A DNA stretch of 58,841 nucleotides. Origin: a virus. Taxonomy: Duplodnaviria > Heunggongvirae > Uroviricota > Caudoviricetes. The stretch is from IMG/VR virus record IMGVR_UViG_3300023371_000069; one strand, given 5' to 3'. How positions within the stretch are numbered: position 1 is the first letter of the stretch; every line of letters begins with the position of its first letter. The notes below the pieces were generated by a model. It was given only the letters and a program-made list of their open reading frames with translations, was not told the origin of the DNA and made no database searches. A program made the translations under genes and the position numbers. This document shows, piece by piece, positions 1-58,841 of the stretch.

Positions 1-492
1 CGACAGGAATGGATTATCATTAGTTTCCTGGTAAACAGGAATTTCAATTTCCCCTTGGGGAATCGGAACACTAGCCGTGGCGAGCGCTTGAGCGATTTCC
101 GCAGCTTCATATCCCTAACGCTTCATAGTTTCTTCAATTTTCTTATTTGCGACTTCTTGTAAGAACTCAGTATCTTTCCAACGATAATCTCTAAACTGCT
201 TTAGTTTCATCTTTGAAAGATAACGACCTACAATAGTCGTACCAGTTAATTTAGAACGGTCTTTACCATATGATGCCAGTAACTTGTTCCATTCTTCTGG
301 AACATATGGAACATCACATTCTTGTAAAATCCATAAATAAGTATCTGGATTAAAATTATCTACATGCATCGTCGCACACTTCTTACATTTATGCAACTTA
401 CCTTCTGGATACTTACTTGTATTATTAGACCCATAGAACTAATCAGCGTTCATTGTTCGATTACATTTTTCACAATAAAAGCTTTCAGCCAT
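1..492 (-). CDS. Zn-ribbon protein (CxxC..CxxC), C-terminus runs off window; 2 in-frame TAG (439-441, 115-117)
   Basis: ATG at 490-492 with AAGGAGG about 8 nt upstream. The frame stays open through both TAGs to the window edge. The track ORF 115..396 is its middle segment. Confidence 0.6.
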
Positions 493-534
493 AAAAATTC
501 CTCCTTTACTTATAATGAAAATTCAAGGCCGGAA

Positions 535-1587
535 TTATGACTTTTTGGCCTTAGAGTTTCTGCACTTTTTACAAATACTGTAAAAGCCATCTTTTGAAGT
601 CTTATTCTTACTAAAATATTTATTATGTGCTAATTTAATTTCTCCACAGCGGCTGCACTTCTTATACTTACCTTTCATTTCATTTAAAAAATACCAGTTA
701 AGTAATCTATCTTCCGCCTCGGAAGCTATTAATTTTGGAATTTTATTTCTCCATAAACTTGAAATATATTCAACACTATGTTTAATCCCAAATTCCATTT
801 GAAGTTTTTCTTGAATGTCAATATTTTGCAACCCATCAACTTTGTATTCACAAATGCGGTCATATAAAGGATAATCTTTTAAAGCTGCATCCGCAACTTC
901 ATCAAATTCCTACATAAGATACCACAAATCCTTTTCAAACTCTCCCCAACTTTCTTGCTTCATTAAGGAGTAGTTACATAAGATTGCTGAAACGACTTTC
1001 GGGTCACATAAAGAAACACCCTCTGGAATCACATAACCTTCATCGTCAAAATCAAAGTCGCTTTCTAAAGGTATAAAGTGTTTCGAGCGGGTGATATTTT
1101 TGGGGATTATTGGTTTACGATAGGCATCTTTAAGAATATATTGGTCCTTTCGTAATTCGATAATCGCAGTCTTGATGATAAAAGCATCACGCCCGGAAGT
1201 AGTCTTTAACTTCTGTTCCCACATCTTAATGGCTTCTCTTAATTGTGCTAACCCAGGTATCTCTTCTACATCTTTCTTTGTTATCATTACTTTTGGTTGA
1301 AAAATCTAATTCTTATCATTACTAATCATTCCATAAATGCCATCTTCGCCATTTTCGAGTTGGGAAACAAGACCTTCGAAAGAAGTTTCACGTTTATTGA
1401 CTGTGGCCATTCGGTTCTCAGTTAATAGCTTACGCTCCTTTTTCTCTTGTTTCTCCATGCAAAGAACTAGGTAGTCCGCAAGTGTCTCAAGGTACTAGGG
1501 AGTAGGATTGGGACACTCTTCTAAAATTTTTTCGACTAACTATTTTCTTTCTTCTGGAGATTCTAAAGTATAATTTAATTTGGTCAT
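535..1587 (-). CDS. hypothetical protein with C-terminal Zn-ribbon; 4 in-frame TAG (1540-1542, 1495-1497, 1306-1308, 910-912)
   Basis: ATG at 1585-1587 with GGAGG 7 nt upstream and a sigma70-like promoter. One frame of 351 codons links track ORFs 910..1287 and 535..831 and extends upstream. It ends in TAA at 535-537. Confidence 0.6.
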
Positions 1588-1612
1588 TACTTTACCTCCA
1601 GTCTTTCATACT

Positions 1613-1650
1613 TTTATTATACCAGAAAATTTTTCTTGAGTCAAGTTTTT
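1613..1650 (-). promoter_or_regulatory. sigma70-like promoter (TTGACT-17-TGgTATAAT) for the 1587..535 gene
   Basis: Minus-strand reading is cTTGACTcaagaaaaattttcTGgTATAATaaaag, followed by an SD and the ATG. Confidence 0.55.
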
Positions 1651-1726
1651 CCGAAAAATTTTTCCCTAACTTATATTTAAAAATTCTGACAATAAAATAA
1701 ATTGGATTTGACCTGAAGCAACCGAC

Positions 1727-1762
1727 TTGACAAAAGAAAAATTTTTTGTTATAATATTTATA
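1727..1762 (+). promoter_or_regulatory. sigma70-like promoter (TTGACA-17-TATAAT) for the 1789 gene
   Basis: cTTGACAaaagaaaaattttttgtTATAATattt, lying divergent to the minus-strand promoter. Confidence 0.55.
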
Positions 1763-1788
1763 TAAATAAAAGATAAGGAGCAGTATAT

Positions 1789-2217
1789 ATGATTGTCGCA
1801 ATCGTTATCCTAAGTATCTTATTGGTCGGCGCAACCGCCTTTATTTTTTGGTTACTTGGGGTGCTAAAAAACACCTTTGATATTGTTGAAGCCTCTTTAG
1901 ATATGGCCTCCGGCAAACCTTCCGCGAAATTCGGGAAAGCATATGATGGTAAATATTATCCCGCAACAGTAATCTCGCAAGTTAAATTCAATTCAGATTC
2001 TGAAATGATGATTACAGATTTTTCGATGTATGATGAAAAGAAAATTGTAGGTTTTACAATATGTACGAAAGAAAGTGAACGAGAATATATCGGTGCGCAA
2101 GGTGATGATGTTCCCGATGAAATCCTTGAAGAGGCTTTTGGAACTCCGACAATATTTAAGAATGTTGTTGTATATGCTCCTTGGGAAGGAATGTGGACAT
2201 GGAAACCAGCGGATTAA
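1789..2217 (+). CDS. membrane-anchored hypothetical protein
   Basis: Track ORF with an N-terminal hydrophobic helix. SD AAGGAG lies upstream and the stop is TAA. Confidence 0.5.
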   Translation: MIVAIVILSILLVGATAFIFWLLGVLKNTFDIVEASLDMASGKPSAKFGKAYDGKYYPATVISQVKFNSDSEMMITDFSMYDEKKIVGFTICTKESEREYIGAQGDDVPDEILEEAFGTPTIFKNVVVYAPWEGMWTWKPAD

Positions 2218-2432
2218 TTATTGCTATTTTATGGGCAATCATGTCACTCCTGGTGATGATTCAATATGCACCAGCCTGTAAAGATTTAAATTGGAAAGAC
2301 CAATTAATCGTAGGCATTATCTTTATTATTGGCGGTCCAATATTCGCGGCCGCAAATGTACTTGAAGCAATTTTAGACTGTATTTTACCGGAAGGGTGGG
2401 GGGATGACGACGATGGTCCTTGGAAATATTAA
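2199..2432 (+). CDS. small membrane protein
   Basis: In-frame ATG with GGAAGGA upstream. It has two predicted transmembrane helices and an acidic C-terminus. Confidence 0.4.
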   Translation: METSGLIIAILWAIMSLLVMIQYAPACKDLNWKDQLIVGIIFIIGGPIFAAANVLEAILDCILPEGWGDDDDGPWKY

Positions 2433-3216
2433 AGAATATACTAAAGCACTGAAAGAACAATTTAAAGACCGCATTACCGCAATTGGTGATGCACCTAAGT
2501 TAGCAATTATCCAAGTTGGAAATGTAGAAGCATCAAATCGTTATATCAAAAACAAAGTGAAAGATTGTGAAGAGGTCGGTATCATTGCTGATGTTTATCA
2601 ATATCCAGAGGATATTACTGAACATGAGCTATGTGAAAATATCAAGCTCGACCAGGAACACTATGACGGCGTTATAGTGCAACTACCACTCCCACCTCAT
2701 ATCCGCGAGAAGGTCGTGGTTGCCGCAATCAATCCTTTGAAGGATGTTGATGGATTTCATCCAGATAGTCCTTATGACCCAGCAACTCCCGCAGGCATCA
2801 TGAAATATCTTCGTGCTTGCGATTACGACGTTGCGGGACGCGACGTCGTAATCATTGGTCGCAGTAATATTGTTGGTAAGCCTTTGGCGAGAATGATGAC
2901 AGACGCAGATGCGACAGTAACTCTTTGCCACAGTAAATCAAAATTGTCACATCATTTGTATGGGGCTGACCTGATTGTCACAGCAGTAGGTAAAGCAGGC
3001 TTTTTAAATTGCTACCCAATTCATGTGCCTGTTATTGACGTCGGCATTAACTTTGTAACAGATGCTGAAGGCAGAAGCCGACTTGTCGGCGATGCCTTCA
3101 ATACAGAAGGACGAGATGTAACACCAGTTCCAGGAGGGGTCGGTCTTTTGACCAGATGCGCACTTTTGGAGAATGTAATTGATGCGAAAGCAAGGGTGAG
3201 TTTAAAACGTGGATAA
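2404..3216 (+). CDS. folD: bifunctional 5,10-methylene-tetrahydrofolate dehydrogenase/cyclohydrolase
   Basis: 270 aa carrying FolD motifs: LAIIQVGN..AS..Y, DVDGFHP, TPAGIM, VIIGRSNIVGKP, VTAVGK, PVPGGVGLLT. Confidence 0.85.
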   Translation: MTTMVLGNIKEYTKALKEQFKDRITAIGDAPKLAIIQVGNVEASNRYIKNKVKDCEEVGIIADVYQYPEDITEHELCENIKLDQEHYDGVIVQLPLPPHIREKVVVAAINPLKDVDGFHPDSPYDPATPAGIMKYLRACDYDVAGRDVVIIGRSNIVGKPLARMMTDADATVTLCHSKSKLSHHLYGADLIVTAVGKAGFLNCYPIHVPVIDVGINFVTDAEGRSRLVGDAFNTEGRDVTPVPGGVGLLTRCALLENVIDAKARVSLKRG

Positions 3217-3451
3217 ATGGACTTTGATTTTATTAGAAGTTGAAGGTATGTGGGAAGCAGATAGCTATGCCGCATATCTAGGGCAAATTGGCTGCGACCC
3301 GCAGAAGTATCGGGTAGAACGAGATACTTTTAAAGCTGACCGCATTTTTGCCCTTTATGGATATGATTATTTCTTGCGATTTGTAGAGCGGTGCCCGCAT
3401 ATCCAAGAGATGATAGAAAAATATAAACCCTGTGACCAGAACGGCGGCTAG
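3209..3451 (+). CDS. hypothetical protein (ends in TAG; may extend 18 codons to TGA at 3506-3508)
   Basis: Track ORF. Its terminator is TAG, which is otherwise avoided in this genome. Confidence 0.4.
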   Translation: MDKWTLILLEVEGMWEADSYAAYLGQIGCDPQKYRVERDTFKADRIFALYGYDYFLRFVERCPHIQEMIEKYKPCDQNGG

Positions 3452-3486
3452 TGCACAATGTTCTGTGCCTACTATAAGGAAGGAGG

Positions 3487-3723
3487 ATGTACATTATGCC
3501 AATGAGTGATTGGATTAACAACGCGCAATTGATTCCAGAAGGCAGACCATATAAGGTTGATAGTTCAAGTCGAATTGTCGTACCTTCTCATTTGAAAGCA
3601 AAATTTGGAATTGAAAATGGCGACAATATGGACTATTATACCACCTTTGTTGATGGCAGATGGTTTATTTGTGTAACTAAGCACGTTGAAGAAGAGGAAG
3701 CAAAAAATGAAGAAAATATTTAA
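3487..3723 (+). CDS. AbrB/SpoVT-like swapped-hairpin DNA-binding protein
   Basis: RIVVPSHLKAKFGIENGDNM matches the AbrB N-domain pattern. SD AAGGAAGGAGGA lies upstream. Confidence 0.45.
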   Translation: MYIMPMSDWINNAQLIPEGRPYKVDSSSRIVVPSHLKAKFGIENGDNMDYYTTFVDGRWFICVTKHVEEEEAKNEENI

Positions 3724-4231
3724 ATATAGATTGCCAAGAGATGGCGAAGTAATTACCATTCATGCGGATGTAATTAAATGGCTAGATATCCAAGAGCAAA
3801 ATGGCTGGCCTCACATCTGGGCAATCGTCGAAGAAAATGGCAATGCGAGAAACTATGAGATTGCGGCCTGGGGTACCGGCTGGATGGTTCCCGACGAGTT
3901 GATGTTCATGAGCTATCTAGGAACAGCGCAAGACCTGGGTGGTTATGTATGGCATTATTTCATGCGCGAGGCTGATTCTATCTATGAGCCTATCACAGTA
4001 TAGGAATATGACTATAATCCTTACGATTATACTTTGACAACAAAGGGACAGCCAGACCCCGGATACAGCATTACGATTTCTTGCGGCGAGGCCGGTTCAG
4101 CGGTCTCTGGACTGGAATCAAAAGTGTATAATGATTATACAACAAGTATTGACAATTTGCAAGGTGTCGTGGAATATTTAACTGCGGCCGTGGCAACCGG
4201 TAAAACGGCATCTGTAAGAGCGTGTACGTAA
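3707..4231 (+). CDS. hypothetical protein with an in-frame TAG at 4001-4003
   Basis: Track ORFs 3686..4003 and 4034..4231 are in the same frame and separated only by a TAG. ATG at 3707 has GAGGAAG upstream. The final stop is TAA. Confidence 0.5.
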
Positions 4232-4246
4232 AAAATAATTAAAAAA

Positions 4247-4283
4247 TGGGAAAATATAATAAAAACATATTTTCCCATTTTTC
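4247..4283 (+). terminator. rho-independent terminator
   Basis: GGGAAAATAT...ATATTTTCCC hairpin followed by ATTTTTC. Confidence 0.5.
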
Positions 4284-4354
4284 TTTGGACAAAATCCCGA
4301 AATATGAGTTTCGGGAAAATTATATATAATAGCATAAAACAAGGAGGAAATATT

Positions 4355-5118
4355 ATGCCACCATTAAAAATTATACCAGGTATGAAATTTGGAGAATGGG
4401 AAGTTATTGAAAGAGATTATCATCCAACTTCTAAGCAGCATTCAACATTTTGGTTTTGTAAATGTGGATTATGTGGAGAAGTAATTAGTGTTTCAAGAGA
4501 TAGCTTAGTAAATGGAAAAAGTGAATGTTGTAATAAATGCAAAGGAGAAAAGATTAGACAAAAAGCAGAAGAAAGAGGTTTAATTTCTTGGCATAAAGGA
4601 GATAGATTTGGCTTATTAGAAATTATAGATAGAGCTGAATCAAAGGTAATCACAGTTATGTTAAATGTAAGTGCGAGTGTGGTAACATTATTGATGTCAG
4701 AGTTGAGCATTTAAAAGGTCAATTTCATAATCGTACTATTTCTTGTGGATGCGCTTCTCAATCCAGCGGAGAAATAAAACTTACTCAGCTATTGGTAAAA
4801 GCAGGTATTGATTTTCAAACACAGTATAGGATTAAAGAGTTCAATATTTTATCACCATTTGATTTCGCCATTTTTAAAGATGGTAAATTATTGGGATTGA
4901 TTGAATATGATGGTCAGCAACATTTTGAAGCTGTTGAATTATGGGGTGGAGAAGAACAGTTAAAAATTCAACAAGAGCGTGATACAAGAAAAAATCAATG
5001 GTGTAAGGAAAATAATATTCGTCTTATTAGAATACCATATACTGAGTATAATAATTTGACAATAGGGTACCTATTATCTTTTTTCCCAGAATTATCGTTT
5101 TCCGAAATTGAAAATTGA
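4355..5118 (+). pseudogene. putative homing endonuclease (CxC-repeat N-domain plus a DUF559/Vsr-like C-terminal domain), -1 frameshift near 4655-4665
   Basis: The N-terminal part matches track ORF 4304..4714 from the ATG at 4355. The C-terminal part matches ORF 4792..5118, in a different frame. The shifted frame reads KCKCECGNIIDV...IEYDGQQHF and aligns with the paralogue at 39516..40244. Confidence 0.45.
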
Positions 5119-5133
5119 TTTCAAGATTATAAT

Positions 5134-5175
5134 GCCCAGACAAAAGCGTTTTGTCTGGGCAAAAAAATTTTTTTC
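5134..5175 (+). terminator. rho-independent terminator
   Basis: GCCCAGACAAAAGCGTTTTGTCTGGGC hairpin followed by A/T runs. Confidence 0.6.
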
Positions 5176-5284
5176 CCGAAATAGGCCCCGGGGTTTTATT
5201 CACATCTGGGGAAAAACACAAAGTCTATAGTCTGCGTCGCGGCGAGCGCACACAGCAAAGGTATTGCCAGCCCCGGCAAAGAGG

Positions 5285-5395
5285 CGCAAAGACACACACA
5301 ACACATCCTCATACATACACAATAATGTATGTATAATAAACAATACACACACAATAATACATACACAATACACACGCTGGGCCGTGCACGTGCGG
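5285..5395. repeat. CA-rich low-complexity tract (ACACA / ATACATACACAATA repeats)
   Basis: The repeats are visible directly. The tract sits at the boundary before the early promoter array. Confidence 0.6.
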
Positions 5396-5465
5396 CGCGG
5401 CCCTAGCTGCCATGCAATAATACCCTACACAAAAAAAGTTCTACACATTTGTGCATCTTACCTAT

Positions 5466-5494
5466 TGACAAACATCCTGTAATGTGGTATACTG
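5466..5494 (+). promoter_or_regulatory. class 1 early promoter (TTGACAAA-17-TGgTATACT)
   Basis: Consensus -35 and extended -10, followed by a leader and an ATG. Confidence 0.6.
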
Positions 5495-5521
5495 TAGATA
5501 CAACAAAGGAACAGTGAGGTA

Positions 5522-5803
5522 ATGACAATGAGTGAGAAGGTACTGTGTGTGCTGTGTGCTATACTACTGGTAGTGACCTTCAATGCACTAGGTCAAGCAC
5601 AGCTTAATGATAGGTACACAAGAGAAGCTGTGGTAGTAGAGGTAGAGGGTAACACCATCAGCGCAGAGGACACCACAGGCAATGTGTGGTGCTATGATGT
5701 AGAGGGTGACACTGTACCATGTGTAGGCACAAGGGTAGTGCTAACCATGCTAGCCATGGGCAGTGATACTATCTATGATGACAGAGTAGTAGATGTAGAG
5801 TAA
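5522..5803 (+). CDS. small secreted or lipoprotein-like protein
   Basis: Has an N-terminal signal-like hydrophobic segment. It is promoter-driven and ends in TAA. Confidence 0.5.
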   Translation: MTMSEKVLCVLCAILLVVTFNALGQAQLNDRYTREAVVVEVEGNTISAEDTTGNVWCYDVEGDTVPCVGTRVVLTMLAMGSDTIYDDRVVDVE

Positions 5804-5926
5804 GGTACACAGCCTTACTCTATTATACTATGTAGTAGTAGCCACCGAGCACAGGCGTCAGGTCCCCTAGTGGGGCATACTGTAGGGGGTGCTAAAAAAA
5901 AGTTGCGTAAATAAGCAAAAAAACTC

Positions 5927-5955
5927 TTGACAAAAAGCTCCCGTAATGCTATAAT
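5927..5955 (+). promoter_or_regulatory. class 1 early promoter
   Basis: TTGACAAAaagctcccgtaaTGcTATAAT. Confidence 0.6.
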
Positions 5956-6008
5956 AAAGACACAAAGAGAGAGGGACACAACCTCACAGAGTAAAGGAGA
6001 TAACAACA

Positions 6009-6164
6009 ATGACCATTTCTAACAACATCGCTATGTGGATTGCTAACAGCAACCTTGACAATACTACTACTTGTCCTGAGTGGCTGGGTATCACTCTTGT
6101 GGCTCTAGTCGTAGCCTTTGGCGTAGCTGCTATTGCCACTATCATCGCTGTCAACAAGAACTAA
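6009..6164 (+). CDS. small membrane protein (51 aa)
   Basis: ATG follows AAGGAGA. It has one transmembrane helix and ends in TAA. Confidence 0.5.
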   Translation: MTISNNIAMWIANSNLDNTTTCPEWLGITLVALVVAFGVAAIATIIAVNKN

Positions 6165-6181
6165 TAGAGGAGGACAAGACA

Positions 6182-6403
6182 ATGAACAAGAGACCTATCA
6201 ACAAGATGCTGAGCACAGTAAGAGAGCTAAAGCCTGAGGTGCAGGCAAGCCATCAGTACAAGTACATCATCATGGTACTGAACAAGGACAACGAGGACAT
6301 CACCTACGCAGAGAAGCTGATGGTGAGAGACAACCTGCGTGTGCTGTGTAAGGTAGCAGGTGTGTCCTATGAGAGACTGCTGATGAGGGTGTGCCAAGAG
6401 TAA
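6182..6403 (+). CDS. hypothetical protein
   Basis: ATG has GAGGAGG upstream and lies in frame within track ORF 6080..6403. Confidence 0.5.
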   Translation: MNKRPINKMLSTVRELKPEVQASHQYKYIIMVLNKDNEDITYAEKLMVRDNLRVLCKVAGVSYERLLMRVCQE

Positions 6404-6443
6404 GGCACACCCTTTAATTGTGCAATGTGACGAATCCCGCCAT

Positions 6444-6468
6444 AGGCGCGCCAACGGTCCTGGCGCGC
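6444..6468. terminator. GC-rich hairpin (GGCGCGCC...GGCGCGCC)
   Basis: Perfect inverted repeat. It is the first of a family of GC hairpins placed after early operons. Confidence 0.5.
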
Positions 6469-6553
6469 CCTAATTGCCAGTATAACACATCCCAGCCATT
6501 TTGTCAAGAGGAAAATTAGAAAAAAAATAAATAATTATTTTTCCCAAAAGGTA

Positions 6554-6582
6554 TTGACAAATCGGTCTCCGTGTGGTATACT
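6554..6582 (+). promoter_or_regulatory. class 1 early promoter
   Basis: TTGACAAAtcggtctccgtgTGgTATACT. Confidence 0.6.
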
Positions 6583-6615
6583 AAGTACAACAAAAGAACA
6601 AAGGAGCTAAACACC

Positions 6616-6939
6616 ATGAAGAAGATTACCAAGACTGCCGAAGAGACCAAGAGAGACGAACTCGTCATCGCTACTCGCAATGCAAAGGACAAGATTGAGT
6701 ACTGTGTGAGAGTCATCAACCGCAGACAGAAGGCAATGGCTATGTTGCCCCAAGAGTCCGCAGAATACAAGATGTTTGCGGGCGATGTAACCGAGGATAA
6801 ATGGGTACTGGTTTCCGCTCTGCGTAGCTACGACAGAGCAAGGGAAGAACTGGCTGAGCACTGCCGAGCCTACCACCTCGCAGGAAATACTTTCCTTTCT
6901 GGCTATGAACTTTTGGAAATTCTCGCAGAAAAGGCTTGA
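6616..6939 (+). CDS. hypothetical protein
   Basis: ATG follows the leader aaaggagctaaacacc. Confidence 0.5.
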   Translation: MKKITKTAEETKRDELVIATRNAKDKIEYCVRVINRRQKAMAMLPQESAEYKMFAGDVTEDKWVLVSALRSYDRAREELAEHCRAYHLAGNTFLSGYELLEILAEKA

Positions 6940-6964
6940 CAAAAGCCTTTCTCTGTGATACAAT
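6936..6964 (+). promoter_or_regulatory. class 1 early promoter
   Basis: TTGACAAAagcctttctctgTGaTACAAT. Confidence 0.55.
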
Positions 6965-6990
6965 GTAGGTACAAAAGGAAAGGAACTGAA

Positions 6991-7431
6991 ATGAAAATGA
7001 TTTACTGTGGCTATCAGGGTAGTGGAAAATCTACCTACTGTAGAAATAACCCCAATACTACTGTTGACCTCGACAGCTCCGCATTTGTCAAGGTCGCAGG
7101 ATGGGAAGAAAACTATGTGCGGACGGCGGTTGCCCTCGCTACTGACAAGAATGTATTCATCTCCGCTCATCGTGTGGTGATTGAATACTGCATGAACAAC
7201 AACATTCCCTTTGTTATCCTCGCACCCTCGCAGAGCAAAGAGGCTTGGCGTGCTCGTCTTGAGTTCCGCTACCACAAGAACCCCATCCTCGCAAACTTTA
7301 AGGCAATCGCAGACTTCGAACAAAATTTCGACAACGACCTGCAATACTATCGCCTTTTGGAAAGCAAGGGCATTTGCGTGCGGTGGATTGAAGCCACAGT
7401 TGTGACAAACATTGGCGAAAAAATTTTTTGA
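6991..7431 (+). CDS. P-loop NTPase (putative nucleotide or polynucleotide kinase)
   Basis: Walker A motif GYQGSGKST near the N-terminus. ATG follows aaggaaaggaactgaa. Confidence 0.5.
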   Translation: MKMIYCGYQGSGKSTYCRNNPNTTVDLDSSAFVKVAGWEENYVRTAVALATDKNVFISAHRVVIEYCMNNNIPFVILAPSQSKEAWRARLEFRYHKNPILANFKAIADFEQNFDNDLQYYRLLESKGICVRWIEATVVTNIGEKIF

Positions 7432-7438
7432 AAAGGGG

Positions 7439-7467
7439 TTGACAAAACCCCTTTCCCGTGTTATAAT
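7439..7467 (+). promoter_or_regulatory. class 1 early promoter
   Basis: TTGACAAAacccctttcccgTGtTATAAT. Confidence 0.6.
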
Positions 7468-7498
7468 TAAGATACAAAAAGAGAGGAGAGTAAATCAA

Positions 7499-7825
7499 AT
7501 GTTAAAGAGCATGAGCATCACCGTGAGTTTCACCGACCACTGCTACACCGAACGCAGAGAAAGACTTGTAAAAATGGATAGAGAGTTAGGCTTCGGCGAA
7601 ATCATTTGCACCACAATTTACAGAGGAAAGAGAAACTGCTTGACTTCCACTGGTATCTTAATGGTAATGGATGCCAAGAGCAACATTCTTGTCACCGCCT
7701 ACCCTGCAAGATGGAAGATTGCCTGCAAGATGTTCTACGAAACTACTGGTGGTTATCCTCCTGCTGGTTACTCTGAAATCATCAGACGGGCAAAAGCATG
7801 GGACTGTGAAAATAATTGGATTTAG
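7499..7825 (+). CDS. hypothetical protein
   Basis: ATG follows agagaggagagtaaatcaa. Confidence 0.5.
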   Translation: MLKSMSITVSFTDHCYTERRERLVKMDRELGFGEIICTTIYRGKRNCLTSTGILMVMDAKSNILVTAYPARWKIACKMFYETTGGYPPAGYSEIIRRAKAWDCENNWI

Positions 7826-7828
7826 GGG

Positions 7829-7857
7829 TTGACAAATCCCTAAATCTATGGTATAAT
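7829..7857 (+). promoter_or_regulatory. class 1 early promoter
   Basis: TTGACAAAtccctaaatctaTGgTATAAT. Confidence 0.6.
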
Positions 7858-7887
7858 TTAATTACAAAAAGAAAAGAGGTAAACGAA

Positions 7888-8043
7888 ATGAGTAAGAAAA
7901 AGAAAAACACAATCGACCGCAGAATGTTCAAGAAAGAGGGAGAAGAACTTCAGCAGTATCTCCACTTTCGCAAGCGTGGCTCTGTGGTAGAAAGCAAGAA
8001 GAAATACAACAGACAGAAATTCAAAAGGGGTGATAATGGATGA
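7888..8043 (+). CDS. small basic protein
   Basis: ATG follows aaaagaggtaaacgaa. The protein is Lys/Arg-rich. Confidence 0.45.
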   Translation: MSKKKKNTIDRRMFKKEGEELQQYLHFRKRGSVVESKKKYNRQKFKRGDNG

Positions 8044-8264
8044 TTATTAAAGGGGCAGATGGTGAGTACGAAGCCACATGGAAGCTCGGCGAAGACTATG
8101 TTCATGTAGTCTATCGAAAGATAATTCATCCCAATTGGCCCATTTTCCGCACAAAATACTACTATTGCACAGTAATTCACAAAGAAGATTTCAACCAGAA
8201 GCGAGTGCGGGATGCTCTCCTTGTTAGAGAACATTACGAAAAAAAATGTGCTTGCGGGGGTTGA
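8040..8264 (+). CDS. hypothetical protein
   Basis: Overlaps the previous stop with ATGA. Confidence 0.45.
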   Translation: MIIKGADGEYEATWKLGEDYVHVVYRKIIHPNWPIFRTKYYYCTVIHKEDFNQKRVRDALLVREHYEKKCACGG

Positions 8265-8289
8265 CAAAATCCCCAAACCATGTTATAAT
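8261..8289 (+). promoter_or_regulatory. class 1 early promoter
   Basis: TTGACAAAatccccaaaccaTGtTATAAT. Confidence 0.6.
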
Positions 8290-8309
8290 AATGCCAAGAG
8301 GTGAGAACA

Positions 8310-8540
8310 ATGAAAACAGCAGCAGAAATAGCACGAGAGTGGCAAGCACAATTGCGTGACCCTCGCATTAGATGTCCTAACTGCGGGAGTAGTGCCCAAT
8401 CCGAACTGGTGTACCAGGACAATACAAGCAACCGCAGAGAGAAAAAAGACGATTACATTTGCGGGTGCGGGTGTCGGTTCAGGGCACATTTTACACTCAT
8501 TCAAACCGAGATACTGGAAATCGAAGCGCCTTACTACTAA
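8310..8540 (+). CDS. Zn-ribbon protein
   Basis: CPNCGS...CGCGC motifs. A hairpin terminator follows. Confidence 0.5.
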   Translation: MKTAAEIAREWQAQLRDPRIRCPNCGSSAQSELVYQDNTSNRREKKDDYICGCGCRFRAHFTLIQTEILEIEAPYY

Positions 8541-8593
8541 GGCGCTTTTTCCATTTTGCTTTTTCGGTCGCGCGCCCACGGCCCAGGCGCGCG
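8524..8593 (+). terminator. tandem hairpins (AAGCGCC..GGCGCTTTTTCC and the GC-rich CGCGCGCCC..GGGCGCGCG)
   Basis: Inverted repeats with a T-run after the first. Confidence 0.5.
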
Positions 8594-8599
8594 TTATTT

Positions 8600-8760
8600 C
8601 CATTATACCACAGCCCCAGCAATTTGTCAATAGGCAATTTGCACAAAAAATAAATAGTTGTTTTTCCTAAAATTGTGCTTGACTTTCTATTCCGGATGTG
8701 ATACAATGTTCTTGTGGTTGAGAGAGACCACTAAATCAAAAAAAAGTTCAAGAAAATGAA
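8600..8760. repeat. conserved intergenic unit, also seen near 6470, 10390, 12560, 14210, 15815, 17150 and 18165
   Basis: Shared sequence block (tTTCCATTATACCAC.GCCCCAGCAATTTGTCAA.AGG...TTGCACAAA...). Read on the minus strand it gives TTGACA-17-TGGTATAAT. A plus-strand promoter TTGACT-17-TGATACAAT lies at its end. Confidence 0.5.
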
Positions 8761-8769
8761 AAAAAGTTC

Positions 8770-8798
8770 TTGACAAACCGGGAAACTGGTGTTATAAT
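8770..8798 (+). promoter_or_regulatory. class 1 early promoter
   Basis: TTGACAAAccgggaaactggTGtTATAAT. Confidence 0.6.
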
Positions 8799-8835
8799 TA
8801 AGATACAAAAAGGAACTGAAAAGGAGATAATAACA

Positions 8836-9309
8836 ATGACTAAGGGTAATTTCTTCCGCTACTACAACAAGCTGACTGGCGCTGACCGCACTCTGATTTT
8901 CTTCGAGCGCAAGGGTATCATCTACATCTACAACTGCAAGCACATCGCTCCTCGTTGGGCACACGAAGAATTTGAGTCCTCCAAGAACGGCGGACAGCAG
9001 AAATTCAAGATGTACATCAGCGTATCCGAAAAGGATAAGCTGATTGCCAAGGGTGCAACCCCCATCATGACCAAGGCTGAATTTGAAGCCATTCCTTACA
9101 AGAACAAGGGTCACAAGTGCGAAGCCTATCTGCACAAGGCTTGCGGTCTGGGTGAGTACACTCCCGACCATGTCCGCTTTGACTACTGCGGTGATGTGGA
9201 AATCGGTGGCGTTCAGTATCAGGTCAAGTACGAAAACGCAAGCCTGACCAATGTGGATGTGCTCCACAAGGCACAGAAGCGGGCAAGAGAAATGAAAAAG
9301 GGAAAGTAA
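8836..9309 (+). CDS. hypothetical protein
   Basis: ATG follows aaaaggagataataaca. A hairpin of the form GGGAAAG..CTTTCCC follows the stop. Confidence 0.5.
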   Translation: MTKGNFFRYYNKLTGADRTLIFFERKGIIYIYNCKHIAPRWAHEEFESSKNGGQQKFKMYISVSEKDKLIAKGATPIMTKAEFEAIPYKNKGHKCEAYLHKACGLGEYTPDHVRFDYCGDVEIGGVQYQVKYENASLTNVDVLHKAQKRAREMKKGK

Positions 9310-9339
9310 AAAAAACTTTCCCTTTTTTCAAAAAAGGTA

Positions 9340-9368
9340 TTGACAAATCACGGTTTTGGGTGTATAAT
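9340..9368 (+). promoter_or_regulatory. class 1 early promoter
   Basis: TTGACAAAtcacggttttggGTgTATAAT. Confidence 0.6.
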
Positions 9369-9399
9369 TAAGGTACAAAAAGGAAAGGAACTGATACAA

Positions 9400-9852
9400 A
9401 TGGCAAAGCAGATGAACATCACAATTAACTTCGACATGGACGGCACAATCGCTGACCTCTATGGTGTAGAGAACTGGCTCGAATACCTCATCGCAGGTGA
9501 CACTTTCCCCTACGCAAACGCAAGACCTCTGCTCCACCTCTCCGCACTGGCTCGCAAGCTGAACGCACTTCAGCGGAACGGCTACAACCTCGCAGTTATC
9601 TCTTGGTTGAGCAAAAGTGGAACTGCTGAATACAACGAAGCAGTTACCGAAGTCAAGCTGAACTGGCTGAGAAAGCACCTGCCGAGCGTGAACTGGAACG
9701 AAATCCACATCGTTCCCTATGGCACTCCGAAGCAGAACTTCTGCAACAATCCTCTCGACATTCTGTTCGACGATGAAGAACGCAACAGAACGAACTGGAC
9801 AGGCAGAGCCTACGATGTGCAGAACATCTTGGAAATTCTCAGAGAAATCTGA
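9400..9852 (+). CDS. HAD-superfamily hydrolase (5'(3')-deoxyribonucleotidase-like)
   Basis: N-terminal FDMDGTIADL is the HAD DxDGT motif. The protein is about 150 aa. Confidence 0.55.
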   Translation: MAKQMNITINFDMDGTIADLYGVENWLEYLIAGDTFPYANARPLLHLSALARKLNALQRNGYNLAVISWLSKSGTAEYNEAVTEVKLNWLRKHLPSVNWNEIHIVPYGTPKQNFCNNPLDILFDDEERNRTNWTGRAYDVQNILEILREI

Positions 9853-9862
9853 GAATTTCCTC

Positions 9863-9892
9863 TTGACAAACGGCAATTGATGTGCTATAATT
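9863..9892 (+). promoter_or_regulatory. class 1 early promoter
   Basis: TTGACAAAcggcaattgaTGTGcTATAAT. Confidence 0.6.
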
Positions 9893-9922
9893 AAGACACA
9901 AAGAAGAAAGGAACTGATAAAA

Positions 9923-10072
9923 ATGTTAGAAATGATTTGCGCAATCCCCGAAGAAATCGGCTGGGCATTGGTTGGCTTTGTCGGAGCATTCGCCTTGATG
10001 ATGGCTGTCAAGGTCGGCAAGATAATCGTTGAAGCAATCAAAGAAAGATTGGAGGATGATGAAGAATGCTGA
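9923..10072 (+). CDS. small membrane protein (49 aa)
   Basis: ATG follows the leader. It has one transmembrane helix and ends in TGA. Confidence 0.45.
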   Translation: MLEMICAIPEEIGWALVGFVGAFALMMAVKVGKIIVEAIKERLEDDEEC

Positions 10073-10335
10073 AAACTGGAATTGTAGTTTGCCCCACTTG
10101 CGGGGGCGAGGTTGTTGAGTTCGATACTCTCGACATTGAGGTGGACAACACCACTGTGACCCTCTTTAAGGTTGGCGAGTGCGACCACTGCGGAAACCAT
10201 TACCAGTGGCACGAGGAATACACCCTTGCAGGATACCGCGACCTGGAACAGACCCAGGGCGAAAGCGAGGACGAGCCCGATGCGGACGAATGCGGGTTCG
10301 ACCCCTTCGCAGGTTGTTATACTTACGACTGCTGA
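10066..10335 (+). CDS. Zn-ribbon/acidic protein
   Basis: CPTCGG...CDHCG motifs. Ends in TGA. Confidence 0.45.
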   Translation: MLKTGIVVCPTCGGEVVEFDTLDIEVDNTTVTLFKVGECDHCGNHYQWHEEYTLAGYRDLEQTQGESEDEPDADECGFDPFAGCYTYDC

Positions 10336-10446
10336 AAAAGCAGTCGTTTGTTTTTGGCGGCGCGCTCACGGTCCAGGCGCGCCGATTTTCGTCAGAATAA
10401 CCAGTTTCAACAATTTTCCGTGCAATTTATTTGTGCAAAATAACAG

Positions 10447-10475
10447 TTGACAAATCCCAAAAGGTGTGATACAAT
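10447..10475 (+). promoter_or_regulatory. class 1 early promoter
   Basis: TTGACAAAtcccaaaaggtgTGaTACAAT. Confidence 0.55.
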
Positions 10476-10505
10476 AGTATCAACAAAGGAAAGGAACTGA
10501 TACAC

Positions 10506-10910
10506 ATGAAACTGGTTTACGATTGCGGACAATCCATCTCTCTGTCTCCTCGCAGAGATTTTGAAGAAACTTCTATTTGGTGGCACCTGCACCTGCTCGA
10601 TGCGGAAGAATCCCTCGACCGCACCAACCGCACTTACTACGACACTTTCGAGAGCTTTTTTGAAGCGGTCTGTGAAAACAAGGTAAGAAATGCAGAAGCC
10701 TACATCGGTCTGTTCAAGACCCCCAAGGTATTGGTGAAATGTGGCATGAACCACTATACTGTCACCAAGAGGAACTTCAAAGAGGTGTGCGTGTGGAACT
10801 ACACCAAAGAAGTCTCCCACCTGCCCATGTCCACCCTCATGGACAAACTTCCTGCGGACGAGTTCGCAGAATACCTGCGTGAAAGGGGAGTAGCCTTACA
10901 GCAAGGCTAA
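10506..10910 (+). CDS. hypothetical protein
   Basis: ATG follows aaaggaaaggaactgataca. Confidence 0.5.
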   Translation: MKLVYDCGQSISLSPRRDFEETSIWWHLHLLDAEESLDRTNRTYYDTFESFFEAVCENKVRNAEAYIGLFKTPKVLVKCGMNHYTVTKRNFKEVCVWNYTKEVSHLPMSTLMDKLPADEFAEYLRERGVALQQG

Positions 10911-10934
10911 TCCCCGGAAAAATTAAAAAAAGGT

Positions 10935-10964
10935 ATTGACAAATCAAACAATCTGTGCTATAAT
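10935..10964 (+). promoter_or_regulatory. class 1 early promoter
   Basis: TTGACAAAtcaaacaatcTGTGcTATAAT. Confidence 0.6.
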
Positions 10965-10994
10965 AAATTTATCAAGTGAAAGGAAATGATACCA

Positions 10995-11654
10995 ATGTTT
11001 ACTGAAAAAACTTTTGCAATTATCGACACTGAAACCCTCGGCGGTGCTTCTCAGGCGCACTGCCCTACCTACCACTGCGCTGGCATTGCTTTCACCAAGA
11101 GAGCAGAAATCAGCAGAATCAACATCGTGGTCATCGGCAACCTACTTTTGGATTCTGCGTTCTATGGCAAATTCAAAAAAGACTACTACCGCGACCTGCT
11201 CCGCGACCCTGCAACTATTATCTGCTACAACGAAGCAGAGGCAAGCGAAATCTTCTCTGCGTGGCTTGCTGAAAACAATGTGTCCTGCGCCTGCGCCCAC
11301 AACAGCGGTTTTGACTTCAACAAGACTTTCGTTGCTGAGTGTATCGAGGGAATGGAATTCATCGACACTTGGCAGGCATTTTTCGAGACCATCGGCAAGT
11401 ACACCAAGTACAACAAATTCTGCTGTGAAAATGGCTTTGTAACCAAGAGCGGAAACGTTCAGATGACCGCAGAAATCTGCTACCGCTTCATCAGCGGAGA
11501 CATTGAGTTCGTCGAGGAACACACCGCCCTCGCAGATTGTGAAATCGAAATGCAGATTCTGCGTGCGGTTTGGGCAACTCACCGCAAGTTTACTCGCAAT
11601 GTTCACAAGGGCGATTCCGCCTATCGCTTCCAAGTGGTCAAGGGCAGATTCTAA
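10995..11654 (+). CDS. DEDD-family 3'-5' exonuclease (DnaQ/RNase T-like)
   Basis: Exo I motif AIIDTETLG, Exo II motif HNSGFDF and Exo III motif HTALADCE. Confidence 0.6.
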   Translation: MFTEKTFAIIDTETLGGASQAHCPTYHCAGIAFTKRAEISRINIVVIGNLLLDSAFYGKFKKDYYRDLLRDPATIICYNEAEASEIFSAWLAENNVSCACAHNSGFDFNKTFVAECIEGMEFIDTWQAFFETIGKYTKYNKFCCENGFVTKSGNVQMTAEICYRFISGDIEFVEEHTALADCEIEMQILRAVWATHRKFTRNVHKGDSAYRFQVVKGRF

Positions 11655-11666
11655 AATCTGCCCTCC
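11641..11666 (+). terminator. hairpin terminator
   Basis: AGGGCAGATTCTAAAATCTGCCCT. Confidence 0.5.
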
Positions 11667-11682
11667 CGGGCGAAAAAAGGTA

Positions 11683-11712
11683 TTGACAAATTCAAAATCA
11701 TGTGCTATAATT
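11683..11712 (+). promoter_or_regulatory. class 1 early promoter
   Basis: TTGACAAAttcaaaatcaTGTGcTATAAT. Confidence 0.6.
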
Positions 11713-11743
11713 AACTCAGAAAACAAGAAAGGAACTGACAGTA

Positions 11744-12151
11744 ATGACTTGGGCAGAACATTTGGAAGCTATGCGAAATACTCCCGCATTTATTAACGAA
11801 GCAAACCCCCTGCGCTTCTCTGCACCCGAAAGCGAAGGTTTGTACCTTGTAGGTAGCACCAATTTCAATCCCTTTACCCATGAAGAAATCTATTTGGTAA
11901 AGGTTGGTAAAAGCTACAACCTGCAACGCAGAATGAAAGATTATCTCACCACCAACCCTGGAATGTTCCACATTGATTTTTGTACCATTCCCCGCCCCAT
12001 GGTCGGCAAGTCCGAATGGCAGTGCCACGCAATTTTGTATGCAGTTTGCAAAGGCAAGGTAGAAAAAAGCGAAGAGTGGGTGAGAGTAAGCCGAGAGGTT
12101 TATCTCGAAATCTGCGAAAAGGGTTTCAAATATTTTTCTGAAAGAATGTAA
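11744..12151 (+). CDS. hypothetical protein
   Basis: ATG follows the leader. Ends in TAA. Confidence 0.5.
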   Translation: MTWAEHLEAMRNTPAFINEANPLRFSAPESEGLYLVGSTNFNPFTHEEIYLVKVGKSYNLQRRMKDYLTTNPGMFHIDFCTIPRPMVGKSEWQCHAILYAVCKGKVEKSEEWVRVSREVYLEICEKGFKYFSERM

Positions 12152-12158
12152 AAAACCC

Positions 12159-12188
12159 TTGACAAACCCCCAAGAGTGTGCTATAATA
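12159..12188 (+). promoter_or_regulatory. class 1 early promoter
   Basis: TTGACAAAcccccaagagTGTGcTATAAT. Confidence 0.6.
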
Positions 12189-12239
12189 AATACAACAAAG
12201 GGAAAGGAAAATCCCAAACACCAGAAAGGAAATGATACC

Positions 12240-12482
12240 ATGATGAACTACAAGTATGTTGTTGAGAGCTTCTACGATGATGCCAAGGTCACTGTCGAAA
12301 CCAACGACCCCGAGGTCGCAGTTCTGGAAATGATGCAGAGGGACATGGATGGTGTCCACGCCCACTGCGTTGATGGTCTGACTGGCGAAGTCCTCGCCCT
12401 CGTCAACCACCCCGACCAGTTCGTCCAGTCTGAGTTCGCTCTGATGACCCTGGGTGTGCTGATGGCACACCTGGCAAAGTAA
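12240..12482 (+). CDS. small acidic protein
   Basis: ATGATG start follows aaaggaaatgatacc. Confidence 0.5.
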   Translation: MMNYKYVVESFYDDAKVTVETNDPEVAVLEMMQRDMDGVHAHCVDGLTGEVLALVNHPDQFVQSEFALMTLGVLMAHLAK

Positions 12483-12760
12483 CAAACCAAGAGCCATCCC
12501 GCAAGGGGTGGCTTTTTCATTTCAATTTTTGGGCGCGGCGCCCTCGGATGTGGGCGCCGGAATTTCCATTATACCACACCGCCAGCAATTTGTCAAGAGA
12601 AAAGTTACACAAAGTTTGATTGATTTGAATTCCTGTTTTTGTGCATTATTACCTATTGACTTTTGGTGCGGTCTGTGGTATACTATCATTGTCAAGGGGA
12701 GATAGGTGAGCCTGCCCCCAAGGGCGAAAAAAAAATCTCAAAAAAAATTGAGAAAACCCC

Positions 12761-12789
12761 TTGACAAACCCCTTAAAGTGTGATACAAT
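12761..12789 (+). promoter_or_regulatory. class 1 early promoter driving a non-coding transcript
   Basis: TTGACAAAccccttaaagtgTGaTACAAT. No ORF follows within about 220 nt. Confidence 0.5.
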
Positions 12790-12799
12790 AAGGGTACAA

Positions 12800-13020
12800 A
12801 AGGCGAGGGCAAGGCGACCACGAAAAGGTGGGTGCCCACGAGAGCGAGTAAGACCTTGTTACCAATGACCCGACCGCAAGGTGTTCCTGTTTGCGGAATA
12901 CAAATGTGAACCAGACCACGCAGGCTGAAAAAATGTCGTGGATACGCAGGATACAAAAGCCAATTTCTTTGGTGGTGAAAGCGGACTCACCCTAACTGTG
13001 GCTTAAAGGCTCAGCCAAGC
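12800..13020 (+). ncRNA. candidate promoter-driven small RNA (about 220 nt, A-rich 3' end)
   Basis: Lies downstream of a consensus promoter. No start-codon-initiated ORF is present, and the tract ends in an A-run just before the next promoter. Confidence 0.3.
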
Positions 13021-13047
13021 CAAAGAAAAAAAAATTAAAAAAAACTC

Positions 13048-13076
13048 TTGACAAACAAATCAAGATGTGCTATAAT
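13048..13076 (+). promoter_or_regulatory. class 1 early promoter
   Basis: TTGACAAAcaaatcaagaTGTGcTATAAT. Confidence 0.6.
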
Positions 13077-13155
13077 AAGTATGTAAAGAGGAAAACCTCT
13101 TACAAATAAATTCATCGACAGGTTCAAGTCGTTAAAACCGAAAGGAATTGATACT

Positions 13156-13515
13156 ATGGCTAACAACAAGAAGATGACCAAGGCTGACTACTTCAAGCAG
13201 ATTTCTGCCAACTACCCTCTGACTGCCGATGAGCAGGCTTTCATCGCCCACGAACTGGAACTGCTCGCCAAGAAGAACTCTGCGGAAAAGAAGCCGACCG
13301 CACAGCAGGTGGCAAACGCAGGTGTCGCTGATGCCATCGTCAATGCGATGGAAGATGGTGTCCTCTACACCATCACCGACCTCATCAAGACTGTTCCTGC
13401 GTGTGCGGAACTGACCAACCAGCGTGTTTCTGCCATCGTGCGTGGTATGATTGGCACCAAGGTTGAGCGTGTCGAGGAAAAGCGTAAGGCATACTTCCGC
13501 AAGATTGCGGAGTAA
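13156..13515 (+). CDS. early protein family A, copy 1
   Basis: Paralogous to 16185..16553 and 17720..18088. Shares ELELLAKKNSAEKKPTAQQ and PACAELTNQRVSAIVRG. Confidence 0.55.
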   Translation: MANNKKMTKADYFKQISANYPLTADEQAFIAHELELLAKKNSAEKKPTAQQVANAGVADAIVNAMEDGVLYTITDLIKTVPACAELTNQRVSAIVRGMIGTKVERVEEKRKAYFRKIAE

Positions 13516-13586
13516 GCCTACTCCCCCAAGGGCAGGGGGTAACCCCTGCCCACCTTGACCCCGGCGAAAAAATTTTCAAAAAGCAC

Positions 13587-13615
13587 TTGACAAATCCCTC
13601 TGTCTGTGCTATACT
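13587..13615 (+). promoter_or_regulatory. class 1 early promoter
   Basis: TTGACAAAtccctctgtcTGTGcTATACT. Confidence 0.6.
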
Positions 13616-13640
13616 ATAATCACAGAAAGGAAGTGAGTCA

Positions 13641-14000
13641 ATGCTTGATGAAAAGTTAATTGCCAAGCACATGGCAAGCCTCGGCATCAGCCGAGAGGAA
13701 GCAATCCAGTTGATTGAGGATGACAAAGCAATCGACAGGGGCGCAAAGATGTTTGAGCTTGACCCCGAACTTGAGAAAGGCGCAAAAAAGGCAAGACAAG
13801 CCGAGCGCAAGGTCAGCACCACCCCAGTGAAGCGAGAGAAGAAAGCCAAGCCTGAAAAGGCTGAAATCTGCTCCGCAATGATGGATGGTCTGCGAGTTTT
13901 GGGTGTGGAAGATTTCACCATCAACAACCCCGAACGCGAGTTCTTGTTCATCCACAATGGAACGAAGTACAAGGTCACACTTGCCTGCCCTCGTTCCTAA
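13641..14000 (+). CDS. early protein family B, copy 1
   Basis: Paralogous to 16670..17041 through the EEA.QLI.DDKAIDRG motif. Confidence 0.55.
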   Translation: MLDEKLIAKHMASLGISREEAIQLIEDDKAIDRGAKMFELDPELEKGAKKARQAERKVSTTPVKREKKAKPEKAEICSAMMDGLRVLGVEDFTINNPEREFLFIHNGTKYKVTLACPRS

Positions 14001-14266
14001 GGCTCCTAAGGGGTCGAGCCAATCGGCCCCATTCCATTGGCGGTGTGCTGTCATCGTCTGGAGGTAAACCACTAGGGGGAAGGCGCCCAACCCTGGGGTA
14101 TGGTACTAAAACAAAACAGCCGAGAAAAGACCCAGGGGGGCGCCCTTGGGTCTTCGTCATTTTGCACAAAAATTCGGCCGCGCGCTGACGTACGCCAGCG
14201 CCGGTTTTTCGGCGAAATAACCAGTTTCAACAATTTTTGGGGCGAAATCTTTGTGCAAATTGACTA

Positions 14267-14295
14267 TTGACATTTCCCATTATCGGGTGTATAAT
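14267..14295 (+). promoter_or_regulatory. class 1 early promoter
   Basis: TTGACAtttcccattatcggGTgTATAAT. Confidence 0.55.
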
Positions 14296-14324
14296 AAGGG
14301 TACAAAGTCAAGGAGGTAACAACA

Positions 14325-14507
14325 ATGGGTATGACTTACAAGCAGTTCATGGACTACGCAATGCAGAACTACTGCAACGGCGGTGATTGTGTGGTCGAGT
14401 GTTGGGATGAACTCTCTTTCCGCTACTACTGCGAAGAGTTCGGTCCGATGACCAAGGAAAAGGCTGACAGTCTCTTCCGCACTTACCGCGGTTGTGGGGG
14501 GTACTAA
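14325..14507 (+). CDS. small Cys-containing protein
   Basis: ATG follows aaggaggtaacaaca. Confidence 0.5.
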   Translation: MGMTYKQFMDYAMQNYCNGGDCVVECWDELSFRYYCEEFGPMTKEKADSLFRTYRGCGGY

Positions 14508-14542
14508 TTCCCCACAAAAGAAAAAAAGTTTCAAAAAACCTA

Positions 14543-14572
14543 TTGACAAACATCCAAAAGTGTGCTATAATA
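14543..14572 (+). promoter_or_regulatory. class 1 early promoter
   Basis: TTGACAAAcatccaaaagTGTGcTATAAT. Confidence 0.6.
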
Positions 14573-14602
14573 ATTACAGAAAACAAGAAAGGAACTGATA
14601 CT

Positions 14603-14848
14603 ATGAAAATGTTCAATGAAATGTCCCTCAAGTCCATCCGCAACAAGCTCAGCAAGGTCGGTGTCACTATGACCGACGAGCAGTTCAACTCCCTCACCTA
14701 CTCCGAACTCCGCAAGGTGTACAAGAAGTCCAAGAGGGCTTACGCACTCTATGAGCAGGTGGATGCCATTATCAACAAGCCAAAGGCTCCCACTCCTGCG
14801 GTGCCGATGCCTGCCAAGGACAACGACAAGGATGCCAGGGGGTTCTAA
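14603..14848 (+). CDS. hypothetical protein
   Basis: ATG follows aagaaaggaactgatact. Confidence 0.5.
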   Translation: MKMFNEMSLKSIRNKLSKVGVTMTDEQFNSLTYSELRKVYKKSKRAYALYEQVDAIINKPKAPTPAVPMPAKDNDKDARGF

Positions 14849-14888
14849 CCCCTTTGGCTCCGCCCGGAAAAATAATTTCCAAAAGGGT

Positions 14889-14918
14889 ATTGACAAACAG
14901 AGAGATTTGTGCTATAAT
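14889..14918 (+). promoter_or_regulatory. class 1 early promoter
   Basis: TTGACAAAcagagagattTGTGcTATAAT. Confidence 0.6.
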
Positions 14919-14942
14919 AACCACAGAAAGGAAGTGAAGTGA

Positions 14943-15422
14943 ATGGATACGAAATTGCTGATTGTGTTCATCGCTCTGAACATCGCCAATGTTATCATTC
15001 AAACTGTAAAATCTATCGCCACTGTTAAATGCGGAAAGGTGTCTGCCGCAGTTATCAATGCGGTTGCCTATGGTCTGTACACCATCGTCACTGTTTACTT
15101 AATGTGTGAACTTGACCTCTACCTCAAAGCAGGAATTGTGGCTCTGTGTAATTTGGTGGGTGTCTATGTGGTAAAACTCATTGAAGAAAAGGCACGCAAG
15201 GACAAGCTTTGGAAGATTGAAGCAACTGTCTTTGACCCCTACACCAAAAGCCTGCATTGTGATTTGACCGCAGAAGAAATCCCTTGCAACTACATTCCCA
15301 AAATCGGCAAGTGGTCTGTGTTCAACATTTACTGCGACAGCCAAGAGAAAAGCAAGAAAGTCAAAGCCTTGCTTGAAAAATACGATGCAAAATACTTTGT
15401 GAGTGAAAGCAAGACCTTGTAA
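14943..15422 (+). CDS. membrane protein (4 predicted transmembrane helices)
   Basis: Hydrophobic helices are visible in the translation. Confidence 0.5.
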   Translation: MDTKLLIVFIALNIANVIIQTVKSIATVKCGKVSAAVINAVAYGLYTIVTVYLMCELDLYLKAGIVALCNLVGVYVVKLIEEKARKDKLWKIEATVFDPYTKSLHCDLTAEEIPCNYIPKIGKWSVFNIYCDSQEKSKKVKALLEKYDAKYFVSESKTL

Positions 15423-15428
15423 AAAGGT

Positions 15429-15458
15429 CTTGACAAACTCCACCAAATGTGCTATAAT
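15429..15458 (+). promoter_or_regulatory. class 1 early promoter
   Basis: TTGACAAActccaccaaaTGTGcTATAAT. Confidence 0.6.
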
Positions 15459-15490
15459 TAAGACAATCCAAGAGGAAAGGAACTGATACA

Positions 15491-15769
15491 ATGAAAGCAA
15501 CTGGAATTATCCGCAGAGTTGATGACCTCGGCAGAGTGGTTATCCCCAGAGAAATCCGTCGGTCAATGGGCATCCGCGAGGGCGAACCCCTCGAAATCTT
15601 CATCGATGGCAGAGATACTGTCTGCTTCCGCAAGTACGAAGCCAATCTGAATGGCGAAATTGACCATCTGGTGGACACCATCGAAACCTGCGTGGACGAC
15701 TACGAAAAGATGGCACAAATCAAGAAGCTTCTGGGCGAAGTGCGGAAGCTGGTGAAAAGCGAGGAGTAA
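15491..15769 (+). CDS. AbrB-family transition-state regulator/antitoxin-like protein
   Basis: GIIRRVDDLGRVVIPREIRRSMGIREGEPLEIF closely matches the AbrB/SpoVT N-domain. Confidence 0.6.
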   Translation: MKATGIIRRVDDLGRVVIPREIRRSMGIREGEPLEIFIDGRDTVCFRKYEANLNGEIDHLVDTIETCVDDYEKMAQIKKLLGEVRKLVKSEE

Positions 15770-16008
15770 AACCCTCGCTTTTTGCGCGGCCCGGGCGCGA
15801 CTGTGCCCGGCCGAATTTACCATTATACCATGCCCCGCACAATTTGTCAAGAGGAAATGTTGCACAAAATAATCTTTTTAATTTTCCTGTAATTTGTGCA
15901 GTTTGCCTATTGCAATTCGCTTTTGGATGTGGTATACTATCTATGTCAGTAAGGGAGAGACCCAAGCGGACAGACCGAAAAAAAGTTTGAAAAACTTAAA
16001 AAAACCTC

Positions 16009-16038
16009 TTGACAAACCCCCAAAGATGTGATATAATG
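16009..16038 (+). promoter_or_regulatory. class 1 early promoter (first of a tandem pair)
   Basis: TTGACAAAcccccaaagaTGTGaTATAAT. Confidence 0.55.
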
Positions 16039-16105
16039 AATACATCAAAGGGAGAGAGAAAGCCAAAGGTTCAAAAAAGATTTTCAAAAAAATCAAAAAA
16101 ACCTC

Positions 16106-16135
16106 TTGACAAATCGCTCAACCTATGATATAATA
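16106..16135 (+). promoter_or_regulatory. class 1 early promoter (second of the tandem pair)
   Basis: TTGACAAAtcgctcaaccTaTGaTATAAT. Confidence 0.55.
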
Positions 16136-16184
16136 AATACACAAAGACAAGGACAGTCTTAAAAACCAGAAAGGAATTGATACT

Positions 16185-16553
16185 ATGGCTACTACTCAGA
16201 AGATTACCAAGGCTCAGAAGTTTGCAATGCTCAAGGCTATCCCCGCTGTTGCGGAGAACGCAATGCTCGTGGAGTTCATCGAGCACGAGTTGGAGTTGCT
16301 CGCCAAGAAGAACTCCGCTGAGAAGAAACCCACTGCTCAGCAGACCGCCAATGCTTCCATCGGCGAAGCCATCGTGGCTCATCTCCAGAGCCAGCCCAAC
16401 CGCCTCTTTACCATCACTGAGGTTATCAAGGAAGTGCCTGCGTGTGCTGAGTTGACCAATCAGCGAGTGTCCGCAATCGTGCGTGGTCTCATCGGCACCT
16501 CTGTGGAGCGTGTGGAAGAGAAGCGAAAGGCTTATTTCAGAGCCATTCGCTGA
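16185..16553 (+). CDS. early protein family A, copy 2
   Basis: See 13156..13515. Confidence 0.55.
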   Translation: MATTQKITKAQKFAMLKAIPAVAENAMLVEFIEHELELLAKKNSAEKKPTAQQTANASIGEAIVAHLQSQPNRLFTITEVIKEVPACAELTNQRVSAIVRGLIGTSVERVEEKRKAYFRAIR

Positions 16554-16608
16554 GCCACTCCCCAAGGGGGGGCAATAGCCCCCCCAAAATGGGGCACGGA
16601 ATTTCAAA

Positions 16609-16638
16609 AAAGGTCTTGACAAACCGCCCAAGATGTGC
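16609..16638 (+). promoter_or_regulatory. class 1 early promoter
   Basis: TTGACAAAccgcccaagaTGTGcTATACT. Confidence 0.6.
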
Positions 16639-16669
16639 TATACTGTAAGTACAGAAAGGGGGTAAACCA

Positions 16670-17041
16670 ATGGCAGAAAGTCAAGTCGAACGCATTATGC
16701 GAAATCTGAAATGCTCCAAAGAAGAAGCCGAACAGATTATCGCAGACGACAAGGCAATCGACAGAGGTGAGCGAATGGCTTTTGACCTCTCACCTGAAGC
16801 CGAAAAGCAAGCCAAAAAATTCGCAAATACTGGCACAAGGCAGACAAATGGGCAGAAAACCGAGCGAAAACGCAAGGAAAACCCCACAAAAGCCACGATA
16901 ATTGCCGAAATTGCTCAGTTTTTGGCTGAAAATGGCTACGAAATGGTCGAAATCACCAATAAAGAGCGTCAAATCGCCTTAAAAGTTGGTGAAAATGCCT
17001 ACGAACTGACGCTTGTGCAGAAACGCAAGCCAAAAAGTTGA
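16670..17041 (+). CDS. early protein family B, copy 2
   Basis: See 13641..14000. Confidence 0.55.
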   Translation: MAESQVERIMRNLKCSKEEAEQIIADDKAIDRGERMAFDLSPEAEKQAKKFANTGTRQTNGQKTERKRKENPTKATIIAEIAQFLAENGYEMVEITNKERQIALKVGENAYELTLVQKRKPKS

Positions 17042-17044
17042 GAA

Positions 17045-17075
17045 AATCGCCCCAAAAGGGCGATTTTTTCGTTAT
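17045..17075 (+). terminator. rho-independent terminator
   Basis: ATCGCCCCAAAAGGGCGAT hairpin followed by TTTTTTCG. Confidence 0.65.
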
Positions 17076-17373
17076 TTTTTCCAAATTAAATTTAAATTTG
17101 TGCAATTTGCACAAAAATCGGCCGGCCGCACACAGATGTGCGGCCCGGTATTCGGCAAAATGCACAAGTTCAACAAGTTTTTTACCCAATTATTTGTACA
17201 ACATTACCACTTGCATTTTCCTAAAAATCTGCTATAATTAGTAGTGTCAAGGGGATGAAGTAAACCCCCGCAGATGGGTCGGCGCAGAGGGTTGAAAAAT
17301 GTTGGGCAGAGGGGTTAGATTGTCCCACCAATCAGACCACCGAAACTTTTTCAAAAAACTTTTGAAAAACCAC

Positions 17374-17402
17374 TTGACAAACAGCACAAGATGTGCTATA
17401 AT
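17374..17402 (+). promoter_or_regulatory. class 1 early promoter driving a non-coding transcript
   Basis: TTGACAAAcagcacaagaTGTGcTATAAT. No ORF follows for about 200 nt. Confidence 0.5.
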
Positions 17403-17409
17403 GAGTATG

Positions 17410-17615
17410 TAATCAAGAGGGGAACTCCTTCGAGGCAAGACCGCAACAGATGGTGGAAACAGACACAGGCGAATTGAAACTCTACAACTCCTACGCAAGA
17501 TTCCCCCCTACTAGGGTGAGTGGTGAGCAACGAAAGGGTGCGAGTAGACTCAAGGCAGGGGGCAGAAACAAGTCCAGTGAGCGCAAGGATGCTGTGGGAA
17601 TAAAAAAAATAGTCG
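17410..17615 (+). ncRNA. candidate promoter-driven small RNA (about 200 nt)
   Basis: Purine-rich and ORF-less. Ends in an A-run before the next promoter. Confidence 0.3.
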
Positions 17616-17636
17616 CGAATATTTTTTGAAAACCTC

Positions 17637-17666
17637 TTGACAAACTCAAAACCATGTGCTATAATA
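17637..17666 (+). promoter_or_regulatory. class 1 early promoter
   Basis: TTGACAAActcaaaaccaTGTGcTATAAT. Confidence 0.6.
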
Positions 17667-17719
17667 AGTATGTAATCAAGGGAAGGAAAACCCTAAAAAA
17701 CCAGAAAGGAACTGATACT

Positions 17720-18088
17720 ATGGCAAACACTAAGAAGCTGACTAAGAAGGACCATTTCAACACCCTGCTGACCCTGGCTGAGGTCAAGTCCAACCTTGCG
17801 CTGGTCGAGTTCATCGAGCATGAGCTGGAACTCCTGGCGAAGAAGAACTCTGCTGAGAAGAAGCCTACTGCCCAGCAGGTCGCCAATGCTGGTGTGGCAG
17901 AAGCCATTCTGTCCCACATGAGCGCAGACCCCAATCGTCTGTTCTCCATCACTGAGCTGATTAAGGAAGTGCCTGCCTGCGCAGAGCTGACTAATCAGCG
18001 AGTGAGCGCCATCGTGCGTGGCATGATTGGTGTGTCTGTCGAGCGCATCGAGGAGAAGCGCAAGGCGTTCTTCAGGGTCATCCAGTGA
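17720..18088 (+). CDS. early protein family A, copy 3
   Basis: See 13156..13515. Confidence 0.55.
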   Translation: MANTKKLTKKDHFNTLLTLAEVKSNLALVEFIEHELELLAKKNSAEKKPTAQQVANAGVAEAILSHMSADPNRLFSITELIKEVPACAELTNQRVSAIVRGMIGVSVERIEEKRKAFFRVIQ

Positions 18089-18100
18089 TGACCCCTTCCT

Positions 18101-18136
18101 CCCCCTGCCCCCAATTCGTGGGGCAGGGGCTTTTTT
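18101..18136 (+). terminator. rho-independent terminator
   Basis: CCCCTGCCCCCAATTCGTGGGGCAGGGG hairpin followed by CTTTTTT. Confidence 0.65.
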
Positions 18137-18277
18137 GCGCCGTGCGCCAACGAGTGTGGCGCCCGGAATTCGTCAAAATAACTAGTCCCCGTAAATTTCC
18201 AATCGAATTTTTTGTGCAGTTTGTCATCTTGATTTTTCCCGCAATTGGTGGTATACTAATCCTAAGAGGTGAGGCAA

Positions 18278-18448
18278 ATGACCGCAGAAGAAATGCGCAA
18301 GGCTAAAGCTGAATTGCACAAAGTTATTATTGATACTGTTTTATCTTTTGGGGGAACTCTCCATGACGATGCAACCATGTATCGATACATTATCGAATTA
18401 GCGTCTAATGAGCTTTTAGCTTGTGTTCCTTTTTCCAATGAAAATTAA
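18278..18448 (+). CDS. small hypothetical protein (56 aa)
   Basis: Driven by the plus-strand promoter at the end of the intergenic unit (TTGTCA..TGgTATACT). SD AGAGGTGAGG lies upstream. Confidence 0.4.
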   Translation: MTAEEMRKAKAELHKVIIDTVLSFGGTLHDDATMYRYIIELASNELLACVPFSNEN

Positions 18449-18456
18449 AAAAGTGC

Positions 18457-18486
18457 TTGACAAATTATTAAGTCTGTGCTATAATA
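18457..18486 (+). promoter_or_regulatory. class 1 early promoter
   Basis: TTGACAAAttattaagtcTGTGcTATAAT. Confidence 0.6.
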
Positions 18487-18534
18487 AGTATGTAATCAAG
18501 GGAGCGAGTGCTCCACAAGAAAGGGTAATTTACT

Positions 18535-19140
18535 ATGAGAACCATTAAACTGTTTGAGCGTGAAATCAATCTGATTGTCAATGAAGACCTGCGTATGGCG
18601 GTCAAGTCTTACATGGAAGAAGCCACCCCTGACTACTTCTGGACAGATGGTGCTTCCTCTTCTGGCAAGTATCATCCCCAGTTTTCGCAGGGCATCGGCG
18701 GTCTGGTTCGTCACACCAAGGCGGTTGTGATGTTCGCTGAAGAACTGCTCCGCATGAGTTCCTACGCCTACATGAAAGACGAGTACAAGGACTTCGTAAT
18801 TGCGGCTTGTATCATCCATGATACCGCAAAGTATGGTGTCGATTGGTTTGACAAGGCAGAATACAAGAACCACGCAAGAAACGCAAGCAAGGCTTTTGCA
18901 GGTTGGTGCGAACAGGTGTTCGATTTTACTCCCCATTTTCTTCTGCTGAACGCAGTTGAAAGTCACATGGGTCAATGGTCTACTGAACGAGAGGACAGAC
19001 CTTTCACCAGCGTGGACAGATGTGTTCACATGGCGGACTACATGGCAAGTCGCTCTTTCATCGACATTCCTTCCATCACAGAGGAATACAACAAAATCGC
19101 TTGCCAGTGGGCGGCGGAACACCACGAACTGCCTTTCTAA
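18535..19140 (+). CDS. HD-domain phosphohydrolase-like protein
   Basis: Contains a His..HD motif (..KYHPQF.., CIIHDTAKYG) and several conserved His/Asp residues. Confidence 0.45.
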   Translation: MRTIKLFEREINLIVNEDLRMAVKSYMEEATPDYFWTDGASSSGKYHPQFSQGIGGLVRHTKAVVMFAEELLRMSSYAYMKDEYKDFVIAACIIHDTAKYGVDWFDKAEYKNHARNASKAFAGWCEQVFDFTPHFLLLNAVESHMGQWSTEREDRPFTSVDRCVHMADYMASRSFIDIPSITEEYNKIACQWAAEHHELPF

Positions 19141-19186
19141 AGGCAGGGAGTGGAAACCCCGGCGAAAAATATTTTTCAAAAACCTA

Positions 19187-19216
19187 TTGACAAATCTCCA
19201 AGAATGTGCTATAATG
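19187..19216 (+). promoter_or_regulatory. class 1 early promoter
   Basis: TTGACAAAtctccaagaaTGTGcTATAAT. Confidence 0.6.
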
Positions 19217-19244
19217 AGTTCATCAAAGGAAAGGAACTGATACA

Positions 19245-19391
19245 ATGAACTGTCTGAAATGTGATAACTACTGGCGCACCGACATTGACGAAAGCCGATG
19301 CGATAGATGCGGATGCCAAGAAGAATCCAACACCAACCCCAAAGAAAGCGAGGACAAAGGCAATGAGCAAAAAGCATCTGGGCTGTGCTGA
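19245..19391 (+). CDS. small Cys-rich protein
   Basis: ATG follows aaggaaaggaactgataca. CxxC motifs present. Confidence 0.45.
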   Translation: MNCLKCDNYWRTDIDESRCDRCGCQEESNTNPKESEDKGNEQKASGLC

Positions 19392-19500
19392 TAGTGGCTG
19401 TGGCTACTACTGGCAGGACGAGGACGAAGATTACCCCCGCTGTCATTTCGATGGCTTCGGCAAAGCACCCTGTGAGGAGGATGACTGGGATGAAGAATAA
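19363..19500 (+). CDS. small Cys-rich acidic protein
   Basis: Overlapping-frame ORF. CADSGCGYYW and an acidic tail. Confidence 0.4.
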   Translation: MSKKHLGCADSGCGYYWQDEDEDYPRCHFDGFGKAPCEEDDWDEE

Positions 19501-19687
19501 GAAAACCCGATTCATTAACCCCAAGCCCACCGCAGAAAATAGATGCATGCGGTGTACCCATGTGGGGCAGGAAACCACAGACGATGTGGCTTGCTGTAAC
19601 TGTTGCGAGGATGGCGAGTTTTTCGATGACATTGCGGAAGTCGAAGACCGCTATACGCTGGATGACCTCGGTCCGAATTGGTGGTGA
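19490..19687 (+). CDS. small Cys-rich protein
   Basis: CMRCTH..CCNCCEDGEFF. A strong terminator follows. Confidence 0.45.
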   Translation: MKNKKTRFINPKPTAENRCMRCTHVGQETTDDVACCNCCEDGEFFDDIAEVEDRYTLDDLGPNWW

Positions 19688-19716
19688 GACCCCCGCAGGG
19701 GTCTCATTTTTTTTTC
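19686..19716 (+). terminator. rho-independent terminator
   Basis: GAGACCCCCGCAGGGGTCTC hairpin followed by ATTTTTTTTT. Confidence 0.7.
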
Positions 19717-19726
19717 ATTTTACCAC

Positions 19727-19756
19727 TTGACAAGTGCGGCCCGGTATGGTATAATA
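19727..19756 (+). promoter_or_regulatory. sigma70-like promoter followed by a GC-hairpin-rich untranslated region
   Basis: TTGACAagtgcggcccggtaTGgTATAAT. Positions 19760-19960 carry several GC palindromes. Confidence 0.45.
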
Positions 19757-20068
19757 ATGGTGGGGTTCAACGGGCCGCGGACGGAGGCCAAGGCCCGATT
19801 TTCCGACCGGTACACCCCATATGCAAATTTTTTGCTACTTCTAGCGACTTTTCATATGCACTTAATTTTCCCGTAAAGTGAGCCCCGGTCGGGAGCCGAC
19901 CGGTCCTACAAAAACCGCCCGCATATACGCGGGCCGACCGGTAAAAATATGTTTTTTTAATATTATAACATATTTTTTTATAAAAATCAAGGCCGAACGG
20001 CCATTTGATTTTTATAAAATTTTTTTGTATAATAATAATACAATAAGAAAAGAAAGAGGTATATACCA

Positions 20069-20536
20069 ATGGTTATTGATAAGAATTATTTCCTGACCCG
20101 TCTGCAGAATGGTGAGGATATGACTGCTATCGGCAACGAGATTGCCGCAATGATGAATGCCGCTATCGACGAGCACAATGCTGCTCTAGAGGCCGAGGCC
20201 GCAAAGCAGGCTGAGGTAGAGAAGGAAGCCACCAAGAGAGACCTAATTGAAGAGATGGTCGATATCATCAAGGAGCTGGCTATTTTGGAGGGTATGGACC
20301 CCGATGAGATGACCCTTTCCGACGAGGAAATGGACCAGCTGGTTGCGGCTTTCACTGAGATGTTTGCGGCCATGCGCGATTTGAAGAAGATGTTTGCGGA
20401 CCTGGAGGCTAAGCTGGACTCCGACAAGAGCGGCTCAGTGCGTCTTCATCACCCTGGTCCTGCGAGCGGCAGAATTACTCCTGTGGCAAAGAGCGACGAG
20501 CAAATTCTGGCCGATTTTATCAAGATGTTTAATTAA
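20069..20536 (+). CDS. acidic coiled-coil protein
   Basis: Class 2-like promoter at 19990-20030 with leader aagaaagaggtatatacca. Rich in E/D and A. Confidence 0.5.
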   Translation: MVIDKNYFLTRLQNGEDMTAIGNEIAAMMNAAIDEHNAALEAEAAKQAEVEKEATKRDLIEEMVDIIKELAILEGMDPDEMTLSDEEMDQLVAAFTEMFAAMRDLKKMFADLEAKLDSDKSGSVRLHHPGPASGRITPVAKSDEQILADFIKMFN

Positions 20537-20611
20537 TGTGATGAGAAAGACGTCTGTTTATTCTATAGCTAGCTACGAAGACCAAGAGCAGGCAAATTGA
20601 ATTATGAAAGA

Positions 20612-20655
20612 AACTCCCAGATTGTCAAAGGTCTGGGAGTTATTTTTTTATATGT
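20612..20655 (+). terminator. rho-independent terminator
   Basis: ACTCCCAGATTGTCAAAGGTCTGGGAGT hairpin followed by TATTTTTTT. Confidence 0.6.
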
Positions 20656-20825
20656 GAATTTAACGGTGACGGGGACGTGGAAAATACGATTCATATACCT
20701 GGGGCCGATCGGCCACCACACTCTCGCAAAACCTCCGCAAAACACACAATTTCTTCCAAAAGAGCAAAAAAAGGGGGGAACACCATTACAGTGTTCCCCT
20801 AAAGTCACGAGCGAAGCGAAGTGAC

Positions 20826-21356
20826 TTAACCTTTAGCCATTACGCCAAAATCAACTTCCGGCAAGAATCCCTCCAAGAGGCTCTCAACCGTCATCTCTCT
20901 TGCCTTCTTCAATGTGCCTTCAACATCAAGGCCCAGCTTCACATCTCCCACAGGTCTTTCAGTTCTGTTATATCCAGGAGAGTAAGTACCTCCAGTTCCT
21001 GCGGAATCCGCATAGCTTACAGTCATAGTAGCCTGCGGAATGGGTTCACTACTGTATCTCATTCCAGAAGTAGAAGCCTTGCGTGCGGCTGCTGCTGTCT
21101 CTGCGGGAGTTCTATAAGTGCGGACACTACTGTACTCGCTTACACTACCACTCTCACTTACCTCACCATAACTCTTCCATCCGTTGCTGGTCTTGGCGAC
21201 AATCTTATTCTCATCATCATAGAGAATATAATAAGCACCACTTCCCAAGTTATCCAATCTACTAGAGGGAGCAGCAAATACAGCCTTACCATTCCAGTTA
21301 CCTAGTCTTAATCCATCTCTAGCTGCTCTTTTTAAAGTATTATAATCAAATGTCAT
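20826..21356 (-). CDS. hypothetical Ser/Thr/Gly-rich protein
   Basis: ATG at 21354-21356 has AAAGGA upstream, in frame within track ORF 20826..21380. A GGGGAACAC..GTGTTCCCC hairpin lies downstream. Confidence 0.45.
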   Translation of the reverse strand: MTFDYNTLKRAARDGLRLGNWNGKAVFAAPSSRLDNLGSGAYYILYDDENKIVAKTSNGWKSYGEVSESGSVSEYSSVRTYRTPAETAAAARKASTSGMRYSSEPIPQATMTVSYADSAGTGGTYSPGYNRTERPVGDVKLGLDVEGTLKKAREMTVESLLEGFLPEVDFGVMAKG

Positions 21357-21662
21357 CTCATTTTTCCTTTCGATTTTCATTTCATTTTTGATTTCAATTT
21401 CAGATTTTCAAACGAGATTTTGAAATCAGTTTTTCTTCCTACTATTATTATACAAAATTTTATTTTAATTTTCAAATTAAAAATGGATTATCTAGCAAAG
21501 GTTCAATTTCAATTTTCGATTCATTTTTCTAAATTGGTACTATATACATCTTTGGGTCTCCACTTCGCATATATACCTTCACTTCTACCACATTCTCTGG
21601 TAATTTATCATAACTACCCATAGCGAATTTTACTGCTCCCTTAGGTATCTCAAAACCTTCCA

Positions 21663-21881
21663 TTACTTCACCTTCAATTCTACTTTAATACCATTTTTAA
21701 TAGTTTCAATTAATCTTTCTTTGAAACTATCAATATCAAACTTAAATTTATCTACAATCATATCGATTTCTTGTTCATACCATTCTGGATGTTCAATTGG
21801 AGAACTTAATTCCATACCATAATCTTCTCCAATCATCCGAATAGTTCCATTTCTTAATTTGTTTTCATCTAAGATAATCAC
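21663..21881 (-). CDS. small hypothetical protein
   Basis: ATG has GGGAGG upstream on the minus strand. Confidence 0.45.
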   Translation of the reverse strand: MIILDENKLRNGTIRMIGEDYGMELSSPIEHPEWYEQEIDMIVDKFKFDIDSFKERLIETIKNGIKVELKVK

Positions 21882-21974
21882 TTCTATACCTCCCTCCGGC
21901 CCCGCGTATAGAGGATTTAAATGGCCCGAAGGGACATTTAAAGCCTCTTACGATTGACAGTTCTCTATTTCTAT

Positions 21975-22060
21975 TTATAAGGATACTATTTTTTTAACAA
22001 AGTATGTACAAAATTTTAACACTCATGCGTCTAAATTTTTAACACTTTAATTCAACGTAT
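21975..22060. repeat. iteron-like repeats (..GTCTAAATTTTTAACA / GTACAAAATTTTAACAC), 2-3 copies
   Basis: Same repeat family as at 22735-22880. These copies lie downstream of the initiator-like gene. Confidence 0.5.
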
Positions 22061-22667
22061 TAGTTAACCAGTCTAATTGATAAATTGTTTTCACATTTTG
22101 AAAAGTGTCCGCCTCTTGTTTCATTGTAGTCAATGAATACTTAATCAGCCCCACCTTTTCTAATACATACAGGATATTCGTTACGGTATCATTATTACTT
22201 CTCGTGCTTGTGCTAATTCCAATATAACTCTTTACCTGGTCTAATGTAAACTAAAACGGACGACACTCATTAGCATAATAACAATTCAATAAATAAATAT
22301 AAGTTGAAATAGAATTCTCACTTAAAGTGTCTGTAATTAACTTTAATGTCCCATATGGAACCAAAGAAGCTAAATCAGCACTTAATTCAACTAATCTATA
22401 TGTATCTTTTCCTGCTTCAACAACTAAACCCAATTCCTTTAGATTCTTAAACTTCGTTGAAACCGTCTGTCTCGATAAGTTAAACATCTCACCAAGCTTA
22501 CTAAAATTTATATCTTTCTTTGAAAAATATCTAGTTCCGCTCTTCTCATCTCTTGTTGAGATACACTGAAGATAAGCATAAAGAATATCATAATACTTTT
22601 TATTCGAACAAATATCTTTAGCCTTGGGAACCTGTCTTGAATTTGGTTGAATCTTTAACACAATCAC
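22047..22667 (-). CDS. winged-helix DNA-binding, initiator-like protein with an in-frame TAG at 22251-22253
   Basis: Track ORF 22251..22667 ends at TAG, but the frame continues 67 more codons to TAA at 22047-22049. The gene is flanked by iterons. Confidence 0.45.
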
Positions 22668-22734
22668 ACCTCCCTTCCAACTATTCTTAAGAAAAGTTGT
22701 TAACCATTTAACAAGTTTTACCCACGATATAGAA

Positions 22735-22880
22735 GTCTAAATTTTTAACATTTTATATAGATGTACAAAATTTTAACACATTTTTTTAACAAATATATAG
22801 ATGTCTATTTTTTTAACCAAATACATAGAAGTCTAATTTTTTAACAAAAATATAGCTGTCTAATTTTTTAACATTTTTCA
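22735..22880. repeat. 5 tandem iterons (ATAGAtGTCTAAaTTTTTAACA, about 25-30 bp period)
   Basis: Direct repeats are visible. They lie upstream of the minus-strand initiator-like gene. Confidence 0.6.
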
Positions 22881-22994
22881 TTTAAAGTTTGCGGCCGGGA
22901 GGCTCCAAAGCGCTTTTATGTCAGCTAAACCAATCTCTCGTCTCTGGACCCCTAGACACTACGATTCTCCAAACCGCAACTATTTATTTGCTAA

Positions 22995-23023
22995 TTGATT
23001 TTATAAAAAATTTATGATATAAT
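22995..23023 (+). promoter_or_regulatory. class 2 promoter cassette (TTGATT-17-TGaTATAAT plus conserved ATATATGTAAgATAAAGAAAG leader)
   Basis: First of about 22 near-identical cassettes. Confidence 0.6.
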
Positions 23024-23156
23024 ATATATGTAAAGTAAAGAAAGAGATAAAGATAAAAGATGAAAGATTGCTGACGGACTCCGTAAAAATCGTTTCCCGT
23101 CATTTTCTCTCGTCGAAAGAAAAAGGCTGAAAAAATCGACTTTGGAGGTAAACTAT

Positions 23157-23447
23157 ATGGCTATCGGTTCTGCGGGTTTCACCCCTTCCGCCATTGAAGA
23201 TGGCATCTACAACTTAATTGACCGTGCGGATTTCATCGTGTCCTCCAAGGAGTACACCGAGAAGTGTATGCGGGCCGTGGAGTCCTTCCTCCTGTCCTGC
23301 CGCGTCAAGTGGAACTGCATCTGGGATTCTTATCCTGATGAAAGCGGTGCATCCGTATCTTTCGCTTGGATTGAATGCGGCGAGCTCCATCATATCGTAC
23401 TGAATGTGCGATATGATGCTTTCTGTCCGAAGGAGGATGAAGAATGA
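23157..23447 (+). CDS. hypothetical protein
   Basis: ATG has GGAGG upstream. Starts a tightly packed rightward operon. Confidence 0.5.
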   Translation: MAIGSAGFTPSAIEDGIYNLIDRADFIVSSKEYTEKCMRAVESFLLSCRVKWNCIWDSYPDESGASVSFAWIECGELHHIVLNVRYDAFCPKEDEE

Positions 23448-23731
23448 AAACAATGAGAATTGGCTCCTCAATCATTCATCTGGACCCGATGTACGATATC
23501 AACTGTGAAGAGTGTGATGAGGGTACAATCGTGCGTATTGATTATGCTCACGCCGAAAAAGAATATCTCGTACCTGGCTTTTTCGTACCGGAAATCGTGG
23601 CAGCCGCAATCCAAAGAGGTATGAACGGCGAAGGTGGAAGCCTTGATAACTTCGACTTAATGGCAAAACTGCGGGCGCTGGACCGCATATATGGAGGTAT
23701 CAGAGTAGATGAAACTCGAAACGAAGCATGA
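23444..23731 (+). CDS. hypothetical protein
   Basis: Overlaps the previous stop with ATGA. Confidence 0.45.
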   Translation: MKTMRIGSSIIHLDPMYDINCEECDEGTIVRIDYAHAEKEYLVPGFFVPEIVAAAIQRGMNGEGGSLDNFDLMAKLRALDRIYGGIRVDETRNEA

Positions 23732-24176
23732 TGTAATCATTAACTTCATCGAGCAGTTCCAGAAGTTCGGGCCGCAAGTCGTAGACTGTTTTTCCAACGG
23801 AATGTGTTATCAGTTTATGACTATCCTGCGTAAGCGTTTCGGTCCATTCTGCACAACTCCCGTTTACGATGAAGTCATAAACCACTTTGCAACCGAAATT
23901 GACGGTCGTATCTACGATATTACTGGTGATATCACCGACGACCCGCAATACCATTGGAAACGATGGACTATCGTGATTGCGGAAGACTATAAACACGCCA
24001 ATAGAATTTGCCGCGATTGTGCTGATAAGGTACCCAGTGATACACTCATCTGTAAATATTGTGACAATTCTTTTTACGATGAAGTTTTGAATACGTATCT
24101 GTGCGGCCTGGACAATGAGCCGGTTGACCTGGATACCCCCTGTACGAAAGGAGTAGAGCGTGATGCAGGACTTTAA
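23709..24176 (+). CDS. Cys-rich hypothetical protein
   Basis: Track ORF. Confidence 0.45.
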   Translation: MKLETKHDVIINFIEQFQKFGPQVVDCFSNGMCYQFMTILRKRFGPFCTTPVYDEVINHFATEIDGRIYDITGDITDDPQYHWKRWTIVIAEDYKHANRICRDCADKVPSDTLICKYCDNSFYDEVLNTYLCGLDNEPVDLDTPCTKGVERDAGL

Positions 24177-24405
24177 TTTTATTTGTATGTTCCGTGTTCT
24201 CGTCGTTGACGATGTAGCCAACCAGGATAAAGTTGAACACGGTTTTTGTTTCGCCAATGATTTTACCAGTGCGGTCCAGTATCTGGAGCAGCATCTGTAC
24301 GGTGATAACCTGTTGGAAATCCAGCATATGGAACTCTTTGATGCGTGCCCTATCGTTTCCTTCGAAGTGTGGGAAAAGATTAAGACTTGCTTGGAGGAAG
24401 CATAA
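24160..24405 (+). CDS. hypothetical protein
   Basis: Track ORF. Confidence 0.45.
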   Translation: MMQDFNFICMFRVLVVDDVANQDKVEHGFCFANDFTSAVQYLEQHLYGDNLLEIQHMELFDACPIVSFEVWEKIKTCLEEA

Positions 24406-24758
24406 TGGATTTCGGAACTTTTGTTGGCGTAGGTTATATTCTCTCTGAGAGAGAAAGACAAGAGTTAATGGGCCATCTCGAAGACACTAATCCTCAGCGC
24501 TATAACGAAATTATGGACGAAATGTTCTGCTACGATATGGACGAGAAATGGTTCTTCGGTGAGATGGTCTATGAACTCGACGGTTGGGGCGATGCCAAAA
24601 GCCTCGAAACTCTGGCGACTTTGCCTGTTTTACAGGACGACGGCACATTTGGTGCCAAGTATGGTGCAATGTTGGTTGACTGCGGCATTAGCATTGAAGA
24701 AATCAATACTAAGTGGGGTCATCCAAACATCTATATCGTAACATATTGTTACTGCTAA
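24405..24758 (+). CDS. hypothetical protein
   Basis: ATG has GGAGGAAG upstream. Confidence 0.45.
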   Translation: MDFGTFVGVGYILSERERQELMGHLEDTNPQRYNEIMDEMFCYDMDEKWFFGEMVYELDGWGDAKSLETLATLPVLQDDGTFGAKYGAMLVDCGISIEEINTKWGHPNIYIVTYCYC

Positions 24759-24767
24759 GGAGAAAAT

Positions 24768-25229
24768 ATGGAACGAAAATGCGGCGACTGCGCCCTCAAG
24801 GCGCTAAAAAATGGGATGTGCCCGGTCTTTAATGCGAATATGGAGGACGAAAGCGGTTGTCCGTATTTTACCACAGAACTCAAAATTTGTGAGATTTGTG
24901 GTAATCTCATTCTCAGCAATAGCTACCTCCAAGAGGAAAATGGAGTATTCCATCTTTTCTGCCACAATTGCGCGACCGGCCACCCTTGCAAAACTTGCAA
25001 GGAAGTAATCCAATGTCGGTTCAATACCGACGAAACCTGCCAGGAGCCAGCGTATGTGATGGTTCAGCAACGCCAAGGCAATATGGTAGTACAGCAACAA
25101 ATTCAGAACCCCAAGCGCGTTGAAGCCACCTGCGCGCAAGGTTGCCCATGTTATCACGTAGAACATGGTTGTATGCGTGAATATGGGTGTGGCTGCCAAA
25201 ATCTTAAAATAAATTGGAGGAACAAGTAA
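24768..25229 (+). CDS. Cys-rich (probably multi-Zn) protein
   Basis: Many CxxC and CxC motifs. Confidence 0.45.
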   Translation: MERKCGDCALKALKNGMCPVFNANMEDESGCPYFTTELKICEICGNLILSNSYLQEENGVFHLFCHNCATGHPCKTCKEVIQCRFNTDETCQEPAYVMVQQRQGNMVVQQQIQNPKRVEATCAQGCPCYHVEHGCMREYGCGCQNLKINWRNK

Positions 25230-25654
25230 TGATTGTCTGGATTCTGCTCATTGCCCTCATTATAACCGCTGCAGCCATTTTGCTGGGTGGCGTGTTTGGG
25301 CGTCTCAAGACCAAGGCCTACCGTAAAACCATTTATGTCGGCGTAGCTATCTGCGCAGCCCTCATCACTTTCTGCATGGTACTCGGCGGTATCTACCACA
25401 ATGAAGTAAGTAACCTGCAGGCACAGTATGATGACATTATGCTGTACCATGAAGTCGTAAGTAATTGCGACAATGAGCAGGTGCGCTTCGGCCACTACGA
25501 GAAGATTGAAGACTTTAATGCTGAGTATGACAGATTGGCTGTTGTACAGGAAGACTTTATGTTCGGCACTCTCTTCCCCAAGAACTGGTCTGAGAACATG
25601 GGTCCTATTGAGTTCTACTTCCGCGGTGTAAGTTATGAGCCAGTCTACGACTAA
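25229..25654 (+). CDS. membrane protein
   Basis: ATG has GGAGGA upstream. Two N-terminal transmembrane helices. Confidence 0.45.
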   Translation: MIVWILLIALIITAAAILLGGVFGRLKTKAYRKTIYVGVAICAALITFCMVLGGIYHNEVSNLQAQYDDIMLYHEVVSNCDNEQVRFGHYEKIEDFNAEYDRLAVVQEDFMFGTLFPKNWSENMGPIEFYFRGVSYEPVYD

Positions 25655-25988
25655 AATCTATGTCGACCGAGACGAGTTTATGAGTCAAATGCTCAAATGT
25701 CTCGGGAGTGAAGAATGGAAGAAAGCCCTTGAATGTACGGAGGCTCATGCGGCCTCCGCACAATGGGGAATGGCTTTCTGTGCAAACTATGCGGCGGTCC
25801 ATACGCCGTATATGACCATGCAAGACCACAAGGACACCTATCCTTGTAACTACTGCGGCAGCTGTCCCGTTTGGCTAACCGCATTTGAACCAGATACTGG
25901 TTTAGATACTCTTGAAAAAGTGATAATCGAGTGTGTGCGGCGAGACTGCCACCTCGTAGGAAGGAAGGTAGAAAATGCCGAAGTTTAA
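25635..25988 (+). CDS. Cys-rich hypothetical protein
   Basis: Track ORF. Confidence 0.45.
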   Translation: MSQSTTKIYVDRDEFMSQMLKCLGSEEWKKALECTEAHAASAQWGMAFCANYAAVHTPYMTMQDHKDTYPCNYCGSCPVWLTAFEPDTGLDTLEKVIIECVRRDCHLVGRKVENAEV

Positions 25989-26346
25989 AATTTATGCCGG
26001 CTTGTCTGGTGGTTTTGGAGGCTCACACTTCTGTGAAGTCTATGAGTGCGGCAGCCAGGCTGAAGCTGAAACATATGCTCGCGAGGTTGCCATTGAGGAA
26101 TATGAGTCTTACGGTGGTTACCACGGACTCTATACCTGGGATTCTATGCGTCAAACCATTGCCGACGATGAATACGATGGAGATATCGAACAGGTTGACC
26201 CCGAAGATGTCGACATCGCATTAACCGAGGAAATCGAAGGTTGGATTACTTATCACGTAGTCCCCGTAGCCGACGACTTCCCCGATGATTACGACGGTTA
26301 TGATGATGATTATGACGACGATGACGCAGATTGCTACTGCGAATAA
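25975..26346 (+). CDS. highly acidic protein (poly-D/Y C-terminus), possible DNA mimic
   Basis: C-terminus reads DDFPDDYDGYDDDYDDDDADCYCE. Confidence 0.45.
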   Translation: MPKFKIYAGLSGGFGGSHFCEVYECGSQAEAETYAREVAIEEYESYGGYHGLYTWDSMRQTIADDEYDGDIEQVDPEDVDIALTEEIEGWITYHVVPVADDFPDDYDGYDDDYDDDDADCYCE

Positions 26347-26903
26347 GGAATTAAATTACAGCCGATAACATTCCCGGCTGTTGTAAATAAAAGAGCCGCG
26401 GATGCTGGGAGTAATATCTTGGTGTCCGCGGCTAAAAACATATATGCCATATCCGCGACACAATGGTTTGCGCCCAAGAGTATGAACGATGCAACAGAAA
26501 GAATCGTAACATATGGCGCCGTTGGATACTGTTTCACTCCGATATACATAAGAATACCACAGAATACACCGAGAATAATATTTTCAAACCACAAATTGGA
26601 AATTCTTGTCAGAGTGATTGCGGCTGCCCCTGTTGTGAGAGATGCCCCCAGTGGAGTTGCCAAAAGCAAGAGTGAGCATAACGCACAGCCAATTAGGTTG
26701 CCAATCCATATCGTGGCGAGAGACAAAGGTTTAATCTGGCGCTGCGCTAGCAGACCGGCTTTGCCGGTAAATAAATTGAATTGGAAAAATAAGATTGTCA
26801 ACAGACCAATAGAGAACATGAAAGCACCCAACGCTCCACCTACGATTAAGTAAATGGCTGCGGCGAGAGTAATCATAAAGCCGGCCATGATAGACTTTAT
26901 CAT
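26334..26903 (-). CDS. polytopic membrane protein (small transporter-like)
   Basis: Five to six hydrophobic helices. A minus-strand promoter TTGATT-17-TGgTATAAT and SD AAGGAGGG lie upstream, near 26915-26960. Confidence 0.5.
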   Translation of the reverse strand: MIKSIMAGFMITLAAAIYLIVGGALGAFMFSIGLLTILFFQFNLFTGKAGLLAQRQIKPLSLATIWIGNLIGCALCSLLLLATPLGASLTTGAAAITLTRISNLWFENIILGVFCGILMYIGVKQYPTAPYVTILSVASFILLGANHCVADMAYMFLAADTKILLPASAALLFTTAGNVIGCNLIPYSQ

Positions 26904-27093
26904 ATTTCTTCCCTCCTTTATACTTTCTTACTTTTATTATACCAAAATTTTAAACCAAAATCAACTGTCGGATGCGTGCGGTTGAGGGCAAGCTCCATAG
27001 CATATAAAAATTAAGATGTGTCCGGGAGCCGTTCATTAAAACTGTCCGCGTGCCGTTCACTGGAAAAGTCGTACGGTTGGTCGCATCCATCCG

Positions 27094-27122
27094 TTGATTT
27101 TCTGAAAAAATTTTTGTATAAT
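27094..27122 (+). promoter_or_regulatory. class 2-like promoter
   Basis: TTGATTttctgaaaaaatttTTGTATAAT. Confidence 0.5.
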
Positions 27123-27177
27123 AATAATACAGGGTGAGGCCAAACCGAAAAACAATTTTAATAAAGGAGTATTTTAA

Positions 27178-27405
27178 ATGGAGAATATTATTAATGTAAA
27201 TGCGCTGAGAAAAGCGCTTGCTAGCGGCATGAGTTCTGCAACTATTCATGACTGGGTGGATGACACTATTGTTGCAATGGGATATTTTAATCAACATTAT
27301 AGCGATAATTATGTCGCAGTATCAAAAGAAAATATTGAAAAGGTTCAAAGAGAATTGGACCGATTAGAATGTAAAGTCTGCCAAATGTATTTTAAATATA
27401 TGTAA
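27178..27405 (+). CDS. hypothetical protein
   Basis: ATG has AAAGGAG upstream. A terminator hairpin lies at 27411-27437. Confidence 0.5.
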   Translation: MENIINVNALRKALASGMSSATIHDWVDDTIVAMGYFNQHYSDNYVAVSKENIEKVQRELDRLECKVCQMYFKYM

Positions 27406-27410
27406 AAAAA

Positions 27411-27437
27411 TAGACCCTCTGGTTTTCAGAGGGTCTA
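27411..27437 (+). terminator. rho-independent terminator
   Basis: TAGACCCTCTGGTTTTCAGAGGGTCTA. Confidence 0.65.
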
Positions 27438-27466
27438 TTGATTTTTATAAAAAAATATGATATAAT
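27438..27466 (+). promoter_or_regulatory. class 2 promoter cassette
   Basis: TTGATTtttataaaaaaatatgaTATAAT. Confidence 0.6.
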
Positions 27467-27515
27467 ATTTATAGAAAGTAAAGGATAAGAAAAGTTCAGA
27501 AAGGAATTGATATAT

Positions 27516-27824
27516 ATGGAAAATTTGAGAATTCTGGGTCTTGATGATGATAATCACTCTCCTTGCTTCCGCTGTGAGGATGGTACTGTGTTTAGTACCT
27601 GTAAGGAGCTGGTAGACTTCCTGTCTAAGCCTCACGATTGCCAGGTTGAAGTTAAGATGTTTGCCATCGTTGATGAATGGGAAGGCGGTCTGGCAGATTT
27701 TGAAGAGGAAGAAGTCAATTCTATGTTTGACTATATGACTGGTTATGGTCGTCTTCCCGAAAATATGATTGGCGATTTGATTTTTGAACTGTTTTGGAAT
27801 TCTGCCAATCGTCTGTGGTGGTAA
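27516..27824 (+). CDS. hypothetical protein
   Basis: ATG follows aaaggaattgatatat. Confidence 0.5.
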   Translation: MENLRILGLDDDNHSPCFRCEDGTVFSTCKELVDFLSKPHDCQVEVKMFAIVDEWEGGLADFEEEEVNSMFDYMTGYGRLPENMIGDLIFELFWNSANRLWW

Positions 27825-27833
27825 GGAGGAAGT

Positions 27834-28124
27834 ATGGCATATCAAAAAACTGCGAAAGACTTAGCCTGGGACAGAGAACGAGCTAAGCTACGTCACGAGG
27901 CTGAAGAGTGGCGTATGAAATATAATCAATCTCAAGCCATTATAGCTGCCCAGGAGCAGGAAATGTTGGCATATGAATGCGAAAATCAGAGTTTGCGGGA
28001 GGCCATTACTTATCTCACAGAGGGTGCGGCAACTCCCGATGAAGTTCTGGAGAAAATGAAAAAGCAATCTGAGCTGTGTGATATGATGAAATTCCTTGTA
28101 AATGGTACGAGGGGGATGTTCTAA
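27834..28124 (+). CDS. coiled-coil protein
   Basis: Track ORF. Confidence 0.45.
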   Translation: MAYQKTAKDLAWDRERAKLRHEAEEWRMKYNQSQAIIAAQEQEMLAYECENQSLREAITYLTEGAATPDEVLEKMKKQSELCDMMKFLVNGTRGMF

Positions 28125-28429
28125 TGTGGGAGACAGTCATTATCCCTATTGTTGTGGCGAGTATTCTTTTAGGTTCATTTCTTTTCGCTAAGCATATGGA
28201 TACAATTCGTATGCAGGCTTGGCTAGATAAGAAGATTATCATTGAGAAATGGATTAAATATCGCCGCATCAAAGACCAGTATGAGACTGGACATGATTTC
28301 ATTATCTCCATCGAGGAATTAAACGAAGCAGAACAAGATTTGCGGAAGACTGCTAAGTGGTATAATGATAAGTACCGTTTATACGGGTATTGTTGCCCGC
28401 CAGAACTGTTGTTTGATTTGGAGGATTAA
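28124..28429 (+). CDS. membrane-anchored protein
   Basis: Track ORF with an N-terminal transmembrane helix. Confidence 0.45.
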   Translation: MWETVIIPIVVASILLGSFLFAKHMDTIRMQAWLDKKIIIEKWIKYRRIKDQYETGHDFIISIEELNEAEQDLRKTAKWYNDKYRLYGYCCPPELLFDLED

Positions 28430-28430
28430 A

Positions 28431-28736
28431 ATGAAACGAATAATTGATAGACCTCAGATGTCTGACATGGGCAGCGGTTTTGGTCATATCGAAATTGAAC
28501 AAAATGCTGTTACGCTCGAAGAGGCTCTGAAGTGGCTTCGGGAAAATCAAAAAACTTGGGGAACAGTAACCATTTATCGTGGCTCTGATAATATTGTGCG
28601 TTGTTTTGATTACGACCTATATAATAATAATATCTTTTATCATCACTTAAATGGTTGGCAATATGGATATATTGTCAAAAAGATAGAGTTTAATTACTGT
28701 TTTATGGGTGAAGATATTGATATTTATGTGAAGTAA
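28431..28736 (+). CDS. hypothetical protein
   Basis: ATG has GGAGGA upstream. Confidence 0.45.
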   Translation: MKRIIDRPQMSDMGSGFGHIEIEQNAVTLEEALKWLRENQKTWGTVTIYRGSDNIVRCFDYDLYNNNIFYHHLNGWQYGYIVKKIEFNYCFMGEDIDIYVK

Positions 28737-28746
28737 GGAGGTTTCT

Positions 28747-29067
28747 ATGGTAATTGCAAAATGGTCTGGCGAATACCCTTGCCGTTGCTCTGGTGAGTGG
28801 TCACTCTTCATCGGAGGAGTGAATTATTCCCATATGATTCCAGAAGACCTGCGAACTTCTCATATGAACACTGCCGGCACTTATGAAGAGTGGTGGTTTG
28901 ATGACGATATGTGCGAACAGTTTGGAAACTACGAGGATGGTCTAGAATTTGAGGAGTGGGTTGCGGAGAATCCCTGGGTTCATGACCTGCCGGCTTCTTT
29001 GTTCGACATTTATTTGGCGTTTCAAGCCGAGGACTTCCGTCCTGGTGAATGTGGAGGGTGTATATAA
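28747..29067 (+). CDS. hypothetical protein
   Basis: Track ORF. Confidence 0.45.
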   Translation: MVIAKWSGEYPCRCSGEWSLFIGGVNYSHMIPEDLRTSHMNTAGTYEEWWFDDDMCEQFGNYEDGLEFEEWVAENPWVHDLPASLFDIYLAFQAEDFRPGECGGCI

Positions 29068-29366
29068 TGAAATATAAAACCGTTCCCTGTTTTTGGGTTG
29101 GAGATTTAGAAAATGCTCTTGAAGCTCAATATGGACCTGAATTCATCCAGGAGATTCGAGCAAAGCACAATGGTATTCGTCGTTTAATGTTTGATAATTT
29201 CTACATGAACGATGTGTGCTGCAAATATTACATTGACGAGCTTGATGAATATGAGGGTCATTCTTGGCAGGATGAAGCCCACATCCGTCTGGAAAATTGC
29301 ATCAAGACTTTTCTGCGGGATATGTTTCCTGAGTACGACTATGTGGTCGTTGATGTAATGTGGTAA
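29067..29366 (+). CDS. hypothetical protein
   Basis: ATG has GGAGGG upstream. Confidence 0.45.
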   Translation: MKYKTVPCFWVGDLENALEAQYGPEFIQEIRAKHNGIRRLMFDNFYMNDVCCKYYIDELDEYEGHSWQDEAHIRLENCIKTFLRDMFPEYDYVVVDVMW

Positions 29367-29371
29367 AGATA

Positions 29372-29400
29372 AGAAGCCTACTAGATGCTAGTAGGCTTCT
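29372..29400 (+). terminator. rho-independent terminator
   Basis: AGAAGCCTACTAGATGCTAGTAGGCTTCT hairpin followed by TTGATTTTT. Confidence 0.65.
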
Positions 29401-29429
29401 TTGATTTTTATAAAAAAATATGATATAAT
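29401..29429 (+). promoter_or_regulatory. class 2 promoter cassette
   Basis: Cassette consensus. Confidence 0.6.
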
Positions 29430-29465
29430 ATATATAGAAAGTGAAAGAGAAAGGAAATGATAAAT

Positions 29466-29648
29466 ATGGTATGGAGTTGGCAGTATGTAGCAACTTTTGT
29501 TGAGAGAGATTTCGGTGCTTACGTGGACTGGGATGAAGAGTTCTTCGAGTGCCCCGAATGTGGCGAGCCTATTTACAAGTGTGATTATCCCTATATCAGC
29601 GTCGGTATGATTTGCCCCGTCTGTGAAGCTATGATTGAGGAGGAATAA
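29466..29648 (+). CDS. small Zn-ribbon protein
   Basis: CPECGEP..CPVC motifs. Confidence 0.45.
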   Translation: MVWSWQYVATFVERDFGAYVDWDEEFFECPECGEPIYKCDYPYISVGMICPVCEAMIEEE

Positions 29649-29649
29649 T

Positions 29650-30366
29650 ATGGTAGCAAAATCTTTTCAGAGTATGAAACAGTTGGGCGAGCCTTTCTGC
29701 GAAAAAGGTAAGATGTATGTAAATGTTCAGAATGAAAAGTCCGGCACTGTTCGTAAGGTTCGTTGGTATACTGAAGCTGAGTACGCTAAAATGTATGGCG
29801 AAAAAGTAGATGCTCCTGCAAAAGTTTTCAAGACTCAGAAGCAGGTTCTCGGCTTTGAGAATGGCTATGTAACTATCTTCAAGGGTGATACATATGCTAA
29901 CCTGGAATGGTTCCAGAAGTCCATCGCAAGATACTGTAAGTGGTGGGGCTGGTACATTGTATCTACTGAAGCAGTTCCTTTCGACCTGCCTGCTGGCCTT
30001 GAGCCTATTGAGCTAAAGTGGGAACTGGTTGGTGAAGAAGAAGGTTGTCTGAAGCCTGATGCAGATGTTAAGTCTGCGGTTGAGTCTATCCTGTATGACA
30101 AGGGCGATTCTACTTTCCAGGGCACTGTAGGTGAAAGACTTGACCTTGAGGTCGAAGTTATCGTTGCTCATAAGCGTGATGGCTACTATGGTGAGCAGAC
30201 TATTCACTATATGGTTGATGCTGCTGGCAATCAGTATCTGTGGAGCACTGCTTCCAAGAGTTGGGAAGTTGGCGATAAGCGTCATATTAAGGGTACTGTA
30301 AAAGACCATAAGGTCATTCGCAATGTGGAAACTACTGTCCTTACTCGCTGTTCTTTGGTGAAGTAA
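29650..30366 (+). CDS. hypothetical protein (possible ssDNA-binding/OB-fold protein)
   Basis: ATG has GAGGAGG upstream. Function unclear. Confidence 0.4.
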   Translation: MVAKSFQSMKQLGEPFCEKGKMYVNVQNEKSGTVRKVRWYTEAEYAKMYGEKVDAPAKVFKTQKQVLGFENGYVTIFKGDTYANLEWFQKSIARYCKWWGWYIVSTEAVPFDLPAGLEPIELKWELVGEEEGCLKPDADVKSAVESILYDKGDSTFQGTVGERLDLEVEVIVAHKRDGYYGEQTIHYMVDAAGNQYLWSTASKSWEVGDKRHIKGTVKDHKVIRNVETTVLTRCSLVK

Positions 30367-30399
30367 GGACAGCCAGCCACCTGGCGAAAAGAGTTCTCT

Positions 30400-30428
30400 T
30401 TGATTTTTATAAAAAAATATGATATAAT
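30400..30428 (+). promoter_or_regulatory. class 2 promoter cassette
   Basis: Cassette consensus, followed by the ACAGCAA motif. Confidence 0.6.
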
Positions 30429-30470
30429 ATATATGTAAGATAAAGAAAGACATTAACAGCAATTTCAATT

Positions 30471-30560
30471 TGCCTGTCACGCCGGGGGTTGCAGGTTCGA
30501 GTCCTGCCTGGGTCGCCACATGGCCCAGTAGCTCAACTGGTTAGAGCGACGTTATGTAAT
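30471..30560 (+). other. permuted tRNA-like element: 3' part (anticodon loop CTGTCAC, T-arm, acceptor 3' strand, CCA) placed directly upstream of a matching 5' part (acceptor 5' strand and D-arm)
   Basis: GCAGGTTCGAGTCCTGC T-arm, then CTGGGTCGCCA. 4 nt later comes GGCCCAGTAGCTCAACTGGTTAGAGC. The acceptor strands are complementary. Confidence 0.4.
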
Positions 30561-30716
30561 ATGTCTTGTATCTTGACCGACAGCAGATGGAGTCGTAAAA
30601 CTGGCTAGTGAGGTTGTGGGCAGGTAATCCAAAATGACAAAACCTATCCCCCTGGGAGTTTGCGGTCTCGCCAGAATAATATCCAAAACCGCATCACATT
30701 TGAAAGGATTGATACT

Positions 30717-30986
30717 ATGTGTAAGAATGTAGATTTCATTGATATGTCTTGGGACGAGCTGGAGGCTCTGGAAAAGGCTATCCACTTTGAAAAGATGCAT
30801 CGTAAGGAAAAGCGTTTCAATGAGCTGGCGAAGGCTGCGGCCGAGGCTCTGACTGCTCTGAAAGATGAGTATCCTTATGTGGAGCTGACTTTCGAAGCTC
30901 ATTGCGAAGACTGCGGCGAAAGCACCGAAGTAAACCTGTTTGATTACTTCAAACACTTCGGAGCGGGTCATTTCTCTATGGGGTAA
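30717..30986 (+). CDS. hypothetical protein
   Basis: ATG follows aaaggattgatact. Confidence 0.45.
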   Translation: MCKNVDFIDMSWDELEALEKAIHFEKMHRKEKRFNELAKAAAEALTALKDEYPYVELTFEAHCEDCGESTEVNLFDYFKHFGAGHFSMG

Positions 30987-31315
30987 TGCGTATGAGTTGG
31001 TTTTGTGATGCTCATCGCGCTGAGCATAATGAGTGCGACCACAATAATCACGGCGTTCACAGCCATTGTGAATTTGGTCTGTTTGCACCGGACAGACATA
31101 CTTCAATAAACAATCTGGCATTTTCTGCCTACGCATATCATCAGACTTGCATTGATGATTATGTTGAAAGGCTTGCGGCAGCTGATGACCCGAATGACAG
31201 TGCAACGCAGGCAAATCTGCTATATGCGGTAGGTCTAAGTCCAGATGCTTTGACCTCCGATGATATAGAATATATCGAGAGAGAGGTAAGTAAAAGATAT
31301 GCCGACAGGTTCTAA
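30986..31315 (+). CDS. His/Cys-rich hypothetical protein
   Basis: Track ORF. Confidence 0.45.
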   Translation: MRMSWFCDAHRAEHNECDHNNHGVHSHCEFGLFAPDRHTSINNLAFSAYAYHQTCIDDYVERLAAADDPNDSATQANLLYAVGLSPDALTSDDIEYIEREVSKRYADRF

Positions 31316-32588
31316 ACTCTATATGAGTTGGTGGGATTTTTGTGGCTATCTATCAGATTTTGAAGATTTCGTCTATGATGGTGTGTTTCATAAGATGGAT
31401 TACCATATGTGGCGAAAGCTGAAATACAGCAGAGATAATGAAACTCAAGTTATCATTGAAAAGTGCGGCGATTCCTTTGTCGTGATTATTGGTCACGAAG
31501 ATGAATATCATCGCTTTTGTCGTGGTGATGAAAGTTTTGGCGACTTTCTGTTTGAAAATCTGATTGATGTCAAGGAATATGACCACGACTGGAATTATTA
31601 TAATATGCCTTTGAGTAATGAACTCGAGGTGCCTATTGATGCAACGGTACAATGCACCTCCAGTAGTGTATATCCTGTTAAGAATTATAAACTGGATATT
31701 GCAGCCATTGAGTCTGCAAAAAATATCGCTATTGATTGCGGCGAGGCTCTAAAGCATTCTTTGGCAATCACAAAAGATAAGCTGGCAGACATTGGTATTT
31801 CTGCTATTGCGGCAGATACCGGTCCCACACTTTCTTGCGTAATCGACACCAAGGTCGATAAAGCAGAGTTTGATAAAAGACTGGACGACTTGACCTCCAA
31901 GGTTGAGAATGTCTTGAATAAATATGAAAATAAAAAGGAGAATTCTACTATGAAGGGTTTCAATTTTGACTTCGGTCCTATGAATAACAATGTCGTCCGT
32001 ATGTCTGTTTACGGTATGGCTGTGAAAAATAAGGTCGGTACTTGGGTGTCTTATGATGCCAAGGCTGGCGAGATTATGGACGTCGATGTGTTCAACTTCG
32101 AGGGTTCCAAGTTCATGTATAAGATGCCTGTGGCTATCAATGATGTTGCTGTTGGCGATATCATCGTTCATATGAGCGTTCCTATGTTCGTTGTTGGCAA
32201 GGCTGAGGACGGTAAGGCTGTCGTTGCAGTCGACCCTGTTTCTGGCGAGCGTAAGGAGATTATGCTGACTAAGAGCCCCTTCGGCTTCAATTTCGTTACC
32301 AAGGTTGTCAACTTCCTGGGCAATGCTTTCAATGCAGATGCCAATAATCCCTTTGGTAATCTGGGTCTGATGATGATGCTGTCTGAGGATGGCAATGGTG
32401 TGAAGGATATGCTGCCTCTGATGCTGATGGCTAATGGTGGCAACATCGATATGTCCAACCCTCTGATGATGTATGCTCTGATGAGCGGTGACAGTAAGAT
32501 GGGTGATATGCTTCCCTTTATGCTGATGATGAACGCTAATAAGCCCGCTGGTGCTCATGAGTGCCACTGCGGTGAGCATCACGAGTAA
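31299..32588 (+). CDS. hypothetical protein with a Met-rich C-terminal region and HECHCGEHHE tail
   Basis: Track ORF of 429 aa. Confidence 0.5.
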   Translation: MPTGSKLYMSWWDFCGYLSDFEDFVYDGVFHKMDYHMWRKLKYSRDNETQVIIEKCGDSFVVIIGHEDEYHRFCRGDESFGDFLFENLIDVKEYDHDWNYYNMPLSNELEVPIDATVQCTSSSVYPVKNYKLDIAAIESAKNIAIDCGEALKHSLAITKDKLADIGISAIAADTGPTLSCVIDTKVDKAEFDKRLDDLTSKVENVLNKYENKKENSTMKGFNFDFGPMNNNVVRMSVYGMAVKNKVGTWVSYDAKAGEIMDVDVFNFEGSKFMYKMPVAINDVAVGDIIVHMSVPMFVVGKAEDGKAVVAVDPVSGERKEIMLTKSPFGFNFVTKVVNFLGNAFNADANNPFGNLGLMMMLSEDGNGVKDMLPLMLMANGGNIDMSNPLMMYALMSGDSKMGDMLPFMLMMNANKPAGAHECHCGEHHE

Positions 32589-32628
32589 GGAGCCTTAGGG
32601 CTCCCCTCGTGGGAGATAAAAATCTTTC

Positions 32629-32657
32629 TTGATTTTTTATAAAAAATATGTTATAAT
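32629..32657 (+). promoter_or_regulatory. class 2 promoter cassette
   Basis: Cassette consensus, preceded by the GGAGCCTTAGGGCTCC hairpin. Confidence 0.6.
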
Positions 32658-32696
32658 ATATATGTAAGATAAAGAAAGAGATGAGAGGTAGCCGAT

Positions 32697-34412
32697 ATGA
32701 GTATATTTGAAAGGCTCCCGGACGAAGATAAGTCACAATTTAAGTCTTATATTTCTCACTACGGTGATGAAGGTAACGGAACTCTTCCGTTAGACAAAAT
32801 GGGATATTTCCTTCGTTTTTGGGACGAAAATAAAGAACCGTTCTTCCGGGCGTTCGGAGAGCAGTTTATCGTAAAAAAGGAAGTTCGTTTAGTTAAGCCA
32901 AAAGATGAACTGTCCAATGATATGTATTCCGCTTTAAACAACGGACACCAGATGATTCGTAACTTTATTTCTGCCTATAAGGATGCTGCTCGACATATCG
33001 GCAACGAGATGGGCGATATTGATATGACTTATCGCCTCAAGTCCTTTGTTGAAGATTGGGATATGTTGGTTGACAATATTTATCCCGGTCCTGGTTTCAC
33101 AATCCCTGGCAAGTTTACTAAGGATGGACGACCTCTTGTGGTTAATGCTAACTGCAAAGCTGTTAAAATGCTTGGTAAGATTGCGGCGGCTCTTAATGTA
33201 GAACTCCCCATCATGTACTGCAGCGGTTGTGGCTGCTACTACACTGATGGCGAAACAGAGTGCTGCGGGCCGTTAGAAAAGTCTTCTGGATATGAGCTGT
33301 TCCGACAGGCACATTCTCAAGTTCTAAACCAGAAGCAGATTAAAGGTAATCTTTGCCTGTCTATTCACCCGCTTGATTTTATCACTATGAGTGATAACAA
33401 CTGCGGCTGGACCTCTTGTATGAGCTGGATGGACGAACCTGGCGATTACAGACTGGGAACCATCGAAATGATGAACTCTCCTTGTGTCATCGTGGCATAT
33501 GTTGAGTCCAAGGAGCCTATGTGGACTCCCGGCGGTAACTGGAATAGTAAGCGTTGGCGTCAGCTTTACATCGTAACAAGAGAAGTCATTCTTGGAAATC
33601 GTCAGTATCCTTACATCAGCGATGATTTGCAGGGTGTAGCGATTAGATGGATTCGAGATTTGATGACTCAGATTCCGGGATATGGACCTTATCCCGAAGA
33701 AACTATTCAGCTGAAAAATGACAGCTGGAACACTGTCAAGGATAAACACATTCGTTTCAACTTCTACTGTAATTATATGTACAATGATGTCTATGATTAT
33801 CGTTTAGCATATGTGGCAGACCAGAAGATTGAAGATGATGACCATTATTCTTGCAACTTCTCTGGACCTGCAGTTTGCACTGGCTGCGGCGATATTATTG
33901 AGCTTGACGAGGTCGATGCTCATGTTGTACAGTGCAGAGCGTGTGACGGACACTGGCGTTGCGATTTCTGCGGCGACTGGCACAGCTCATATGATGAGTC
34001 CTATACAGTTGACGACGATTATATCGCCTGCGACTGGTGTTACCACAATGAACTGAGTGAATGTGAGGTTTGCGGCGACCATCATAGAAATGATTGCGTT
34101 GCACACATTTATCTTCAGTTTGCAGATACTGAAAACGAAGAAATTCGTGATGGATTTAATTACAACTTCTATGTATCTATCTGTGAAGATTGTTTGAACC
34201 ATCCGGAAGAGTATGAACCTCTATTCGGTCAGTTGTATGATGTTAGAGATAGCTGGGGTAATAGACGCCAAGCATTTGACATCCGCAATGTTACTGAGGA
34301 CGGCTTCAATGCCGGCAATTTGAGTCGACGCACCATCGAGTGGCTAAAGCAAATGCAAGCCACAAAGAGCGATGAAGAGCGTATTGACCTACTCGGGAAA
34401 ATCGTCTATTGA
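32697..34412 (+). CDS. large Cys-rich protein (multi-Zn-finger C-terminus), paralogue of 38033..39439
   Basis: 571 aa. The N-terminal half aligns with 38033..39439 (..IKGNLCLSIHPLDF..), and the C-terminus has many CxxC pairs. Confidence 0.5.
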   Translation: MSIFERLPDEDKSQFKSYISHYGDEGNGTLPLDKMGYFLRFWDENKEPFFRAFGEQFIVKKEVRLVKPKDELSNDMYSALNNGHQMIRNFISAYKDAARHIGNEMGDIDMTYRLKSFVEDWDMLVDNIYPGPGFTIPGKFTKDGRPLVVNANCKAVKMLGKIAAALNVELPIMYCSGCGCYYTDGETECCGPLEKSSGYELFRQAHSQVLNQKQIKGNLCLSIHPLDFITMSDNNCGWTSCMSWMDEPGDYRLGTIEMMNSPCVIVAYVESKEPMWTPGGNWNSKRWRQLYIVTREVILGNRQYPYISDDLQGVAIRWIRDLMTQIPGYGPYPEETIQLKNDSWNTVKDKHIRFNFYCNYMYNDVYDYRLAYVADQKIEDDDHYSCNFSGPAVCTGCGDIIELDEVDAHVVQCRACDGHWRCDFCGDWHSSYDESYTVDDDYIACDWCYHNELSECEVCGDHHRNDCVAHIYLQFADTENEEIRDGFNYNFYVSICEDCLNHPEEYEPLFGQLYDVRDSWGNRRQAFDIRNVTEDGFNAGNLSRRTIEWLKQMQATKSDEERIDLLGKIVY

Positions 34413-34437
34413 TTTTTTCAAAAAAATATGATATAAT
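34409..34437 (+). promoter_or_regulatory. class 2 promoter cassette
   Basis: Cassette consensus. Confidence 0.6.
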
Positions 34438-34505
34438 ATATATGTAAGGTAAAGAAAGAAAGCCTTACGAAATAAATAAATTTTTGAAAGGTATAGGTGC
34501 AAATT

Positions 34506-34910
34506 ATGGAAAAGATTACTAAGAGAGAGATGTTCGAGGCTATCAAGGAGACTTTCGAGACTGGTTCTTGCAAGTTCGATGCTGCCACTGTGATGGCATT
34601 CTGCGACAAGGAGATTGCTTCCTTGGATTCCAAGGCTGCTAAGGCTAAGGAGCGTGCCGCTGCTAAGAAGGCTGAGGCCGATGTTCTCATGGACCAGGTC
34701 CGTGACGCTTTGACTGGCGAGTTCCAGACTATCGCTGACATCGCCGCTGCTGTTGCTGAGGTCAACGCAGACGCTACTGTGTCTAAGGTTACTTACCGCT
34801 TGACTAAGCTGGTTGAGGCTGGTGACGCAGAGAAGACTGATGTCACTGTTCCTGGCGTTGATGGCGCCAAGGCTCGTAAGGTAAAGGCTTTCCGCGCAGT
34901 GGAAGCCTGA
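34506..34910 (+). CDS. Ala/Lys-rich acidic protein
   Basis: ATG at 34506, in frame within track ORF 34497..34910. Confidence 0.45.
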   Translation: MEKITKREMFEAIKETFETGSCKFDAATVMAFCDKEIASLDSKAAKAKERAAAKKAEADVLMDQVRDALTGEFQTIADIAAAVAEVNADATVSKVTYRLTKLVEAGDAEKTDVTVPGVDGAKARKVKAFRAVEA

Positions 34911-34982
34911 GCCTAACTCAGATAGCTTAATTCACGGGGGCGGGACTTCCGCCCCCATTCTTTTTGAGAGAGGAGGAGTATT

Positions 34983-36065
34983 ATGTTAAGCGAATTTATG
35001 TTAAAAGTGAGAGACTTGCACGAGGAAATCAGACAGGTAGCTGAACTTCTGAAACCTCAAGAGATGAAAGACCGTATGGCTTATCTCGAAGCTAAGTTCA
35101 ACCACTCAACCTGGAATGAAATTCCAGAAGAGGAGCTGAAGGAATACTCTCGCCTCAAAAAGAAATATGATTTATATTTCGGTATCTGGAATATGTATGA
35201 TGACCTTAAAACTTTAACTGAGTATGCAATAGAGGAAGGCGAAGTCAACTATTTGCATGAATTTGAGATGGATTATAATTACCTCGTCGAGGAAATCCAA
35301 AAGCTCAAGTTAGAGTTAATGTTCACAGGTAAGTACGATTCCTGCAACGCCATTTTAAATATTCATTCTGGTGCCGGTGGTAAAGAAGCACAAGACTGGA
35401 CCAGAATGTTACTTCAGATGTATGCGGCCTGGGCTAGTAATCATGATTTTCAATTCAATATTTTGGATTGGCAAGATGGTGAAGATAGCTCAGTCGTGAA
35501 AAGTGTTTCGGTAGAAATCAGAGGAGAGAATGTATACGGCTTGCTGAACGCTGAGAATGGCGTCCATCGTTTGGTTCGCGTTTCTCCCTTTGATTCTCAA
35601 AATAGACGCCATACTTCATTCGCAGCAGTCGAAGTAATGCCTGAAATCGAGGCAGATAACTCTGTGGAACTCGATATGAAAGATGTTAGAGTTGATACTT
35701 TCCGTTCAAGCGGAAAAGGCGGTCAGCACGTCAATAAGACTGAATCTGCGATTAGATTAACACATATTCCTACTGGCATTGTGGTGGGGTGCCAGCAAGA
35801 GCGAAGTCAACATCAGAACAAAGAAAAAGCCATGAAGATGCTTATCTCAAGGCTGGTTGCTATTAAAGAAAAAGAACACTATGACAACTTGTCTGAAATT
35901 CAGGGCGAGCAGAGTCGAATCGAATGGGGCAACCAAATTCGTTCTTATGTCTTTATGCCATATCAAATGGTTAAAGACCACAGGACTAACCACCAAACTT
36001 CTAATATTGACGCAGTGATGCGTGGAGATATAGATGAATTCATTTTCAAGAGTCTCGCTGAATAA
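34983..36065 (+). CDS. prfB: peptide chain release factor 2 homologue
   Basis: RF2 'anticodon' motif SPF (RVSPFDSQNRRHTSFA). GGQ catalytic motif (RSSGKGGQHVNKTESAIRLTHIPTGIV). About 360 aa. SD GAGGAGG. Confidence 0.85.
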   Translation: MLSEFMLKVRDLHEEIRQVAELLKPQEMKDRMAYLEAKFNHSTWNEIPEEELKEYSRLKKKYDLYFGIWNMYDDLKTLTEYAIEEGEVNYLHEFEMDYNYLVEEIQKLKLELMFTGKYDSCNAILNIHSGAGGKEAQDWTRMLLQMYAAWASNHDFQFNILDWQDGEDSSVVKSVSVEIRGENVYGLLNAENGVHRLVRVSPFDSQNRRHTSFAAVEVMPEIEADNSVELDMKDVRVDTFRSSGKGGQHVNKTESAIRLTHIPTGIVVGCQQERSQHQNKEKAMKMLISRLVAIKEKEHYDNLSEIQGEQSRIEWGNQIRSYVFMPYQMVKDHRTNHQTSNIDAVMRGDIDEFIFKSLAE

Positions 36066-36184
36066 GCGAGGCTCTTTTTTTGTTTTGAAACCAATGTTTC
36101 ATGAACCTGCTCCGGCCGGCATGGGGTGTGGGGACCGACAAGCCCAAAACGAAAAGGCCTCCAACTAATTTTTTGAGCGAATGG

Positions 36185-36213
36185 TTGATAAACATGAAAA
36201 AATTTTGTATAAT
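36185..36213 (+). promoter_or_regulatory. sigma70-like promoter
   Basis: TTGATAaacatgaaaaaatttTGTATAAT. Confidence 0.5.
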
Positions 36214-36234
36214 ATATTATAAAGGAGTGATTAT

Positions 36235-37056
36235 ATGCGTTTTTGTGTAAGTGGCAGACAGCCATATTCAGTTATTAAAATTGCTGACGAAATCAAGTTT
36301 GCATATGCTGATAAGGATAGAATTCTTGACCTCGTTGAAAAGTACCCTGAAAAGACAGTAATTCTTGATGTTCCCGGCCATGAAGGCGATTGGAAGCTAT
36401 GGGAAATGTATAGTGAGAAGTTTGCGGAATTCTATATCGCTCTTCATGATTTAAGTAGAGTTGCTGAATTTAATCAAGCTGGTATCAAATGGTATTGGCC
36501 TTATCCAATTACATCTTATTATGAGTTATCAATGATTGTTAATTTGCATCCAAGTTATCTGATGATTGGTCCTCCGCTAACATTTGATTTGGATAAGATT
36601 GTTCCCCATACATATGATGATAGTGTCGAGGAAAATGCAACACCAATTCCTTTGCGAATGGTGGTTAATGTTGCGCATCCTGCATATCTCCCAACCAATG
36701 GGACACACGGTATGTGCGGCCAGTGGGTGCGCCCGGAAGATGCTAACTTATATGCAACCCGCATCAACTGTTTTGAGTTTGATGAATGCGCTACCCTAAA
36801 GGAAGAAGAGGTTCTATTGAATACTTATAAGTCTGGCACATGGCCCGGTAACTTGAATCTAATTATTAAAAAGTTAGATTTCAACGTTGATAATCGCGCA
36901 ATTCCAGAAGAATTGGGAGAAAGACGAATGACTTGCGGCCAACGATGCTGGTCTGGCTCAGGATGTCATTTGTGTGTGAGCGCGTTTAGGTTTGCCGACC
37001 AGATTCGAAAAGAGCACCTTCGTCGCAACCAGAAGGACGATATTGACAATAATTAA
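36235..37056 (+). CDS. hypothetical protein
   Basis: Track ORF of 273 aa. Confidence 0.5.
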   Translation: MRFCVSGRQPYSVIKIADEIKFAYADKDRILDLVEKYPEKTVILDVPGHEGDWKLWEMYSEKFAEFYIALHDLSRVAEFNQAGIKWYWPYPITSYYELSMIVNLHPSYLMIGPPLTFDLDKIVPHTYDDSVEENATPIPLRMVVNVAHPAYLPTNGTHGMCGQWVRPEDANLYATRINCFEFDECATLKEEEVLLNTYKSGTWPGNLNLIIKKLDFNVDNRAIPEELGERRMTCGQRCWSGSGCHLCVSAFRFADQIRKEHLRRNQKDDIDNN

Positions 37057-37071
37057 AAAAAATGGTATAAT
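37043..37071 (+). promoter_or_regulatory. sigma70-like promoter
   Basis: TTGACAataattaaaaaaaaTGgTATAAT. Confidence 0.55.
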
Positions 37072-37100
37072 ATAATATAAGAGATAAAAGGAGGATACTT

Positions 37101-38084
37101 ATGCGAGTTCTAAGTGATAGTGATTACAAGCTATTTGAACGCTTAGTATCTTTGAGTCAAAAAGAATTAAAGAAGGCTATGGCTCAGTATCTAAAAGCAA
37201 AATATGATAAGGTAATCTTCACGAAAGATTATCTGGTTGCTGTTGGAGATATTCCGATTGCACTTGTTGCTCACTTAGACACTGTGTACAAGACTCCTGT
37301 ATCGAATTTATATTATGACCAAAGAAAAGGCGTGTTGTGGAGCCCAGATGGTTTGGGTGCCGATGACCGAGCAGGCGTATTTGCAATTTTGAAAATATTG
37401 CAAGATGGATATAGACCCTCGGTGATTTTTACAACCGATGAAGAGAAGGGTGGATTGGGTGCAAGTACTCTTGCGATGCGAGATTGTCCCATTCCAAACT
37501 TAAAATATATGATTGAACTTGACCGACGTGGTAGTAATGATTGCGTATTTTACGATTGTTATTGCCCTGAATTTGTTGATTATGTTGAATCATTCGGTTT
37601 CTGTGAGAAATATGGTTCATTCTCTGATATTAGTTTTTTAATGGGAGAATGGTTAGTTTGTGGTGTTAACTTGTCTGTTGGCTATGAGGAAGAACACTCA
37701 TATGCTGAACATCTATATGTTGGACCACTATTTGATACAATTAAGAAAGTTAAAAAGATGCTCGATGAAAAGGACATTCCTGACTTCGAGTATGATGAAT
37801 TGAATATTGCGGCTTCTGCTTGGTGGAAGACTAGCGATACTGTATATGGACAGCATTGTAGTAAATGCAAAAAGCTGTTCATGGAAGAAGAATTATTCCC
37901 AGTAAAGGGTCTTGACGGCAAAAAGAAATATTATTGCCCCGATTGTATTGTCGGAAATGTAAGTTGGTGCAATATCTGCCAAGAGGCATATGAAATCGCA
38001 GACCCTGCAGATGATAAAAAAATGTGTAAGGAGTGTGCGGAAGGCCTATGTACGAAGACATCAGAGAGCAGTTTAAATCAGTAA
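37101..38084 (+). CDS. M28/M20-family metallopeptidase-like protein with a C-terminal Zn-ribbon
   Basis: HLD.., GADDRAG and TTDEEKG motifs are typical of co-catalytic Zn exopeptidases. Confidence 0.45.
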   Translation: MRVLSDSDYKLFERLVSLSQKELKKAMAQYLKAKYDKVIFTKDYLVAVGDIPIALVAHLDTVYKTPVSNLYYDQRKGVLWSPDGLGADDRAGVFAILKILQDGYRPSVIFTTDEEKGGLGASTLAMRDCPIPNLKYMIELDRRGSNDCVFYDCYCPEFVDYVESFGFCEKYGSFSDISFLMGEWLVCGVNLSVGYEEEHSYAEHLYVGPLFDTIKKVKKMLDEKDIPDFEYDELNIAASAWWKTSDTVYGQHCSKCKKLFMEEELFPVKGLDGKKKYYCPDCIVGNVSWCNICQEAYEIADPADDKKMCKECAEGLCTKTSESSLNQ

Positions 38085-39439
38085 TTAGTTTTTCTCAAAA
38101 TATACCTGACCCCAATGTTGATTATCTTTTTAGAGAGTGGGAAGCTAATAAAGCGAAGTTTATTGAGCGATTTGGTGGACTCATCTATGAATGGTCTGAA
38201 CCGATTGAATTTACTTTGGATGAAAACCAGAAGCGAATGAGAGCAATGGAATTTGCGACTACTGTTTCTGATACTTTTAATAATCCTAACTTGGCTGAAT
38301 TTATAGATGAAAATTTGGATGGTTTCTTTGAAAATAAAGTCATTAAGACCTGCGGTGAGAAGGGTATTCCGACCGGAATGAAATTACTCAAAGCATTCAA
38401 GTATTTTGAGCCTAACAAGGCAGCTTTGAGAAGCATTCAAGATATGGCAAGTAATATTATCCAAGAGAATAAGATTAAGGGAACTTTATGTTTCTCTGTT
38501 CATCCTCTTGATTTTCTGTCCAGTAGTGAGAATACATATAACTGGCGTAGCTGTCATGCACTGGATGGAGAATACCGTGCAGGCAATCTGAGTTATATGG
38601 TTGATAAAACCACCTTTATGGTCTATTTGAAAGGCGCAGATAACCAAAAACTATTTGGGTTCGGTCCAGTAGAATGGAATTCTAAGAAGTGGCGTATGTT
38701 AATTCATGTTGCTGAGAATGATGATATTATGTTTGCTGGACGTCAGTATCCATTTAGTTCTAAAAGCGGTATTGATACCGTATTGAATATTTATAATAAT
38801 CTAATGATTGCAGAAAAGCCTTTTGGATATGGTACTTATAAATATGCAGGATGGCGAGCTGATTACGTAGACTCATATGTTCCATATGACGCAACTTCTA
38901 TGGATGTTACATATGATTTAGCAACTCGTTATTTGGTATATGATAATCAGCTGGTAGATATTAGAAGTATTGTAAAAGAAGGACACAATTGTCTGAATTA
39001 TAACGATATTTTGAAGTCTACTTGTTATAAATATCCTTATTATGCAATTTTCGACCCATATAGTTATCATTCTCTATCTCATCTGTTGGAAAATCCAGTA
39101 GTAGTTGGCGAAGAAGTGCCTTGCCTTCATTGCGGCGATGAGTTAATTAGTAATCCTGAGACTATGCGATGCGATGACTGTGAGCTGGAGTATGGTACTG
39201 AGGAGAATGATGTATATAGTTCTTGTGACTGTTGTGGTGCAAGAATTTATGTAGATGATGCAATTTGCGTTGGAGACGATGGAGATTTAATTTGTGATGC
39301 TTGCTTTCATGCACACGCTTTCGTCTGTGATTGCTGCGGCGGTGTCTACTATGAAGCAGACAAAGTCTTCATCCCCGAAAAAAATGACGAAGAAAATGGC
39401 CGGTGGTATTGCCGCGGCTGCTATGAAGATATGGATTAA
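38033..39439 (+). CDS. large Cys-rich protein, paralogue of 32697..34412
   Basis: 468 aa with a shared N-terminal domain and a C-terminal CxxC cluster. Confidence 0.5.
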   Translation: MCGRPMYEDIREQFKSVISFSQNIPDPNVDYLFREWEANKAKFIERFGGLIYEWSEPIEFTLDENQKRMRAMEFATTVSDTFNNPNLAEFIDENLDGFFENKVIKTCGEKGIPTGMKLLKAFKYFEPNKAALRSIQDMASNIIQENKIKGTLCFSVHPLDFLSSSENTYNWRSCHALDGEYRAGNLSYMVDKTTFMVYLKGADNQKLFGFGPVEWNSKKWRMLIHVAENDDIMFAGRQYPFSSKSGIDTVLNIYNNLMIAEKPFGYGTYKYAGWRADYVDSYVPYDATSMDVTYDLATRYLVYDNQLVDIRSIVKEGHNCLNYNDILKSTCYKYPYYAIFDPYSYHSLSHLLENPVVVGEEVPCLHCGDELISNPETMRCDDCELEYGTEENDVYSSCDCCGARIYVDDAICVGDDGDLICDACFHAHAFVCDCCGGVYYEADKVFIPEKNDEENGRWYCRGCYEDMD

Positions 39440-39515
39440 AAGATAAAAATTTCTGGGTAAAATTTTTCAATCTTCTTATCTTAAAAATTATATATAATAG
39501 AAAGAGGTGAGAAAA

Positions 39516-40244
39516 ATGCCTAAAAGCGAAAATTTAGTTGGGCAAGTATTTCATAGATTAACAGTTATTTCCAAAGATGCTGAAGCATCTAAAAAGCATG
39601 GACGTTCTTATTGGCTATGTTAGTGTGAATGTGGAAAATAGAAAGTAATCGCAGGATTGAGTCTAAAAAATGGAGCTACAAAAAGTTGTGGTTGCTTACG
39701 CAATGAACGAGTATTTGAAGCTATTGCAAAAGATGAAGTTGGTAATCATTATGGAAAATTAACTGTTTTATCTATGGATAAAGAACGAGATAGTTTTGGA
39801 CGTATTAAATGGATATGCCAATGTGAATGTGGTAATATAAAATCTATTAGTGGGTCAGATTTGCGAAGTGGTAATACTCAAAGTTGTGGATGTATTTCTC
39901 GAATTTCTCGTGGAGAGCAAAAAATTATTGATATTTTAGAGCAATTTAATATATCATACATTAGAGAATATAAACCAATAAATTTGGGTAATAAAAGATT
40001 TGACTTTGCTATTTTAAATGATAATAATGAAGTAATTCGTTTAATTGAATTCGATGGAGAGCAACATTATAAAGAAAGTAATTGGGAACGAGAAAAGTTA
40101 AGTCGTACCCAAGAATCTGATAAAATTAAAAATCATTATGCTTTAAGTCTATCTATTCCTTTAGTAAGAATTCCATATTGGGAATTAGAAAACTTAAATT
40201 ATAATATGCTATTTTCACAACATTATGAAATAAAAGGAGAATAA
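39516..40244 (+). CDS. putative homing endonuclease (CxC-repeat N-domain plus DUF559/Vsr-like IEFDGEQHY..RIPY C-domain) with 2 in-frame TAG near 39622 and 39640
   Basis: ATG has AGAGGTGAG upstream. The frame continues through ..WLC[TAG]CECGK[TAG]KVIAG.. into track ORF 39657..40244. It is a paralogue of 4355..5118. Start coordinate is +/-1. Confidence 0.5.
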
Positions 40245-40246
40245 TT

Positions 40247-40561
40247 ATGGCACGTGGAGCTATTGGAAAACAAAACGTCATTAACAAAATCAAAGAGGCA
40301 TTCGGGGCAGATTTTATTGGAGAATATGACAAGAAAATTTACGTTTATACACAGGAGAATGGTGAACGTATCCAAATTGCACTTTCTCTGACTTGTCCTA
40401 AGGTTCAGGTCGCTGTGGCAGATGCCCCGGCAACAGGAGATTTTAACTTTGAGGATGACGCACCTTCTACTGTGGTTGCGGCCAGTGCTTTCCAGCCTGC
40501 CGAAATCTCTGATGAAGAGCGTGCCAGAGTTAATGATTTGATGGCAAAGCTCGGTTTGTAA
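40247..40561 (+). CDS. hypothetical protein
   Basis: Track ORF. SD AAGGAG. Confidence 0.5.
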   Translation: MARGAIGKQNVINKIKEAFGADFIGEYDKKIYVYTQENGERIQIALSLTCPKVQVAVADAPATGDFNFEDDAPSTVVAASAFQPAEISDEERARVNDLMAKLGL

Positions 40562-40632
40562 TTCGGTTGGGCGGAAACGCCCAATTTGAATTTCTAATTT
40601 TTTATAAATATTACTTTCCCAAAAAATCTTAA

Positions 40633-40661
40633 TTGATTTTTTGAAAAAATTATGTTATAAT
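40633..40661 (+). promoter_or_regulatory. class 2 promoter cassette
   Basis: Cassette consensus. Start of the tRNA array. Confidence 0.6.
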
Positions 40662-40705
40662 ATATATGTAAGATAAAGAAAGGCACTTACAGCAAACTAC
40701 AAATT

Positions 40706-40777
40706 TTTGCGATAGTCAAATGGTTAAGACATTACCCTCCTACGGTGAAAGTTGGGGTTCAAATCCCCATTGCAGTT
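40706..40777 (+). tRNA. tRNA-Arg(CCU)-like
   Basis: D-arm, anticodon arm TTACC/CTCCTAC/GGTGA and T-arm TGGGG/TTCAAAT/CCCCA. The acceptor stem has a 1:72 mismatch and two G:U pairs. Confidence 0.4.
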
Positions 40778-40796
40778 AAATTTAGTGCCTTGATAT

Positions 40797-40871
40797 AGGG
40801 GAATCGTATAATGGCTAGTACGACAGTCTCCAAAACTGCTTGTTGGGGTTCGAGTCCCTATTCCCCTGCCA
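40797..40871 (+). tRNA. tRNA-Trp(CCA)
   Basis: Acceptor AGGGGAA/TTCCCCT, anticodon loop CTCCAAA, T-loop TTCGAGT, encoded CCA. Confidence 0.65.
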
Positions 40872-40892
40872 AAAGAAAGGAATGTGGTATTT

Positions 40893-41063
40893 ATGCATCA
40901 ACATTTTGTAAAAGGTAAAAAACTATTACTTATTTTCAAAGATGGGCATCAAGAACTCGGGAAATATAGAGTGACCGATAAAGGTATTCTGTATTTTTCT
41001 GACCGTAAACCAGTTCCTTTAGATAAGCTGCGATGTGCAGGTTATTATAAACCAGCAACATAA
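40893..41063 (+). CDS. small hypothetical protein (56 aa)
   Basis: ATG-initiated ORF between tRNAs. Not in the ORF track (<60 aa). Confidence 0.3.
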   Translation: MHQHFVKGKKLLLIFKDGHQELGKYRVTDKGILYFSDRKPVPLDKLRCAGYYKPAT

Positions 41064-41069
41064 ACTTCT

Positions 41070-41098
41070 TTGATTTTTATAAAAAAATATGTTATAAT
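41070..41098 (+). promoter_or_regulatory. class 2 promoter cassette
   Basis: Cassette consensus. Confidence 0.6.
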
Positions 41099-41131
41099 AT
41101 TTATGTAAGATAAAGAAAGGAAATGATAGCT

Positions 41132-41518
41132 ATGGAAAAATCTTATTTTGATAGACCTACGCAGGTTGTGTTCGCTGACCCCGATAATCCCGGCGAGTGG
41201 CTTTCCGGTATCGCTTATCGAGATGAAATTATCTGCGGCTGTTGCGGCGGAGTATTCGATATCGACGATGTAATCGAGATGGCTCGCGAGGACGGTGTCA
41301 AATGCGCAATTCACGAGTATCACGAATGGAATGATATTGCTGATGAAATCGTTGGCGGTGAACTCCCCGAGACTCTGGACCGCAACGAAGATGGTGAAAT
41401 CTATGAGGTTTCTGATGAAGATTACGAGCAGCACTCTTTCCTTTTGGAAGAGGAAGAGGAAGCAGCTGTTTTCGCTAACACTTGGGTTGATGGCGTGGCA
41501 ATGCCCTCCATTAACTAA
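41132..41518 (+). CDS. acidic Cys-containing protein
   Basis: ATG follows aaagaaaggaaatgatagct. Confidence 0.5.
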   Translation: MEKSYFDRPTQVVFADPDNPGEWLSGIAYRDEIICGCCGGVFDIDDVIEMAREDGVKCAIHEYHEWNDIADEIVGGELPETLDRNEDGEIYEVSDEDYEQHSFLLEEEEEAAVFANTWVDGVAMPSIN

Positions 41519-41534
41519 GTAAAAAGATTTCTCT

Positions 41535-41563
41535 TTGATTTTTCAAAAAAAATATGTTATAAT
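41535..41563 (+). promoter_or_regulatory. class 2 promoter cassette
   Basis: Cassette consensus. Confidence 0.6.
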
Positions 41564-41655
41564 ATATATGTAAGGTAAAGAAAGTGATATGCACGAATCG
41601 CTTTCGATTCCATACAACCTTTTCCATTAAAAAGACGGTAACAGCAATTAAACGA

Positions 41656-41745
41656 TTGCTTGGGGTGCCGGAAGTCGCAGGTTCGAGTCCTGCCTCCCGC
41701 TCCGCTTATGCGGGAGTAGTTCAGCTGGATAGAACGCCGTATATC
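41656..41745 (+). other. permuted tRNA-like element (3' part with Pro-like loop TTGGGGT, T-arm and acceptor 3' strand, then the complementary 5' part with D-arm)
   Basis: ..GCAGGTTCGAGTCCTGC CTCCCGC TCC, then GCGGGAG TA GTTC AGCTGGATA GAAC. Confidence 0.4.
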
Positions 41746-42039
41746 GAAAAAATCCCGTCTTGAAAAAGTACCAAGAGGCTGATAAGAAATGGGTTAGCTG
41801 CCAAAGTATTTGATGTGAGGTGCCGGTCTGAGTAGCCGTATTGCCGGATAATAGAGCTACAGCGTTTGAGATGGTCAGCAGCCACCCTTTGTCGTTTGCT
41901 ACAAGAACGAAAGATGATTGGCTCGCCCCTAAGGATTATGGACTTAACAGGTGGGTTAAGGCGGATGGTAAAGTCCAATGCTAGTGTGGGTTTGATAGTT
42001 TCCCTCTCTGCGGAGGAAAAACTAATCAAAAAATCTTTC

Positions 42040-42068
42040 TTGATTTTTTACAAAAAATATGTTATAAT
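42040..42068 (+). promoter_or_regulatory. class 2 promoter cassette
   Basis: Cassette consensus. Confidence 0.6.
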
Positions 42069-42100
42069 ATATATGTAAGATAAAGAAAGAAATTAAATAT

Positions 42101-42176
42101 TGCCCTGTAGCTCAGTCGGTAGAGCGCCAGACTGTTAATCTGGATGTCGTGGGTTCGAGCCCCACCGGGGCAGCCA
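42101..42176 (+). tRNA. tRNA-Asn(GUU)
   Basis: Acceptor TGCCCTG/CGGGGCA, anticodon loop CTGTTAA, encoded CCA. Confidence 0.75.
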
Positions 42177-42320
42177 GCCGTAAGGCGTTTGTTGTTGTGA
42201 GGATTTTCTCGCTCGGAGGTTTTAGTACACCGTTTCTCCGGTAACCAAATATAAGCGGGTACACTCTCAAGTACCGCCCCAGAGTCGAGAGTATAATAAA
42301 ACTCGTGGGGCACTCCGCCT

Positions 42321-42405
<85 letters not shown>

Positions 42406-42586
42406 CGATGCCCAGCGTTGCGGCTGGGGGCAGAAAAATTGCTCGTGTCCATACGATAGTTGGGCGTTTGTTGAGGAAACTACGAGAAATAAGTATCCTC
42501 CCTCAATCAAGTGGTCGAAGTCCGAGGTTAAAGTCTTATGCCAGGGTGGTTGGCAACTCCATCAGTACATAAATAAGTTGCAATAT

Positions 42587-42662
42587 GGGGTCGTAGCTCA
42601 GTTGGGAGAGCACCTGCCTTGCAAGCAGGGGGTCGCGGGTTCAAGTCCCGTCTTCTCCACCA
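42587..42662 (+). tRNA. tRNA-Ala(UGC)
   Basis: Anticodon loop CTTGCAA and G3:U70. The acceptor has U:U and C:U mismatches at 5:68 and 6:67. CCA is encoded. Confidence 0.5.
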
Positions 42663-42665
42663 TAT

Positions 42666-42736
42666 GTTTTTCTGGTCTAAGGGTAGGGCGACGGCGAGGG
42701 AAGCCGTAGATGTTGGTTCGATTCCAGCGGAAAACA
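42666..42736 (+). tRNA. tRNA-like gene with an atypical anticodon loop (GAGGGAA, no U33)
   Basis: Good acceptor GTTTTTC/GGAAAAC, D-arm and T-arm. Anticodon identity is uncertain. Possibly a pseudogene. Confidence 0.3.
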
Positions 42737-43174
42737 TATTAGATTTATAAAAGCTCCGTTAGTTTAATGGCGAGAACGCACGAAGTAATAGGTGTTGTAT
42801 CGGTTCGAGTCCGGTACGGAGAAATCTCTCCTGGCTGTGTAAGCTAAGGTGAGTGGGTTATCGATTAGAAGAGATGGCGTTGATAATATTAGCCGATAGA
42901 GATGTATGATAACTCTTTATTAAAGTTAAGTCCTTTAGTAGTGTTTTTGTCTTTGAGTTTGCTATGAGTTGGGACTATAAACTGAACTCCAAAAGAAGAA
43001 AGACGGTTGTGCGAGTGCCCTAAAACGCTCCGGTACGGCCTTACCGCAACAGGAACAGCCCTAAATGGGGCGGTAAAGATACATGGTGTGTTTAGTTGAT
43101 TCATTGCCGGAAGAATTAGAATCGCCAGTGATGCTGCTGTGCGGGGCTGCAGACCCCTAAAATGCGTTTAACAT

Positions 43175-43261
43175 GGGGATATGATGGAATTGGTAGACGT
43201 GTCAGACTCAAAATCTGATGACCGAGAGGTCGTGTGGGTTCGAGTCCCACTATCCCCACCA
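43175..43261 (+). tRNA. tRNA-Leu(CAA), type II
   Basis: Acceptor GGGGATA/TATCCCC, loop CTCAAAA, long variable arm, encoded CCA. Confidence 0.7.
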
Positions 43262-43361
43262 AGAGGGCCGGTCATACGCGTTAATACCGGATAGCCAAAG
43301 CGAAGTTCCCAATGCGGGTTGCAAACTGCTGCGGTAAAATATTCTCCCCTCCGCCAAATAT

Positions 43362-43446
43362 GTCCGAGTGATGGAATAGGCAGACATGCTACATTCAGAG
43401 TGTAGTGTCGAAAGACGTGCGGGTTCAAGTCCCGCCTGGGACACCA
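43362..43446 (+). tRNA. tRNA-Leu(CAG), type II
   Basis: Loop TTCAGAG, disc A, long variable arm. One G:G mismatch in the acceptor. Confidence 0.55.
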
Positions 43447-43684
43447 TCGGGGAAAGCCCGACAAAAAACATTGCAGAGAATAACATGGTTTAGAGTGAGT
43501 ACATGAGTAATAGCTATAGGCAGCTAAACCGGGCCTGGCTATAGGGGTGTGCCGAGAGTTTGGAGCGATGTTCTCTTCAACCGAGACAAGATGGGAGGAA
43601 ACGAGCGAATAGTCCTCACCGTCCATGGAACGGCGACGCGGTAAAGAATTCGTAACCGCACTTGTAGTAGGTTATCTTTAATAT

Positions 43685-43760
<76 letters not shown>

Positions 43761-43930
43761 TTGACTTTATATGAGTCTGAGGCTAGGGTCGGCTTGACAA
43801 CAAATGACTCACAGGTAGCGGCGAACTGGACAATCTAGCCGTGGGCTTCAGTGCATGGTCCCTATTATGCTCCGGCACCTTGGATGCTGAGAAGTGGTTG
43901 CTAGCGCCATTCCAAATCAAAAAATCTTTC

Positions 43931-43959
43931 TTGATTTTTTACAAAAAATATGTTATAAT
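43931..43959 (+). promoter_or_regulatory. class 2 promoter cassette
   Basis: Cassette consensus. Confidence 0.6.
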
Positions 43960-43993
43960 ATATATGTAAGATAAAGAAAGAGAGGTAATTCAA

Positions 43994-44119
43994 ATGCAGA
44001 AATTTGATGATTTTGACACTCAGATTCAGTGTGAAGAAGTCTACAATGAAGAAATGTATGAAGCCTGGATGGCTTACAATGACTCTCTTGAAGACCCGAG
44101 GTACATTGATGAAGAATAA
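43994..44119 (+). CDS. tiny acidic ORF (41 aa)
   Basis: ATG follows agaaagagaggtaattcaa. Confidence 0.3.
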   Translation: MQKFDDFDTQIQCEEVYNEEMYEAWMAYNDSLEDPRYIDEE

Positions 44120-44122
44120 TTT

Positions 44123-44197
44123 GGCCCCTTAGTCAAGCGGTTAAGACGCCGCCCTTTCACGGCGGAGACGGGAGTTCGACTCTCCCAGGGGTCACCA
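44123..44197 (+). tRNA. tRNA-Glu(UUC)
   Basis: Loop CTTTCAC, T-loop TTCGACT, encoded CCA. Confidence 0.75.
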
Positions 44198-44392
44198 GGA
44201 GCGAAGTAACAGTGGGAAGTCATGACTGAACCTGCGAAAAACTCAGAGGTTTGTTCGCGTATGAGAAAAACGCTTCTTGAGCCTTACAAAAACGAAGCGG
44301 GAATGTCTCCTAGAGCTGCGGTTGAGAGGAAATGCCGAGCGGTGTGAGAAACCTTACAATCTCTTGGGCGGGTGCGCAACTGCCCAATATCT

Positions 44393-44467
44393 GGCCCCGT
44401 AGTCAAGCGGTTAAGACGTCGGCCTCTCACGCCGAAGACCCGGGTTCGATTCCCGGCGGGGTCACCA
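44393..44467 (+). tRNA. tRNA-Glu(CUC)
   Basis: Loop CTCTCAC, encoded CCA. Confidence 0.75.
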
Positions 44468-44844
44468 TTGGGCAAAGCCCACAAATGCGTTAACATGGAT
44501 TTGTAAGTTAAACTACCACCGGCTGAGGATACGCAGAGCAATACTGATGCCTTGGATATGTGGCTTTAGTGGAAAACGCTATATAAAGAAGCAAAGTAAA
44601 CTTACACAAGCGAATGAGCAGACAAATTGCGGCCAATAGACTTTCGCTACCGCAAAGATACTGAAACGGGTCAGGTCCAATCGCCCGACTAAGATGCTGA
44701 GGTAAATGAGGTTGGTTTGGGGCTTACTTATGGAAAGCATAAGGACATCCTACGAAAGTAGAGGTACACTCCCCTGTAAAATGCCTACGGCAGTAAAGGT
44801 GGCTCTGAAAAATGTGTCCGCTTAGTCTATAGTATCTTACATAT

Positions 44845-44922
44845 AGCTTCGTAGAGAAGCCTGGAGTTCTCGCCAGTCTGTCACACTGGAAATCGCGGGT
44901 TCAAATCCCGTCGAAGCTGCCA
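44845..44922 (+). tRNA. tRNA-Asp(GUC)
   Basis: Acceptor AGCTTCG/CGAAGCT, loop CTGTCAC, encoded CCA. Confidence 0.65.
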
Positions 44923-45090
44923 TAAAGGTATGTTCCCAGTACCTTGTAGCGGAAAACCTGGGCGTGGAAGAGGAGACGAAAGAATCGCTTTTTTAAGTAG
45001 TAAGTTTTGATGGAGAAACTGCTTCGGGTGTTGATGTGACCCTAGGGCTTAAGAGCATATTAGAGGATAGCTGTCCAACATCATTTATAT

Positions 45091-45167
45091 GGCTTCGTAG
45101 TTCAGTAGCGTAGAATGCCAGCCTGTCACGCTGGAGGTCGGGGGTTCGAGTCCCCTCGGAGTCGCCA
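45091..45167 (+). tRNA. tRNA-Asp(GUC), second copy
   Basis: Acceptor GGCTTCG/CGGAGTC, loop CTGTCAC, encoded CCA. Confidence 0.7.
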
Positions 45168-45279
45168 TCATCCTAACAAAGGAGGATTTTGCTTATGATT
45201 GTATTTGTTAAATCCACTTCGGAGGACACTCCAATCGGCTGATTGGGTTCCTGGGCATGAACAGAAACTGCCCACTATA

Positions 45280-45811
45280 TGCCCGAGTAGCTCAGTTGGT
45301 TTAGAGCGCCGCCCTCATATCGAGCAATACCATATTTGTAAAAAGTAATGGATACAAATATTAAAGGAACAATTACAGAATTAAAGTGTAAAACTTACTT
45401 TTTAGAATTAGGTTATATGGTTTCTACACCAGAAAGCCCAGTTCGATATGACTTCATTTTAGATACTGGTAAAGAGTTGCTGAAAATTCAAGTCAAAACC
45501 AGTCATACCGATGGAGAAAAAATTATCTTCAAAACGAGTTCAACTCATATTACCGCAAAAGGAAATACAGTGCATCACTATAAAGATGATGGTATAGATT
45601 ATTTTTGCACTTGGTTTGATAATGAATGTTATTTGGTACCTGTGCAAGATTGCGGAAAAAGTGAAAAATATTTACGATTGATTCCCACTAAAAATGGGCA
45701 AGTCAAAAATATTGCTTTTGCGAAAGACTATGTTGCAAAGGAGGTCTTAGCAAATAAGTGAGCTTGATATGAAGGCGGAGGTCGTGGGTTCGATTCCCAC
45801 CTTTGGTACCA
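45280..45811 (+). tRNA. tRNA-Met(CAU)-like gene interrupted in the anticodon loop by a 454-nt insertion encoding a nuclease
   Basis: 5' part GCCCGAG TA GCTC..GAGC G CCGCC CTCAT (45280-45317). 3' part AA GGCGG AGGTC GTGGG TTCGATT CCCAC CTTTGGT A CCA (45772-45811). The anticodon stem matches across the break, but the acceptor pairing is imperfect. Confidence 0.4.
45348..45761 (+). CDS. Hjc-like PD-(D/E)xK nuclease, putative homing endonuclease (copy 1)
   Basis: Paralogue of 53105..53512 and 56023..56430. Sits inside the split tRNA gene. Confidence 0.5.
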   Translation: MDTNIKGTITELKCKTYFLELGYMVSTPESPVRYDFILDTGKELLKIQVKTSHTDGEKIIFKTSSTHITAKGNTVHHYKDDGIDYFCTWFDNECYLVPVQDCGKSEKYLRLIPTKNGQVKNIAFAKDYVAKEVLANK

Positions 45812-45888
45812 ACCGCTAAGGCGGTTTTCATTTCCTTTCATGTGCGGTCGTGGGGGCTCCGACCGGAAAAACAATCCCCCTTTGATAT

Positions 45889-45965
45889 TGCAGGGTAGAG
45901 CAGTCTGGCAGCTCGTCGGGTTCATAACCCGGAGGTCGGAGGTTCGAATCCTTCCCCTGCACCCA
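45889..45965 (+). tRNA. tRNA-Met(CAU), possibly the initiator type (3 G:C pairs in the anticodon stem)
   Basis: Acceptor TGCAGGG/CCCTGCA. Anticodon arm TCGGG/TTCATAA/CCCGG. Encoded CCA. Confidence 0.6.
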
Positions 45966-45966
45966 T

Positions 45967-46043
45967 TGCGGAGTGGAGCAGATGGTAGCTCGTTAGCCTC
46001 ATAAGCTAAAGGTCGCTGGTTCGAGTCCAGCCTCTCGCACCCA
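45967..46043 (+). tRNA. tRNA(CAU) (Met, or Ile2 if modified)
   Basis: Anticodon arm TTAGC/CTCATAA/GCTAA. The acceptor has a mismatch and a bulge. Confidence 0.4.
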
Positions 46044-46109
46044 AGGGATAGCACTCCCTTTCTTGACGTGATGTTTTTTAGGCACACACAGCAATATTTT
46101 TCTTTAAGA

Positions 46110-46172
46110 AAAAATTTAGCTCATTTGGTAGAGCAATTGTCTGTTAAACAATGTGTAGTGGGTTCAATTCCC
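46110..46172 (+). tRNA. tRNA-Asn(GUU)-like with an A/T-rich acceptor, possible pseudogene
   Basis: Anticodon arm ATTGT/CTGTTAA/ACAAT. No CCA. Confidence 0.25.
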
Positions 46173-46282
46173 TCAATTCTTTCTTTTGTGCCTAGTCAAA
46201 AGCATCGGCAGACTGAAAATTGGACTGAAAAATTTAATGTGGTCTACTTAAAATTCAATAATAGTAGAAGGAGTTGAGTTTT

Positions 46283-46765
46283 ATGTCTAATATTAAAATC
46301 TGTACAAAATGTAAAAGAGAGTTGCCTATTTCTGAATTTCGTTGGAAAAATAAAACCAAGGGGATTCATCATTCGCAATGTAAAGATTGCCAAAAGGCAC
46401 AAGAAAAAGTCCATTATCAAGAGAGTAAAGAGCGTAGAGATGCAGTTAGAGCAACTGCAGATACTCAAAAGTTAAACAATCTTGGAATTATTGATAATGC
46501 TAAAGCGTGTGGTTGTCGTAAATGTGGAGAAAAACGTCCATATGTTTTAGACTTCCATCATCGAGACCCCTCGGTAAAAGAAGGAACTATCAATCATATG
46601 TTAAAATCTTCAAGTTTTGAAAAACTTATGGAAGAAATTAATAAATGTGATGTTTTATGTGCCAACTGTCATAGAGAATTTCATCATTTGGAAAGAGAAA
46701 TTGGAATTTCTTATGATGAATATATAGATGGGACGGTGGCGTACACGGTTGGCGCGCCGGTCTGA
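46283..46765 (+). CDS. HNH homing endonuclease (copy 1)
   Basis: HNH motif LDFHHRDP..K..CANCHREFHH plus Zn-binding Cys pairs. SD AAGGAG. The 3' end overlaps tRNA-Phe by about 36 nt. Confidence 0.7.
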   Translation: MSNIKICTKCKRELPISEFRWKNKTKGIHHSQCKDCQKAQEKVHYQESKERRDAVRATADTQKLNNLGIIDNAKACGCRKCGEKRPYVLDFHHRDPSVKEGTINHMLKSSSFEKLMEEINKCDVLCANCHREFHHLEREIGISYDEYIDGTVAYTVGAPV

Positions 46766-46805
46766 AAAACCGAGAACGGTGGTTCGACTCCACCCCGTCC
46801 CACCA
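46730..46805 (+). tRNA. tRNA-Phe(GAA)
   Basis: Acceptor GGGACGG/CCGTCCC, loop CTGAAAA, T-loop TTCGACT, encoded CCA. Confidence 0.65.
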
Positions 46806-47065
46806 CAGTGTGAGAAGTCACTGTTATAAAAACTTCTCAAAAAAGACCGGTAAGCGGGGACCCACATCAACCCAAACAGTTTTTGTCTTGTTGTTTCATA
46901 TTTATGCCTCCTCATATATATAAAGCGGATGTGGCTGCCGGGAACGTACCCTTTCTATATATTCTGAAATATATAGAAACAAAAACTATTTCTGTGGTAG
47001 AGAGTTTTTACATCTAGGCTCGGCTGAGTTTGTTTTTTACTCTACCATTTCTTCATACTTTGTAT

Positions 47066-47155
47066 GGAGAGGTGGGTGAGTGGCTTAAACCAGCTCCCTG
47101 CTAAGGAGCCGACCCGATTTAGGGTCCGAGGGTTCGAATCCCTCCCTCTCCGCCA
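47066..47155 (+). tRNA. tRNA-Ser(GCU), type II
   Basis: Acceptor GGAGAGG/CCTCTCC, loop CTGCTAA, long variable arm, disc G, encoded CCA. Confidence 0.7.
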
Positions 47156-47283
47156 AGAGTAGAGAAGTACAATCTACTTAGTGATGTATAGTGTAGGTAG
47201 GAAAGAACACGCCAAAATGGAGGTCATATGCCAGAGTAGGTAACCCGGACGCCTAAGAAGCTCACCCGGTGCATCACGCATAT

Positions 47284-47371
47284 GGAAGAGTAAGCATAAT
47301 TGGTACTGCCTCGGTCTAGAAAACCGTTCGTCGGCAACGGCGTGCAGGTTCGAGTCCTGTCTCTTCCGCCA
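47284..47371 (+). tRNA. type II tRNA (Ser-like; anticodon AGA?)
   Basis: Acceptor GGAAGAG/CTCTTCC, disc G, long variable arm. Anticodon loop read as CTAGAAA. Confidence 0.4.
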
Positions 47372-47421
47372 ACATCCATATCCCTTTAACATTGATTTTG
47401 ATACGAAAGGTGAGATATGCG

Positions 47422-47568
47422 ATGAGTTTTCCTACAAACTGTTCTACTTGTCAATTCCGCAACCGTTGTGATGCGGCTATGTATACTGACAAGTGTCACT
47501 TCTATGGAAAAGAAGATAAACCACAGAAGTTTAGCTTCAAGCGTTTTTTCTTCAAGTTTTTCGCCTAA
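47422..47568 (+). CDS. small Cys-rich ORF (49 aa)
   Basis: ATG has AAGGTGAG upstream. CSTC..C..C motifs. Between tRNAs. Confidence 0.3.
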   Translation: MSFPTNCSTCQFRNRCDAAMYTDKCHFYGKEDKPQKFSFKRFFFKFFA

Positions 47569-47583
47569 TAAAACTTGTTATAT

Positions 47584-47660
47584 GCTTCCATAGCTCAGTT
47601 GGCCAGAGCAACGCACTAGTAATGCGTAGGTCGTCAGTTCGAATCTGACTGGAAGCTCCA
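47584..47660 (+). tRNA. tRNA-Thr(AGU) (A34)
   Basis: Acceptor GCTTCCA/TGGAAGC, anticodon arm ACGCA/CTAGTAA/TGCGT, encoded CCA. Confidence 0.6.
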
Positions 47661-47663
47661 TAT

Positions 47664-47739
47664 GCGGGGTTAGCTCAGCTGGGAGAGCATATGCCTTACA
47701 AGCATAGGGTCGGCGGTTCGAGCCCGTCACTCCGCACCA
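47664..47739 (+). tRNA. tRNA-Val(UAC)
   Basis: Loop CTTACAA, encoded CCA. Confidence 0.75.
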
Positions 47740-47823
47740 CTCTCCGTAGTAGGTTCATAAACCATACGAAAAAATAACAGGTTTAGACGCACTGAACCTG
47801 CGTCGGCTACGGAGATACCATAT

Positions 47824-47899
47824 GCGGCTGTGGCTCAGTTGGTAGAGCATCTGATTGCCATTCAGAAGGTCGCGGGTTCGAACCCCGTCAGCCGCTCCA
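47824..47899 (+). tRNA. tRNA-Gly(GCC)
   Basis: Acceptor GCGGCTG/CAGCCGC, loop TTGCCAT, encoded CCA. Confidence 0.75.
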
Positions 47900-48013
47900 G
47901 GGTAGTCCGCAAGAATCAAGTGTGAACGAGATGTGACGTCCGCTCTTAGTACCATTTGAGGAACAAAAATGAGGCTATAGTGACAGCGGATACAACTCCT
48001 ACCCGCCAAATAT

Positions 48014-48090
48014 GGTGGCTGTAGTTCAGTTGGTTAGAACGCCAGATTGTGGCTCTGGAGGTCGCGTGTTCGAGTCACGTCAGCCACCCC
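48014..48090 (+). tRNA. tRNA-His(GUG) with an encoded G-1
   Basis: G-1:C73, loop TTGTGGC, encoded CCA. Confidence 0.75.
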
Positions 48091-48180
48091 ATAGACAGAC
48101 ACAGCAAATTTATTTTTTACAAAAACGCTTATTTTGGGTTTAAGAATTGTTACTGTAAATTCTGTCTAGTTTTTTTTTAT

Positions 48181-48257
48181 GCCCCAGTAGCTCAGTTGGA
48201 TAGAGCATCCGGCTTCTACCCGGTCTGTCGGGAGTTCGAGTCTCTCCTGGGGTGCCA
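48181..48257 (+). tRNA. tRNA-Arg(UCU)
   Basis: Loop CTTCTAC, encoded CCA. Confidence 0.75.
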
Positions 48258-48266
48258 ACTATATAT

Positions 48267-48344
48267 GTCCGCTTAGCTCAGTTGGAATAGAGCGCCTGGC
48301 TACGAACCAGGAGGTCGGGAGTTCGAGTCTCTCAGCGGATGCCA
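48267..48344 (+). tRNA. tRNA-Arg(ACG)
   Basis: Loop CTACGAA, encoded CCA. Confidence 0.7.
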
Positions 48345-48359
48345 ACTGAAAAATCTTTT

Positions 48360-48388
48360 TTGATTTTTCTTAAAAAATATGATATAAT
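48360..48388 (+). promoter_or_regulatory. class 2 promoter cassette
   Basis: Cassette consensus. Confidence 0.6.
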
Positions 48389-48502
48389 ATATATGTAAGA
48401 TGAAAAGGATAAAATCCTTTTCAAAGGCTCATACAGCAATTCTAATGTAAATGACCTGTTGCTCAAAATTGGTAATATACAAAAGAATGAGTTTTGAAAT
48501 AA

Positions 48503-48579
48503 CGGAGTATAGCTCAGATGGTTAGAGCACCGTGCTGATAACGCGGGGGTCACTGGTTCGACTCCAGTTACTCCGACCA
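48503..48579 (+). tRNA. tRNA-Ile(GAU)
   Basis: Acceptor CGGAGTA/TACTCCG, loop CTGATAA, encoded CCA. Confidence 0.7.
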
Positions 48580-48606
48580 TATCACCAAGAAAGGAAAAGT
48601 GCAAAC

Positions 48607-49737
48607 ATGGGTATGAATGTTGTTCATTCCGGCGATACCTTCCAGATTTATGGTGACGCCCTAAAAACTTATGATAAATTACCAGTAGGCACATATGATG
48701 TGTGCTTCCATAAAATGATGGGTTTTTATTTAACTTCTCACGCAGACCTCGTTGTCAATGAAGAGAAGATTTATGGTTCAAGTCCTGCTAAGGTTGAAAA
48801 GGTTCTGCGTGGTTTCCAGGCAGTTGACCGCAACTTTGGCGTTATCCTTTCCGGTCGTAAGGGTATTGGTAAGTCTTTGTTCGCTCGTCAGCTTGCTGTT
48901 CGAGCAAAGGATTATAATCTTCCCCTTATCATCGTATCCTGCTATTACCCTGGAATTGCTGATTTCCTCAGCTCCATTGAGCAGGAAGTAATTGTGCTCT
49001 TCGACGAGTTTGAAAAGACTTTTGCCGACCAGGAGCACGCAAATCCGCAGGAAGATATGCTTCCTCTGTTCGACGGTATCGACAATGGTAAGAAGCTGTT
49101 CATTATCACTTGTAACGAAGTGCATAAGCTGAACTCTTATCTGATTAACCGTCCCGGTCGTTTCCATTATCATTTCGTTCTGGGTAATCCTAATCCCGAC
49201 GAAATCAAGGAGTATATGACCGATAAGTTAAATCCCGAGTACCATCACCTTATCAAAAAGCTGATTGGTTTCTCTCTGAATGTAGATTTGACTTATGACG
49301 TCCTCCGAGCAATCGCATTTGAGTTAAATATGGGTTATTCTTTCGAGGATACTCTCATGGACTTGAATATTAGCAAGGAAGGCACTCCTAAGTATAATAT
49401 CCGTGTTGAGTTTGCGGACGGTACCTACCGCGTGGTTAGTGGCCAGCGTGTGAATACTTACTCCAATGACCGTGTCTACTTCTGGTTTAACGACAAGAGT
49501 GGACGCTCTAGCGATTCCATTCGTTTGGAGTTTATTCCTTCCGACATTATCCTTGACATGGACCACGCCGAAATGACTCTTGACCCCTCCAAAGTTGAGA
49601 AGTATGTCGACGAGGACTACTTCGATATGGAGAAGCCCGAAGAGAAGAAGCGTTACGAGTATCTGTGTAATTTGGAAATCACCAAGATTACCTTTACTCG
49701 CGTAGTTGACGAGTATGCTTACAAGTATCTCGTTTAA
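48607..49737 (+). CDS. AAA+ family ATPase
   Basis: Walker A GRKGIGKS and Walker B IVLFDEF. 376 aa. ATG lies in frame inside track ORF 48532..49737. Confidence 0.6.
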   Translation: MGMNVVHSGDTFQIYGDALKTYDKLPVGTYDVCFHKMMGFYLTSHADLVVNEEKIYGSSPAKVEKVLRGFQAVDRNFGVILSGRKGIGKSLFARQLAVRAKDYNLPLIIVSCYYPGIADFLSSIEQEVIVLFDEFEKTFADQEHANPQEDMLPLFDGIDNGKKLFIITCNEVHKLNSYLINRPGRFHYHFVLGNPNPDEIKEYMTDKLNPEYHHLIKKLIGFSLNVDLTYDVLRAIAFELNMGYSFEDTLMDLNISKEGTPKYNIRVEFADGTYRVVSGQRVNTYSNDRVYFWFNDKSGRSSDSIRLEFIPSDIILDMDHAEMTLDPSKVEKYVDEDYFDMEKPEEKKRYEYLCNLEITKITFTRVVDEYAYKYLV

Positions 49738-49742
49738 TTAAC

Positions 49743-49758
49743 GGGGCCTGCGGGCCCC
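49743..49758 (+). terminator. GC hairpin (GGGGCCTGCGGGCCCC)
   Basis: Lies immediately after the ATPase stop codon. Confidence 0.4.
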
Positions 49759-49764
49759 TCATAT

Positions 49765-49842
49765 CCGGGCGTAGCTCAGTTTGGCTAGAGCGCGTGGTTT
49801 GGGACCATGAGGCCGCAGGTTCGAGTCCTGTCGCCCGGACCA
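49765..49842 (+). tRNA. tRNA-Pro(UGG)
   Basis: Acceptor CCGGGCG/CGCCCGG, loop TTTGGGA, encoded CCA. Confidence 0.7.
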
Positions 49843-49988
49843 AAAAACCTCGTCTATGTGGAGGCACGAGCCATTGGCAAACATAGACAAAATTATCTTA
49901 GTAGGTTAGTAGTGAGGTAATCAGCCAATTAAGTCCTCGCTAGACGCGAAAAGATGTGATGGTTGGAGGTTAGCCATCACACATATAT

Positions 49989-50066
49989 CTGGATGCAGCT
50001 CAGTTTGGCTAGAGCGCTACCTTGGGGTGGTAGAGGCCGAAGGTTCAAGTCCTTTCATTCAGACCA
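49989..50066 (+). tRNA. tRNA-Pro(GGG)
   Basis: Loop TTGGGGT, encoded CCA. Confidence 0.65.
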
Positions 50067-50105
50067 TAGACACATACAGCAAATTTATTCTACTAAAGAA
50101 TAATT

Positions 50106-50180
50106 GTCGGTTCGAGTCCGACTCCAAGCTCCGAACAGCTTAGATGGCGAAATTGGTTTACGCGCTTGTCTGATAAACAA
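50106..50180 (+). other. permuted tRNA-like element (T-arm and acceptor 3' strand, then acceptor 5' strand, D-arm and a complete Ile-like GAU anticodon arm)
   Basis: GTCGG TTCGAGT CCGAC TCCAAGC TCC, then GCTTAGA TG GCG..CGC G CTTGT CTGATAA ACAAG. Confidence 0.4.
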
Positions 50181-50223
50181 GTATTAAATGTCTTTTAGAG
50201 GTGTCTAGCAATTAAATCTTTAT

Positions 50224-50252
50224 TGATTTTCTTAAAAAATTATGATATAATA
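50224..50252 (+). promoter_or_regulatory. class 2 promoter cassette
   Basis: Cassette consensus. Confidence 0.6.
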
Positions 50253-50284
50253 TATACATAAGATAAAGAAAGGAATTGATAAAG

Positions 50285-50590
50285 ATGCCGAAGTTAGTAG
50301 CAGCAGCTATCAAGTTTAAGCCAAAAGGCTGTGAATATTTTCAAATTATGTGCGGCAAGCGACACTGCAATGTCCTTGAAATGATGTACAATCTCCGCAT
50401 TGAATATGAAAAAGCTACTGCGGTCCAGGGTTTCCTCACTGAGGACGACCAGTTTGTCGACCGGTACGATGCCGCACAGATGGCTTATCGTAGTAAACAA
50501 ATTTTACCAGATTCCGACCTCTTGGAGAAGATGAATGCAGACCCCGATATGTTAAATGCATATCAGTTGTTTTCGGAGGATGTATGGTAA
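50285..50590 (+). CDS. hypothetical protein
   Basis: ATG follows aaagaaaggaattgataaag. Confidence 0.5.
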   Translation: MPKLVAAAIKFKPKGCEYFQIMCGKRHCNVLEMMYNLRIEYEKATAVQGFLTEDDQFVDRYDAAQMAYRSKQILPDSDLLEKMNADPDMLNAYQLFSEDVW

Positions 50591-50763
50591 GTGAAGAACT
50601 AAAAAAGGATATTGGCAATGCTCTTGCGGCATATGCTTACATCTTAAATGCGGCTGCTCTTGGATGCCAAGTTCCTTCTCAATTTGAAATTTTTAAGCAG
50701 TTAGAACCCGAAGAGGTTCATGAAAGACTATCTAAACTGCATGAGTGGTATCAGCAGTTATAA
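50584..50763 (+). CDS. small hypothetical protein (59 aa)
   Basis: ATGGTAA overlap with the preceding stop. Not in the track. Confidence 0.35.
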   Translation: MVSEELKKDIGNALAAYAYILNAAALGCQVPSQFEIFKQLEPEEVHERLSKLHEWYQQL

Positions 50764-50800
50764 ATAAAGGCACACACAGCAATCACACTTTTTGTGTACC

Positions 50801-50880
50801 GTCGGTTCGAGTCCGATTTTTCCAGCCATTTTTGGAGAATAGCTTAGTGGGTAAAGCAACAAATTAAGTGCCTTGTAAAT
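50801..50880 (+). other. permuted tRNA-like element (T-arm, acceptor 3' strand and CCA, then the complementary 5' part with D-arm)
   Basis: GTCGG TTCGAGT CCGAT TTTTCCA G CCA, then TGGAGAA TA GCTT AGTGGGTAAA GC. Confidence 0.35.
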
Positions 50881-50960
50881 CCGTTCGTTAGGCGGAAAAG
50901 AGTCAAAAATAGTTAATTTATAATCAGTGCTTTTCACATATAGTGAAGGGAGTTGAGTAT

Positions 50961-51353
50961 ATGGAAACTAAAATTTGCTCTAAATGTGGTGTTGAAAAAC
51001 CCATCACCGAATATCATAAAAATGGGTTTGATAGACAAGGTAATCAAAAATATCGTGGTTATTGTAAAACTTGTGCAAATAAGCGAGAAACTGAACGATA
51101 TTGGGAAAAACGAGCATTTGTTGATGCACAACGAACAGTTTGTGCCAAATGTGGAGAAACTCGTTCCTATGTTTTAGATTTTCATCATATGGACCCAGAT
51201 GAAAAATCATTTACAATTGGAAAAATGAAAAAAGGCTCAGAAGAAACTCTACAAAAAGAAATTGATAAATGTGTTTGTTTATGTGCTAATTGCCATCGAG
51301 AATTTCATCATTTTGAAAAGATGGGATTGACATTAGAAGATTATCTTGTATAA
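50961..51353 (+). CDS. HNH homing endonuclease (copy 2)
   Basis: LDFHHMDP..CANCHREFHH. Same leader as copy 1 (GAAGGGAGTTGAGTAT ATG). Confidence 0.7.
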   Translation: METKICSKCGVEKPITEYHKNGFDRQGNQKYRGYCKTCANKRETERYWEKRAFVDAQRTVCAKCGETRSYVLDFHHMDPDEKSFTIGKMKKGSEETLQKEIDKCVCLCANCHREFHHFEKMGLTLEDYLV

Positions 51354-51361
51354 TCTTTATT

Positions 51362-51437
51362 GGGGATTAGAATAAAGGCAGTTCCGCGGGCTTTGACCCC
51401 GTGTGTGTAGTGGTTCGAATCCACTATCCCCAGCCAG
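51362..51437 (+). tRNA. tRNA-Gln(UUG)
   Basis: Acceptor TGGGGAT/ATCCCCA (U1:A72), disc G, loop CTTTGAC, encoded CCA. Confidence 0.7.
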
Positions 51438-51505
51438 GCGCTAGGCGCTGATTGGGAAAAGTAATTGAAGTCGTTTGCGGTTATCGACAATAAAAACCGC
51501 AATAT

Positions 51506-51581
51506 TGGGGATTGGCGCAATTGGTAGCGCGGCAGACTCTGACTCTGATGGTTAAAGGTTCGAATCCTTTATCCCCAGCCA
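51506..51581 (+). tRNA. tRNA-Gln(CUG)
   Basis: Same acceptor as Gln(UUG). Loop CTCTGAC. Encoded CCA. Confidence 0.65.
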
Positions 51582-51764
51582 TAAAGTAGGAGCATTACGG
51601 ACGGAAACCGTATATAAGCCTCTGAAAAAGGATAGGACGTAGGATTAGAAGTGTCCATCGTTTAAAGAGTGGTCCGCGGCTTTGGTACAATGCCTTTGGT
51701 GTATAAACACACTATCCCAGGTTTGCGGTCAACCTGACCAAAAACCGCCTTTTAAAGAAAAAAT

Positions 51765-51793
51765 TTGATTTTTCAAAAAAAATATGATATAAT
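51765..51793 (+). promoter_or_regulatory. class 2 promoter cassette
   Basis: Cassette consensus. Followed by about 800 nt of ORF-poor sequence. Confidence 0.55.
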
Positions 51794-52630
51794 ATATATG
51801 TAAGGTTATGAGAAGAGTACACTTCCCTTTCGAGGATATATGATGATTCCAAGTGCGCCGGGTTCGTGGCTTAAGCCGATAAGTGAGAAAGATAAGGCGG
51901 CCGGTAAGAGGGTCTGTTGAAGGACTGTTTCTTTGACACTTGTTTCTCCTAAAATCTTAACCTTTTTAAGCAACCGATAACTGATAACCCTCCGCTGAAT
52001 AAGCCTGGTGGTTGCGATTTCGACTAATATCAGTTTGAACCTTGAAAAGTTTGCATCTCGGTGAAGAGCGAATCCCATCGTGCCGAGAACCCAATCCTGC
52101 CTGCGGGCGCCAGGAGTCCGAAATAATTTTGTCGACGATAGCCGGCAATAGGTAGAGGGCTTGCGTTGTGAAGCGTGAGTTCCGCCTCAGAACTGAGGTC
52201 CTGGATGGAGGGGTGTGCAATCATAACCGCATCTAAAAACACTGTCTCGTCGCTTCCGCAATAGACGCCCCTGTGGGGAATAAGCCATGTTAGGGTTTAG
52301 CTGGTGACTGTACCAAACCATGGTAGACCAATAAGGAAGTTTGCGTTGATGACCGGGTGACCGGCCTATAAGACGAGGTTGTGGTACGAGTAGCCCAATC
52401 GCAAAGAACATTAATGCTTGATGATTTAGTTGGTTATTATCAAATATTTCTGAATGGCGGGTGAAAGTTGCAGGCAATCATTCCTGCATGGGACTTGGTC
52501 GAAAGACTGGGGCCGGAAGTTAGGGGTCGCTCCCCGAAGCTCAGACCGTGTCTCCCCATTGGTTGAATATAGGTGAAGGTTAAACAGAGTGTATGGCGAA
52601 GGTCAGCAAACTTTTCAAGATTCTAAATAT

Positions 52631-52769
52631 GAGCCGTTGGCGGAATTGGTAGACGCACCGGACCGGAATGAAATAGTGTCTTGGTCTAAAACGCTAACAG
52701 CAAGTAAAATCGGACTTAAAATCCGGCGCCTTAGTTGGCATCTTGGTTCAAGTCCAAGGCGGCTCACCA
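52631..52769 (+). tRNA. tRNA-Leu(UAA), type II, carrying a roughly 54-nt insertion between the D-arm and anticodon arm
   Basis: Acceptor GAGCCGT/GCGGCTC, anticodon arm TCGGA/CTTAAAA/TCCGG, T-arm CTTGG/TTCAAGT/CCAAG, encoded CCA. The insertion (about 52658-52712) is flanked by a CCGGA/TCGGA direct repeat and contains AACAGCAAG. Confidence 0.4.
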
Positions 52770-53104
52770 CGGCCCAAGGTTATTGTTGTAGTAGAGTTAG
52801 CCGCTACTGCGTATAAATAACTTTTTTTGATTGAACAAAGCTATCGCTAAAGTCCTGGCATAACCTATCTAGCTTCCAAGGACCGGTGCCTGCACCGGAC
52901 CCGTTTTCAAGGTAGGCATGGAAACATCCAAGCATCGTAGGTTAAACTCGAGTAATTATCTGCGTCGGTAGGCTGTCAAAATTGAGGTTGGATGTATATT
53001 TGACAAGGCATTTATATTTCGGCAGACACCGTGGCCGGCGTTGATTAATTTATATGATTTAGTTTTGAAATATAGTAGAAGCTAAAAGAAAAGGAGATTT
53101 TACT

Positions 53105-53512
53105 ATGTTATTTGAAACAAATCGTGATAAAGGTCGCGCAGGCATGGCGATGGCAATCGCCTATTTTGGAGCCAATGGATATACAATTAATGTCCCTCTA
53201 AACGATACTCAATGGTATGATTTAGTCATTGAAAAAGATGGCGTATTTAAAACAGTTCAATGTAAAGCAACTGGTAGTGCTGATAATAGTGTTTCAATTA
53301 AAAGCACTGGTGGTACAAAAGGTAGTGTGTATGATACTATATTAAACCACCCTGTTGATTATTTATTCTGTTTAGATGGGGAAATGCATATGTATGTCAT
53401 TCCAGTTCAAGATTTGCGAGATTATGGAGTGAGTAAACAAATTACTCTCCGCACTCAAAAATCTGCCAATGGACAAGGTTTTCAAACTTATCAATATATG
53501 GTGTCTATTTAA
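53105..53512 (+). CDS. Hjc-like PD-(D/E)xK nuclease, putative homing endonuclease (copy 2)
   Basis: KGRAG..AYF..GY.INVPLNDTQWYDLVIEKDGVFKTVQCK matches the Holliday-junction-resolvase-like fold. Confidence 0.5.
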   Translation: MLFETNRDKGRAGMAMAIAYFGANGYTINVPLNDTQWYDLVIEKDGVFKTVQCKATGSADNSVSIKSTGGTKGSVYDTILNHPVDYLFCLDGEMHMYVIPVQDLRDYGVSKQITLRTQKSANGQGFQTYQYMVSI

Positions 53513-53520
53513 TACCATAT

Positions 53521-53607
53521 GGGTCAGTACAGTGTAACTGGTATCACCCCTGACTGTAAATCAGGTGCTTAATGCGGTTGTAGGTTCGAGTCCTACCTGG
53601 CCCACCA
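53521..53607 (+). tRNA. tRNA-Tyr(GUA), type II
   Basis: Acceptor GGGTCAG/CTGGCCC, anticodon arm CCTGA/CTGTAAA/TCAGG, long variable arm, encoded CCA. Confidence 0.6.
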
Positions 53608-54393
53608 TTGAATGCGAAGCATTCAAAAATTAAAATGAATACCATTCGCTGCGAATATAGGCGGGGCATCCTTTCATTCCCAAAGTCCTCGTAGGGTAAA
53701 ACGTGGAAACTGCTCCTATGGCTGAAGGTTTCTGGTGGTATTTGGACTAAATAAGGTTACTCCCCCTGGTGACTGTGGTGAAACGATATATCCCGACCCG
53801 TGCTGACACGTATCAGATATTTAGTTTGACGCTCCATATGCGTTAATATGGTAGGTTTTTTGTTGACTTTTCCCTTCGTGTTTGACCTAAAAGTCAAATG
53901 GTAGTAGTTGTATTATTGATATGAAGAACTTTTCTTTACGGTCTACGGTCTGTAATGTAAATACTTCTTCCCTCTGCTATTAGGTCCCTGGAGTATAAAC
54001 TAAGTCGAGTTATAGGATACGAAGATTAAGTCCAGGCGCCCCTATCGCGAAATGGATAGGTGAGATTGGGTAACGATAATTGAATGCAGACTCGCAACTG
54101 TTATATGATTAAATGTATTAAAAATCTTATTATTGATTGAAGTAGCGCTCGGTGAAATAGCCCAATACTGAGGTAATGCGATGAAAAGCGAAAAGATTGA
54201 TTTTAAGTGGAAAATTCCGTATTAGAAAATATGATAACCGATGGTAAGAGGCCCTAGTACTGCCCCATTTAGCTTACAGATTATATGGGTAGGTGGAACG
54301 GGAGAGGTTGGTAGTGTGCGGCGAGACCAAGAGATGTTTCAGCGCGTACAAAGTAGGTTTGACTTGACTCTAATACGGGATTTTTTCTACTCT

Positions 54394-54422
54394 TTGACTT
54401 TGAAAAAAAATTTTTGTATAAT
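54394..54422 (+). promoter_or_regulatory. class 2 promoter cassette (TTGACT variant)
   Basis: TTGACTttgaaaaaaaatttTTGTATAAT. Confidence 0.55.
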
Positions 54423-54523
54423 ATATACATAAGATAAAGATAAAAAAAATAAGACTCATACAGCAAATTTAATTTTGGAACAATCTTTTAAATTGTCAGA
54501 CCAGAAAAAAGAGTCTTGAGTAT

Positions 54524-54589
54524 GCCGGTATAGCTCAGTTGGTAGAGTAGCTCACTTGTAATGAGCAGGTCGGGGGTTCGAGTCCGTCT
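54524..54589 (+). tRNA. tRNA-Thr(UGU)
   Basis: Acceptor GCCGGTA/TACCGGC, loop CTTGTAA, encoded CCA. Confidence 0.65.
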
Positions 54590-54642
54590 ACCGGCTCCAT
54601 TTCCAAAAGGAAAAATATATTAAAGAGTAAAAGGTGAATGAA

Positions 54643-54996
54643 ATGAGATATCCTATTGAGAAGTATCAGATTGTGGTTCATCAACATCCTGACTACCACA
54701 CTACTGAAATTCTGGCACGAAGCACTTATGCTGGTGAGACCGTTAAGGGTAAGGCTATTTGCCATCTGAACGATACCTATGATGAAGATAAGGGTGTTAA
54801 GCTGGCTGTTGCTCGTTGCGCAGAAAAGATTGCCAAGAAGCGTAAGGCTCGTGCGGCCCGCCTGTTGAAGAAGGCACAGGACCAGCTGGCTATGGCTCAG
54901 AAGTATGTGACCGATATGACCGCATACCATACTGATGCCACTGCAGAACTGGCTGAAGCCCAGGCTGACGTTGCTAATATTCTGGCAACTATGTAA
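54643..54996 (+). CDS. hypothetical protein with a basic/Ala-rich C-terminus
   Basis: ATG has AAAGGTGA upstream. Confidence 0.5.
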   Translation: MRYPIEKYQIVVHQHPDYHTTEILARSTYAGETVKGKAICHLNDTYDEDKGVKLAVARCAEKIAKKRKARAARLLKKAQDQLAMAQKYVTDMTAYHTDATAELAEAQADVANILATM

Positions 54997-55040
54997 GAGC
55001 TAAGCTCTTACGATTCAATGGGAGCATATGCTCCCGATAT

Positions 55041-55128
55041 GGAGGTTTGGCCGAGTGGTTTAAGGCAGCAGTCTTGAAAACTGCCGGCCCGCGAGGGTCC
55101 CTGGGTTCGAATCCCAGAGCCTCCGCCA
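55041..55128 (+). tRNA. tRNA-Ser(UGA), type II
   Basis: Acceptor GGAGGTT/AGCCTCC, anticodon arm GCAGT/CTTGAAA/ACTGC, disc G, encoded CCA. Confidence 0.7.
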
Positions 55129-55236
55129 TCACTCGTAGTTTAAGAGAAAAACACTTCGTTCCGGAACGGGAGAGTTGCGCTGTGCTACCCGCCAGAGCCG
55201 AGTGAGCCTAAAATTAAATAGAAAGGATGATGTGTT

Positions 55237-55563
55237 ATGATTGGTGCATATAATCGTGATGTATCTATTAGAAAGGCACTTCGTAAAAGACGCCTTGCAA
55301 GGGAGATTTACCGTTGGAATCCCGAGTGGGAGTATTACGATAACCTTCATCAGTTTTCTAAAAATAAAATCCATTGTTCTTGTCCTTGTTGCTCTACAAA
55401 GACTCGTAACAAGGGTCACCGCAGACATAAAGCCGGTAATTACAATCGCAATTTGAATTACAAGGCTTCTGAATTGCGTAGACTCTTGGCTATGGATGAA
55501 GAAGAAATGGAATATGTTGGACGCATTTGGCGTCCTAATCGTTGTAAATATGAATCGTGCTAA
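55237..55563 (+). CDS. small basic Cys-containing protein
   Basis: SD AAAGGATG. Lys/Arg-rich. Confidence 0.45.
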   Translation: MIGAYNRDVSIRKALRKRRLAREIYRWNPEWEYYDNLHQFSKNKIHCSCPCCSTKTRNKGHRRHKAGNYNRNLNYKASELRRLLAMDEEEMEYVGRIWRPNRCKYESC

Positions 55564-55744
55564 ACGCCGTAAGCCGCGTCCTCAGCCACCTTGGTACTAT
55601 TGGTATGACACAGATGGTTGTTGGGATTGTCCAAATCGAAATGGTTGTTCTGGATGTAAAAGATTAAAAACCTATATTTATGAGCAACAACGGACTAAAA
55701 GAAAAATCGCCCGAGACGAGAAGCGATTCCTTGACAATTCATAA
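55550..55744 (+). CDS. small basic Cys-rich protein
   Basis: ATG is in an overlapping frame. MNRAKRRKPRP.. and CWDCPNRNGCSGC. Confidence 0.4.
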   Translation: MNRAKRRKPRPQPPWYYWYDTDGCWDCPNRNGCSGCKRLKTYIYEQQRTKRKIARDEKRFLDNS

Positions 55745-55759
55745 AATTTTTGCTATAAT
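55731..55759 (+). promoter_or_regulatory. sigma70-like promoter followed by the CAGCAAA motif
   Basis: TTGACAattcataaaattttTGcTATAAT. Confidence 0.55.
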
Positions 55760-55809
55760 AATAATATAAGAAAAAAGACACTTTCAGCAAATTCTACTAT
55801 AAAAAATTA

Positions 55810-55950
55810 AGCCTTCCAAGCCGGATGTCGTGGGTTCGAGTCCCTTCCTCCCCTGCCAGTTCACCTGGCAAGGTGGCGTAGGTGAACTACTAGGGGAACT
55901 TCGGTTCCCTGAATATAGGGGAGTAGCTCAGCTGGTAGAGCGCCGTTAAA
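55810..55950 (+). other. permuted tRNA-like element (Gly-UCC-like anticodon loop CTTCCAA, T-arm and acceptor 3' strand; then 2 hairpins; then the complementary 5' part with D-arm)
   Basis: ..CCTTCCAAGCCGG ATGTC GTGGG TTCGAGT CCCTT CCTCCCC T GCCA. About 58 nt further on comes GGGGAGT A GCTC AGCTGGTA GAGC G CCGTT. Confidence 0.35.
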
Positions 55951-56022
55951 CATTTTTTATGCGTGTCTTGTGTTTTCCGTTCGAGTTATCGAAAAAACAA
56001 GTTATTGTAAAGGAGAATAAGT

Positions 56023-56430
56023 ATGTATTAGTCAATTTAGGGAAATTTAGGTTTTGGTAAAGCCGTTGAATATTTTACCAGTCATGGTATCACAGTTGCG
56101 ATTCCGCTTAATGATACTCAAAAATATGATTTAATTGCTGATTTTAATGGTGGCTTGTAGAGAGTTCAAGTTAAAACCAGTCGATATAGTAGAAATGGTA
56201 TTTCCTATGAAGTAATGTTAAAAAACTGTGGGGGTACCAGTAAAGGCTCTAAAATTCGACCATTTGATAACACTTCTTGTGATTATGTATTTATTGTAAC
56301 AGGGAATGATAAAACTTATTTAATTCCTTGTGAAGCAATTTCTGCTACTAATACAATCACAGTTGGGAATAAATATACTGAATTTGAAGTATTTAGCTTA
56401 CCCTTATCTGAATTCCAGGCTGAAGAATGA
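56023..56430 (+). CDS. Hjc-like PD-(D/E)xK nuclease, putative homing endonuclease (copy 3), with 3 in-frame TAG (56029-56031, 56038-56040, 56158-56160)
   Basis: ATG has AAGGAGAATAAGT upstream. The frame runs to TGA at 56428-56430. It aligns with copies 1 and 2 across the TAG positions. The track shows only its stop-free tail, 56215..56430. Confidence 0.5.
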
Positions 56431-56433
56431 TAT

Positions 56434-56508
56434 TGGGGTGTCGTTCAAAGGTTAGGACCGCGGTCTCTAAAATCGCAGATGTCAGTTCGATTCTGACCGC
56501 CCCCGCCA
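56434..56508 (+). tRNA. amber suppressor tRNA-Sup(CUA), type I, Gln-like
   Basis: Acceptor TGGGGTG/CGCCCCC (weak 1:72 pair), disc G, D-arm GTTC/AAAGGTTA/GGAC, anticodon arm GCGGT/CTCTAAA/ATCGC, T-arm GTCAG/TTCGATT/CTGAC, encoded CCA. Same architecture as the Gln tRNAs at 51362 and 51506. Confidence 0.7.
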
Positions 56509-56605
56509 TGGGGTGTATTCTAATGGTAAGAAAAGAGTCTCTAAAACTCCAGGAAGCACGGCTCTGACCCGTGATGTGGGGGTTCGAATCCCTCCACCCC
56601 AGCCA
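56509..56605 (+). tRNA. second tRNA-Sup(CUA), type II (long variable arm, G73, Ser-like)
   Basis: Acceptor TGGGGTG/CACCCCA, anticodon arm (A)GAGT/CTCTAAA/ACTC(C), 27-nt variable arm with a CACGG/CTCTGAC/CCGTG hairpin, T-arm GGGGG/TTCGAAT/CCCTC, encoded CCA. Abuts the previous tRNA with no spacer. Confidence 0.55.
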
Positions 56606-56617
56606 AGTATCGAAAAT

Positions 56618-56645
56618 TGATTTTTATAAAAATTTTTGATATAAT
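56618..56645 (+). promoter_or_regulatory. class 2 promoter cassette
   Basis: Cassette consensus. Confidence 0.6.
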
Positions 56646-56785
56646 ATATATGTAAGATAAAAAAGGCTCTTACAGCAAATCATACACACTTTCTAAAAGA
56701 AATAGAAAATTATATATCCTTCCAAGATATTACAGATGTGAATGACGAGCCTTGTGAAAACTTCGTTTTCACGAAGTGAAAACAT

Positions 56786-56872
56786 CCCGGTGTGGTGGAA
56801 TTGGCAGACACAAGGGACTTAAAATCCCTCGGTGGTGACACCGTACCGGTTCGAGTCCGGTCACCGGGACCA
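56786..56872 (+). tRNA. tRNA-Leu(UAA), type II, intact copy
   Basis: Acceptor CCCGGTG/CACCGGG, anticodon arm AGGGA/CTTAAAA/TCCCT, disc A, encoded CCA. Confidence 0.7.
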
Positions 56873-56946
56873 CAACCTTAAATGAAAGGACTGATTCCAA
56901 TGTACAAGGTGATTATCTTCTAACTATCCAAAAGGAGGTTAGAAAA

Positions 56947-57249
56947 ATGAGTCGCTCTTACAAGCACACTCCGCGCAGCGGAGACACCAAAGATAAGTTC
57001 TTCAAAAAATACGCAAATCGTCGAGTGCGGCGGCTTCCCATCGAGGAGCTTCCCTTAAACAACAAGACCTATAAAAAGGTAACTTGTAGTTGGAATATCT
57101 GCGACTACGAAACAGTCGGCATATCATTTGAGCAATACTGGGATAGTCTTCTCAAAAGCTGGCACAGATGGCGTAAGGGATGCGGACATCCGTACCCAAA
57201 CCGAGACGAAGCGTATCAAGAATACTGTCGTTGGTTTCTAAGAAAATAA
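56947..57249 (+). CDS. small basic protein
   Basis: SD AAAGGAGG. Lys/Arg/Trp-rich. Resembles 55237..55563. Confidence 0.5.
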   Translation: MSRSYKHTPRSGDTKDKFFKKYANRRVRRLPIEELPLNNKTYKKVTCSWNICDYETVGISFEQYWDSLLKSWHRWRKGCGHPYPNRDEAYQEYCRWFLRK

Positions 57250-57250
57250 G

Positions 57251-57279
57251 TTGATTTTTTCAAAAAATTTTTGTATAAT
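57251..57279 (+). promoter_or_regulatory. class 2 promoter cassette
   Basis: Cassette consensus. Confidence 0.6.
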
Positions 57280-57375
57280 ATACTTACAGGAAATAAAGAA
57301 AAAATCTTCTCCCCTTTCTTTAAAGTTCCTATCTTCTCGGGTGGGCTGACACCCCCTCGTTAGTCCACCTTTTCT

Positions 57376-57450
57376 GCGGGTGTAGTACATCGGCTAGTGC
57401 GCCTGCCTTCCAAGCAGGATAGACGGGTTCGATTCCCGTTACCCGCTCCA
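57376..57450 (+). tRNA. tRNA-Gly(UCC)
   Basis: Acceptor GCGGGTG/TACCCGC, loop CTTCCAA, encoded CCA. Confidence 0.7.
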
Positions 57451-57900
57451 TTTTCAATCAATACAAACGAGGCCGTTAGAATCGTAGGTCTATCGGAGTT
57501 GTAGTTATTGATTGAGAACTTCATACTGAGAGCCATACAGCAAATCTAAATTGTACTTTCAAGTACAGCTTGTCGCTACTTCGGTAGCTCTATGATGAAA
57601 CATCTACAATAATAGATTTACTTAAGAAAGAAGAATGGTTTAAACTCAAACTAATCTTTACCGGCTTAGCAGCTCCCCATCTGCCCCATATGTGTTGAGG
57701 CTCTCGACACTTATCATCGCATATGGGGCCGGGGAGTGCTAAATCGGACATAATATTTAATAAGGCACATTCAGCAAATAACCTTATAAAAGAATTTACT
57801 AATTTTAGATGAATTAAAATATGCAAAGCCTTTACATAAGTTATTAGTGCCTTGCAGGGTGTAGGGCATTCGTGCCCTCACCCAATTTTTCTCTTTATAT

Positions 57901-57979
57901 GCGCCGCTAGCTCAGCAGGTTTCAGAGCACCGCCCTTTTAAGGCGGGTGTCCTGGGTTCGAATCCCAGGCGGCGCACCA
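57901..57979 (+). tRNA. tRNA-Lys(UUU)
   Basis: Acceptor GCGCCGC/GCGGCGC, loop CTTTTAA, encoded CCA. Confidence 0.75.
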
Positions 57980-58392
57980 GGGTCAAGTGTGAGAAAGTTC
58001 ATTGGCATCGCTGACGGTAAATGGCAATCTATGTGAAAGGGCCTAAGTAGCATAGTGCGCAAGCATCTCGTAGTTCAGTCGTTGGAGAATCTTAAAGAGC
58101 AACGGATTTCTTGGTTAGGCCAATCAAGAAAGAGGAATTCTGTCGTTAAGTTCCTAATAAAGAAAGCGACACAGCGGGGGTACTATGTGCGAAGAATAGT
58201 ACGCCCCGCATCCCATCTAAACCGGTCTTGCCTTGTGCACTGGGAGAAATTCCTCAAGACCGCCTCATACTGAGGGTACGATTAAGGTTTTACAGTAGGG
58301 ACTAAGTGGCAATCGTGTAACAGGAAATCTGACACGACCTAAGCCCTAAAATTAGCCTTAATCATTGTTTTTTCTAATCCAAAAATCTTTTT

Positions 58393-58421
58393 TGATTTTT
58401 ATAAAAAAATATGATATAATA
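58393..58421 (+). promoter_or_regulatory. class 2 promoter cassette
   Basis: Cassette consensus. Confidence 0.6.
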
Positions 58422-58594
58422 TATATGTAAGGTAAAGGAAATGTGAAAACTCTCCTCTTGAGAAGTCCGAGACAATCTACCATTGCTTCTTGGGCGAAGA
58501 ACAAGAGAATAAGCTCCATTTTGAGGGTAACCCTCGTAGCGGAAGTCTGGTGGTAGCAGTTACGACCGACCGATAGGCCCCTCACCTTCAATAT

Positions 58595-58671
58595 CCGCCC
58601 TTAGCTCAGCTGGCCAGAGCACCTGACTCTTAATCAGGGTGTCCAGGGTTCGAATCCCTGAGGGCGGACCA
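58595..58671 (+). tRNA. tRNA-Lys(CUU)
   Basis: Acceptor CCGCCCT/AGGGCGG, loop CTCTTAA, encoded CCA. Confidence 0.75.
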
Positions 58672-58841
58672 GGATAGCTCCTCACGGGGAGGATAAGTAA
58701 TGTAAGTAGTATGGAAGTAAAAACTGCGATGTGGAGATAAATGCCCACTGTCGCCTTGCGTGCGCGAAACCGGTGTAGCGTGGATGGGGTCTCTCCAGAA
58801 GGCTACATGAAAAAAGCGAGGTTCGAGTCCTCGAGTATCCA

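What the first reader, a model, noticed from the sequence alone, without database searches (positions are those of the whole stretch)
8524..8760. Repeated roughly 180-bp intergenic unit: GC-hairpin terminator facing an antisense promoter, plus a short plus-strand transcript
After several early operons (about 6440, 8545, 10340, 12525, 14170, 15785, 17120, 18135) there is a GC-rich perfect hairpin. It is followed by a conserved block tTTCCATTATACCAC.GCCCCAGCAATTTGTCAA.AGG. Read on the minus strand this block is TTGACA-17-TGGTATAAT, a strong promoter firing back into the hairpin. About 80 nt later a plus-strand promoter (TTGAC/TT-17-TGgTATACT/TACAAT) starts a 40-70-nt transcript with its own small hairpin (for example 8712-8760, 12690-12740, 15930-15990). 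The convergent arrangement suggests antisense or small-RNA regulation, or transcriptional-interference insulators between early operons.
Basis: seen in the sequence. Interest (0 to 1): 0.6.

Follow-up and report, generated by a model that had tools for sequence, protein, structure and literature searches.

The report
Operon-boundary cassette with backward-facing promoter
Between the early operons of this uncultivated gut (probably rumen) phage sits a repeated control cassette: two terminators in tandem, the second a very GC-rich hairpin, and at half the sites a perfect host-type promoter that fires backwards into that hairpin; this probably seals operon ends and makes antisense RNA, a variant of known phage designs, with no transcript data yet.

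Summary
Partly confirmed. GC-rich hairpins exist at all eight named sites, plus 5379 and 19771, and only in the early region. The conserved block with a minus-strand TTGACA-17-TGnTATAAT promoter is present at four sites only (-35 at 6507, 8630, 12596, 15850). The other four carry a homologous stretch without promoter hexamers. Each hairpin lies 10-35 nt after an ordinary terminator and has a T-rich tail on the plus strand only.

Relatives at 70-80% DNA identity keep the unit. Their stems differ in sequence but stay paired (7/7 pairs with double changes; 0/500 shuffles). The antisense hexamers are invariant in 26 diverged copies, and the -10 sits 6-9 nt from the stem, so the antisense RNA would start with the hairpin.

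The "short plus-strand transcripts" are not supported. No terminator follows those promoters. They belong to a second promoter class with a TTGTGCAA box, and their leaders run into the next gene-proximal promoter.

Best reading: a boundary cassette of tandem terminators plus back-to-back promoters, whose leftward arm makes a 5'-hairpin-capped cis-antisense RNA and a head-on barrier. The anatomy is solid; the function is inferred. No match in Rfam or among cultured phages. I rate it a new variant of known kinds (T4-type PeSL cassettes, lambda oop-type antisense RNA).

The parts
8523..8556 (+). T1: ordinary intrinsic terminator of gene 8310-8540 (stem 8523-8548, stop codon in the loop, then TTTTTCCATTTTG)
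   Evidence: Terminator scan; sequence. A T1 of this kind lies 10-35 nt upstream of the GC hairpin in 28 of 31 antisense-promoter units in the window and its relatives.
8569..8593 (+). GC hairpin 'T2' of unit 2: CGCGCGCC-cacggccca-GGCGCGCG, followed by TTATTTCC
   Evidence: Covariation across 41 unique hairpins. The tail is T-rich on the plus strand only.
8598..8630 (-). Antisense class II promoter of unit 2: -35 TTGACA 8630-8625, 17-nt spacer ending in TG, -10 TATAAT 8607-8602. The predicted start is near 8595, 1-2 nt before the hairpin.
   Evidence: 12/12 match with TG. Hexamers are invariant in 26 diverged copies. The -10 lies 6-9 nt from the stem.
8639..8646 (-). TTGTGCAA box, about 15 nt upstream of the -35 of the antisense promoter
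   Evidence: There are 10 copies in the window against 3.3 expected, and 9 of them lie in the early intergenic units.
8679..8707 (+). Plus-strand upstream promoter of unit 2 (TTGACT-17-TGATACAAT), back to back with the antisense promoter
8714..8769 (+). Leader of that promoter. It has a 5'-terminal hairpin at 8714-8731 (GTGGT..ACCAC) and then an A-rich stretch that doubles as the UP element of the next promoter. No terminator.
8770..8798 (+). Class I gene-proximal promoter (TTGACA-17-TGTTATAAT) for gene 8836-9309
6445..6469 (+). GC hairpin of unit 1 (GGCGCGCCA-acggtcc-TGGCGCGCC)
6479..6507 (-). Antisense promoter of unit 1 (TTGACA-17-TGTTATACT)
12489..12520 (+). T1 terminator of gene 12240-12482
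12536..12559 (+). GC hairpin of unit 4 (CGGCGCCC-tcggatgt-GGGCGCCG)
12568..12596 (-). Antisense promoter of unit 4 (12/12 with TG). Box variant TTGTGTAA at 12605-12612.
12656..12684 (+). Class II plus promoter of unit 4 (box TTTGTGCA at 12640). Its leader 12691-12760 carries the SD-like run GTCAAGGGGAG, with no ORF and no terminator. The class I promoter follows at 12761-12789.
15758..15784 (+). T1 terminator of the AbrB-like gene 15491-15769
15787..15813 (+). GC hairpin of unit 6
15822..15850 (-). Antisense promoter of unit 6 (12/12 with TG). TTGTGCAA box at 15860-15867.
15910..15938 (+). Class II plus promoter of unit 6 (TTGCAA-17-TGGTATACT). Class I promoters follow at 16009-16037 and 16106-16134.
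10358..10384 (+). GC hairpin of unit 3 (type B: no antisense promoter; tail ATTTTCG). The plus promoter with its box is at 10432-10475.
14182..14201 (+). GC hairpin of unit 5 (type B). It is flanked by AAAAATTC and GGTTTTTCGG and is flagged by the terminator scan. The plus promoter is at 14267-14295.
17124..17145 (+). GC hairpin of unit 7 (type B; GGCCGCACA-caga-TGTGCGGCC). It is preceded by the palindromic box pair 17098-17114. The plus promoter is at ~17211-17238.
18140..18166 (+). GC hairpin of unit 8 (type B). The plus promoter at 18229-18257 drives the small gene 18278-18448.
5379..5403 (+). First GC hairpin, at the start of the early region, followed by the box-bearing promoter at 5465

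Best explanation
WHAT IT IS. The unit is an operon-boundary cassette of the phage's early (host-RNA-polymerase-transcribed) region. Read left to right it holds five parts. (1) The ordinary intrinsic terminator T1 of the upstream operon. (2) A second, extremely GC-rich hairpin 10-35 nt later, with a short T-rich tail on the plus strand only; it is oriented like a back-up terminator (T2). (3) At half of the boundaries, a consensus housekeeping-sigma (sigma-A/sigma-70-type) promoter on the minus strand, whose -10 lies 6-9 nt from the hairpin. (4) Back to back with it, a plus-strand promoter of the same class. This 'class II' has a TTGTGCAA box about 15 nt upstream of the -35 and a TGGTATAaT-type -10. 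(5) A leader that runs into the ordinary A-tract-UP 'class I' promoter and the next gene.

HOW IT PROBABLY WORKS. Plus-strand polymerases stop at T1. Those that read through meet T2 together with a polymerase bound at, or leaving, the backward promoter. That polymerase's footprint would cover T2 (a footprint inferred from textbook promoter geometry, not measured), so the boundary is sealed. The backward promoter would also make a cis-antisense RNA. It begins with the GC hairpin, and a 5'-terminal stem-loop is a known protection against 5'-end-dependent decay in Firmicutes. It continues across the complement of T1 and the last codons of the upstream gene. It could therefore pair with the 3' end of that operon's mRNA and lower its stability, in the manner of lambda oop, through double-strand cleavage.

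THE PLUS-STRAND 'SHORT TRANSCRIPTS'. These are not separate RNAs. They are 5' leaders of the class II promoters. Several carry a Shine-Dalgarno-like polypurine run near the 5' end with no ORF, which resembles known 5' stabilisers.

SHOWN VERSUS INFERRED. Shown: the anatomy, its copy number, its conservation, the covariation of the hairpin, and the invariance of the promoter hexamers. Inferred: that the promoters fire, where transcripts start and end, and every functional consequence.
For: Far beyond chance: 4 minus-strand and 27 plus-strand promoters with >=11/12 matches and TG in 14.7 kb, against 0.003 expected.

All four minus-strand promoters sit directly beside a GC hairpin.

Relatives at 66-87% DNA identity carry the same unit at syntenic and other boundaries. 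In 26 non-identical copies, TTGACAAA, TG and TATAAT (one TATACT) are invariant while the spacer varies.

The distance from the -10 to the stem is fixed at 6-9 nt.

Hairpin: 41 unique hairpins with 23 different outer stems are 97.6% Watson-Crick paired, against 54% with shuffled partners. The formal count gives 7/7 pairs with changes on both sides, 53 such cells, covariation score 0.576 against 0.163, 0/500 shuffles as high, and all slid registers far lower.

Orientation: the 9 nt after the stem hold 4.4-4.9 T on the plus strand in every class of unit. The 9 nt before the stem hold only 0.6 A in units that have the antisense promoter alone.

A canonical T1 precedes 28 of 31 such units.

Predicted antisense RNAs fold into a 5'-terminal GC hairpin plus the reverse T1 hairpin, with z-scores of -3.4 to -5.1.

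The two promoter classes and the box are tabulated. Leaders with GTCAAGGGGAG-type runs recur in relatives, and no terminator precedes the next promoter.

Literature: 5' 'roadblocks' stabilise RNA against RNase J1, and sense/antisense pairs are digested by RNase III in Firmicutes (PMC3997798). lambda oop is a leftward RNA whose sequence overlaps the end of cII by 52 bases and is linked to RNase III-dependent cleavage (PMC5869508).
Against: No transcript evidence of any kind is available.

Half of the boundaries (type B) keep the hairpin but have no antisense promoter, and they keep that state in relatives. The backward promoter is therefore not needed for a boundary as such.

The T2 tail is short (3-6 T), and the terminator scan flagged only one of the T2 hairpins.

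The antisense RNA has no consistent terminator. Only 11 of 28 reverse T1 hairpins are followed by a U-rich stretch, so its length is undefined and it would collide with heavy sense transcription.

Strand asymmetry of wobble pairs is weak (23 G-T against 13 A-C, many not independent). It does not settle which strand's RNA is under selection.

In relatives, some plus-strand promoters abut the hairpin with the -10 only 1-4 nt from the stem. In those cases the hairpin cannot be a complete 5' cap.

Within operons the phage tolerates promoter-after-promoter read-through, so the need for strong insulation is unclear.
Confidence: 0.45

Rival explanations
1. Recombination cassette (PeSL-like). The repeated terminator/promoter sequences matter mainly as short homologies at which gene cassettes of the early region are swapped between phages. 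The backward promoter is an inverted copy of the class II promoter, carried along without a role of its own.
For: The unit is repeated 8-10 times per genome, in two related forms. Relatives are mosaics: homologous blocks end at promoters or gene starts. For example, homology between the window and L010 runs over 8367-8844, breaks across gene 8836-9309, and resumes at 9338-9925. Units also cross-match non-syntenic units. Gene content between units differs among relatives. T4-type phages have exactly such composite promoter/stem-loop motifs, which are implicated in indels in hyperplastic regions (PMC4122927, PMC2839356).
Against: Copies within one genome are only 64-78% identical over about 75 nt, with at most about 15-nt identical runs. 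That is poor substrate for homologous recombination. A passenger promoter would decay, yet -35, TG and -10 are invariant in 26 diverged copies while the spacer drifts. The -10 to stem distance is held at 6-9 nt. I did not map breakpoints rigorously.
Confidence: 0.2
2. The RNAs are the point. The units encode small trans-acting or decoy RNAs: hairpin RNAs from the backward promoter and/or short plus-strand RNAs. They would act on host targets, for instance as sponges or as mimics of a structured host RNA such as a CRISPR repeat.
For: Very strong promoters with no ORF behind them. Stable predicted folds for the antisense RNAs. The leader of unit 4 folds with z = -6. Highly transcribed non-coding loci are reported in the early regions of other Firmicute phages (PMC12282133).
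Against: Apart from base pairing, nothing downstream of the antisense start is conserved. Stems, loops and spacers differ from copy to copy, and a trans target would demand conserved sequence. There is no Rfam hit, including the CRISPR direct-repeat families, even at E<=5. The plus-strand leaders lack terminators. Three of the four lack a significant fold.
Confidence: 0.1
3. DNA-level element. The GC palindrome with its adjacent promoter acts in replication or DNA structure. Examples are a transcription-primed origin or R-loop (as at T4 and T7 origins), or a cruciform, with the TTGTGCAA boxes serving as initiator sites.
For: Stems are almost perfectly Watson-Crick on both strands (686 of 729 pairs), as expected if DNA or both strands matter. 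An AT-rich stretch with inverted boxes lies between the divergent promoters. In relatives, promoters can flank the palindrome on either or both sides.
Against: There are 8-10 copies spread over 14 kb, always at operon ends and always just after a terminator. The tail asymmetry (T-rich on one side only) is an RNA-terminator property, not a cruciform property. Cumulative GC skew shows no turn inside the region.
Confidence: 0.07
4. No special function. The units are leftovers of segmental duplication, and the minus-strand matches are promoter-like by descent only.
For: The region holds paralogous genes (three 119-122-aa paralogs; D10, D13 and D17), so duplication has occurred. Four of the eight units have lost (or never had) the promoter hexamers.
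Against: Hexamers are perfectly kept in 26 non-identical copies at 70-80% overall identity. Compensatory changes occur in all seven stem pairs. Both unit types are stable at syntenic sites in relatives.
Confidence: 0.05

Closest known systems
PeSL (promoter-early stem-loop) motifs of T4-type phages (Arbiol et al. 2010, PMC2839356; Comeau et al. 2014, PMC4122927)
   Same: Both are small composite terminator/promoter motifs repeated between small, variable early genes. Both are read by the host polymerase and sit in a mosaic, fast-changing part of the genome.
   Different: PeSLs are a stem-loop plus a promoter on the same strand, in phages of Gram-negative hosts. Here there are two hairpins in tandem and two promoter classes. 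At half of the sites there is also a promoter on the opposite strand aimed at the hairpin. There is no sequence relationship, and a role in recombination was not shown here.
lambda oop RNA (also P22 sar; 3'-overlapping antisense RNAs of type I toxin-antitoxin loci such as txpA/RatA and par of Enterococcus)
   Same: In each case a promoter placed just beyond the end of a gene fires back towards it. The resulting antisense RNA covers the 3' end and terminator region of the convergent mRNA. oop is transcribed leftward from pO, overlaps 52 bases of the cII 3' end, and is linked to RNase III-dependent cleavage (PMC5869508).
   Different: oop, sar and the antitoxin RNAs have defined terminators and defined lengths. 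Here only 11 of 28 units offer a U-rich stop. The upstream genes here are not small hydrophobic toxins. The element is multicopy, and the RNA would begin with a GC hairpin that also looks like a sense-strand terminator.
5' stabilisers of Firmicute mRNAs (5'-terminal stem-loops; STAB-SD of cryIIIA; the polypurine stabiliser of phage SP82 early RNA). Cited from my own knowledge; the general principle is in PMC3997798.
   Same: The predicted antisense RNA starts 0-3 nt before a strong stem-loop. Several class II plus-strand leaders carry an SD-like run (AAGGGGAG) near the 5' end without an ORF.
   Different: This is a resemblance in sequence position only. Stability was not measured. Unit 2's plus leader has a small hairpin instead of the polypurine run.
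Tandem intrinsic terminators and convergent-promoter transcriptional interference (collision, occlusion)
   Same: T1 followed by a second hairpin with a T-rich tail. A strong promoter aimed head-on at residual read-through.
   Different: The second hairpin has a sub-canonical U-tract. The interference partner here is not a regulated gene pair but a promoter with no gene behind it.

Membership tests
Housekeeping-sigma (sigma-A/sigma-70-type) promoter, for the minus-strand block | -35 TTGACA and -10 TATAAT separated by 17 +/- 1 bp | tested here: met
   12/12 matches at 8630, 12596 and 15850; 11/12 at 6507; spacer 17. Relatives have spacers of 17 or 18.
Housekeeping-sigma (sigma-A/sigma-70-type) promoter, for the minus-strand block | Extended -10 (TGn), typical of strong Firmicute promoters | tested here: met
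   TG is present in all four window copies and invariant in 26 copies.
Housekeeping-sigma (sigma-A/sigma-70-type) promoter, for the minus-strand block | Hexamers conserved more than spacer and flanks across relatives | tested here: met
   In alignment A1 the invariant columns are TTGACAAA, TG and TATA.T, while the spacer columns vary.
Housekeeping-sigma (sigma-A/sigma-70-type) promoter, for the minus-strand block | A transcript starting about 7 nt downstream of the -10 | not testable with these tools
   No RNA data are available. The predicted starts are near 6472, 8595, 12561 and 15815.
Intrinsic (Rho-independent) terminator, for the GC hairpin | Stable GC-rich stem-loop downstream of a transcription unit, on the sense strand | tested here: met
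   Stems of 7-11 bp with >=85% G+C, -15 to -25 kcal/mol, at every operon end.
Intrinsic (Rho-independent) terminator, for the GC hairpin | U-tract immediately 3' of the stem | tested here: inconclusive
   There are 3-6 T in the 9 nt after the stem (AATTTCC, ATTTTCG, GTTTTTCGG), and only on the plus strand. The consensus scan, which requires >=5 T in 8, accepted only 14182-14201.
Intrinsic (Rho-independent) terminator, for the GC hairpin | 3' ends of transcripts map there | not testable with these tools
   Needs Term-seq or in vitro termination assays.
PeSL cassette of T4-type phages | Composite stem-loop plus early promoter, repeated between small early ORFs | tested here: met
   In addition, several class I promoters have the -35 in the loop of a hairpin (6920-8300; read).
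PeSL cassette of T4-type phages | Promoter and stem-loop on the same strand, serving consecutive genes | tested here: not met
   This does not hold for the antisense promoter, which has no gene behind it. It does hold for the plus-strand promoters of the unit.
PeSL cassette of T4-type phages | Indels and replacements between close relatives bounded by the motifs | tested here: inconclusive
   BLAST blocks end near promoters and gene starts, and units cross-match. Breakpoints were not mapped base by base.
PeSL cassette of T4-type phages | Sequence or lineage relationship to T4-type phages | tested here: not met
   No DNA or protein match in 50,697 phage records.
oop/sar-type cis-antisense RNA | Promoter downstream of, and convergent with, the target gene | tested here: met
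   This holds for the four window units and for 31 antisense-promoter units in the window and its relatives.
oop/sar-type cis-antisense RNA | Defined terminator giving a discrete short RNA | tested here: inconclusive
   The reverse T1 is followed by >=4 U in 11 of 28 units. In the window this is plausible for units 4 and 6, weak for unit 2 and absent for unit 1.
oop/sar-type cis-antisense RNA | Pairing-dependent, RNase III-linked reduction of the target mRNA | not testable with these tools
   Needs genetics or biochemistry.
Any curated RNA family (Rfam 15), including CRISPR direct-repeat families | Covariance-model match | tested here: not met
   No match at gathering score in the units. No unit-associated match at E<=5 in 5200-20200.

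The most novel reading that the evidence does not exclude
The backward promoters and their hairpin-capped antisense RNAs form a co-regulated, RNA-based timing device. A factor that reads the TTGTGCAA box would switch on all class II promoters together. At each boundary the leftward arm would then destroy the mRNA of the operon just finished (antisense pairing at its terminator and 3' end). The rightward arm, with its stabilising leader, would boost the next operon. Early expression would thus be handed along the region, operon by operon. A related point comes from relatives, where plus-strand promoters sit with the -10 only 1-4 nt from the hairpin. Their transcripts would start inside the terminator stem, which suggests 'terminators that are blind to their own promoter' as a design principle.
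Probability: 0.12. Interest if true: 0.7.

Novelty: new variant of a known kind. Interest (0 to 1): 0.4.

Why it matters
If the backward promoters are active, this phage clade marks the ends of selected early operons with a multicopy three-part lock: a terminator, a GC hairpin and a head-on promoter. It would also make a family of antisense RNAs that are defined by structure rather than sequence. The clade is uncultivated, abundant in ruminant and other gut metagenomes, and probably infects Oscillospiraceae/Ruminococcus-type Clostridia.

That would give a compact, testable model for how a phage that depends on host polymerase partitions and times some 30 very strong promoters. It would also offer ready-made parts (insulators, 5' stabilisers) for engineering Firmicutes.

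If the promoters are inactive, or merely by-products, the finding reduces to a well-documented example of repeated terminator/promoter cassettes, which is ordinary.

Tried and rejected
(1) Rfam, at gathering thresholds and at E<=5: nothing in the units.

(2) Cultured phages: no hit by megablast over 13 kb, by sensitive blastn with unit 2, or by tblastn with the 122-aa paralog. The exact unit pattern gave no hit in IMG/VR.

(3) RNAalifold on a plain MAFFT alignment of 26 antisense units returned no structure, because the stems were out of register. I replaced it with my own register-anchored count and with the count of structure pairs on length-normalised hairpins. For those, only the outer 7 bp of each arm and 6 inner bases were kept, as described. 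Caveat: the hairpins were collected through a G+C filter followed by a hairpin finder, so the percentage paired is partly ascertained. The diversity of stems and the compensatory changes are not.

(4) G-T versus A-C wobble asymmetry, used to tell which strand's RNA is selected: 23 against 13, not independent, so not decisive.

(5) The reverse T1 as a terminator for the antisense RNA: inconsistent, 11 of 28.

(6) Small ORFs behind the antisense or class II promoters: none conserved. Examples are a 5-codon and a 14-codon frame that relatives do not share.

(7) CRISPR-repeat mimic (RNA anti-CRISPR) idea for the GC hairpins: the stems differ from copy to copy and there is no CRISPR-DR hit. Dropped.

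(8) Type I toxin-antitoxin reading: the upstream proteins are not small hydrophobic peptides. Dropped as membership and kept as an architectural analogy.

(9) Host origin of the unit: the promoter pattern CTCTTGACA-N14-TGGTATAAT is common in Oscillospiraceae, Ruminococcus and other Clostridia MAGs, in front of tRNA genes and other genes. It is never followed there by a GC hairpin. The promoters therefore imitate strong host promoters, but the cassette belongs to the phage.

(10) The 250-nt ORF-less stretch after promoter 12761: no significant fold (z -1.35).
Full report
CONTEXT

The window is part of a large, uncultivated phage genome. It carries 39 tRNA genes, a ROOL RNA and a release-factor gene. 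I found no relative among 50,697 deposited phage genomes. Near-identical and related contigs of 100-190 kb are common in gut metagenomes, several with ruminant or other herbivore labels.

Between about 5.4 and 19.9 kb, every small plus-strand gene has its own near-perfect host-type promoter. I count 27 promoters with at least 11 of 12 consensus positions plus the TG extension, where 0.003 are expected on both strands together. This is an early, host-polymerase-dependent region. The same promoter type is frequent in Oscillospiraceae, Ruminococcus and other Clostridia MAGs, in front of tRNA and other genes. That suggests the host group.

CHECK OF THE OBSERVATION

Two more lie at 5379 and 19771. 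Of 11 such G+C-dense stretches in the first 21 kb, 10 belong to these boundary elements; further dense stretches later in the window lie mostly in tRNA genes and the ROOL RNA.

The minus-strand promoters have their -35 at 6507, 8630, 12596 and 15850. The units at 10358, 14182, 17124 and 18140 align with the others through the hairpin and about 45 nt beyond. At the positions of the -10 and -35, however, they read AGAATA/GAAATA and TTCCGT/TTTGGG, so they hold no promoter.

The GC hairpin (8569-8593) is a second element behind it. This layout is general. A canonical hairpin-plus-T-run terminator lies 10-35 nt upstream of the GC hairpin in 28 of 31 units that carry the antisense promoter.

ANATOMY OF UNIT 2, THE FINDING'S COORDINATES

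- Gene 8310-8540.
- T1 at 8523-8556.
- GC hairpin at 8569-8593 (CGCGCGCC/GGCGCGCG with a 9-nt loop), followed by the tail TTATTTCC.
- Minus-strand promoter with -10 at 8602-8607 and -35 at 8625-8630.
- A TTGTGCAA box at 8639-8646, on the minus strand.
- An AT-rich stretch.
- Plus-strand promoter at 8679-8707.
- Leader at 8714-8769.
- The gene-proximal promoter at 8770-8798.
- Start codon at 8836.

TWO PROMOTER CLASSES

The upstream sequences sort the promoters into two classes.

Class I is gene-proximal. It has phased A-tracts (GAAAAAnTTTTCAAAAAcCTC) before TTGACAAA, and TGTGCTATAAT as its -10 region.

Class II has the box TTTGTGCA about 15 nt before the -35, and TGGTATAAT or TGGTATACT as its -10 region. 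It is the first promoter after each boundary.

Three of the four antisense promoters are class II as well. The fourth (6507) has no box. The box motif occurs 10 times in the window against 3.3 expected, and 9 copies lie in these intergenic units, including a perfect palindrome at 17098-17114. I take it to be a protein-binding site, but I could not test that.

COMPARATIVE EVIDENCE

I fetched early regions from relatives through a 122-aa protein that has three paralogs in the window and more than 4,000 homologs. Homologous DNA segments are 66-87% identical and arranged as a mosaic.

The hairpin-plus-antisense-promoter unit recurs in all of them. In 26 non-identical copies the columns TTGACAAA, TG and TATAAT are invariant while the spacer varies. 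The distance from the -10 to the base of the stem is 6-9 nt. A transcript starting at the usual distance would therefore begin 0-3 nt before the hairpin.

The stems differ widely. There are 23 different outer stems among 41 unique hairpins, yet they are 97.6% Watson-Crick paired, against 54% (maximum 65%) when arms are re-paired at random.

A formal count on length-normalised hairpins gave changes on both sides in all 7 pairs and 53 compensated cells. The covariation score was 0.576 against 0.163, none of 500 shuffles was as high, and all slid registers were far lower. Pairing, not sequence, is what is kept.

Both unit types are stable at syntenic positions. Unit 3 is promoter-less in four relatives. 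Units 1, 2, 4 and 6 keep the promoter, in some copies with an 18-nt spacer or without the TG.

WHICH STRAND DOES THE HAIRPIN SERVE?

The stems are nearly perfect on both strands, and wobble asymmetry is weak (23 G-T against 13 A-C).

The flanks are informative. In every class of unit the 9 nt after the stem on the plus strand hold 4.4-4.9 T. The 9 nt before the stem hold only 0.6 A when the antisense promoter alone is present. The hairpin is thus built like a plus-strand terminator with a short U-tract, a back-up to T1. It is not a terminator for the antisense RNA.

In relatives, some class II promoters lie on the left of the hairpin in the plus orientation, with the -10 only 1-4 nt from the stem. 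In a few units promoters lie on both sides. Transcripts from such left-hand promoters would start inside the stem and so escape the hairpin. That again fits a terminator aimed at transcripts coming from further upstream.

THE PREDICTED ANTISENSE RNAs

From about 6472, 8595, 12561 and 15815, the first 110 nt fold into the 5'-terminal GC hairpin followed by the reverse of T1 (z -3.4 to -5.1).

A U-rich stretch follows the reverse T1 in units 4 and 6. It is weak in unit 2 and absent in unit 1. Across relatives, 11 of 28 units have one. The RNA may therefore be a discrete molecule of 60-90 nt at some boundaries and an open-ended antisense transcript at others.

Nothing in it is conserved except the pairing of the hairpin. 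That argues against a trans-acting RNA and is compatible with cis-antisense action.

THE 'SHORT PLUS-STRAND TRANSCRIPTS'

No terminator-like site separates the class II plus promoters from the next class I promoter. There is no Rfam match, and only the unit-4 leader has a markedly stable fold.

In units 0, 3, 5 and 8 the same kind of promoter drives a gene directly.

In units 4, 6 and 7, and in many relatives, the leader begins with a Shine-Dalgarno-like run (GTCAAGGGGAG, GTCAGTAAGGGAGAG) that is not followed by a conserved ORF. In Firmicutes such 5'-proximal ribosome-binding-like sequences, and 5'-terminal stem-loops, protect RNA from 5'-end-dependent decay. The principle is reviewed in PMC3997798; the specific STAB-SD and SP82 examples are from my own knowledge.

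I therefore read these stretches as stabilising leaders of tandem promoters, not as separate small RNAs.

MOST LIKELY MECHANISM

The cassette marks the end of one early operon and the start of the next.

Shown: T1, the GC hairpin with a plus-strand T tail, the conserved backward promoter at a fixed distance from it, and the back-to-back class II promoters with their boxes.

Inferred: read-through past T1 is stopped at the hairpin. This is helped by a polymerase bound at, or leaving, the backward promoter, whose footprint would cover the hairpin.

Also inferred: the backward promoter makes a hairpin-capped, hence long-lived, antisense RNA. It is complementary to T1 and to the last codons of the upstream gene, and it could trigger double-strand cleavage and decay of that mRNA. 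lambda oop is linked to such cleavage of cII mRNA (PMC5869508), and overlapping transcripts are digested this way in Firmicutes (PMC3997798).

Only half of the boundaries have the promoter, and they keep that state in relatives. The antisense arm is therefore more likely a gene-specific control than a requirement of every boundary. I put 0.45 on this combined insulator/antisense reading.

RIVAL EXPLANATIONS

- A PeSL-like recombination cassette with a passenger promoter: 0.2.
- Trans-acting or decoy small RNAs: 0.1.
- A DNA-level origin or cruciform element: 0.07.
- Non-functional duplication relics: 0.05.
- Something not considered: the remainder.

COMPARISON WITH KNOWN SYSTEMS

As an architecture it is closest to two things. 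One is the PeSL promoter/stem-loop cassettes of T4-type phages (PMC2839356, PMC4122927). The other is the oop/sar class of convergent antisense RNAs. It is a member of neither.

The antisense promoter violates the same-strand PeSL layout, and there is no lineage link. The antisense RNA also lacks the defined terminator of oop.

There is no curated RNA family match. I rate it a new variant of known kinds and of moderate interest. The conservation and covariation make it a clean experimental target, but the components (terminators, sigma-A promoters, cis-antisense RNA, 5' stabilisers) are all familiar, and no expression data exist.

Noticed in passing
window 52033-52624 (+): Full-length ROOL RNA (RF03087, 312.6 bits, model positions 1-574 of 574), embedded in the tRNA region of the phage.
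   Followed up: no
window 40706-58671 (+); 56434-56605; 34983-36062: An array of 39 tRNA genes, all on the plus strand. It includes two adjacent tRNAs with a CTA anticodon (amber suppressors; ARAGORN labels them Pyl). A phage-encoded class-I release factor (PCRF + RF-1 domains) lies at 34983-36062. Together these suggest TAG-recoded late genes.
   Followed up: no
window 58280-58363 (+): Partial hit to the OLE RNA model (53.5 bits against a gathering score of 50; model positions 439-592 only). It may be spurious or a tRNA-like fragment.
   Followed up: no
window 22995-58392 (+): A third promoter type, TTGATT-17-TG(A/T)TATAAT, occurs 17 times on the plus strand from 22995 onwards, with minus-strand copies at 19990 and 26964. 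It never occurs among the plus-strand early-gene promoters of 5.4-19.7 kb. It is probably a middle-gene promoter class with an altered -35.
   Followed up: partly
window 6418-18321; palindrome 17098-17114: The motif TTGTGCAA occurs 10 times against 3.3 expected, 9 of them in early intergenic units. It usually lies about 15 nt upstream of the -35 of 'class II' promoters, in either orientation. At 17098-17114 it forms the perfect palindrome TTGTGCAAATTGCACAA. It is a candidate operator for an unidentified regulator.
   Followed up: partly
window 6927-6960, 7431-7462, 7815-7850, 8253-8285: Four consecutive class I promoters have their -35 hexamer in the loop of a hairpin formed by the flanks (e.g. 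AAAGGGG-TTGACAAA-ACCCCTTT, GATTTAGGG-GTTGACAAA-TCCCTAAATC). The stem-loop overlaps the promoter, reminiscent of T4-type PeSL motifs.
   Followed up: no
window 19727-19800: At the end of the early region, promoter 19727-19755 is followed after 15 nt by a GC hairpin with the tail ATTTTCC (19771-19797). This could be a roughly 50-nt RNA or an attenuator. It is conserved in relatives (L007:13356, L010:13648, L012:13418).
   Followed up: partly
window 19880-19990: The minus-strand promoter at 19990 (TTGATT-17-TGTTATAAT) is followed by the terminator 19934-19917 (GCCCGCGTATATGCGGGC + GGTTTTTG). This predicts a minus-strand RNA of roughly 45 nt. The surrounding non-coding region carries repeated CCGACCGGT / CCGATCGGT motifs and is conserved in relatives.
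   Followed up: no
window 5290-5378: A CA-rich, ORF-free stretch (...cacacacaacacatcctcatacatacacaataatgtatgtataataaacaatacacacacaataatacatacacaatacacac) lies immediately before the first GC hairpin of the early region. It might mark a genome end or another boundary.
   Followed up: no
window 12691-12765: The 5' end of the class II leader (GUCAAGGGG) pairs with CCCCUUGAC, which contains the -35 of the next class I promoter. The pairing encloses the A-rich UP region (fold z = -6.0). A weaker version is seen at 17245-17380.
   Followed up: partly
window 12797-13035 (+): Promoter 12761 is followed by about 250 nt with no convincing ORF before the next promoter (13048). The stretch is conserved at about 75% in relatives, but its fold is not unusual (z -1.35).
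   Followed up: partly
window 13156-13515, 16185-16553, 17720-18088: Three paralogous genes of 119-122 aa with no Pfam domain. The family has 4,605 database homologs at E<=0.001, almost all unnamed, and serves as a useful marker for this phage clade.
   Followed up: partly
L004:10880-10995, L004:7682-7790, L007:7944-8020, L010:8452-8530, L017:11004 region: In relatives, plus-strand class II promoters abut the left side of the GC hairpin with the -10 only 1-4 nt from the stem, so the start would lie inside the stem. In some units promoters face each other across a single hairpin, with about 38 bp between the two -10 elements.
   Followed up: partly
window 15491-15769 (+): An AbrB/MazE-type (SpoVT_AbrB fold) DNA-binding protein gene in the early region, immediately upstream of unit 6. 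It is a candidate regulator of the boxed promoters.
   Followed up: no
L019-L138 (bacterial MAG contigs): The pattern CTCTTGACA-N14-TGGTATAAT is common in Oscillospiraceae, Ruminococcus and other Clostridia MAGs, often with the same phased A-tract UP element and often upstream of tRNA genes. The phage's early promoters copy the strongest host promoters, which hints at the host group.
   Followed up: partly

What the first reader, a model, noticed from the sequence alone, without database searches (positions are those of the whole stretch)
12800..13020. Consensus early promoters that drive ORF-less transcripts (candidate sRNAs)
Two class 1 promoters (12761 and 17374) are followed by 200-220 nt with no ATG-initiated ORF on either strand and purine-rich sequence, ending just before the next promoter (12800-13020 and 17410-17615). 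The surrounding genome is otherwise densely coding, so these are good candidates for phage non-coding RNAs.
Basis: inference. Interest (0 to 1): 0.5.

Follow-up and report, generated by a model that had tools for sequence, protein, structure and literature searches.

The report
Two new structured phage RNA genes
Two strong early promoters in this large gut-phage genome each drive a conserved non-coding RNA rather than a protein gene; the first is a ~175-nt RNA with a covariation-supported fold that includes a pseudoknot, it matches no described RNA family, and in related phages it often sits next to a tRNA-Lys gene.

Summary
The observation mostly holds and the interpretation (phage non-coding RNAs) is supported, strongly for the first region. 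Both promoters are perfect or near-perfect sigma-70 sites. They belong to an array of 31 such promoters at 5.4-19.8 kb, nearly all of which are followed at once by a ribosome-binding site and an ORF. These two are not.

R1 (12796-12970) is conserved in 56 hits from related phage and MAG contigs. It is 86% identical at the nucleotide level where the neighbouring protein is only 61% identical. Covariation supports a three-way-junction 5' domain, two hairpins and a pseudoknot: PK1 is 100% paired in 26 sequences, with compensatory changes at all 6 pairs. A second pseudoknot (PK2) is weaker. Almost every copy has its own promoter. Some copies end in an intrinsic terminator, and several abut tRNA-Lys(UUU).

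R2 (17409-17604) has 21 distinct homologues with their own promoters and moderate covariation.

Neither region matches Rfam 15, tRNA or tmRNA. Function is unknown. The most likely reading is stand-alone, trans-acting, early-expressed structured RNAs. No expression data exist.

The parts
12761..12789 (+). Promoter of R1: TTGACA, 17-nt spacer, TG-extended TACAAT, A-rich upstream tract
   Evidence: An equivalent promoter sits at a fixed distance upstream of nearly all R1 homologues.
12796..12970 (+). R1 RNA, about 175 nt: a structured non-coding RNA with a pseudoknotted fold
   Evidence: Covariance-model hit at 12795-12970, 195.7 bits, the only copy in the window. No Rfam, tRNA or tmRNA match.
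12807..12863 (+). R1 5' domain, a three-way junction. P1/P2: GGGCAAGG (12807-12814) pairs with CCUUG-uua-CC (12854-12863). Pa hairpin: 12818-21 with 12828-31. Pb hairpin: 12833-37 with 12842-46, loop ACGA, conserved C.A mismatch. Junction GUAAGA: 12848-53.
   Evidence: Manual model from alignments A5 and A6. Helices are 71-93% paired over 53 distinct sequences, and all but one pair show compensatory changes.
12874..12896 (+). R1 hairpin Pc: CCGCAA (12874-79) pairs with UUGCGG (12891-96). Its loop UCCUGU (12885-90) is the 5' strand of pseudoknot PK1.
   Evidence: 99.7% paired. The closing pair covaries as AU:23, CG:19, UG:5, UA:4.
12897..12914 (+). R1 conserved single-stranded stretch AAUAYAARUGUGARCCAG
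   Evidence: Invariant in the alignments. Most homologues were retrieved with a pattern covering this stretch, so its conservation is partly by construction.
12916..12961 (+). R1 3' domain. Pd: CCACG (12916-20) pairs with CGUGG (12937-41). PK1 3' strand: GCAGGA (12946-51). PK2: GGCU (12923-26, in the Pd loop) pairs with AGCC (12958-61).
   Evidence: In Pd all 5 pairs covary. PK1 is 100% paired in 26 sequences and 6 of 6 pairs show double changes. PK2 is 76% paired, with register slips in the alignment. The close relative L128 carries a swapped 3' domain and a compensating PK1 loop.
12971..13047 (+). Window-specific tail between R1 and the next promoter, with a small hairpin and an A-rich tract. 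There is no intrinsic terminator.
   Evidence: No homologue in any fetched locus. Absent in the close relative L128. No terminator-like site.
17374..17402 (+). Promoter of R2: TTGACA, 17-nt spacer, TG-extended TATAAT
   Evidence: An upstream promoter is recognised in 17 of 21 R2 homologues; the rest are truncated or slightly divergent.
17409..17604 (+). R2 RNA, about 195 nt: a second conserved non-coding element, probably structured. Helices: H-b 17441-44 with 17453-56; H-M 17479-82 with 17542-45; H-N 17487-90 with 17536-39; H-Q 17503-05 with 17514-16.
   Evidence: 21 distinct homologues. On a plain MAFFT alignment 86.5% of cells pair, against 77.2% in shuffles and 28-46% when slid; 7 of 15 pairs show double changes. 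The ATG of the 59-aa ORF is not conserved and indels are not multiples of three.
17606..17625 (.). Near-palindrome AAAATAGTCGCGAATATTTT between R2 and the next promoter. It is a candidate protein operator, or a weak A/U hairpin.
   Evidence: Conserved after R2 in relatives. The core changes between TCGCGA and TCCGGA, both palindromic. The next promoter always starts about 36 nt after R2. The operator reading is inference.

Best explanation
R1 (12796-12970) and R2 (17409-17604) are genes for structured non-coding RNAs of a large phage of gut Bacillota. Each is transcribed early by host sigma-70 RNA polymerase from its own consensus promoter.

R1 folds into a compact RNA. It has a 5' three-way junction (P1/P2, Pa, Pb), a hairpin (Pc) whose loop forms a 6-10 bp pseudoknot with the 3' region, an invariant 18-nt single strand, and a second hairpin (Pd) whose loop probably forms a second pseudoknot with the 3' end.

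The most likely mode of action is as stand-alone, stable, trans-acting RNAs. They probably bind a protein or another RNA through the invariant single strand and junctions, rather than serving as leaders of the downstream gene. In relatives the R1 3' end is set either by an intrinsic terminator or by RNase P cleavage of an abutting tRNA, most often tRNA-Lys(UUU). In this window there is no terminator, so the RNA is either trimmed from a read-through transcript or stays attached to it.

Shown: conservation, fold, promoter, modular genomic context. Inferred: expression, trans action, processing. Unknown: the molecular target.
For: Conservation and fold.
- R1 is 86% identical over 169 nt in L014, where the adjacent protein is 61% identical.
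- The covariance model finds 56 hits and one copy in the window.
- 89.2% of paired cells are standard pairs, against 70.0 +/- 0.8% in shuffles and 34-41% when slid. 22 of 27 pairs show double changes. The covariation score is 0.325 against 0.098, with 0 of 500 shuffles reaching it.
- PK1, absent from the model, is 100% paired in 26 sequences with double changes at 6 of 6 pairs.
- In class-B and other variants the PK1 partners change together, for example GUCCUGUUG with CGGCAGGAC, UCGCCACGUU with GGCGUGGCGA, and UCUCCCAUUG with UGAUGGGAGA.
- A near-identical relative has swapped the 3' domain and compensated the loop.
- G.U cells outnumber A.C cells 60 to 18, which favours the + strand.

Not coding. 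Anchor-to-anchor distances of 18, 19 and 20 nt break any reading frame, and the median longest ATG ORF is 22 codons.

Stand-alone unit.
- A dedicated promoter lies upstream of nearly all copies.
- Intrinsic terminators lie directly after R1 in L048, L058, L059, L068 and L095. A fresh promoter precedes the next gene in L058, L068 and L095.
- Downstream genes differ among loci.

tRNA linkage. tRNA-Lys(UUU) starts within 0-5 nt of the 3' end of the R1 model match in L107, L079 and L087, 74 nt after it in L073 and 183 nt after it in L100. tRNA-Asn, tRNA-Glu and tRNA-Tyr lie 33-54 nt after R1 in L049, L056 and L098. 9 of the 16 tRNAs found near R1 are Lys(UUU), against 1 of 39 in the window's own tRNA array.

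R2.
Against: - There is no expression evidence of any kind.
- In this window neither RNA has a terminator. Transcripts should therefore read into the next gene, which fits a leader role equally well.
- R1 and R2 are repeatedly found upstream of the same small winged-helix gene family. This could mean a cis or functional link rather than simple synteny.
- Single-sequence folding gives no thermodynamic signal: z = -1.39 for R1 and +1.81 for R2.
- The R1 alignment used for the nested helices was fitted to the model, and most homologues were retrieved through one conserved 22-nt pattern. Family diversity and the conservation of that stretch are therefore biased.
- R2 helices were chosen after inspecting the same sequences. 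Only 7 of 15 pairs show double changes, and two of the five measures are not above shuffles.
- No target or partner is identified.
Confidence: 0.62

Rival explanations
1. R1 and R2 are cis-acting leader RNAs. The nascent structured RNA acts on the transcribing polymerase or on the downstream message. Possible modes are processive antitermination in the manner of HK022 put or the EAR element, a riboswitch, or a protein-binding leader that controls the downstream winged-helix gene.
For: - Both lie directly after a strong promoter and have no terminator in the window, so transcripts continue into 13156-13515 and 17720-18088.
- The downstream gene is often the same family. Among loci retrieved without using that gene this holds for R1 in L084, L097, L102, L114, L050, L058, L062, L070 and L072, and for many R2 loci.
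- In a few loci an SD+ATG follows R1 within 7-30 nt with no promoter between (L081, L103, L051).
- In L051 a CUCCU stretch could sequester the SD (by eye).
Against: - A full consensus promoter lies between the RNA and the next gene in most loci, including this window, so the gene does not depend on the leader.
- Downstream partners vary widely: tRNAs, terminators and unrelated small genes.
- Promoter-R1-terminator-promoter-gene arrangements exist.
- A riboswitch in front of a tRNA has no precedent known to me.
- No Rfam cis-regulatory family matches, EAR included.
Confidence: 0.2
2. R1 is a catalytic RNA, for example a new self-cleaving or processing ribozyme. Its compact, probably doubly pseudoknotted core and invariant single strand would form an active site.
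For: The architecture is a pseudoknotted fold (one pseudoknot well supported, a second likely), a three-way junction, and an 18-nt invariant joining strand between two helices. This recalls compact ribozyme cores, which is a resemblance from memory only. It sits directly beside tRNAs that need processing.
Against: No match to any ribozyme family in Rfam 15, even at E <= 10. No conserved cleavage-site signature was identified. Nothing in the sequence requires catalysis. Invariance of the single strand is partly an artefact of retrieval.
Confidence: 0.07
3. The regions are decayed remnants of genes or non-functional spacers in a fast-evolving early region. Alternatively they encode small proteins, such as the 59-aa ORF 17450-17629.
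For: - The early region is mosaic, with insertions and deletions between close relatives.
- The 77-nt unit after promoter 12656 looks like a truncated version of a longer element in L128.
- R2 contains a 59-codon ATG ORF.
- The R1 tail 12971-13047 is not conserved.
Against: - R1 is more conserved than the neighbouring coding sequence and shows extensive compensatory change.
- tblastx finds no relation to other parts of the window.
- The R2 ATG is absent in homologues (ACAGTGG, ATTGGTGG, ATAGGCGG), there is no SD, and indels are not multiples of three.
- The 14-aa and 20-aa ATG ORFs of R1 lack an SD and are lost in subgroup A2.
Confidence: 0.04
4. The conserved sequence acts at the DNA level, as an origin, a packaging or recombination site, or an array of protein-binding sites, and not as RNA.
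For: The neighbouring gene family has a winged-helix DNA-binding fold. A conserved palindrome lies after R2.
Against: The compensatory changes preserve antiparallel pairing between segments up to 65 nt apart, including a pseudoknot. G.U is tolerated over A.C by 60 to 18. A dedicated promoter in fixed register points into the element. These are RNA-level signatures.
Confidence: 0.03

Closest known systems
Small stable RNAs encoded with phage tRNA genes (T4 species 1 and 2, RNA C and RNA D). Recalled from established T4 literature, not checked here.
   Same: Phage-encoded, non-coding, structured RNAs of about 120-180 nt and unknown function. They lie beside tRNA genes and are released by the tRNA-processing machinery. 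In relatives, tRNA-Lys(UUU) starts within 0-5 nt of the 3' end of the R1 model match.
   Different: No sequence relation was tested or is expected. In this window R1 is not in the tRNA array (40.7-58.7 kb). It lies in the early small-gene region under its own promoter. R1 has a pseudoknotted fold.
ROOL (RF03087), GOLLD and OLE: large 'ornate' RNAs of Bacillota and their phages
   Same: Orphan, highly structured RNAs with rich covariation, often phage-borne and near tRNA genes. This same window carries a full ROOL at 52033-52624, 312.6 bits. ROOL and GOLLD form RNA-only multimeric assemblies (bioRxiv 10.1101/2024.12.08.627333; title and abstract seen).
   Different: R1 and R2 are three to four times smaller (about 175 and 195 nt against about 580 nt). 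They do not match these models. They sit in the early promoter array.
Cis-acting processive antitermination RNAs (HK022 put, Bacillus EAR). Recalled from memory.
   Same: A structured RNA, with a pseudoknot in EAR, encoded just downstream of a promoter and followed by genes read from the same transcript.
   Different: No Rfam match. R1 often has a promoter or a terminator between it and the next gene, and it is followed by varied partners. R1 is larger and more complex.
Phage tRNAs that counter tRNA-cleaving defences: T5 tRNA-Lys against PARIS (PMC11464382); anticodon-loop variants (PMC10264068); retron evasion (PMC11555353)
   Same: The solitary tRNAs next to R1 in relatives are Lys(UUU), Asn, Glu and Tyr. 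These species are described targets of anticodon nucleases. R1 shares their early, promoter-proximal position.
   Different: R1 is not a tRNA (ARAGORN and Rfam negative). It has no recognisable anticodon-stem-loop mimic. Any role in defence evasion is conjecture.

Membership tests
Any described RNA family (Rfam 15, 4227 models) | Score at or above the family gathering threshold, or at least a suggestive E-value | tested here: not met
   No match in 12790-12941 or 17403-17636 at the gathering thresholds. At E <= 10 there is only one noise hit at the R1 3' edge and tail: mycoplasma_FSE, 28 bits against a cutoff of 88.
tRNA / tmRNA | Cloverleaf or tRNA-like domain detectable by ARAGORN or by the Rfam tRNA and tmRNA models | tested here: not met
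   All 39 tRNAs lie at 40.7-58.7 kb. None was found at R1 or R2.
Structured non-coding RNA gene (generic) | Conserved secondary structure supported by compensatory base changes above controls | tested here: met
   R1. Of 27 nested pairs, 22 show double changes, and PK1 does at 6 of 6. All slid and shuffled controls are far lower. R2: moderate.
Structured non-coding RNA gene (generic) | Own transcription signals and a defined end | tested here: inconclusive
   The promoter criterion is met in the window and in nearly all homologues. A 3' end is defined by a terminator or an abutting tRNA only in some relatives, not in the window.
Structured non-coding RNA gene (generic) | A stable transcript is observed | not testable with these tools
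   No transcriptome data are available.
Riboswitch / cis-regulatory leader | Lies in the 5' UTR of the regulated gene with no intervening promoter | tested here: not met
   Consensus promoters at 13048 and 17637 separate the RNAs from the next genes. The same holds in most relatives.
Riboswitch / cis-regulatory leader | Consistent downstream gene class, and an expression platform that competes with the aptamer | tested here: inconclusive
   The winged-helix family is frequent downstream, but tRNAs, terminators and unrelated genes also occur. No alternative-pairing platform was analysed beyond inspection by eye.
Hfq-type base-pairing sRNA | Short RNA (50-150 nt) with a single-stranded seed and a Rho-independent terminator with a U tail | tested here: not met
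   There is no terminator in the window. The RNA is about 175 nt and almost wholly structured.
Protein-coding small ORF | Conserved start codon, ribosome-binding site and reading frame | tested here: not met
   There is no SD, the ATG is not conserved, and the indels shift the frame.
Stable RNA co-processed with tRNAs (T4 RNA C/D type) | Encoded contiguous with tRNA genes, so that tRNA 5' or 3' processing releases it | tested here: inconclusive
   Met in relatives L107, L079 and L087 (0-5 nt from the end of the R1 model match to tRNA-Lys) and in L051 (tRNA 3' end just upstream). Not met in this window.

The most novel reading that the evidence does not exclude
R1 is a new class of compact, pseudoknotted RNA that works together with the early phage tRNA-Lys(UUU). 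It could be an RNA decoy or inhibitor of host tRNA-targeting defence nucleases (PrrC, RloC, PARIS or retron-effector type), or a new ribozyme acting on tRNA or defence RNAs. R2 would be a second, co-occurring member of the same early RNA toolkit.
Probability: 0.12. Interest if true: 0.88.

Novelty: new variant of a known kind. Interest (0 to 1): 0.66.

Why it matters
Phage-encoded structured RNAs of unknown function, such as ROOL, GOLLD and T4 RNA C/D, remain poorly understood. Here two further RNA families are defined with exact boundaries, promoters and, for R1, a pseudoknotted fold supported by covariation. That makes them ready for synthesis and testing.

The phage clade is very abundant in animal gut metagenomes: the flanking protein has 3480 homologues. 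Placement under maximal-strength early promoters suggests an early role in infection. The recurrent fusion to tRNA-Lys(UUU), a classic target of anticodon nucleases, gives a concrete, testable hypothesis: an RNA-based contribution to evading tRNA-directed immunity.

Even without a function, R1 would be a suitable new Rfam family and a candidate for RNA structure determination.

Tried and rejected
- **Single-sequence folding.** The z-scores are -1.39 (R1 with tail) and +1.81 (R2). Neither is informative, because minimum-free-energy folding ignores the pseudoknot(s).
- **Rfam.** No family matched at the gathering thresholds or at E <= 10.
- **Megablast of 12000-18500 against INPHARED phages.** No match. 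The phage has no cultured relative in that collection.
- **R1 against R2 and against the rest of the window (blastn, tblastx).** No similarity, so they are not duplicates or remnants of window genes.
- **RNAalifold on a first 7-sequence MAFFT alignment.** It recovered only Pb and Pc. On 22 sequences it mixed the pseudoknot with nested helices.
- **Column-pair scan on the 46-sequence MAFFT alignment.** It failed because the variable hairpins were misaligned. I replaced it with a manual model plus a covariance-model realignment.
- **'Best complementary run' search for PK1.** Ambiguous because of alternative complementarities: own mean 6.9 against cross mean 5.8. The column-based test is the one I rely on.
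- **First exact patterns for R2 in viral contigs.** They found only contigs already in hand. A relaxed pattern on metagenomes gave 19 more loci.
- **Long-range helix H-L in R2 (17450-52 with 17575-77).** It covaries by eye but is in different registers in MAFFT, and in the window it competes with a local hairpin. I did not claim it.
- **Interval after promoter 5927.** It is not ORF-less: SD+ATG at 6009.
- **Neighbouring gene family.** No Pfam hit and only weak hits to PHROG 19455 of unknown function. No PDB sequence hit. The AF2 model has a winged-helix fold. This gives no direct link to RNA.
- **Pairing of the R1 Pc loop (GUUCCU) with the shared early leader AGGAAC.** Rejected because that loop covaries with PK1 instead.
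- **Fremin et al. 2023 (PMC10690425).** The paper lists thousands of unnamed candidate viral RNAs. I could not check whether R1 is among them.

Full report
**What the window is**

The window is part of a large uncultivated phage.
- It carries 39 tRNA genes, including two CUA-anticodon suppressors, and a full-length ROOL RNA.
- It encodes a class-I release factor.
- It has no close relative among deposited phage genomes.
- Related contigs of 130-200 kb are common in IMG/VR and in gut MAGs labelled Clostridia, Acutalibacteraceae or Eubacteriales.

The stretch 5.4-19.8 kb is an array of small genes. Each has its own near-perfect sigma-70 promoter: TTGACAaa, a 17-nt spacer, a TG-extended TATAAT and an A-rich upstream tract. 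There are 31 of these on the + strand. The scan of 12.0-18.6 kb finds 28 promoter-like sites against 6.2 +/- 2.7 in shuffles.

**Check of the observation**

Both intervals run to the next promoter, at 13048 and 17637.

Most promoter intervals in the array open an ORF within a few tens of bases, usually behind the stereotyped leader AAAGGAACTGATACnATG. These two do not.

The claim of 'no ATG ORF on either strand' is wrong for the second interval. It contains a 59-codon ATG ORF on the + strand (17450-17629) and a 54-codon one on the - strand. The first interval has only 14-codon and 20-codon ATG frames.

Purine content is 59% and 64% against 55% locally, which is a modest bias.

**R1 is conserved beyond its neighbours**

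Using the downstream 119-aa protein as bait I fetched 45 related viral loci. nhmmer and blastn then found the first interval in several of them. One example is 86% identity over 169 nt in L014, where the bait protein is only 61% identical.

The conserved part is 12796-12970. The last 77 nt before the next promoter are unique to this window.

A 22-nt pattern from the most conserved stretch retrieved 36 viral and 27 genome-collection contigs. That gave 46 distinct sequences. One of them, from Mucilaginibacter, is a chance match that the covariance model later rejected.

**R1 structure**

From the alignments I built a model with these parts:
- P1/P2: 12807-14 with 12854-63.
- Pa: 12818-21 with 12828-31.
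- Pb: 12833-37 with 12842-46, with an ACGA loop and a conserved C.A mismatch.
- Junction GUAAGA.
- Pc: 12874-79 with 12891-96.
- An invariant single strand: 12897-12914.
- Pd: 12916-20 with 12937-41.
- PK1: the Pc loop 12885-90 with 12946-51.
- PK2: the Pd loop 12923-26 with 12958-61.

A covariance model of the nested helices, built from 10 sequences, found 56 hits in 868 kb of fetched DNA and a single copy in the window at 195.7 bits. On its alignment:

| Measure | Observed | Shuffled | Partner slid |
|---|---|---|---|
| Paired cells that are standard pairs | 89.2% | 70.0 +/- 0.8% | 34-41% |
| Covariation score | 0.325 | 0.098 (0 of 500 shuffles reach it) | about 0.03 |

22 of 27 pairs show changes on both sides. 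That alignment is fitted to the model, so I give most weight to the slid control and to the pseudoknots.

PK1 and PK2 were not in the model. On the 26 class-A sequences:
- PK1 is 100% paired, and all six pairs show double changes. One position, for example, reads UA:16, GC:6, AU:2, CG:1, GU:1.
- PK2 is 76% paired. It loses cells to one-column register slips, but by eye it covaries as GGCU/AGCC, GAGGU/ACCUC, GGGGU/ACCCC and UUGCU/AGCAA.

Sequences with a different 3' domain (class B and other variants) keep PK1 with other sequences, up to 9-10 bp.

L128 has a 95%-identical flanking protein. It keeps the R1 5' domain but carries another 3'-domain variant, with a matching change in the Pc loop.

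G.U cells outnumber A.C cells 60 to 18, so the folded strand is the one the promoter transcribes.

**R1 is not coding and not a known RNA**
- Spacing between invariant anchors is 18, 19 or 20 nt in different homologues, and the variable hairpins differ by 1-20 nt. No frame is preserved.
- The long open frames on the minus strand are what a pyrimidine-rich strand gives.
- Rfam 15 has no match, even at E <= 10.
- ARAGORN finds nothing here.

**R1 genomic context**

Nearly every homologue has its own consensus promoter in fixed register. What follows varies among loci:
- The next promoter, as in this window.
- An intrinsic terminator directly after the RNA (L048, L058, L059, L068, L095). In L058, L068 and L095 a fresh promoter then precedes the next gene.
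- A ribosome-binding site and ORF within 7-30 nt (L081, L103, L051).
- A tRNA.

The tRNA linkage is the most striking feature:
- tRNA-Lys(UUU) starts within 0-5 nt of the 3' end of the R1 model match in L107, L079 and L087. It starts 74 nt after it in L073 and 183 nt after it in L100. It lies within 4 kb in four more loci.
- tRNA-Asn, tRNA-Glu and tRNA-Tyr follow R1 at 33-54 nt in three other loci.
- Nine of the sixteen tRNAs found near R1 are Lys(UUU), against one of 39 in the window's own array. The loci are not all independent lineages.
- Where a tRNA abuts R1, RNase P cleavage would create the R1 3' end. This is an inference from established tRNA processing.

Promoter-RNA-terminator units and the varied downstream partners argue for an independent RNA gene rather than a leader.

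Against that, this window has no terminator after R1 or R2. The gene downstream is also often the same small family.
- That family has three paralogues in the window: 13156, 16185 and 17720.
- It has 3480 metagenomic homologues and no Pfam domain.
- Its AlphaFold model (pLDDT 87.7) is a winged helix-turn-helix resembling PagR, NolR and TubR at weak Foldseek E-values.

**R2**

The second interval is conserved in L001-type and L009-type phages and in two MAG contigs. A relaxed pattern on the metagenome collection raised the set to 21 distinct sequences.

In the L001 group the R2 homologue lies immediately downstream of the R1 homologue. In L102, L094 and L114 both are present within about 2 kb.
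- Seventeen of 21 copies have a recognisable promoter in place, and the next promoter always begins about 36 nt after R2.
- The ATG of the 59-codon ORF is not conserved, there is no SD, and the indels are not multiples of three.
- Four helices were read from the alignments and scored on a plain MAFFT alignment. They are 86.5% paired against 77.2% in shuffles and 28-46% when slid. The covariation score is 0.337 against 0.195 (0 of 500 shuffles), and 7 of 15 pairs show double changes.

This is supportive but weaker than for R1, and the helices were chosen after looking at the same data. The full fold of R2 is not solved.

**Mechanism**

I commit to stand-alone, early-expressed, trans-acting structured RNAs (confidence about 0.6). 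The invariant single strand and junctions are the likely interaction surface. The link to tRNA-Lys(UUU) is the best functional lead.

Phage tRNAs, including tRNA-Lys, are known to neutralise tRNA-cleaving defences (PMC11464382, PMC10264068, PMC11555353). Whether R1 takes part in that is conjecture.

The main rival, at about 0.2, is a cis-acting leader or antitermination RNA. A ribozyme is possible, at about 0.07. Decayed gene, small protein and DNA-level element are poorly supported.

**Novelty**

The kind is known: orphan structured RNAs of phages, such as T4 RNA C/D, ROOL and GOLLD. These two families are in no curated library that I could search. They may be among the thousands of unnamed candidates in Fremin et al. 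2023 (PMC10690425), which I could not check.

Noticed in passing
window 52033-52624 (+); also 58280-58363 (+): A full-length ROOL RNA (RF03087, 312.6 bits) lies inside the tRNA array. A short partial hit to OLE (53.5 bits, cutoff 50, model positions 439-592) lies next to a class-2 promoter and may be spurious.
   Followed up: no
window 56434-56508, 56509-56605 (+); 34983-36062 (+): Two adjacent tRNAs with a CUA anticodon (amber suppressors) and a phage-encoded class-I release factor (PCRF + RF-1 domains). This suggests TAG recoding of part of the genome, as described for some gut phages.
   Followed up: partly
window 20004-58445, 17-22 copies (e.g. 27438-27491, 41070-41123, 58392-58445): A second promoter class, AT-rich, with a shared transcript start: TTGATTTTT-N-TATGATATAATATATATGTAAGATAAAGAAAG. 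It is spread through the tRNA and middle region. It differs from the GC-richer class-1 promoters of 5.4-19.8 kb.
   Followed up: partly
window 19756-19960 (+), after promoter 19727-19755: A GC-rich ORF-less stretch (GGGGUUCAACGGGCCGCGGACGGAGGCCAAGGCCCG...) conserved in more than 15 related loci by nhmmer (E down to 1e-22). It has a wider spread across the paralogue-baited related loci than R1. It may be a third non-coding RNA or a regulatory region. It has no Rfam match.
   Followed up: partly
window 17211-17373 (+): Another ORF-less unit directly upstream of the R2 promoter. It has a TTGCAT-N17-TATAAT promoter followed by about 140 nt starting GUGUCAAGGGGAUGAAGUAAACCCCC. It is conserved in L116 and L124 and weakly in L087.
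   Followed up: partly
window 12656-12760, 8679-8769, 16009-16105 (+): Three further consensus promoters are followed by only 63-77 nt before the next promoter, with no ORF. In relative L128 the unit after the 12656-type promoter is about 60 nt longer, and an extra promoter unit is present. The window copy therefore looks truncated.
   Followed up: partly
window 12596-12490, 15850-15740, 8630-8520, 6507-6400 (- strand): Four minus-strand consensus promoters, each preceded by a TTTGTGCA motif. Each drives a short GC-rich hairpin such as GGCGCCCACAUCCGAGGGCGCC, antisense to the ends of + strand genes. They are partly conserved in L084, L115, L120 and L008. They could be antisense RNAs or bidirectional terminator modules.
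   Followed up: partly
window 17606-17625: Near-palindrome AAAATAGTCGCGAATATTTT at about -30 to -12 from the -35 box of promoter 17637. It is conserved after R2 in relatives, and its core switches between TCGCGA and TCCGGA, both palindromic. It is a candidate operator for a dimeric DNA-binding protein, possibly the winged-helix protein encoded just downstream.
   Followed up: no
window 13156-13515, 16185-16553, 17720-18088 (+): Three paralogues (65-68% identical) of a 119-122 aa protein with a predicted winged-helix fold. They have no Pfam domain and 3480 metagenomic homologues. Each is preceded by an ORF-less promoter unit: R1, the 16009 mini-unit and R2.
   Followed up: partly
R1 12844-12855 and R2 17540-17550: Both RNAs contain a similar motif just 3' of a helix strand: GCGAGUAAGAC in R1 and GCGAGUAGAC in R2. 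Both begin with a GAGGG(G)AA stretch near the 5' end. The covariance model of R1 does not detect R2, so any common ancestry or shared binding motif is unproven.
   Followed up: no
window 6009-6182 (+): The interval after promoter 5927 looked ORF-less in my first pass. It encodes a 57-aa hydrophobic peptide with SD AAGGAG (MTISNNIAMWIANSNLDNTTTCPEWLGITLVALVVAFGVAAIATIIAVNKN).
   Followed up: partly

What the first reader, a model, noticed from the sequence alone, without database searches (positions are those of the whole stretch)
30471..30560. Circularly permuted tRNA-like elements: 3' part encoded directly upstream of the matching 5' part
At five loci (30471-30560, 41656-41745, 50106-50180, 50801-50880, 55810-55950) the same arrangement recurs. 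A canonical T-arm (stem plus TTCGAGT loop) and acceptor 3' strand with CC(A) is followed, after 4-10 nt (58 nt at 55810), by an acceptor 5' strand complementary to it, then a canonical D-arm, and sometimes an anticodon arm. Three of the 3' parts begin with a recognisable anticodon loop followed by GCCGG (CTGTCAC, TTGGGGT, CTTCCAA). This is the gene order of circularly permuted tRNA genes, so far known only from a red alga and a few archaea. There the pre-tRNA is circularised and re-opened. Each element sits just downstream of a conserved ACAGCAA motif that follows the class 2 promoter. Alternative explanations are tRNA-derived structured RNAs such as processing signals, or scars of homing-endonuclease-driven rearrangement.
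Basis: seen in the sequence. Interest (0 to 1): 0.85.

Follow-up and report, generated by a model that had tools for sequence, protein, structure and literature searches.

The report
Phage Y-RNA-like permuted tRNA mimics
The five loci are real tRNA-shaped RNAs whose parts are encoded in circularly permuted order, but they are most likely not tRNA genes: they look like phage versions of bacterial "Y RNAs" (YrlA-type tRNA mimics), built on a shared stem-plus-ACAGCAA scaffold that across many phages sits next to a Ro60-like protein gene.

Summary
Observation confirmed. All five loci encode T arm, then a 7-bp acceptor-like stem closed by a loop, then D arm. The pattern occurs 5 times against 0 expected by chance.

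Each element is also enclosed by a covarying 7-bp helix (P1). P1 is followed on the 5' side by NNA-CAGCAA and on the 3' side by G.

Rfam's YrlA model (Y RNA-like tRNA mimic) hits four of the five loci below its threshold (26-48 bits; cut-off 69). YrlA RNAs have already been described as resembling circularly permuted tRNAs with closed acceptor stems.

The P1+CAGCAA scaffold occurs 13 times in the window:
- five with the permuted tRNA-like insert;
- two enclosing ordinary-order tRNAs;
- six with non-tRNA inserts (five short hairpins, one 178-nt insert).

A fourteenth, unpermuted copy (52631-52766) carries the scaffold as a closed hairpin.

In IMG/VR phage contigs the scaffold clusters on the same strand beside DUF2828+vWA genes. 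A model of that protein matches Ro60/Rsr best. This phage has such a gene about 3.8 kb past the window end.

Best reading: Y-RNA-like ribonucleoprotein RNAs, a new variant of a known kind. The conserved motif and partner family differ from YrlA, an authentic anticodon loop and NCC(A) are present, and both circular permutations exist.

Maturation into true permuted tRNAs is not excluded (about 0.1).

The parts
30447..30568 (+). Y1: complete permuted tRNA-like element on the scaffold. P1a AAGACAT 30447-53; TAA; CAGCAA 30457-62; nt 30-31 GC 30472-73; Asp-type anticodon loop CTGTCAC 30474-80; nt 39-43 GCCGG 30481-85; variable loop; T arm 30491-30507; acceptor 3' strand 30508-14; G-CCA-CAT loop 30515-21; acceptor 5' strand 30522-28; D arm 30531-47; nt 27-29 ACG 30549-51; P1b ATGTCTT 30561-67; G 30568.
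   Evidence: Rfam YrlA 41.9 bits. R1 106.7 bits, but Y1 is in the seed. P1 appears in the unconstrained MFE.
41632..41762 (+). Y2: permuted tRNA-like element. P1 AAGACGG/CCGTCTT; CAGCAA 41642-47; Pro-type loop TTGGGGT; T arm 41677-93; acceptor stem 41694-41700 / 41710-16 (7/7 pairs) with loop TCCGCTTAT; D arm; CCG (27-29) pairs with CGG (41-43).
   Evidence: Rfam YrlA 48.2 bits, E 9e-8. R1 91.7 bits, in the seed.
50067..50208 (+). Y3: permuted element with the chain break in the variable region. P1 TAGACAC/GTGTCTA; CAGCAA 50077-82; V hairpin; T arm 50106-22; acceptor stem 50123-29 / 50138-44 (6/7 pairs); 3-bp D stem; complete anticodon arm CTTGT-CTGATAA-ACAAG (GAT, Ile).
   Evidence: R1 63.2 bits and not in the seed. 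Starts directly after tRNA-Pro 49989-50066.
50767..50875 (+). Y4: permuted element without an anticodon arm. P1 AAGGCAC/GTGCCTT; CAGCAA 50777-82; V hairpin CACAC-TTTTT-GTGT; T arm 50801-17; acceptor stem 50818-24 / 50833-39 with loop GCCATTTT; D arm.
   Evidence: Rfam YrlA 25.7 bits. R1 86.3 bits, in the seed.
55775..55970 (+). Y5: permuted element with a 62-nt, two-hairpin insert in the acceptor loop. P1 AAGACAC/GTGTCTT; TCAGCAA 55784-90; Gly-type loop CTTCCAA + GCCGG; T arm 55830-46; acceptor stem 55848-54 / 55917-23 (7/7 pairs); G-CCA; D arm.
   Evidence: Rfam YrlA 26.3 bits. R1 66.7 bits and not in the seed. 12/12 promoter match at 55731-59.
52631..52769 (+). Unpermuted counterpart. tRNA-Leu(TAA)-like with an open 7-bp acceptor stem and encoded ACCA. 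It carries a ~52-nt insert on the 5' side of the anticodon stem that holds the scaffold as a closed hairpin (GTGTCTT-GGTCT-AAAACGC-TAA-CAGCAA). It lies 7 nt after the ROOL RNA.
   Evidence: Rfam tRNA 33.3 bits over 136 nt. Sequence. U-type by the descriptor.
40680..40792 (+). Scaffold (AAGGCAC-TTA-CAGCAA ... GTGCCTT-G) enclosing the ordinary-order tRNA-Arg(CCT) at 40706-40777.
   Evidence: Promoter-like site at 40633-61.
46079..46195 (+). Scaffold (TAGGCAC-ACA-CAGCAA ... GTGCCTA-G) enclosing an ordinary-order, AU-rich tRNA-Asn(GTT)-like at 46110-46183.
48092..48169 (+). Scaffold-only module (hairpin insert, 77 nt), P1 TAGACAG/CTGTCTA.
   Evidence: (R1 30 bits).
48424..48496 (+). Scaffold-only module (72 nt), P1 AAGGCTC/GAGTTTT.
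   Evidence: Promoter-like site at 48360-88.
54451..54518 (+). Scaffold-only module (67 nt), P1 AAGACTC/GAGTCTT.
   Evidence: Promoter-like site at 54394-422.
56663..56754 (+). Scaffold-only module (91 nt), P1 AAGGCTC/GAGCCTT.
   Evidence: Promoter-like site at 56617-45.
57528..57706 (+). Scaffold module with a 178-nt non-tRNA insert, P1 GAGAGCC/GGCTCTC.
57762..57854 (+). Scaffold-only module (92 nt), P1 AAGGCAC/GTGCCTT.
30400..30428 (+). Promoter-like site TTGATT-17-(TG)TATAAT, 19 nt upstream of Y1. Equivalent sites lie at 41535-41563 (before Y2) and 55731-55759 (before Y5).
   Evidence: consensus matches only.

Best explanation
The five loci encode non-coding RNAs of the Y-RNA type. Specifically, they are YrlA-like tRNA mimics.

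Shown from sequence and comparison:
- Each RNA folds into a tRNA-shaped domain: T arm, D arm and a 7-bp acceptor-like stem closed by a loop. In Y1, Y2 and Y5 there is also a full anticodon stem-loop.
- In those three, the chain ends emerge from the 5' strand of the anticodon stem, between tRNA positions 29 and 30.
- The ends are joined to a common scaffold: a 7-bp closing helix P1, a nearly invariant 5' A-CAGCAA, an A-rich 3' strand, and a G after P1.
- Across phages the scaffold lies next to, and on the same strand as, genes for DUF2828+vWA proteins. The predicted fold of that protein is closest to Ro60/Rsr.
- This phage carries such a gene about 3.8 kb beyond the window end.

Inferred:
- The scaffold is the binding site of the Ro60-like protein, playing the role that GNCGAA plays for Rsr.
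- The tRNA-like domain is the effector module, presented to tRNA-recognising factors such as modification enzymes, RNase P, CCA-adding enzyme, nucleases or repair enzymes.
- The window elements have a 7-bp stem plus discriminator plus CC(A). They are therefore likely cut by RNase P and given or keep a CCA end, as shown experimentally for Mycobacterium smegmatis YrlA. That would yield a two-piece tRNA mimic held together by P1 and the acceptor stem.
For: - Rfam YrlA hits 4 of 5 loci, three of them over the full model, with E values from 9e-8 to 0.3. Elements beside DUF2828 genes in other phages are hit too.
- Published YrlA anatomy is the same: V, then T arm, then closed acceptor-like stem, then D arm, inside a stem formed by the 5' and 3' ends (PMC4201824). 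YrlA is described there as resembling circularly permuted tRNAs (10.1101/312249).
- P1 pairs in all 13 window modules and appears in every unconstrained MFE structure.
- Across 111 distinct homologues, 87% of cells are paired against 61% when shuffled. 22 of 23 pairs show double changes. The covariation score is 0.52 against 0.17 shuffled (0 of 500 shuffles reach it) and 0.06-0.11 for slid controls.
- A-CAGCAA and the 3' G are each conserved in at least 87% of sequences.
- ORF clustering around 40 element-bearing loci gives DUF2828+vWA as the top neighbour, in 15 loci.
- The reverse test used 80 loci chosen only by the protein. 193 scaffolds lie on the gene strand against 6 on the opposite strand, with 5-21 for scrambled motifs. 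64 of 80 loci have a scaffold within 1.5 kb of the gene. All 156 covariance-model hits are on the gene strand.
- The same phage has a DUF2828 gene on the same strand (L203:15693-16643; the locus is 99.98% identical to the window over 11.9 kb).
- Scaffold-only modules parallel the published YrlA/YrlB pairing.
Against: - The defining Rsr-binding motif GNCGAA(N)G is absent; ACAGCAA sits in a different register.
- All Rfam scores are below the gathering cut-off of 69 bits. They are driven by the tRNA-like core, and the model's closing-stem pairs are flagged non-canonical in the one alignment printed, that of Y1.
- In this phage the nearest scaffold module lies about 4.8 kb from the DUF2828 gene, and Y1 about 32 kb away.
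- This strain's copy of the protein (316 aa) lacks the vWA domain.
- No binding, expression or processing data exist.
- Published YrlA lacks an anticodon loop. Here the loops are authentic for Asp (C38), Pro (G37) and Gly. Rejoining at 29/30 gives perfect anticodon stems in Y2 and Y5 and 4 of 5 pairs in Y1, which is more than a decoy scaffold would seem to need.
- A second helix between the two linker strands is not conserved.
- Many of the 80 DUF2828 loci are close relatives, so the counts are not independent.
Confidence: 0.6

Rival explanations
1. These are true permuted (and, at 52631, intron-bearing) tRNA genes. In this reading the P1/ACAGCAA scaffold is an intron-like element. An endonuclease cuts at the 29|30 junction and a ligase joins the ends. 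For the permuted genes this gives a circular intermediate, which RNase P and RNase Z then open at the acceptor loop. The product is a functional tRNA-Asp, Pro, Ile or Gly.
For: - Y1, Y2 and Y5 would rejoin into near-perfect cloverleaves. Y2 and Y5 have 5 of 5 anticodon-stem pairs, and the anticodon loops and NCC(A) are authentic.
- ARAGORN calls the rejoined halves tRNAs.
- Both gene topologies exist family-wide: 123 unpermuted and 55 permuted among 348 sites, and both occur in the window. This mirrors the intron/permuted relationship in C. merolae.
- The anticodon-stem sequence flanking the junction (NCG|GC...GC|CGN) is conserved.
- A tRNA carrying such an arm could hardly work on the ribosome unless the arm were removed.
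Against: - No bulge-helix-bulge is evident by inspection, and no splicing-endonuclease, RtcB or RNA-ligase domain appears among the window ORFs scanned.
- The linker lengths vary (9-20 nt), so there is no ruler to define cleavage sites.
- The same scaffold encloses non-tRNA inserts and sits directly upstream of DUF2828 start codons. Splicing does not explain that.
- Y4 has no anticodon arm.
- All the anticodons are redundant with ordinary tRNA genes in the window.
- The break position varies between elements: 26/27, 29/30, the variable region, or the acceptor end.
Confidence: 0.12
2. These are processing or 'punctuation' and leader elements. In this reading the tRNA-like fold only recruits RNase P and RNase Z to cut polycistronic early transcripts or mRNA leaders. 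The scaffold is a stabilising clamp, and there is no dedicated protein partner or trans-acting function.
For: - Y1, Y2 and Y5 begin 16-70 nt after promoter-like sites. Y1 precedes an operon by about 150 nt.
- The 7-bp acceptor stems with NCC(A) are good RNase P determinants (PMC4201824).
- The elements lie within a tRNA array that must be processed anyway.
Against: - It does not explain the near-invariant ACAGCAA and G, the scaffold-only modules, or the strand-specific clustering beside a Ro60-like gene.
- Ordinary tRNAs in the array already provide processing sites.
Confidence: 0.1
3. These are relics of tandem tRNA genes: the 3' half of one copy and the 5' half of the next, left behind by deletions or homing-endonuclease-driven rearrangement. 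In this reading they have no function. Such pairs are a known false-positive class for the YrlA model.
For: - Tandem same-isoacceptor pairs exist in the window (Met-Met, Sup-Sup, Gln-Gln) and score 36-46 bits with my model.
- Homing-endonuclease-like ORFs lie within the array.
- A lone tRNA 3' fragment lies at 45772-45812.
- Published work proposes that YrlA arose from dimeric tRNAs.
Against: - The acceptor strands are mutually complementary with 7-9 nt loops.
- Each element is closed by its own covarying P1 helix.
- The halves are not close copies of the phage's own tRNAs.
- 55 independent permuted homologues occur in other phages where about 0.4 are expected by chance.
- Covariation is strong.
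- A dimeric origin may be true historically, but these are not decaying relics.
Confidence: 0.03

Closest known systems
YrlA (Y RNA-like A; Rfam RF02553), the tRNA-mimicking Y RNA bound by bacterial Ro60/Rsr. It includes the RNase P-cleaved, CCA-tailed M. smegmatis YrlA and phage copies next to TROVE genes (Chen et al. 2014, PMC4201824; Wang et al. 2018, 10.1101/312249; phiLo Ro60, PMC12135203).
   Same: - The module order is the same: 5' stem strand, V hairpin, T arm, closed acceptor-like stem, D arm, 3' stem strand.
- The tRNA tertiary-interaction nucleotides are conserved.
- The gene lies on the same strand near a Ro60-fold protein gene.
- It is accompanied by simpler hairpin RNAs on the same scaffold (YrlB-like).
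- The 7-bp acceptor stem resembles that of the RNase P-sensitive M. smegmatis YrlA.
- It occurs in phages.
   Different: - The conserved 5' motif is A-CAGCAA plus a 3' G, not GNCGAA(N)G.
- The partner family is DUF2828(+DUF7788 vWA), not Pfam TROVE.
- Scores fall below Rfam's cut-off.
- An authentic anticodon loop is present, whereas YrlA lacks one.
- N-CC(A) is encoded.
- There are 13 or more scaffold copies per genome, scattered through a tRNA array.
- The same fold also exists in the unpermuted topology, with an open acceptor and the scaffold as a hairpin.
Circularly permuted tRNA genes of Cyanidioschyzon merolae and some archaea (Soma et al. 2007, cited from my own knowledge; reviews PMC4033280 and PMC3728597 were seen).
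   Same: - The 3' part is encoded upstream of the 5' part.
- Leader and trailer pair with each other.
- Intron-bearing counterparts have the interruption at the same position.
- An acceptor-side linker would have to be removed by RNase P and RNase Z.
   Different: - There is no bulge-helix-bulge and no known splicing endonuclease in bacteria or phages.
- The scaffold also occurs without any tRNA part.
- The anticodons are redundant with ordinary tRNA genes.
- The elements are associated with a Ro60-like protein.
- Y4 lacks an anticodon arm.
Two-piece (permuted) tmRNA
   Same: T arm plus acceptor 3' strand plus CCA are encoded upstream of the acceptor 5' strand, and the intervening loop is removed by processing.
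   Different: - There is no tag reading frame, no pseudoknots and no G3:U70.
- A full D arm is present.
- ARAGORN and the Rfam tmRNA models do not hit these loci.

Membership tests
Circularly permuted tRNA genes (C. merolae / archaeal type) | The 3' half is encoded upstream of the 5' half, with mutually complementary acceptor strands. | tested here: met
   7/7 pairs (6/7 in Y3) at all five loci.
Circularly permuted tRNA genes (C. merolae / archaeal type) | The two parts together make a complete tRNA, including a 5-bp anticodon stem and a 7-nt loop. | tested here: inconclusive
   Y2, Y5 and Y3 are complete. Y1 has 4 of 5 stem pairs. Y4 has no anticodon arm. ARAGORN calls the rejoined constructs tRNAs, but it is permissive.
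Circularly permuted tRNA genes (C. merolae / archaeal type) | A bulge-helix-bulge is formed by leader and trailer, serving as substrate for a splicing endonuclease that circularises the precursor. | tested here: not met
   By inspection and folding, the ends form a 7-bp helix followed by an asymmetric loop: NNA-CAGCAA plus 9-20 nt on one side, 9-17 A-rich nt on the other. No dedicated bulge-helix-bulge search was run. No tRNA_int_endo, RtcB or RNA-ligase Pfam hit appears among the window ORFs scanned; the rest of the roughly 200-kb genome was not scanned.
Circularly permuted tRNA genes (C. merolae / archaeal type) | The permuted genes supply isoacceptors that are otherwise missing. | tested here: not met
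   GTC, GGG, GAT and TCC (and TAA for 52631) are all present as ordinary tRNA genes in the window.
Circularly permuted tRNA genes (C. merolae / archaeal type) | A circular RNA intermediate and a mature aminoacylated tRNA exist. | not testable with these tools
   Needs RNA from infected cells.
YrlA / bacterial Y RNA (RF02553) | A tRNA-like domain in the order T arm, closed acceptor-like stem-loop, D arm, with conserved T-loop, D-loop and U8-A9 nucleotides. | tested here: met
   cmscan alignment over model positions 1-114. Four loci are hit. Sequences.
YrlA / bacterial Y RNA (RF02553) | A stem formed by the 5' and 3' ends encloses the domain. | tested here: met
   P1 pairs 7/7 at all five loci. 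Covariation across homologues is shown.
YrlA / bacterial Y RNA (RF02553) | The GNCGAA(N0-1)G motif lies near the 5' end (the presumed Rsr contact). | tested here: not met
   A-CAGCAA is the conserved motif instead. In the one alignment printed (Y1), Rfam's P1 columns align poorly.
YrlA / bacterial Y RNA (RF02553) | The score reaches Rfam's gathering threshold of 69 bits. | tested here: not met
   Scores are 48.2, 41.9, 26.3 and 25.7 bits; Y3 has no hit. Relatives score 32-50 bits.
YrlA / bacterial Y RNA (RF02553) | The RNA is encoded within about 4 kb of a Ro60 orthologue, on the same strand. | tested here: inconclusive
   Family-wide the feature is met, but with a DUF2828 Ro60-like gene rather than Pfam TROVE. 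In this phage the gene is on the same strand but 6.7-32 kb from the five elements, and 4.8 kb from the last scaffold.
YrlA / bacterial Y RNA (RF02553) | The RNA is bound by the Ro60 protein in vivo. | not testable with these tools
   Needs RIP/CLIP or EMSA.
Ro60/TROVE proteins (for the DUF2828 partner) | A helical-repeat ring domain is followed by a vWA domain with a MIDAS motif. | tested here: met
Permuted two-piece tmRNA | A tag reading frame, pseudoknots and alanine identity (G3:U70) are present, and the locus is detected by tmRNA models. | tested here: not met
   ARAGORN finds no tmRNA. No tmRNA or tmRNA_permuted hit falls on these loci. The acceptor stems differ at each locus.
Tandem (dimeric) tRNA pair | The T arm belongs to a complete upstream tRNA and the D arm to a complete downstream tRNA. 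| tested here: not met
   ARAGORN and Rfam find no complete tRNA overlapping the five loci. The outer halves are absent and are replaced by the scaffold.

The most novel reading that the evidence does not exclude
The P1/ACAGCAA scaffold is a protein-recognised, intron-like tag. In this reading the phage's Ro60-like DUF2828 protein recruits cleavage and ligation activities that excise the scaffold. Unpermuted genes would then yield spliced tRNAs. The permuted genes (Y1, Y2, Y3, Y5) would pass through a circular intermediate, be opened by RNase P and RNase Z, and become functional tRNAs. That would be the first permuted or protein-spliced tRNA genes outside archaea and eukaryotes. A weaker version is that the RNase P-opened, CCA-ended two-piece mimics are aminoacylated, or act as decoys for host anticodon nucleases.
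Probability: 0.12. Interest if true: 0.95.

Novelty: new variant of a known kind. Interest (0 to 1): 0.62.

Why it matters
If the best reading holds, a large and widespread set of phage RNAs is currently invisible to Rfam and to tRNA finders, or is mis-read as tRNAs with odd insertions. That set would be a second Y-RNA system.

It would give a function to the DUF2828 family, as Ro60 paralogues with their own RNA recognition motif. It would show that one phage can carry more than a dozen scaffold-tagged RNAs inside its tRNA array.

The same tRNA-plus-scaffold fold is encoded in both circular permutations, including within a single genome. That is a natural experiment on how YrlA-type mimics arise from tRNA genes.

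It also makes two open questions testable. What is the tRNA-like module of Y RNAs for? Do phage Ro60-like particles protect, repair or police the phage's tRNA supply during the conflict with host tRNA-targeting defences?

Tried and rejected
- Megablast of window 30300-36300 against cultured phages gave no match.
- The large ORFs downstream of Y1 (429, 571 and 468 aa) were tested as hidden Ro60 or DUF2828 proteins. They have no Pfam or PDB sequence hit and hhalign probability below 1%. A six-frame hmmsearch of the window with the DUF2828 profile found nothing. The gene lies outside the window.
- The halves were compared with the phage's own tRNAs to test for recent duplication. Only generic tRNA similarity was found.
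- MAFFT alignment of the five elements alone was too poor to model. It was replaced by a 44-sequence alignment.
- The un-permutation test with ARAGORN was uninformative, because ARAGORN accepts many junctions.
- A conserved second helix between the two linkers was sought. Observed and shuffled values were similar (4.7 against 4.4), so it was rejected as a general feature.
- The anticodon redundancy test has little power, because the phage's ordinary tRNA set is nearly complete.
- Literature searches for DUF2828 with Y RNA, for permuted tRNA in phages and for phage tRNA introns found no prior description of this family.
- One element in my first list (L108) was probably two adjacent unpermuted genes rather than a permuted one. 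The stricter classification (acceptor loop at most 25 nt) avoids this.
Full report
**1. Setting**

The window is phage DNA with all genes on the + strand.
- It carries 39 ARAGORN tRNAs between 40.7 and 58.7 kb.
- It has a full-length ROOL RNA at 52033-52624.
- It has two suppressor tRNAs (CTA) and a release-factor gene, which together suggest TAG recoding.

The same phage occurs in several metagenomes. Close relatives lie on contigs of about 190-210 kb.

**2.

At all five loci the order is as follows:
- a canonical T arm (5-bp stem, loop TTCGAGT);
- a 7-nt acceptor 3' strand;
- N-CC(A/G);
- a loop of 7, 9, 8, 8 or 62 nt between the two acceptor strands;
- the complementary acceptor 5' strand (7/7 pairs; 6/7 in Y3);
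- U8-R9;
- a canonical D arm.

The pattern CAGCAA-N18-45-GGTTCGAGTCC occurs five times, only at these loci, against 0 in 100 shuffles. ARAGORN and Rfam's tRNA model call none of the five a tRNA.

**3.

Each element is enclosed by a long-range 7-bp helix, P1. Its sequence differs between copies while staying complementary:
- Y1: AAGACAT/ATGTCTT
- Y2: AAGACGG/CCGTCTT
- Y3: TAGACAC/GTGTCTA
- Y4: AAGGCAC/GTGCCTT
- Y5: AAGACAC/GTGTCTT

The 5' strand is followed by NNA-CAGCAA and the 3' strand by G. P1 appears in the unconstrained minimum-free-energy fold of every copy. The full elements are 30447-30567, 41632-41761, 50067-50207, 50767-50874 and 55775-55969.

**4. Anatomy of the tRNA-like domain**

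Y1, Y2 and Y5 form a complete cloverleaf.
- The segment just after the D arm (ACG or CCG, tRNA positions 27-29) pairs with CGG (positions 41-43).
- A local GC/GC pair (positions 30-31 with 39-40) closes a 7-nt loop.
- That loop is authentic for its tRNA identity: CTGTCAC for Asp (with C38), TTGGGGT for Pro (with G37, identical to the phage's own tRNA-Pro loop), and CTTCCAA for Gly.

The chain is therefore broken between positions 29 and 30, and both ends run into the scaffold.

Y3 is broken in the variable region and has a complete Ile (GAT) anticodon arm after its D arm. Y4 has only a small V hairpin and no anticodon arm.

All five have 7-bp acceptor stems followed by discriminator + CC(A/G).

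**5. Identity**

Rfam's YrlA model (RF02553, "Y RNA-like") matches four of the five loci, three of them over its whole length, all below its gathering score of 69 bits:

| Locus | Bits | E-value |
|---|---|---|
| Y2 | 48.2 | 9e-8 |
| Y1 | 41.9 | 6e-6 |
| Y5 | 26.3 | 0.2 |
| Y4 | 25.7 | 0.3 |

YrlA is the tRNA-mimicking Y RNA bound by bacterial Ro60 (Rsr). Published work gives the following.
- Its anatomy is V hairpin, T arm, closed acceptor-like stem, D arm, inside a stem formed by the 5' and 3' ends that carries GNCGAA(N)G.
- It is encoded within about 4 kb of a TROVE gene on the same strand.
- It occurs in more than 250 bacteria and 22 phages.
- M. smegmatis YrlA has a 7-bp acceptor stem, is cut by RNase P and receives CCA in vivo (PMC4201824).

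**6. A family in other phages**

A scan of IMG/VR with ACAGCAA...GGTTCGAGTCC, filtered by a structural descriptor, gave 50 further distinct permuted elements. Among them were 41 different P1 sequences.

I built a covariance model, R1, from 44 of them.
- It scores Y3 at 63.2 bits and Y5 at 66.7 bits. Neither was in the seed.
- Y1, Y2 and Y4 score 86-107 bits, but they were in the seed.
- The next hits, at 46 bits or below, are tandem tRNA pairs, which are the known false-positive class.

On 111 distinct hits from independently chosen loci:
- 87% of cells pair, against 61% when shuffled;
- 22 of 23 pairs show changes on both sides;
- the covariation score is 0.52, against 0.17 shuffled (0 of 500 shuffles reach it) and 0.06-0.11 for slid controls.

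That alignment is fitted to the model, so the figures lean towards the structure.

A-CAGCAA and the G after P1 are each conserved in at least 87% of sequences.

**7. The scaffold is the common denominator**

The P1 + NNA-CAGCAA + G scaffold occurs 13 times in the window.
- Five copies hold the permuted tRNA-like domain.
- Two enclose ordinary-order tRNAs at the acceptor end: 40680-40791 around tRNA-Arg(CCT), and 46079-46194 around an AU-rich tRNA-Asn-like.
- Six hold non-tRNA inserts: 48092-48168, 48424-48495, 54451-54517, 56663-56753, 57528-57705 and 57762-57853.

In addition, 52631-52766 is a tRNA-Leu(TAA)-like gene in normal order, with an open acceptor stem and an encoded CCA. On the 5' side of its anticodon stem it carries a ~52-nt insert holding the scaffold as a closed hairpin, GTGTCTT-GGTCT-AAAACGC-TAA-CAGCAA. 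It is the exact circular permutation of the Y1 type.

Across all fetched viral loci, 348 distinct CAGCAA sites are followed by a T arm.
- 123 are of this unpermuted type.
- 55 are permuted.
- None is both.
- My estimate of the chance expectation is about 1 for the unpermuted type and about 0.4 for the permuted type.

**8. Partner protein**

I clustered all ORFs in the 40 element-bearing loci. The most recurrent neighbour, found in 15 loci, is a protein of about 470 aa with Pfam DUF2828 + DUF7788 (a vWA domain) and a weak vWA_Ro60 match. In at least 10 loci it lies within 300 nt of the element on the same strand.

The reverse test used 80 loci chosen only by this protein.
- They hold 193 scaffolds on the gene strand against 6 on the other strand.
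- Scrambled-motif controls gave 5-21.
- 64 of 80 loci have a scaffold within 1.5 kb of the gene, mostly just upstream.
- All 156 R1 hits are on the gene strand.
- Many of these loci are close relatives, so the numbers are not independent.

The window itself has no DUF2828 homologue. Contigs 99.98-100% identical to window 46947-58841 continue past its end. They carry a DUF2828 gene on the same strand about 3.8 kb beyond the window (L203:15693-16643), behind the same promoter type.
- In this strain the protein is 316 aa and lacks the vWA domain.
- Relatives 95-96% identical are 500 aa with the vWA domain.

An AlphaFold2 model of one such relative has pLDDT 74 and pTM 0.59.
- Its eight best Foldseek PDB hits are all Ro60 or Rsr over their full length (best E 6e-6; TM only 0.31-0.42).
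- vWA-only proteins follow, aligning over about 150 residues.

DUF2828 + vWA proteins are therefore Ro60-like. No paper in the searchable library connects DUF2828 with Y RNAs.

**9. Best explanation (confidence about 0.6)**

The loci encode Y-RNA-like RNAs.
- Shown: the fold, the scaffold, its conservation and covariation, its genomic coupling to a Ro60-fold protein, and the presence of that gene in this phage.
- Inferred: the scaffold is the protein's binding site; the tRNA-like domain is an effector module presented to tRNA-recognising factors; and the window copies are opened by RNase P and carry a CCA end, as M. smegmatis YrlA does.
- The scaffold-only modules would correspond to YrlB-type partners. 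Where they directly precede the DUF2828 start codon, they might be autoregulatory leaders.

**10. Rivals**

*(a) True permuted or intron-bearing tRNA genes matured by scaffold excision (about 0.12).*
- For: the authentic anticodon arms, the perfect rejoined stems of Y2 and Y5, the coexistence of both topologies, and the conserved junction sequence.
- Against: no bulge-helix-bulge is evident; no splicing enzyme appears among the window ORFs scanned; linker lengths vary; scaffold-only modules exist; Y4 has no anticodon arm; and the anticodons are redundant.

*(b) Mere RNase P/Z processing signals or leaders (about 0.10).* This does not explain the invariant motif or the link to the protein.

*(c) Decaying relics of tandem tRNAs (about 0.03).* Covariation and 55 independent homologues contradict this. 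A dimeric-tRNA origin may still be true historically.

**11. Comparison and novelty**

In architecture and logic these RNAs work like YrlA. As a member of RF02553 they fail two defining tests: the GNCGAA motif and the gathering score. The partner is also not a Pfam TROVE protein.

New relative to published YrlA:
- the ACAGCAA scaffold;
- the DUF2828 partner;
- authentic anticodon loops;
- encoded NCC(A);
- a dozen or more copies per genome inside a tRNA array;
- the existence of both circular permutations.

I therefore rate it a new variant of a known kind, of moderate-to-high interest. The strong claim of permuted tRNA genes in a phage remains a minority possibility that RNA sequencing could settle quickly.

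Noticed in passing
window 52033-52624: A full-length ROOL RNA (312.6 bits) lies inside the tRNA array. The unpermuted scaffold-bearing tRNA-Leu-like gene follows it after 7 nt.
   Followed up: partly
window 58280-58363: A partial match to OLE RNA covers model positions 439-592 only. It scores 53.5 bits against a gathering score of 50. It may be a shared substructure or a chance match.
   Followed up: no
window 56434-56605 and 34983-36065: Two adjacent suppressor tRNAs (anticodon CTA; the second is 97 nt long) and a PCRF+RF-1 release-factor gene together suggest TAG recoding. ORFs in this window barely change when TAG is read through.
   Followed up: partly
window 45772-45826: A lone tRNA 3' fragment (variable loop, T arm, acceptor 3' strand, ACCA) lies directly after a PD-(D/E)XK (PF11645) homing-endonuclease-like ORF (45348-45761). 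A terminator-like hairpin follows it. Rfam's tmRNA 3'-end model and R1 both give weak hits here.
   Followed up: partly
window 40680-40791 and 46079-46194: Two ordinary-order tRNAs are each enclosed at the acceptor end by the same P1+CAGCAA scaffold: tRNA-Arg(CCT), the only CCT tRNA in the window, and a tRNA-Asn(GTT)-like with an almost all-A/U acceptor stem.
   Followed up: partly
L203:15693-17000 (same phage, about 3.8-5 kb beyond the window end): This strain's DUF2828 gene is 316 aa and lacks the vWA domain present in 95%-identical 500-aa relatives. A second C-terminus-like reading frame (...MMERLNSERYAVIH*) lies about 330 nt downstream, which suggests a rearrangement.
   Followed up: partly
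L133:4528-4779: Another DUF2828-carrying phage contig encodes a permuted two-piece tmRNA (cyano_tmRNA 116 bits; tmRNA_permuted 81 bits) within its tRNA array.
   Followed up: no
window 39657-40244, 45348-45761, 53105-53512; L203:13108-15518: Free-standing homing-endonuclease-like ORFs (one HNH, two PD-(D/E)XK_5) lie within the tRNA and ncRNA array. An EcoRI-methylase-like gene and a GmrSD_N+HNH gene lie just upstream of the DUF2828 gene.
   Followed up: no
window 30717-34412: The operon downstream of Y1 encodes 108-, 109-, 429- and 571-aa proteins with no Pfam or PDB sequence match. The 571-aa ORF and the 468-aa ORF at 38033-39439 share PHROG 18912, of unknown function.
   Followed up: partly
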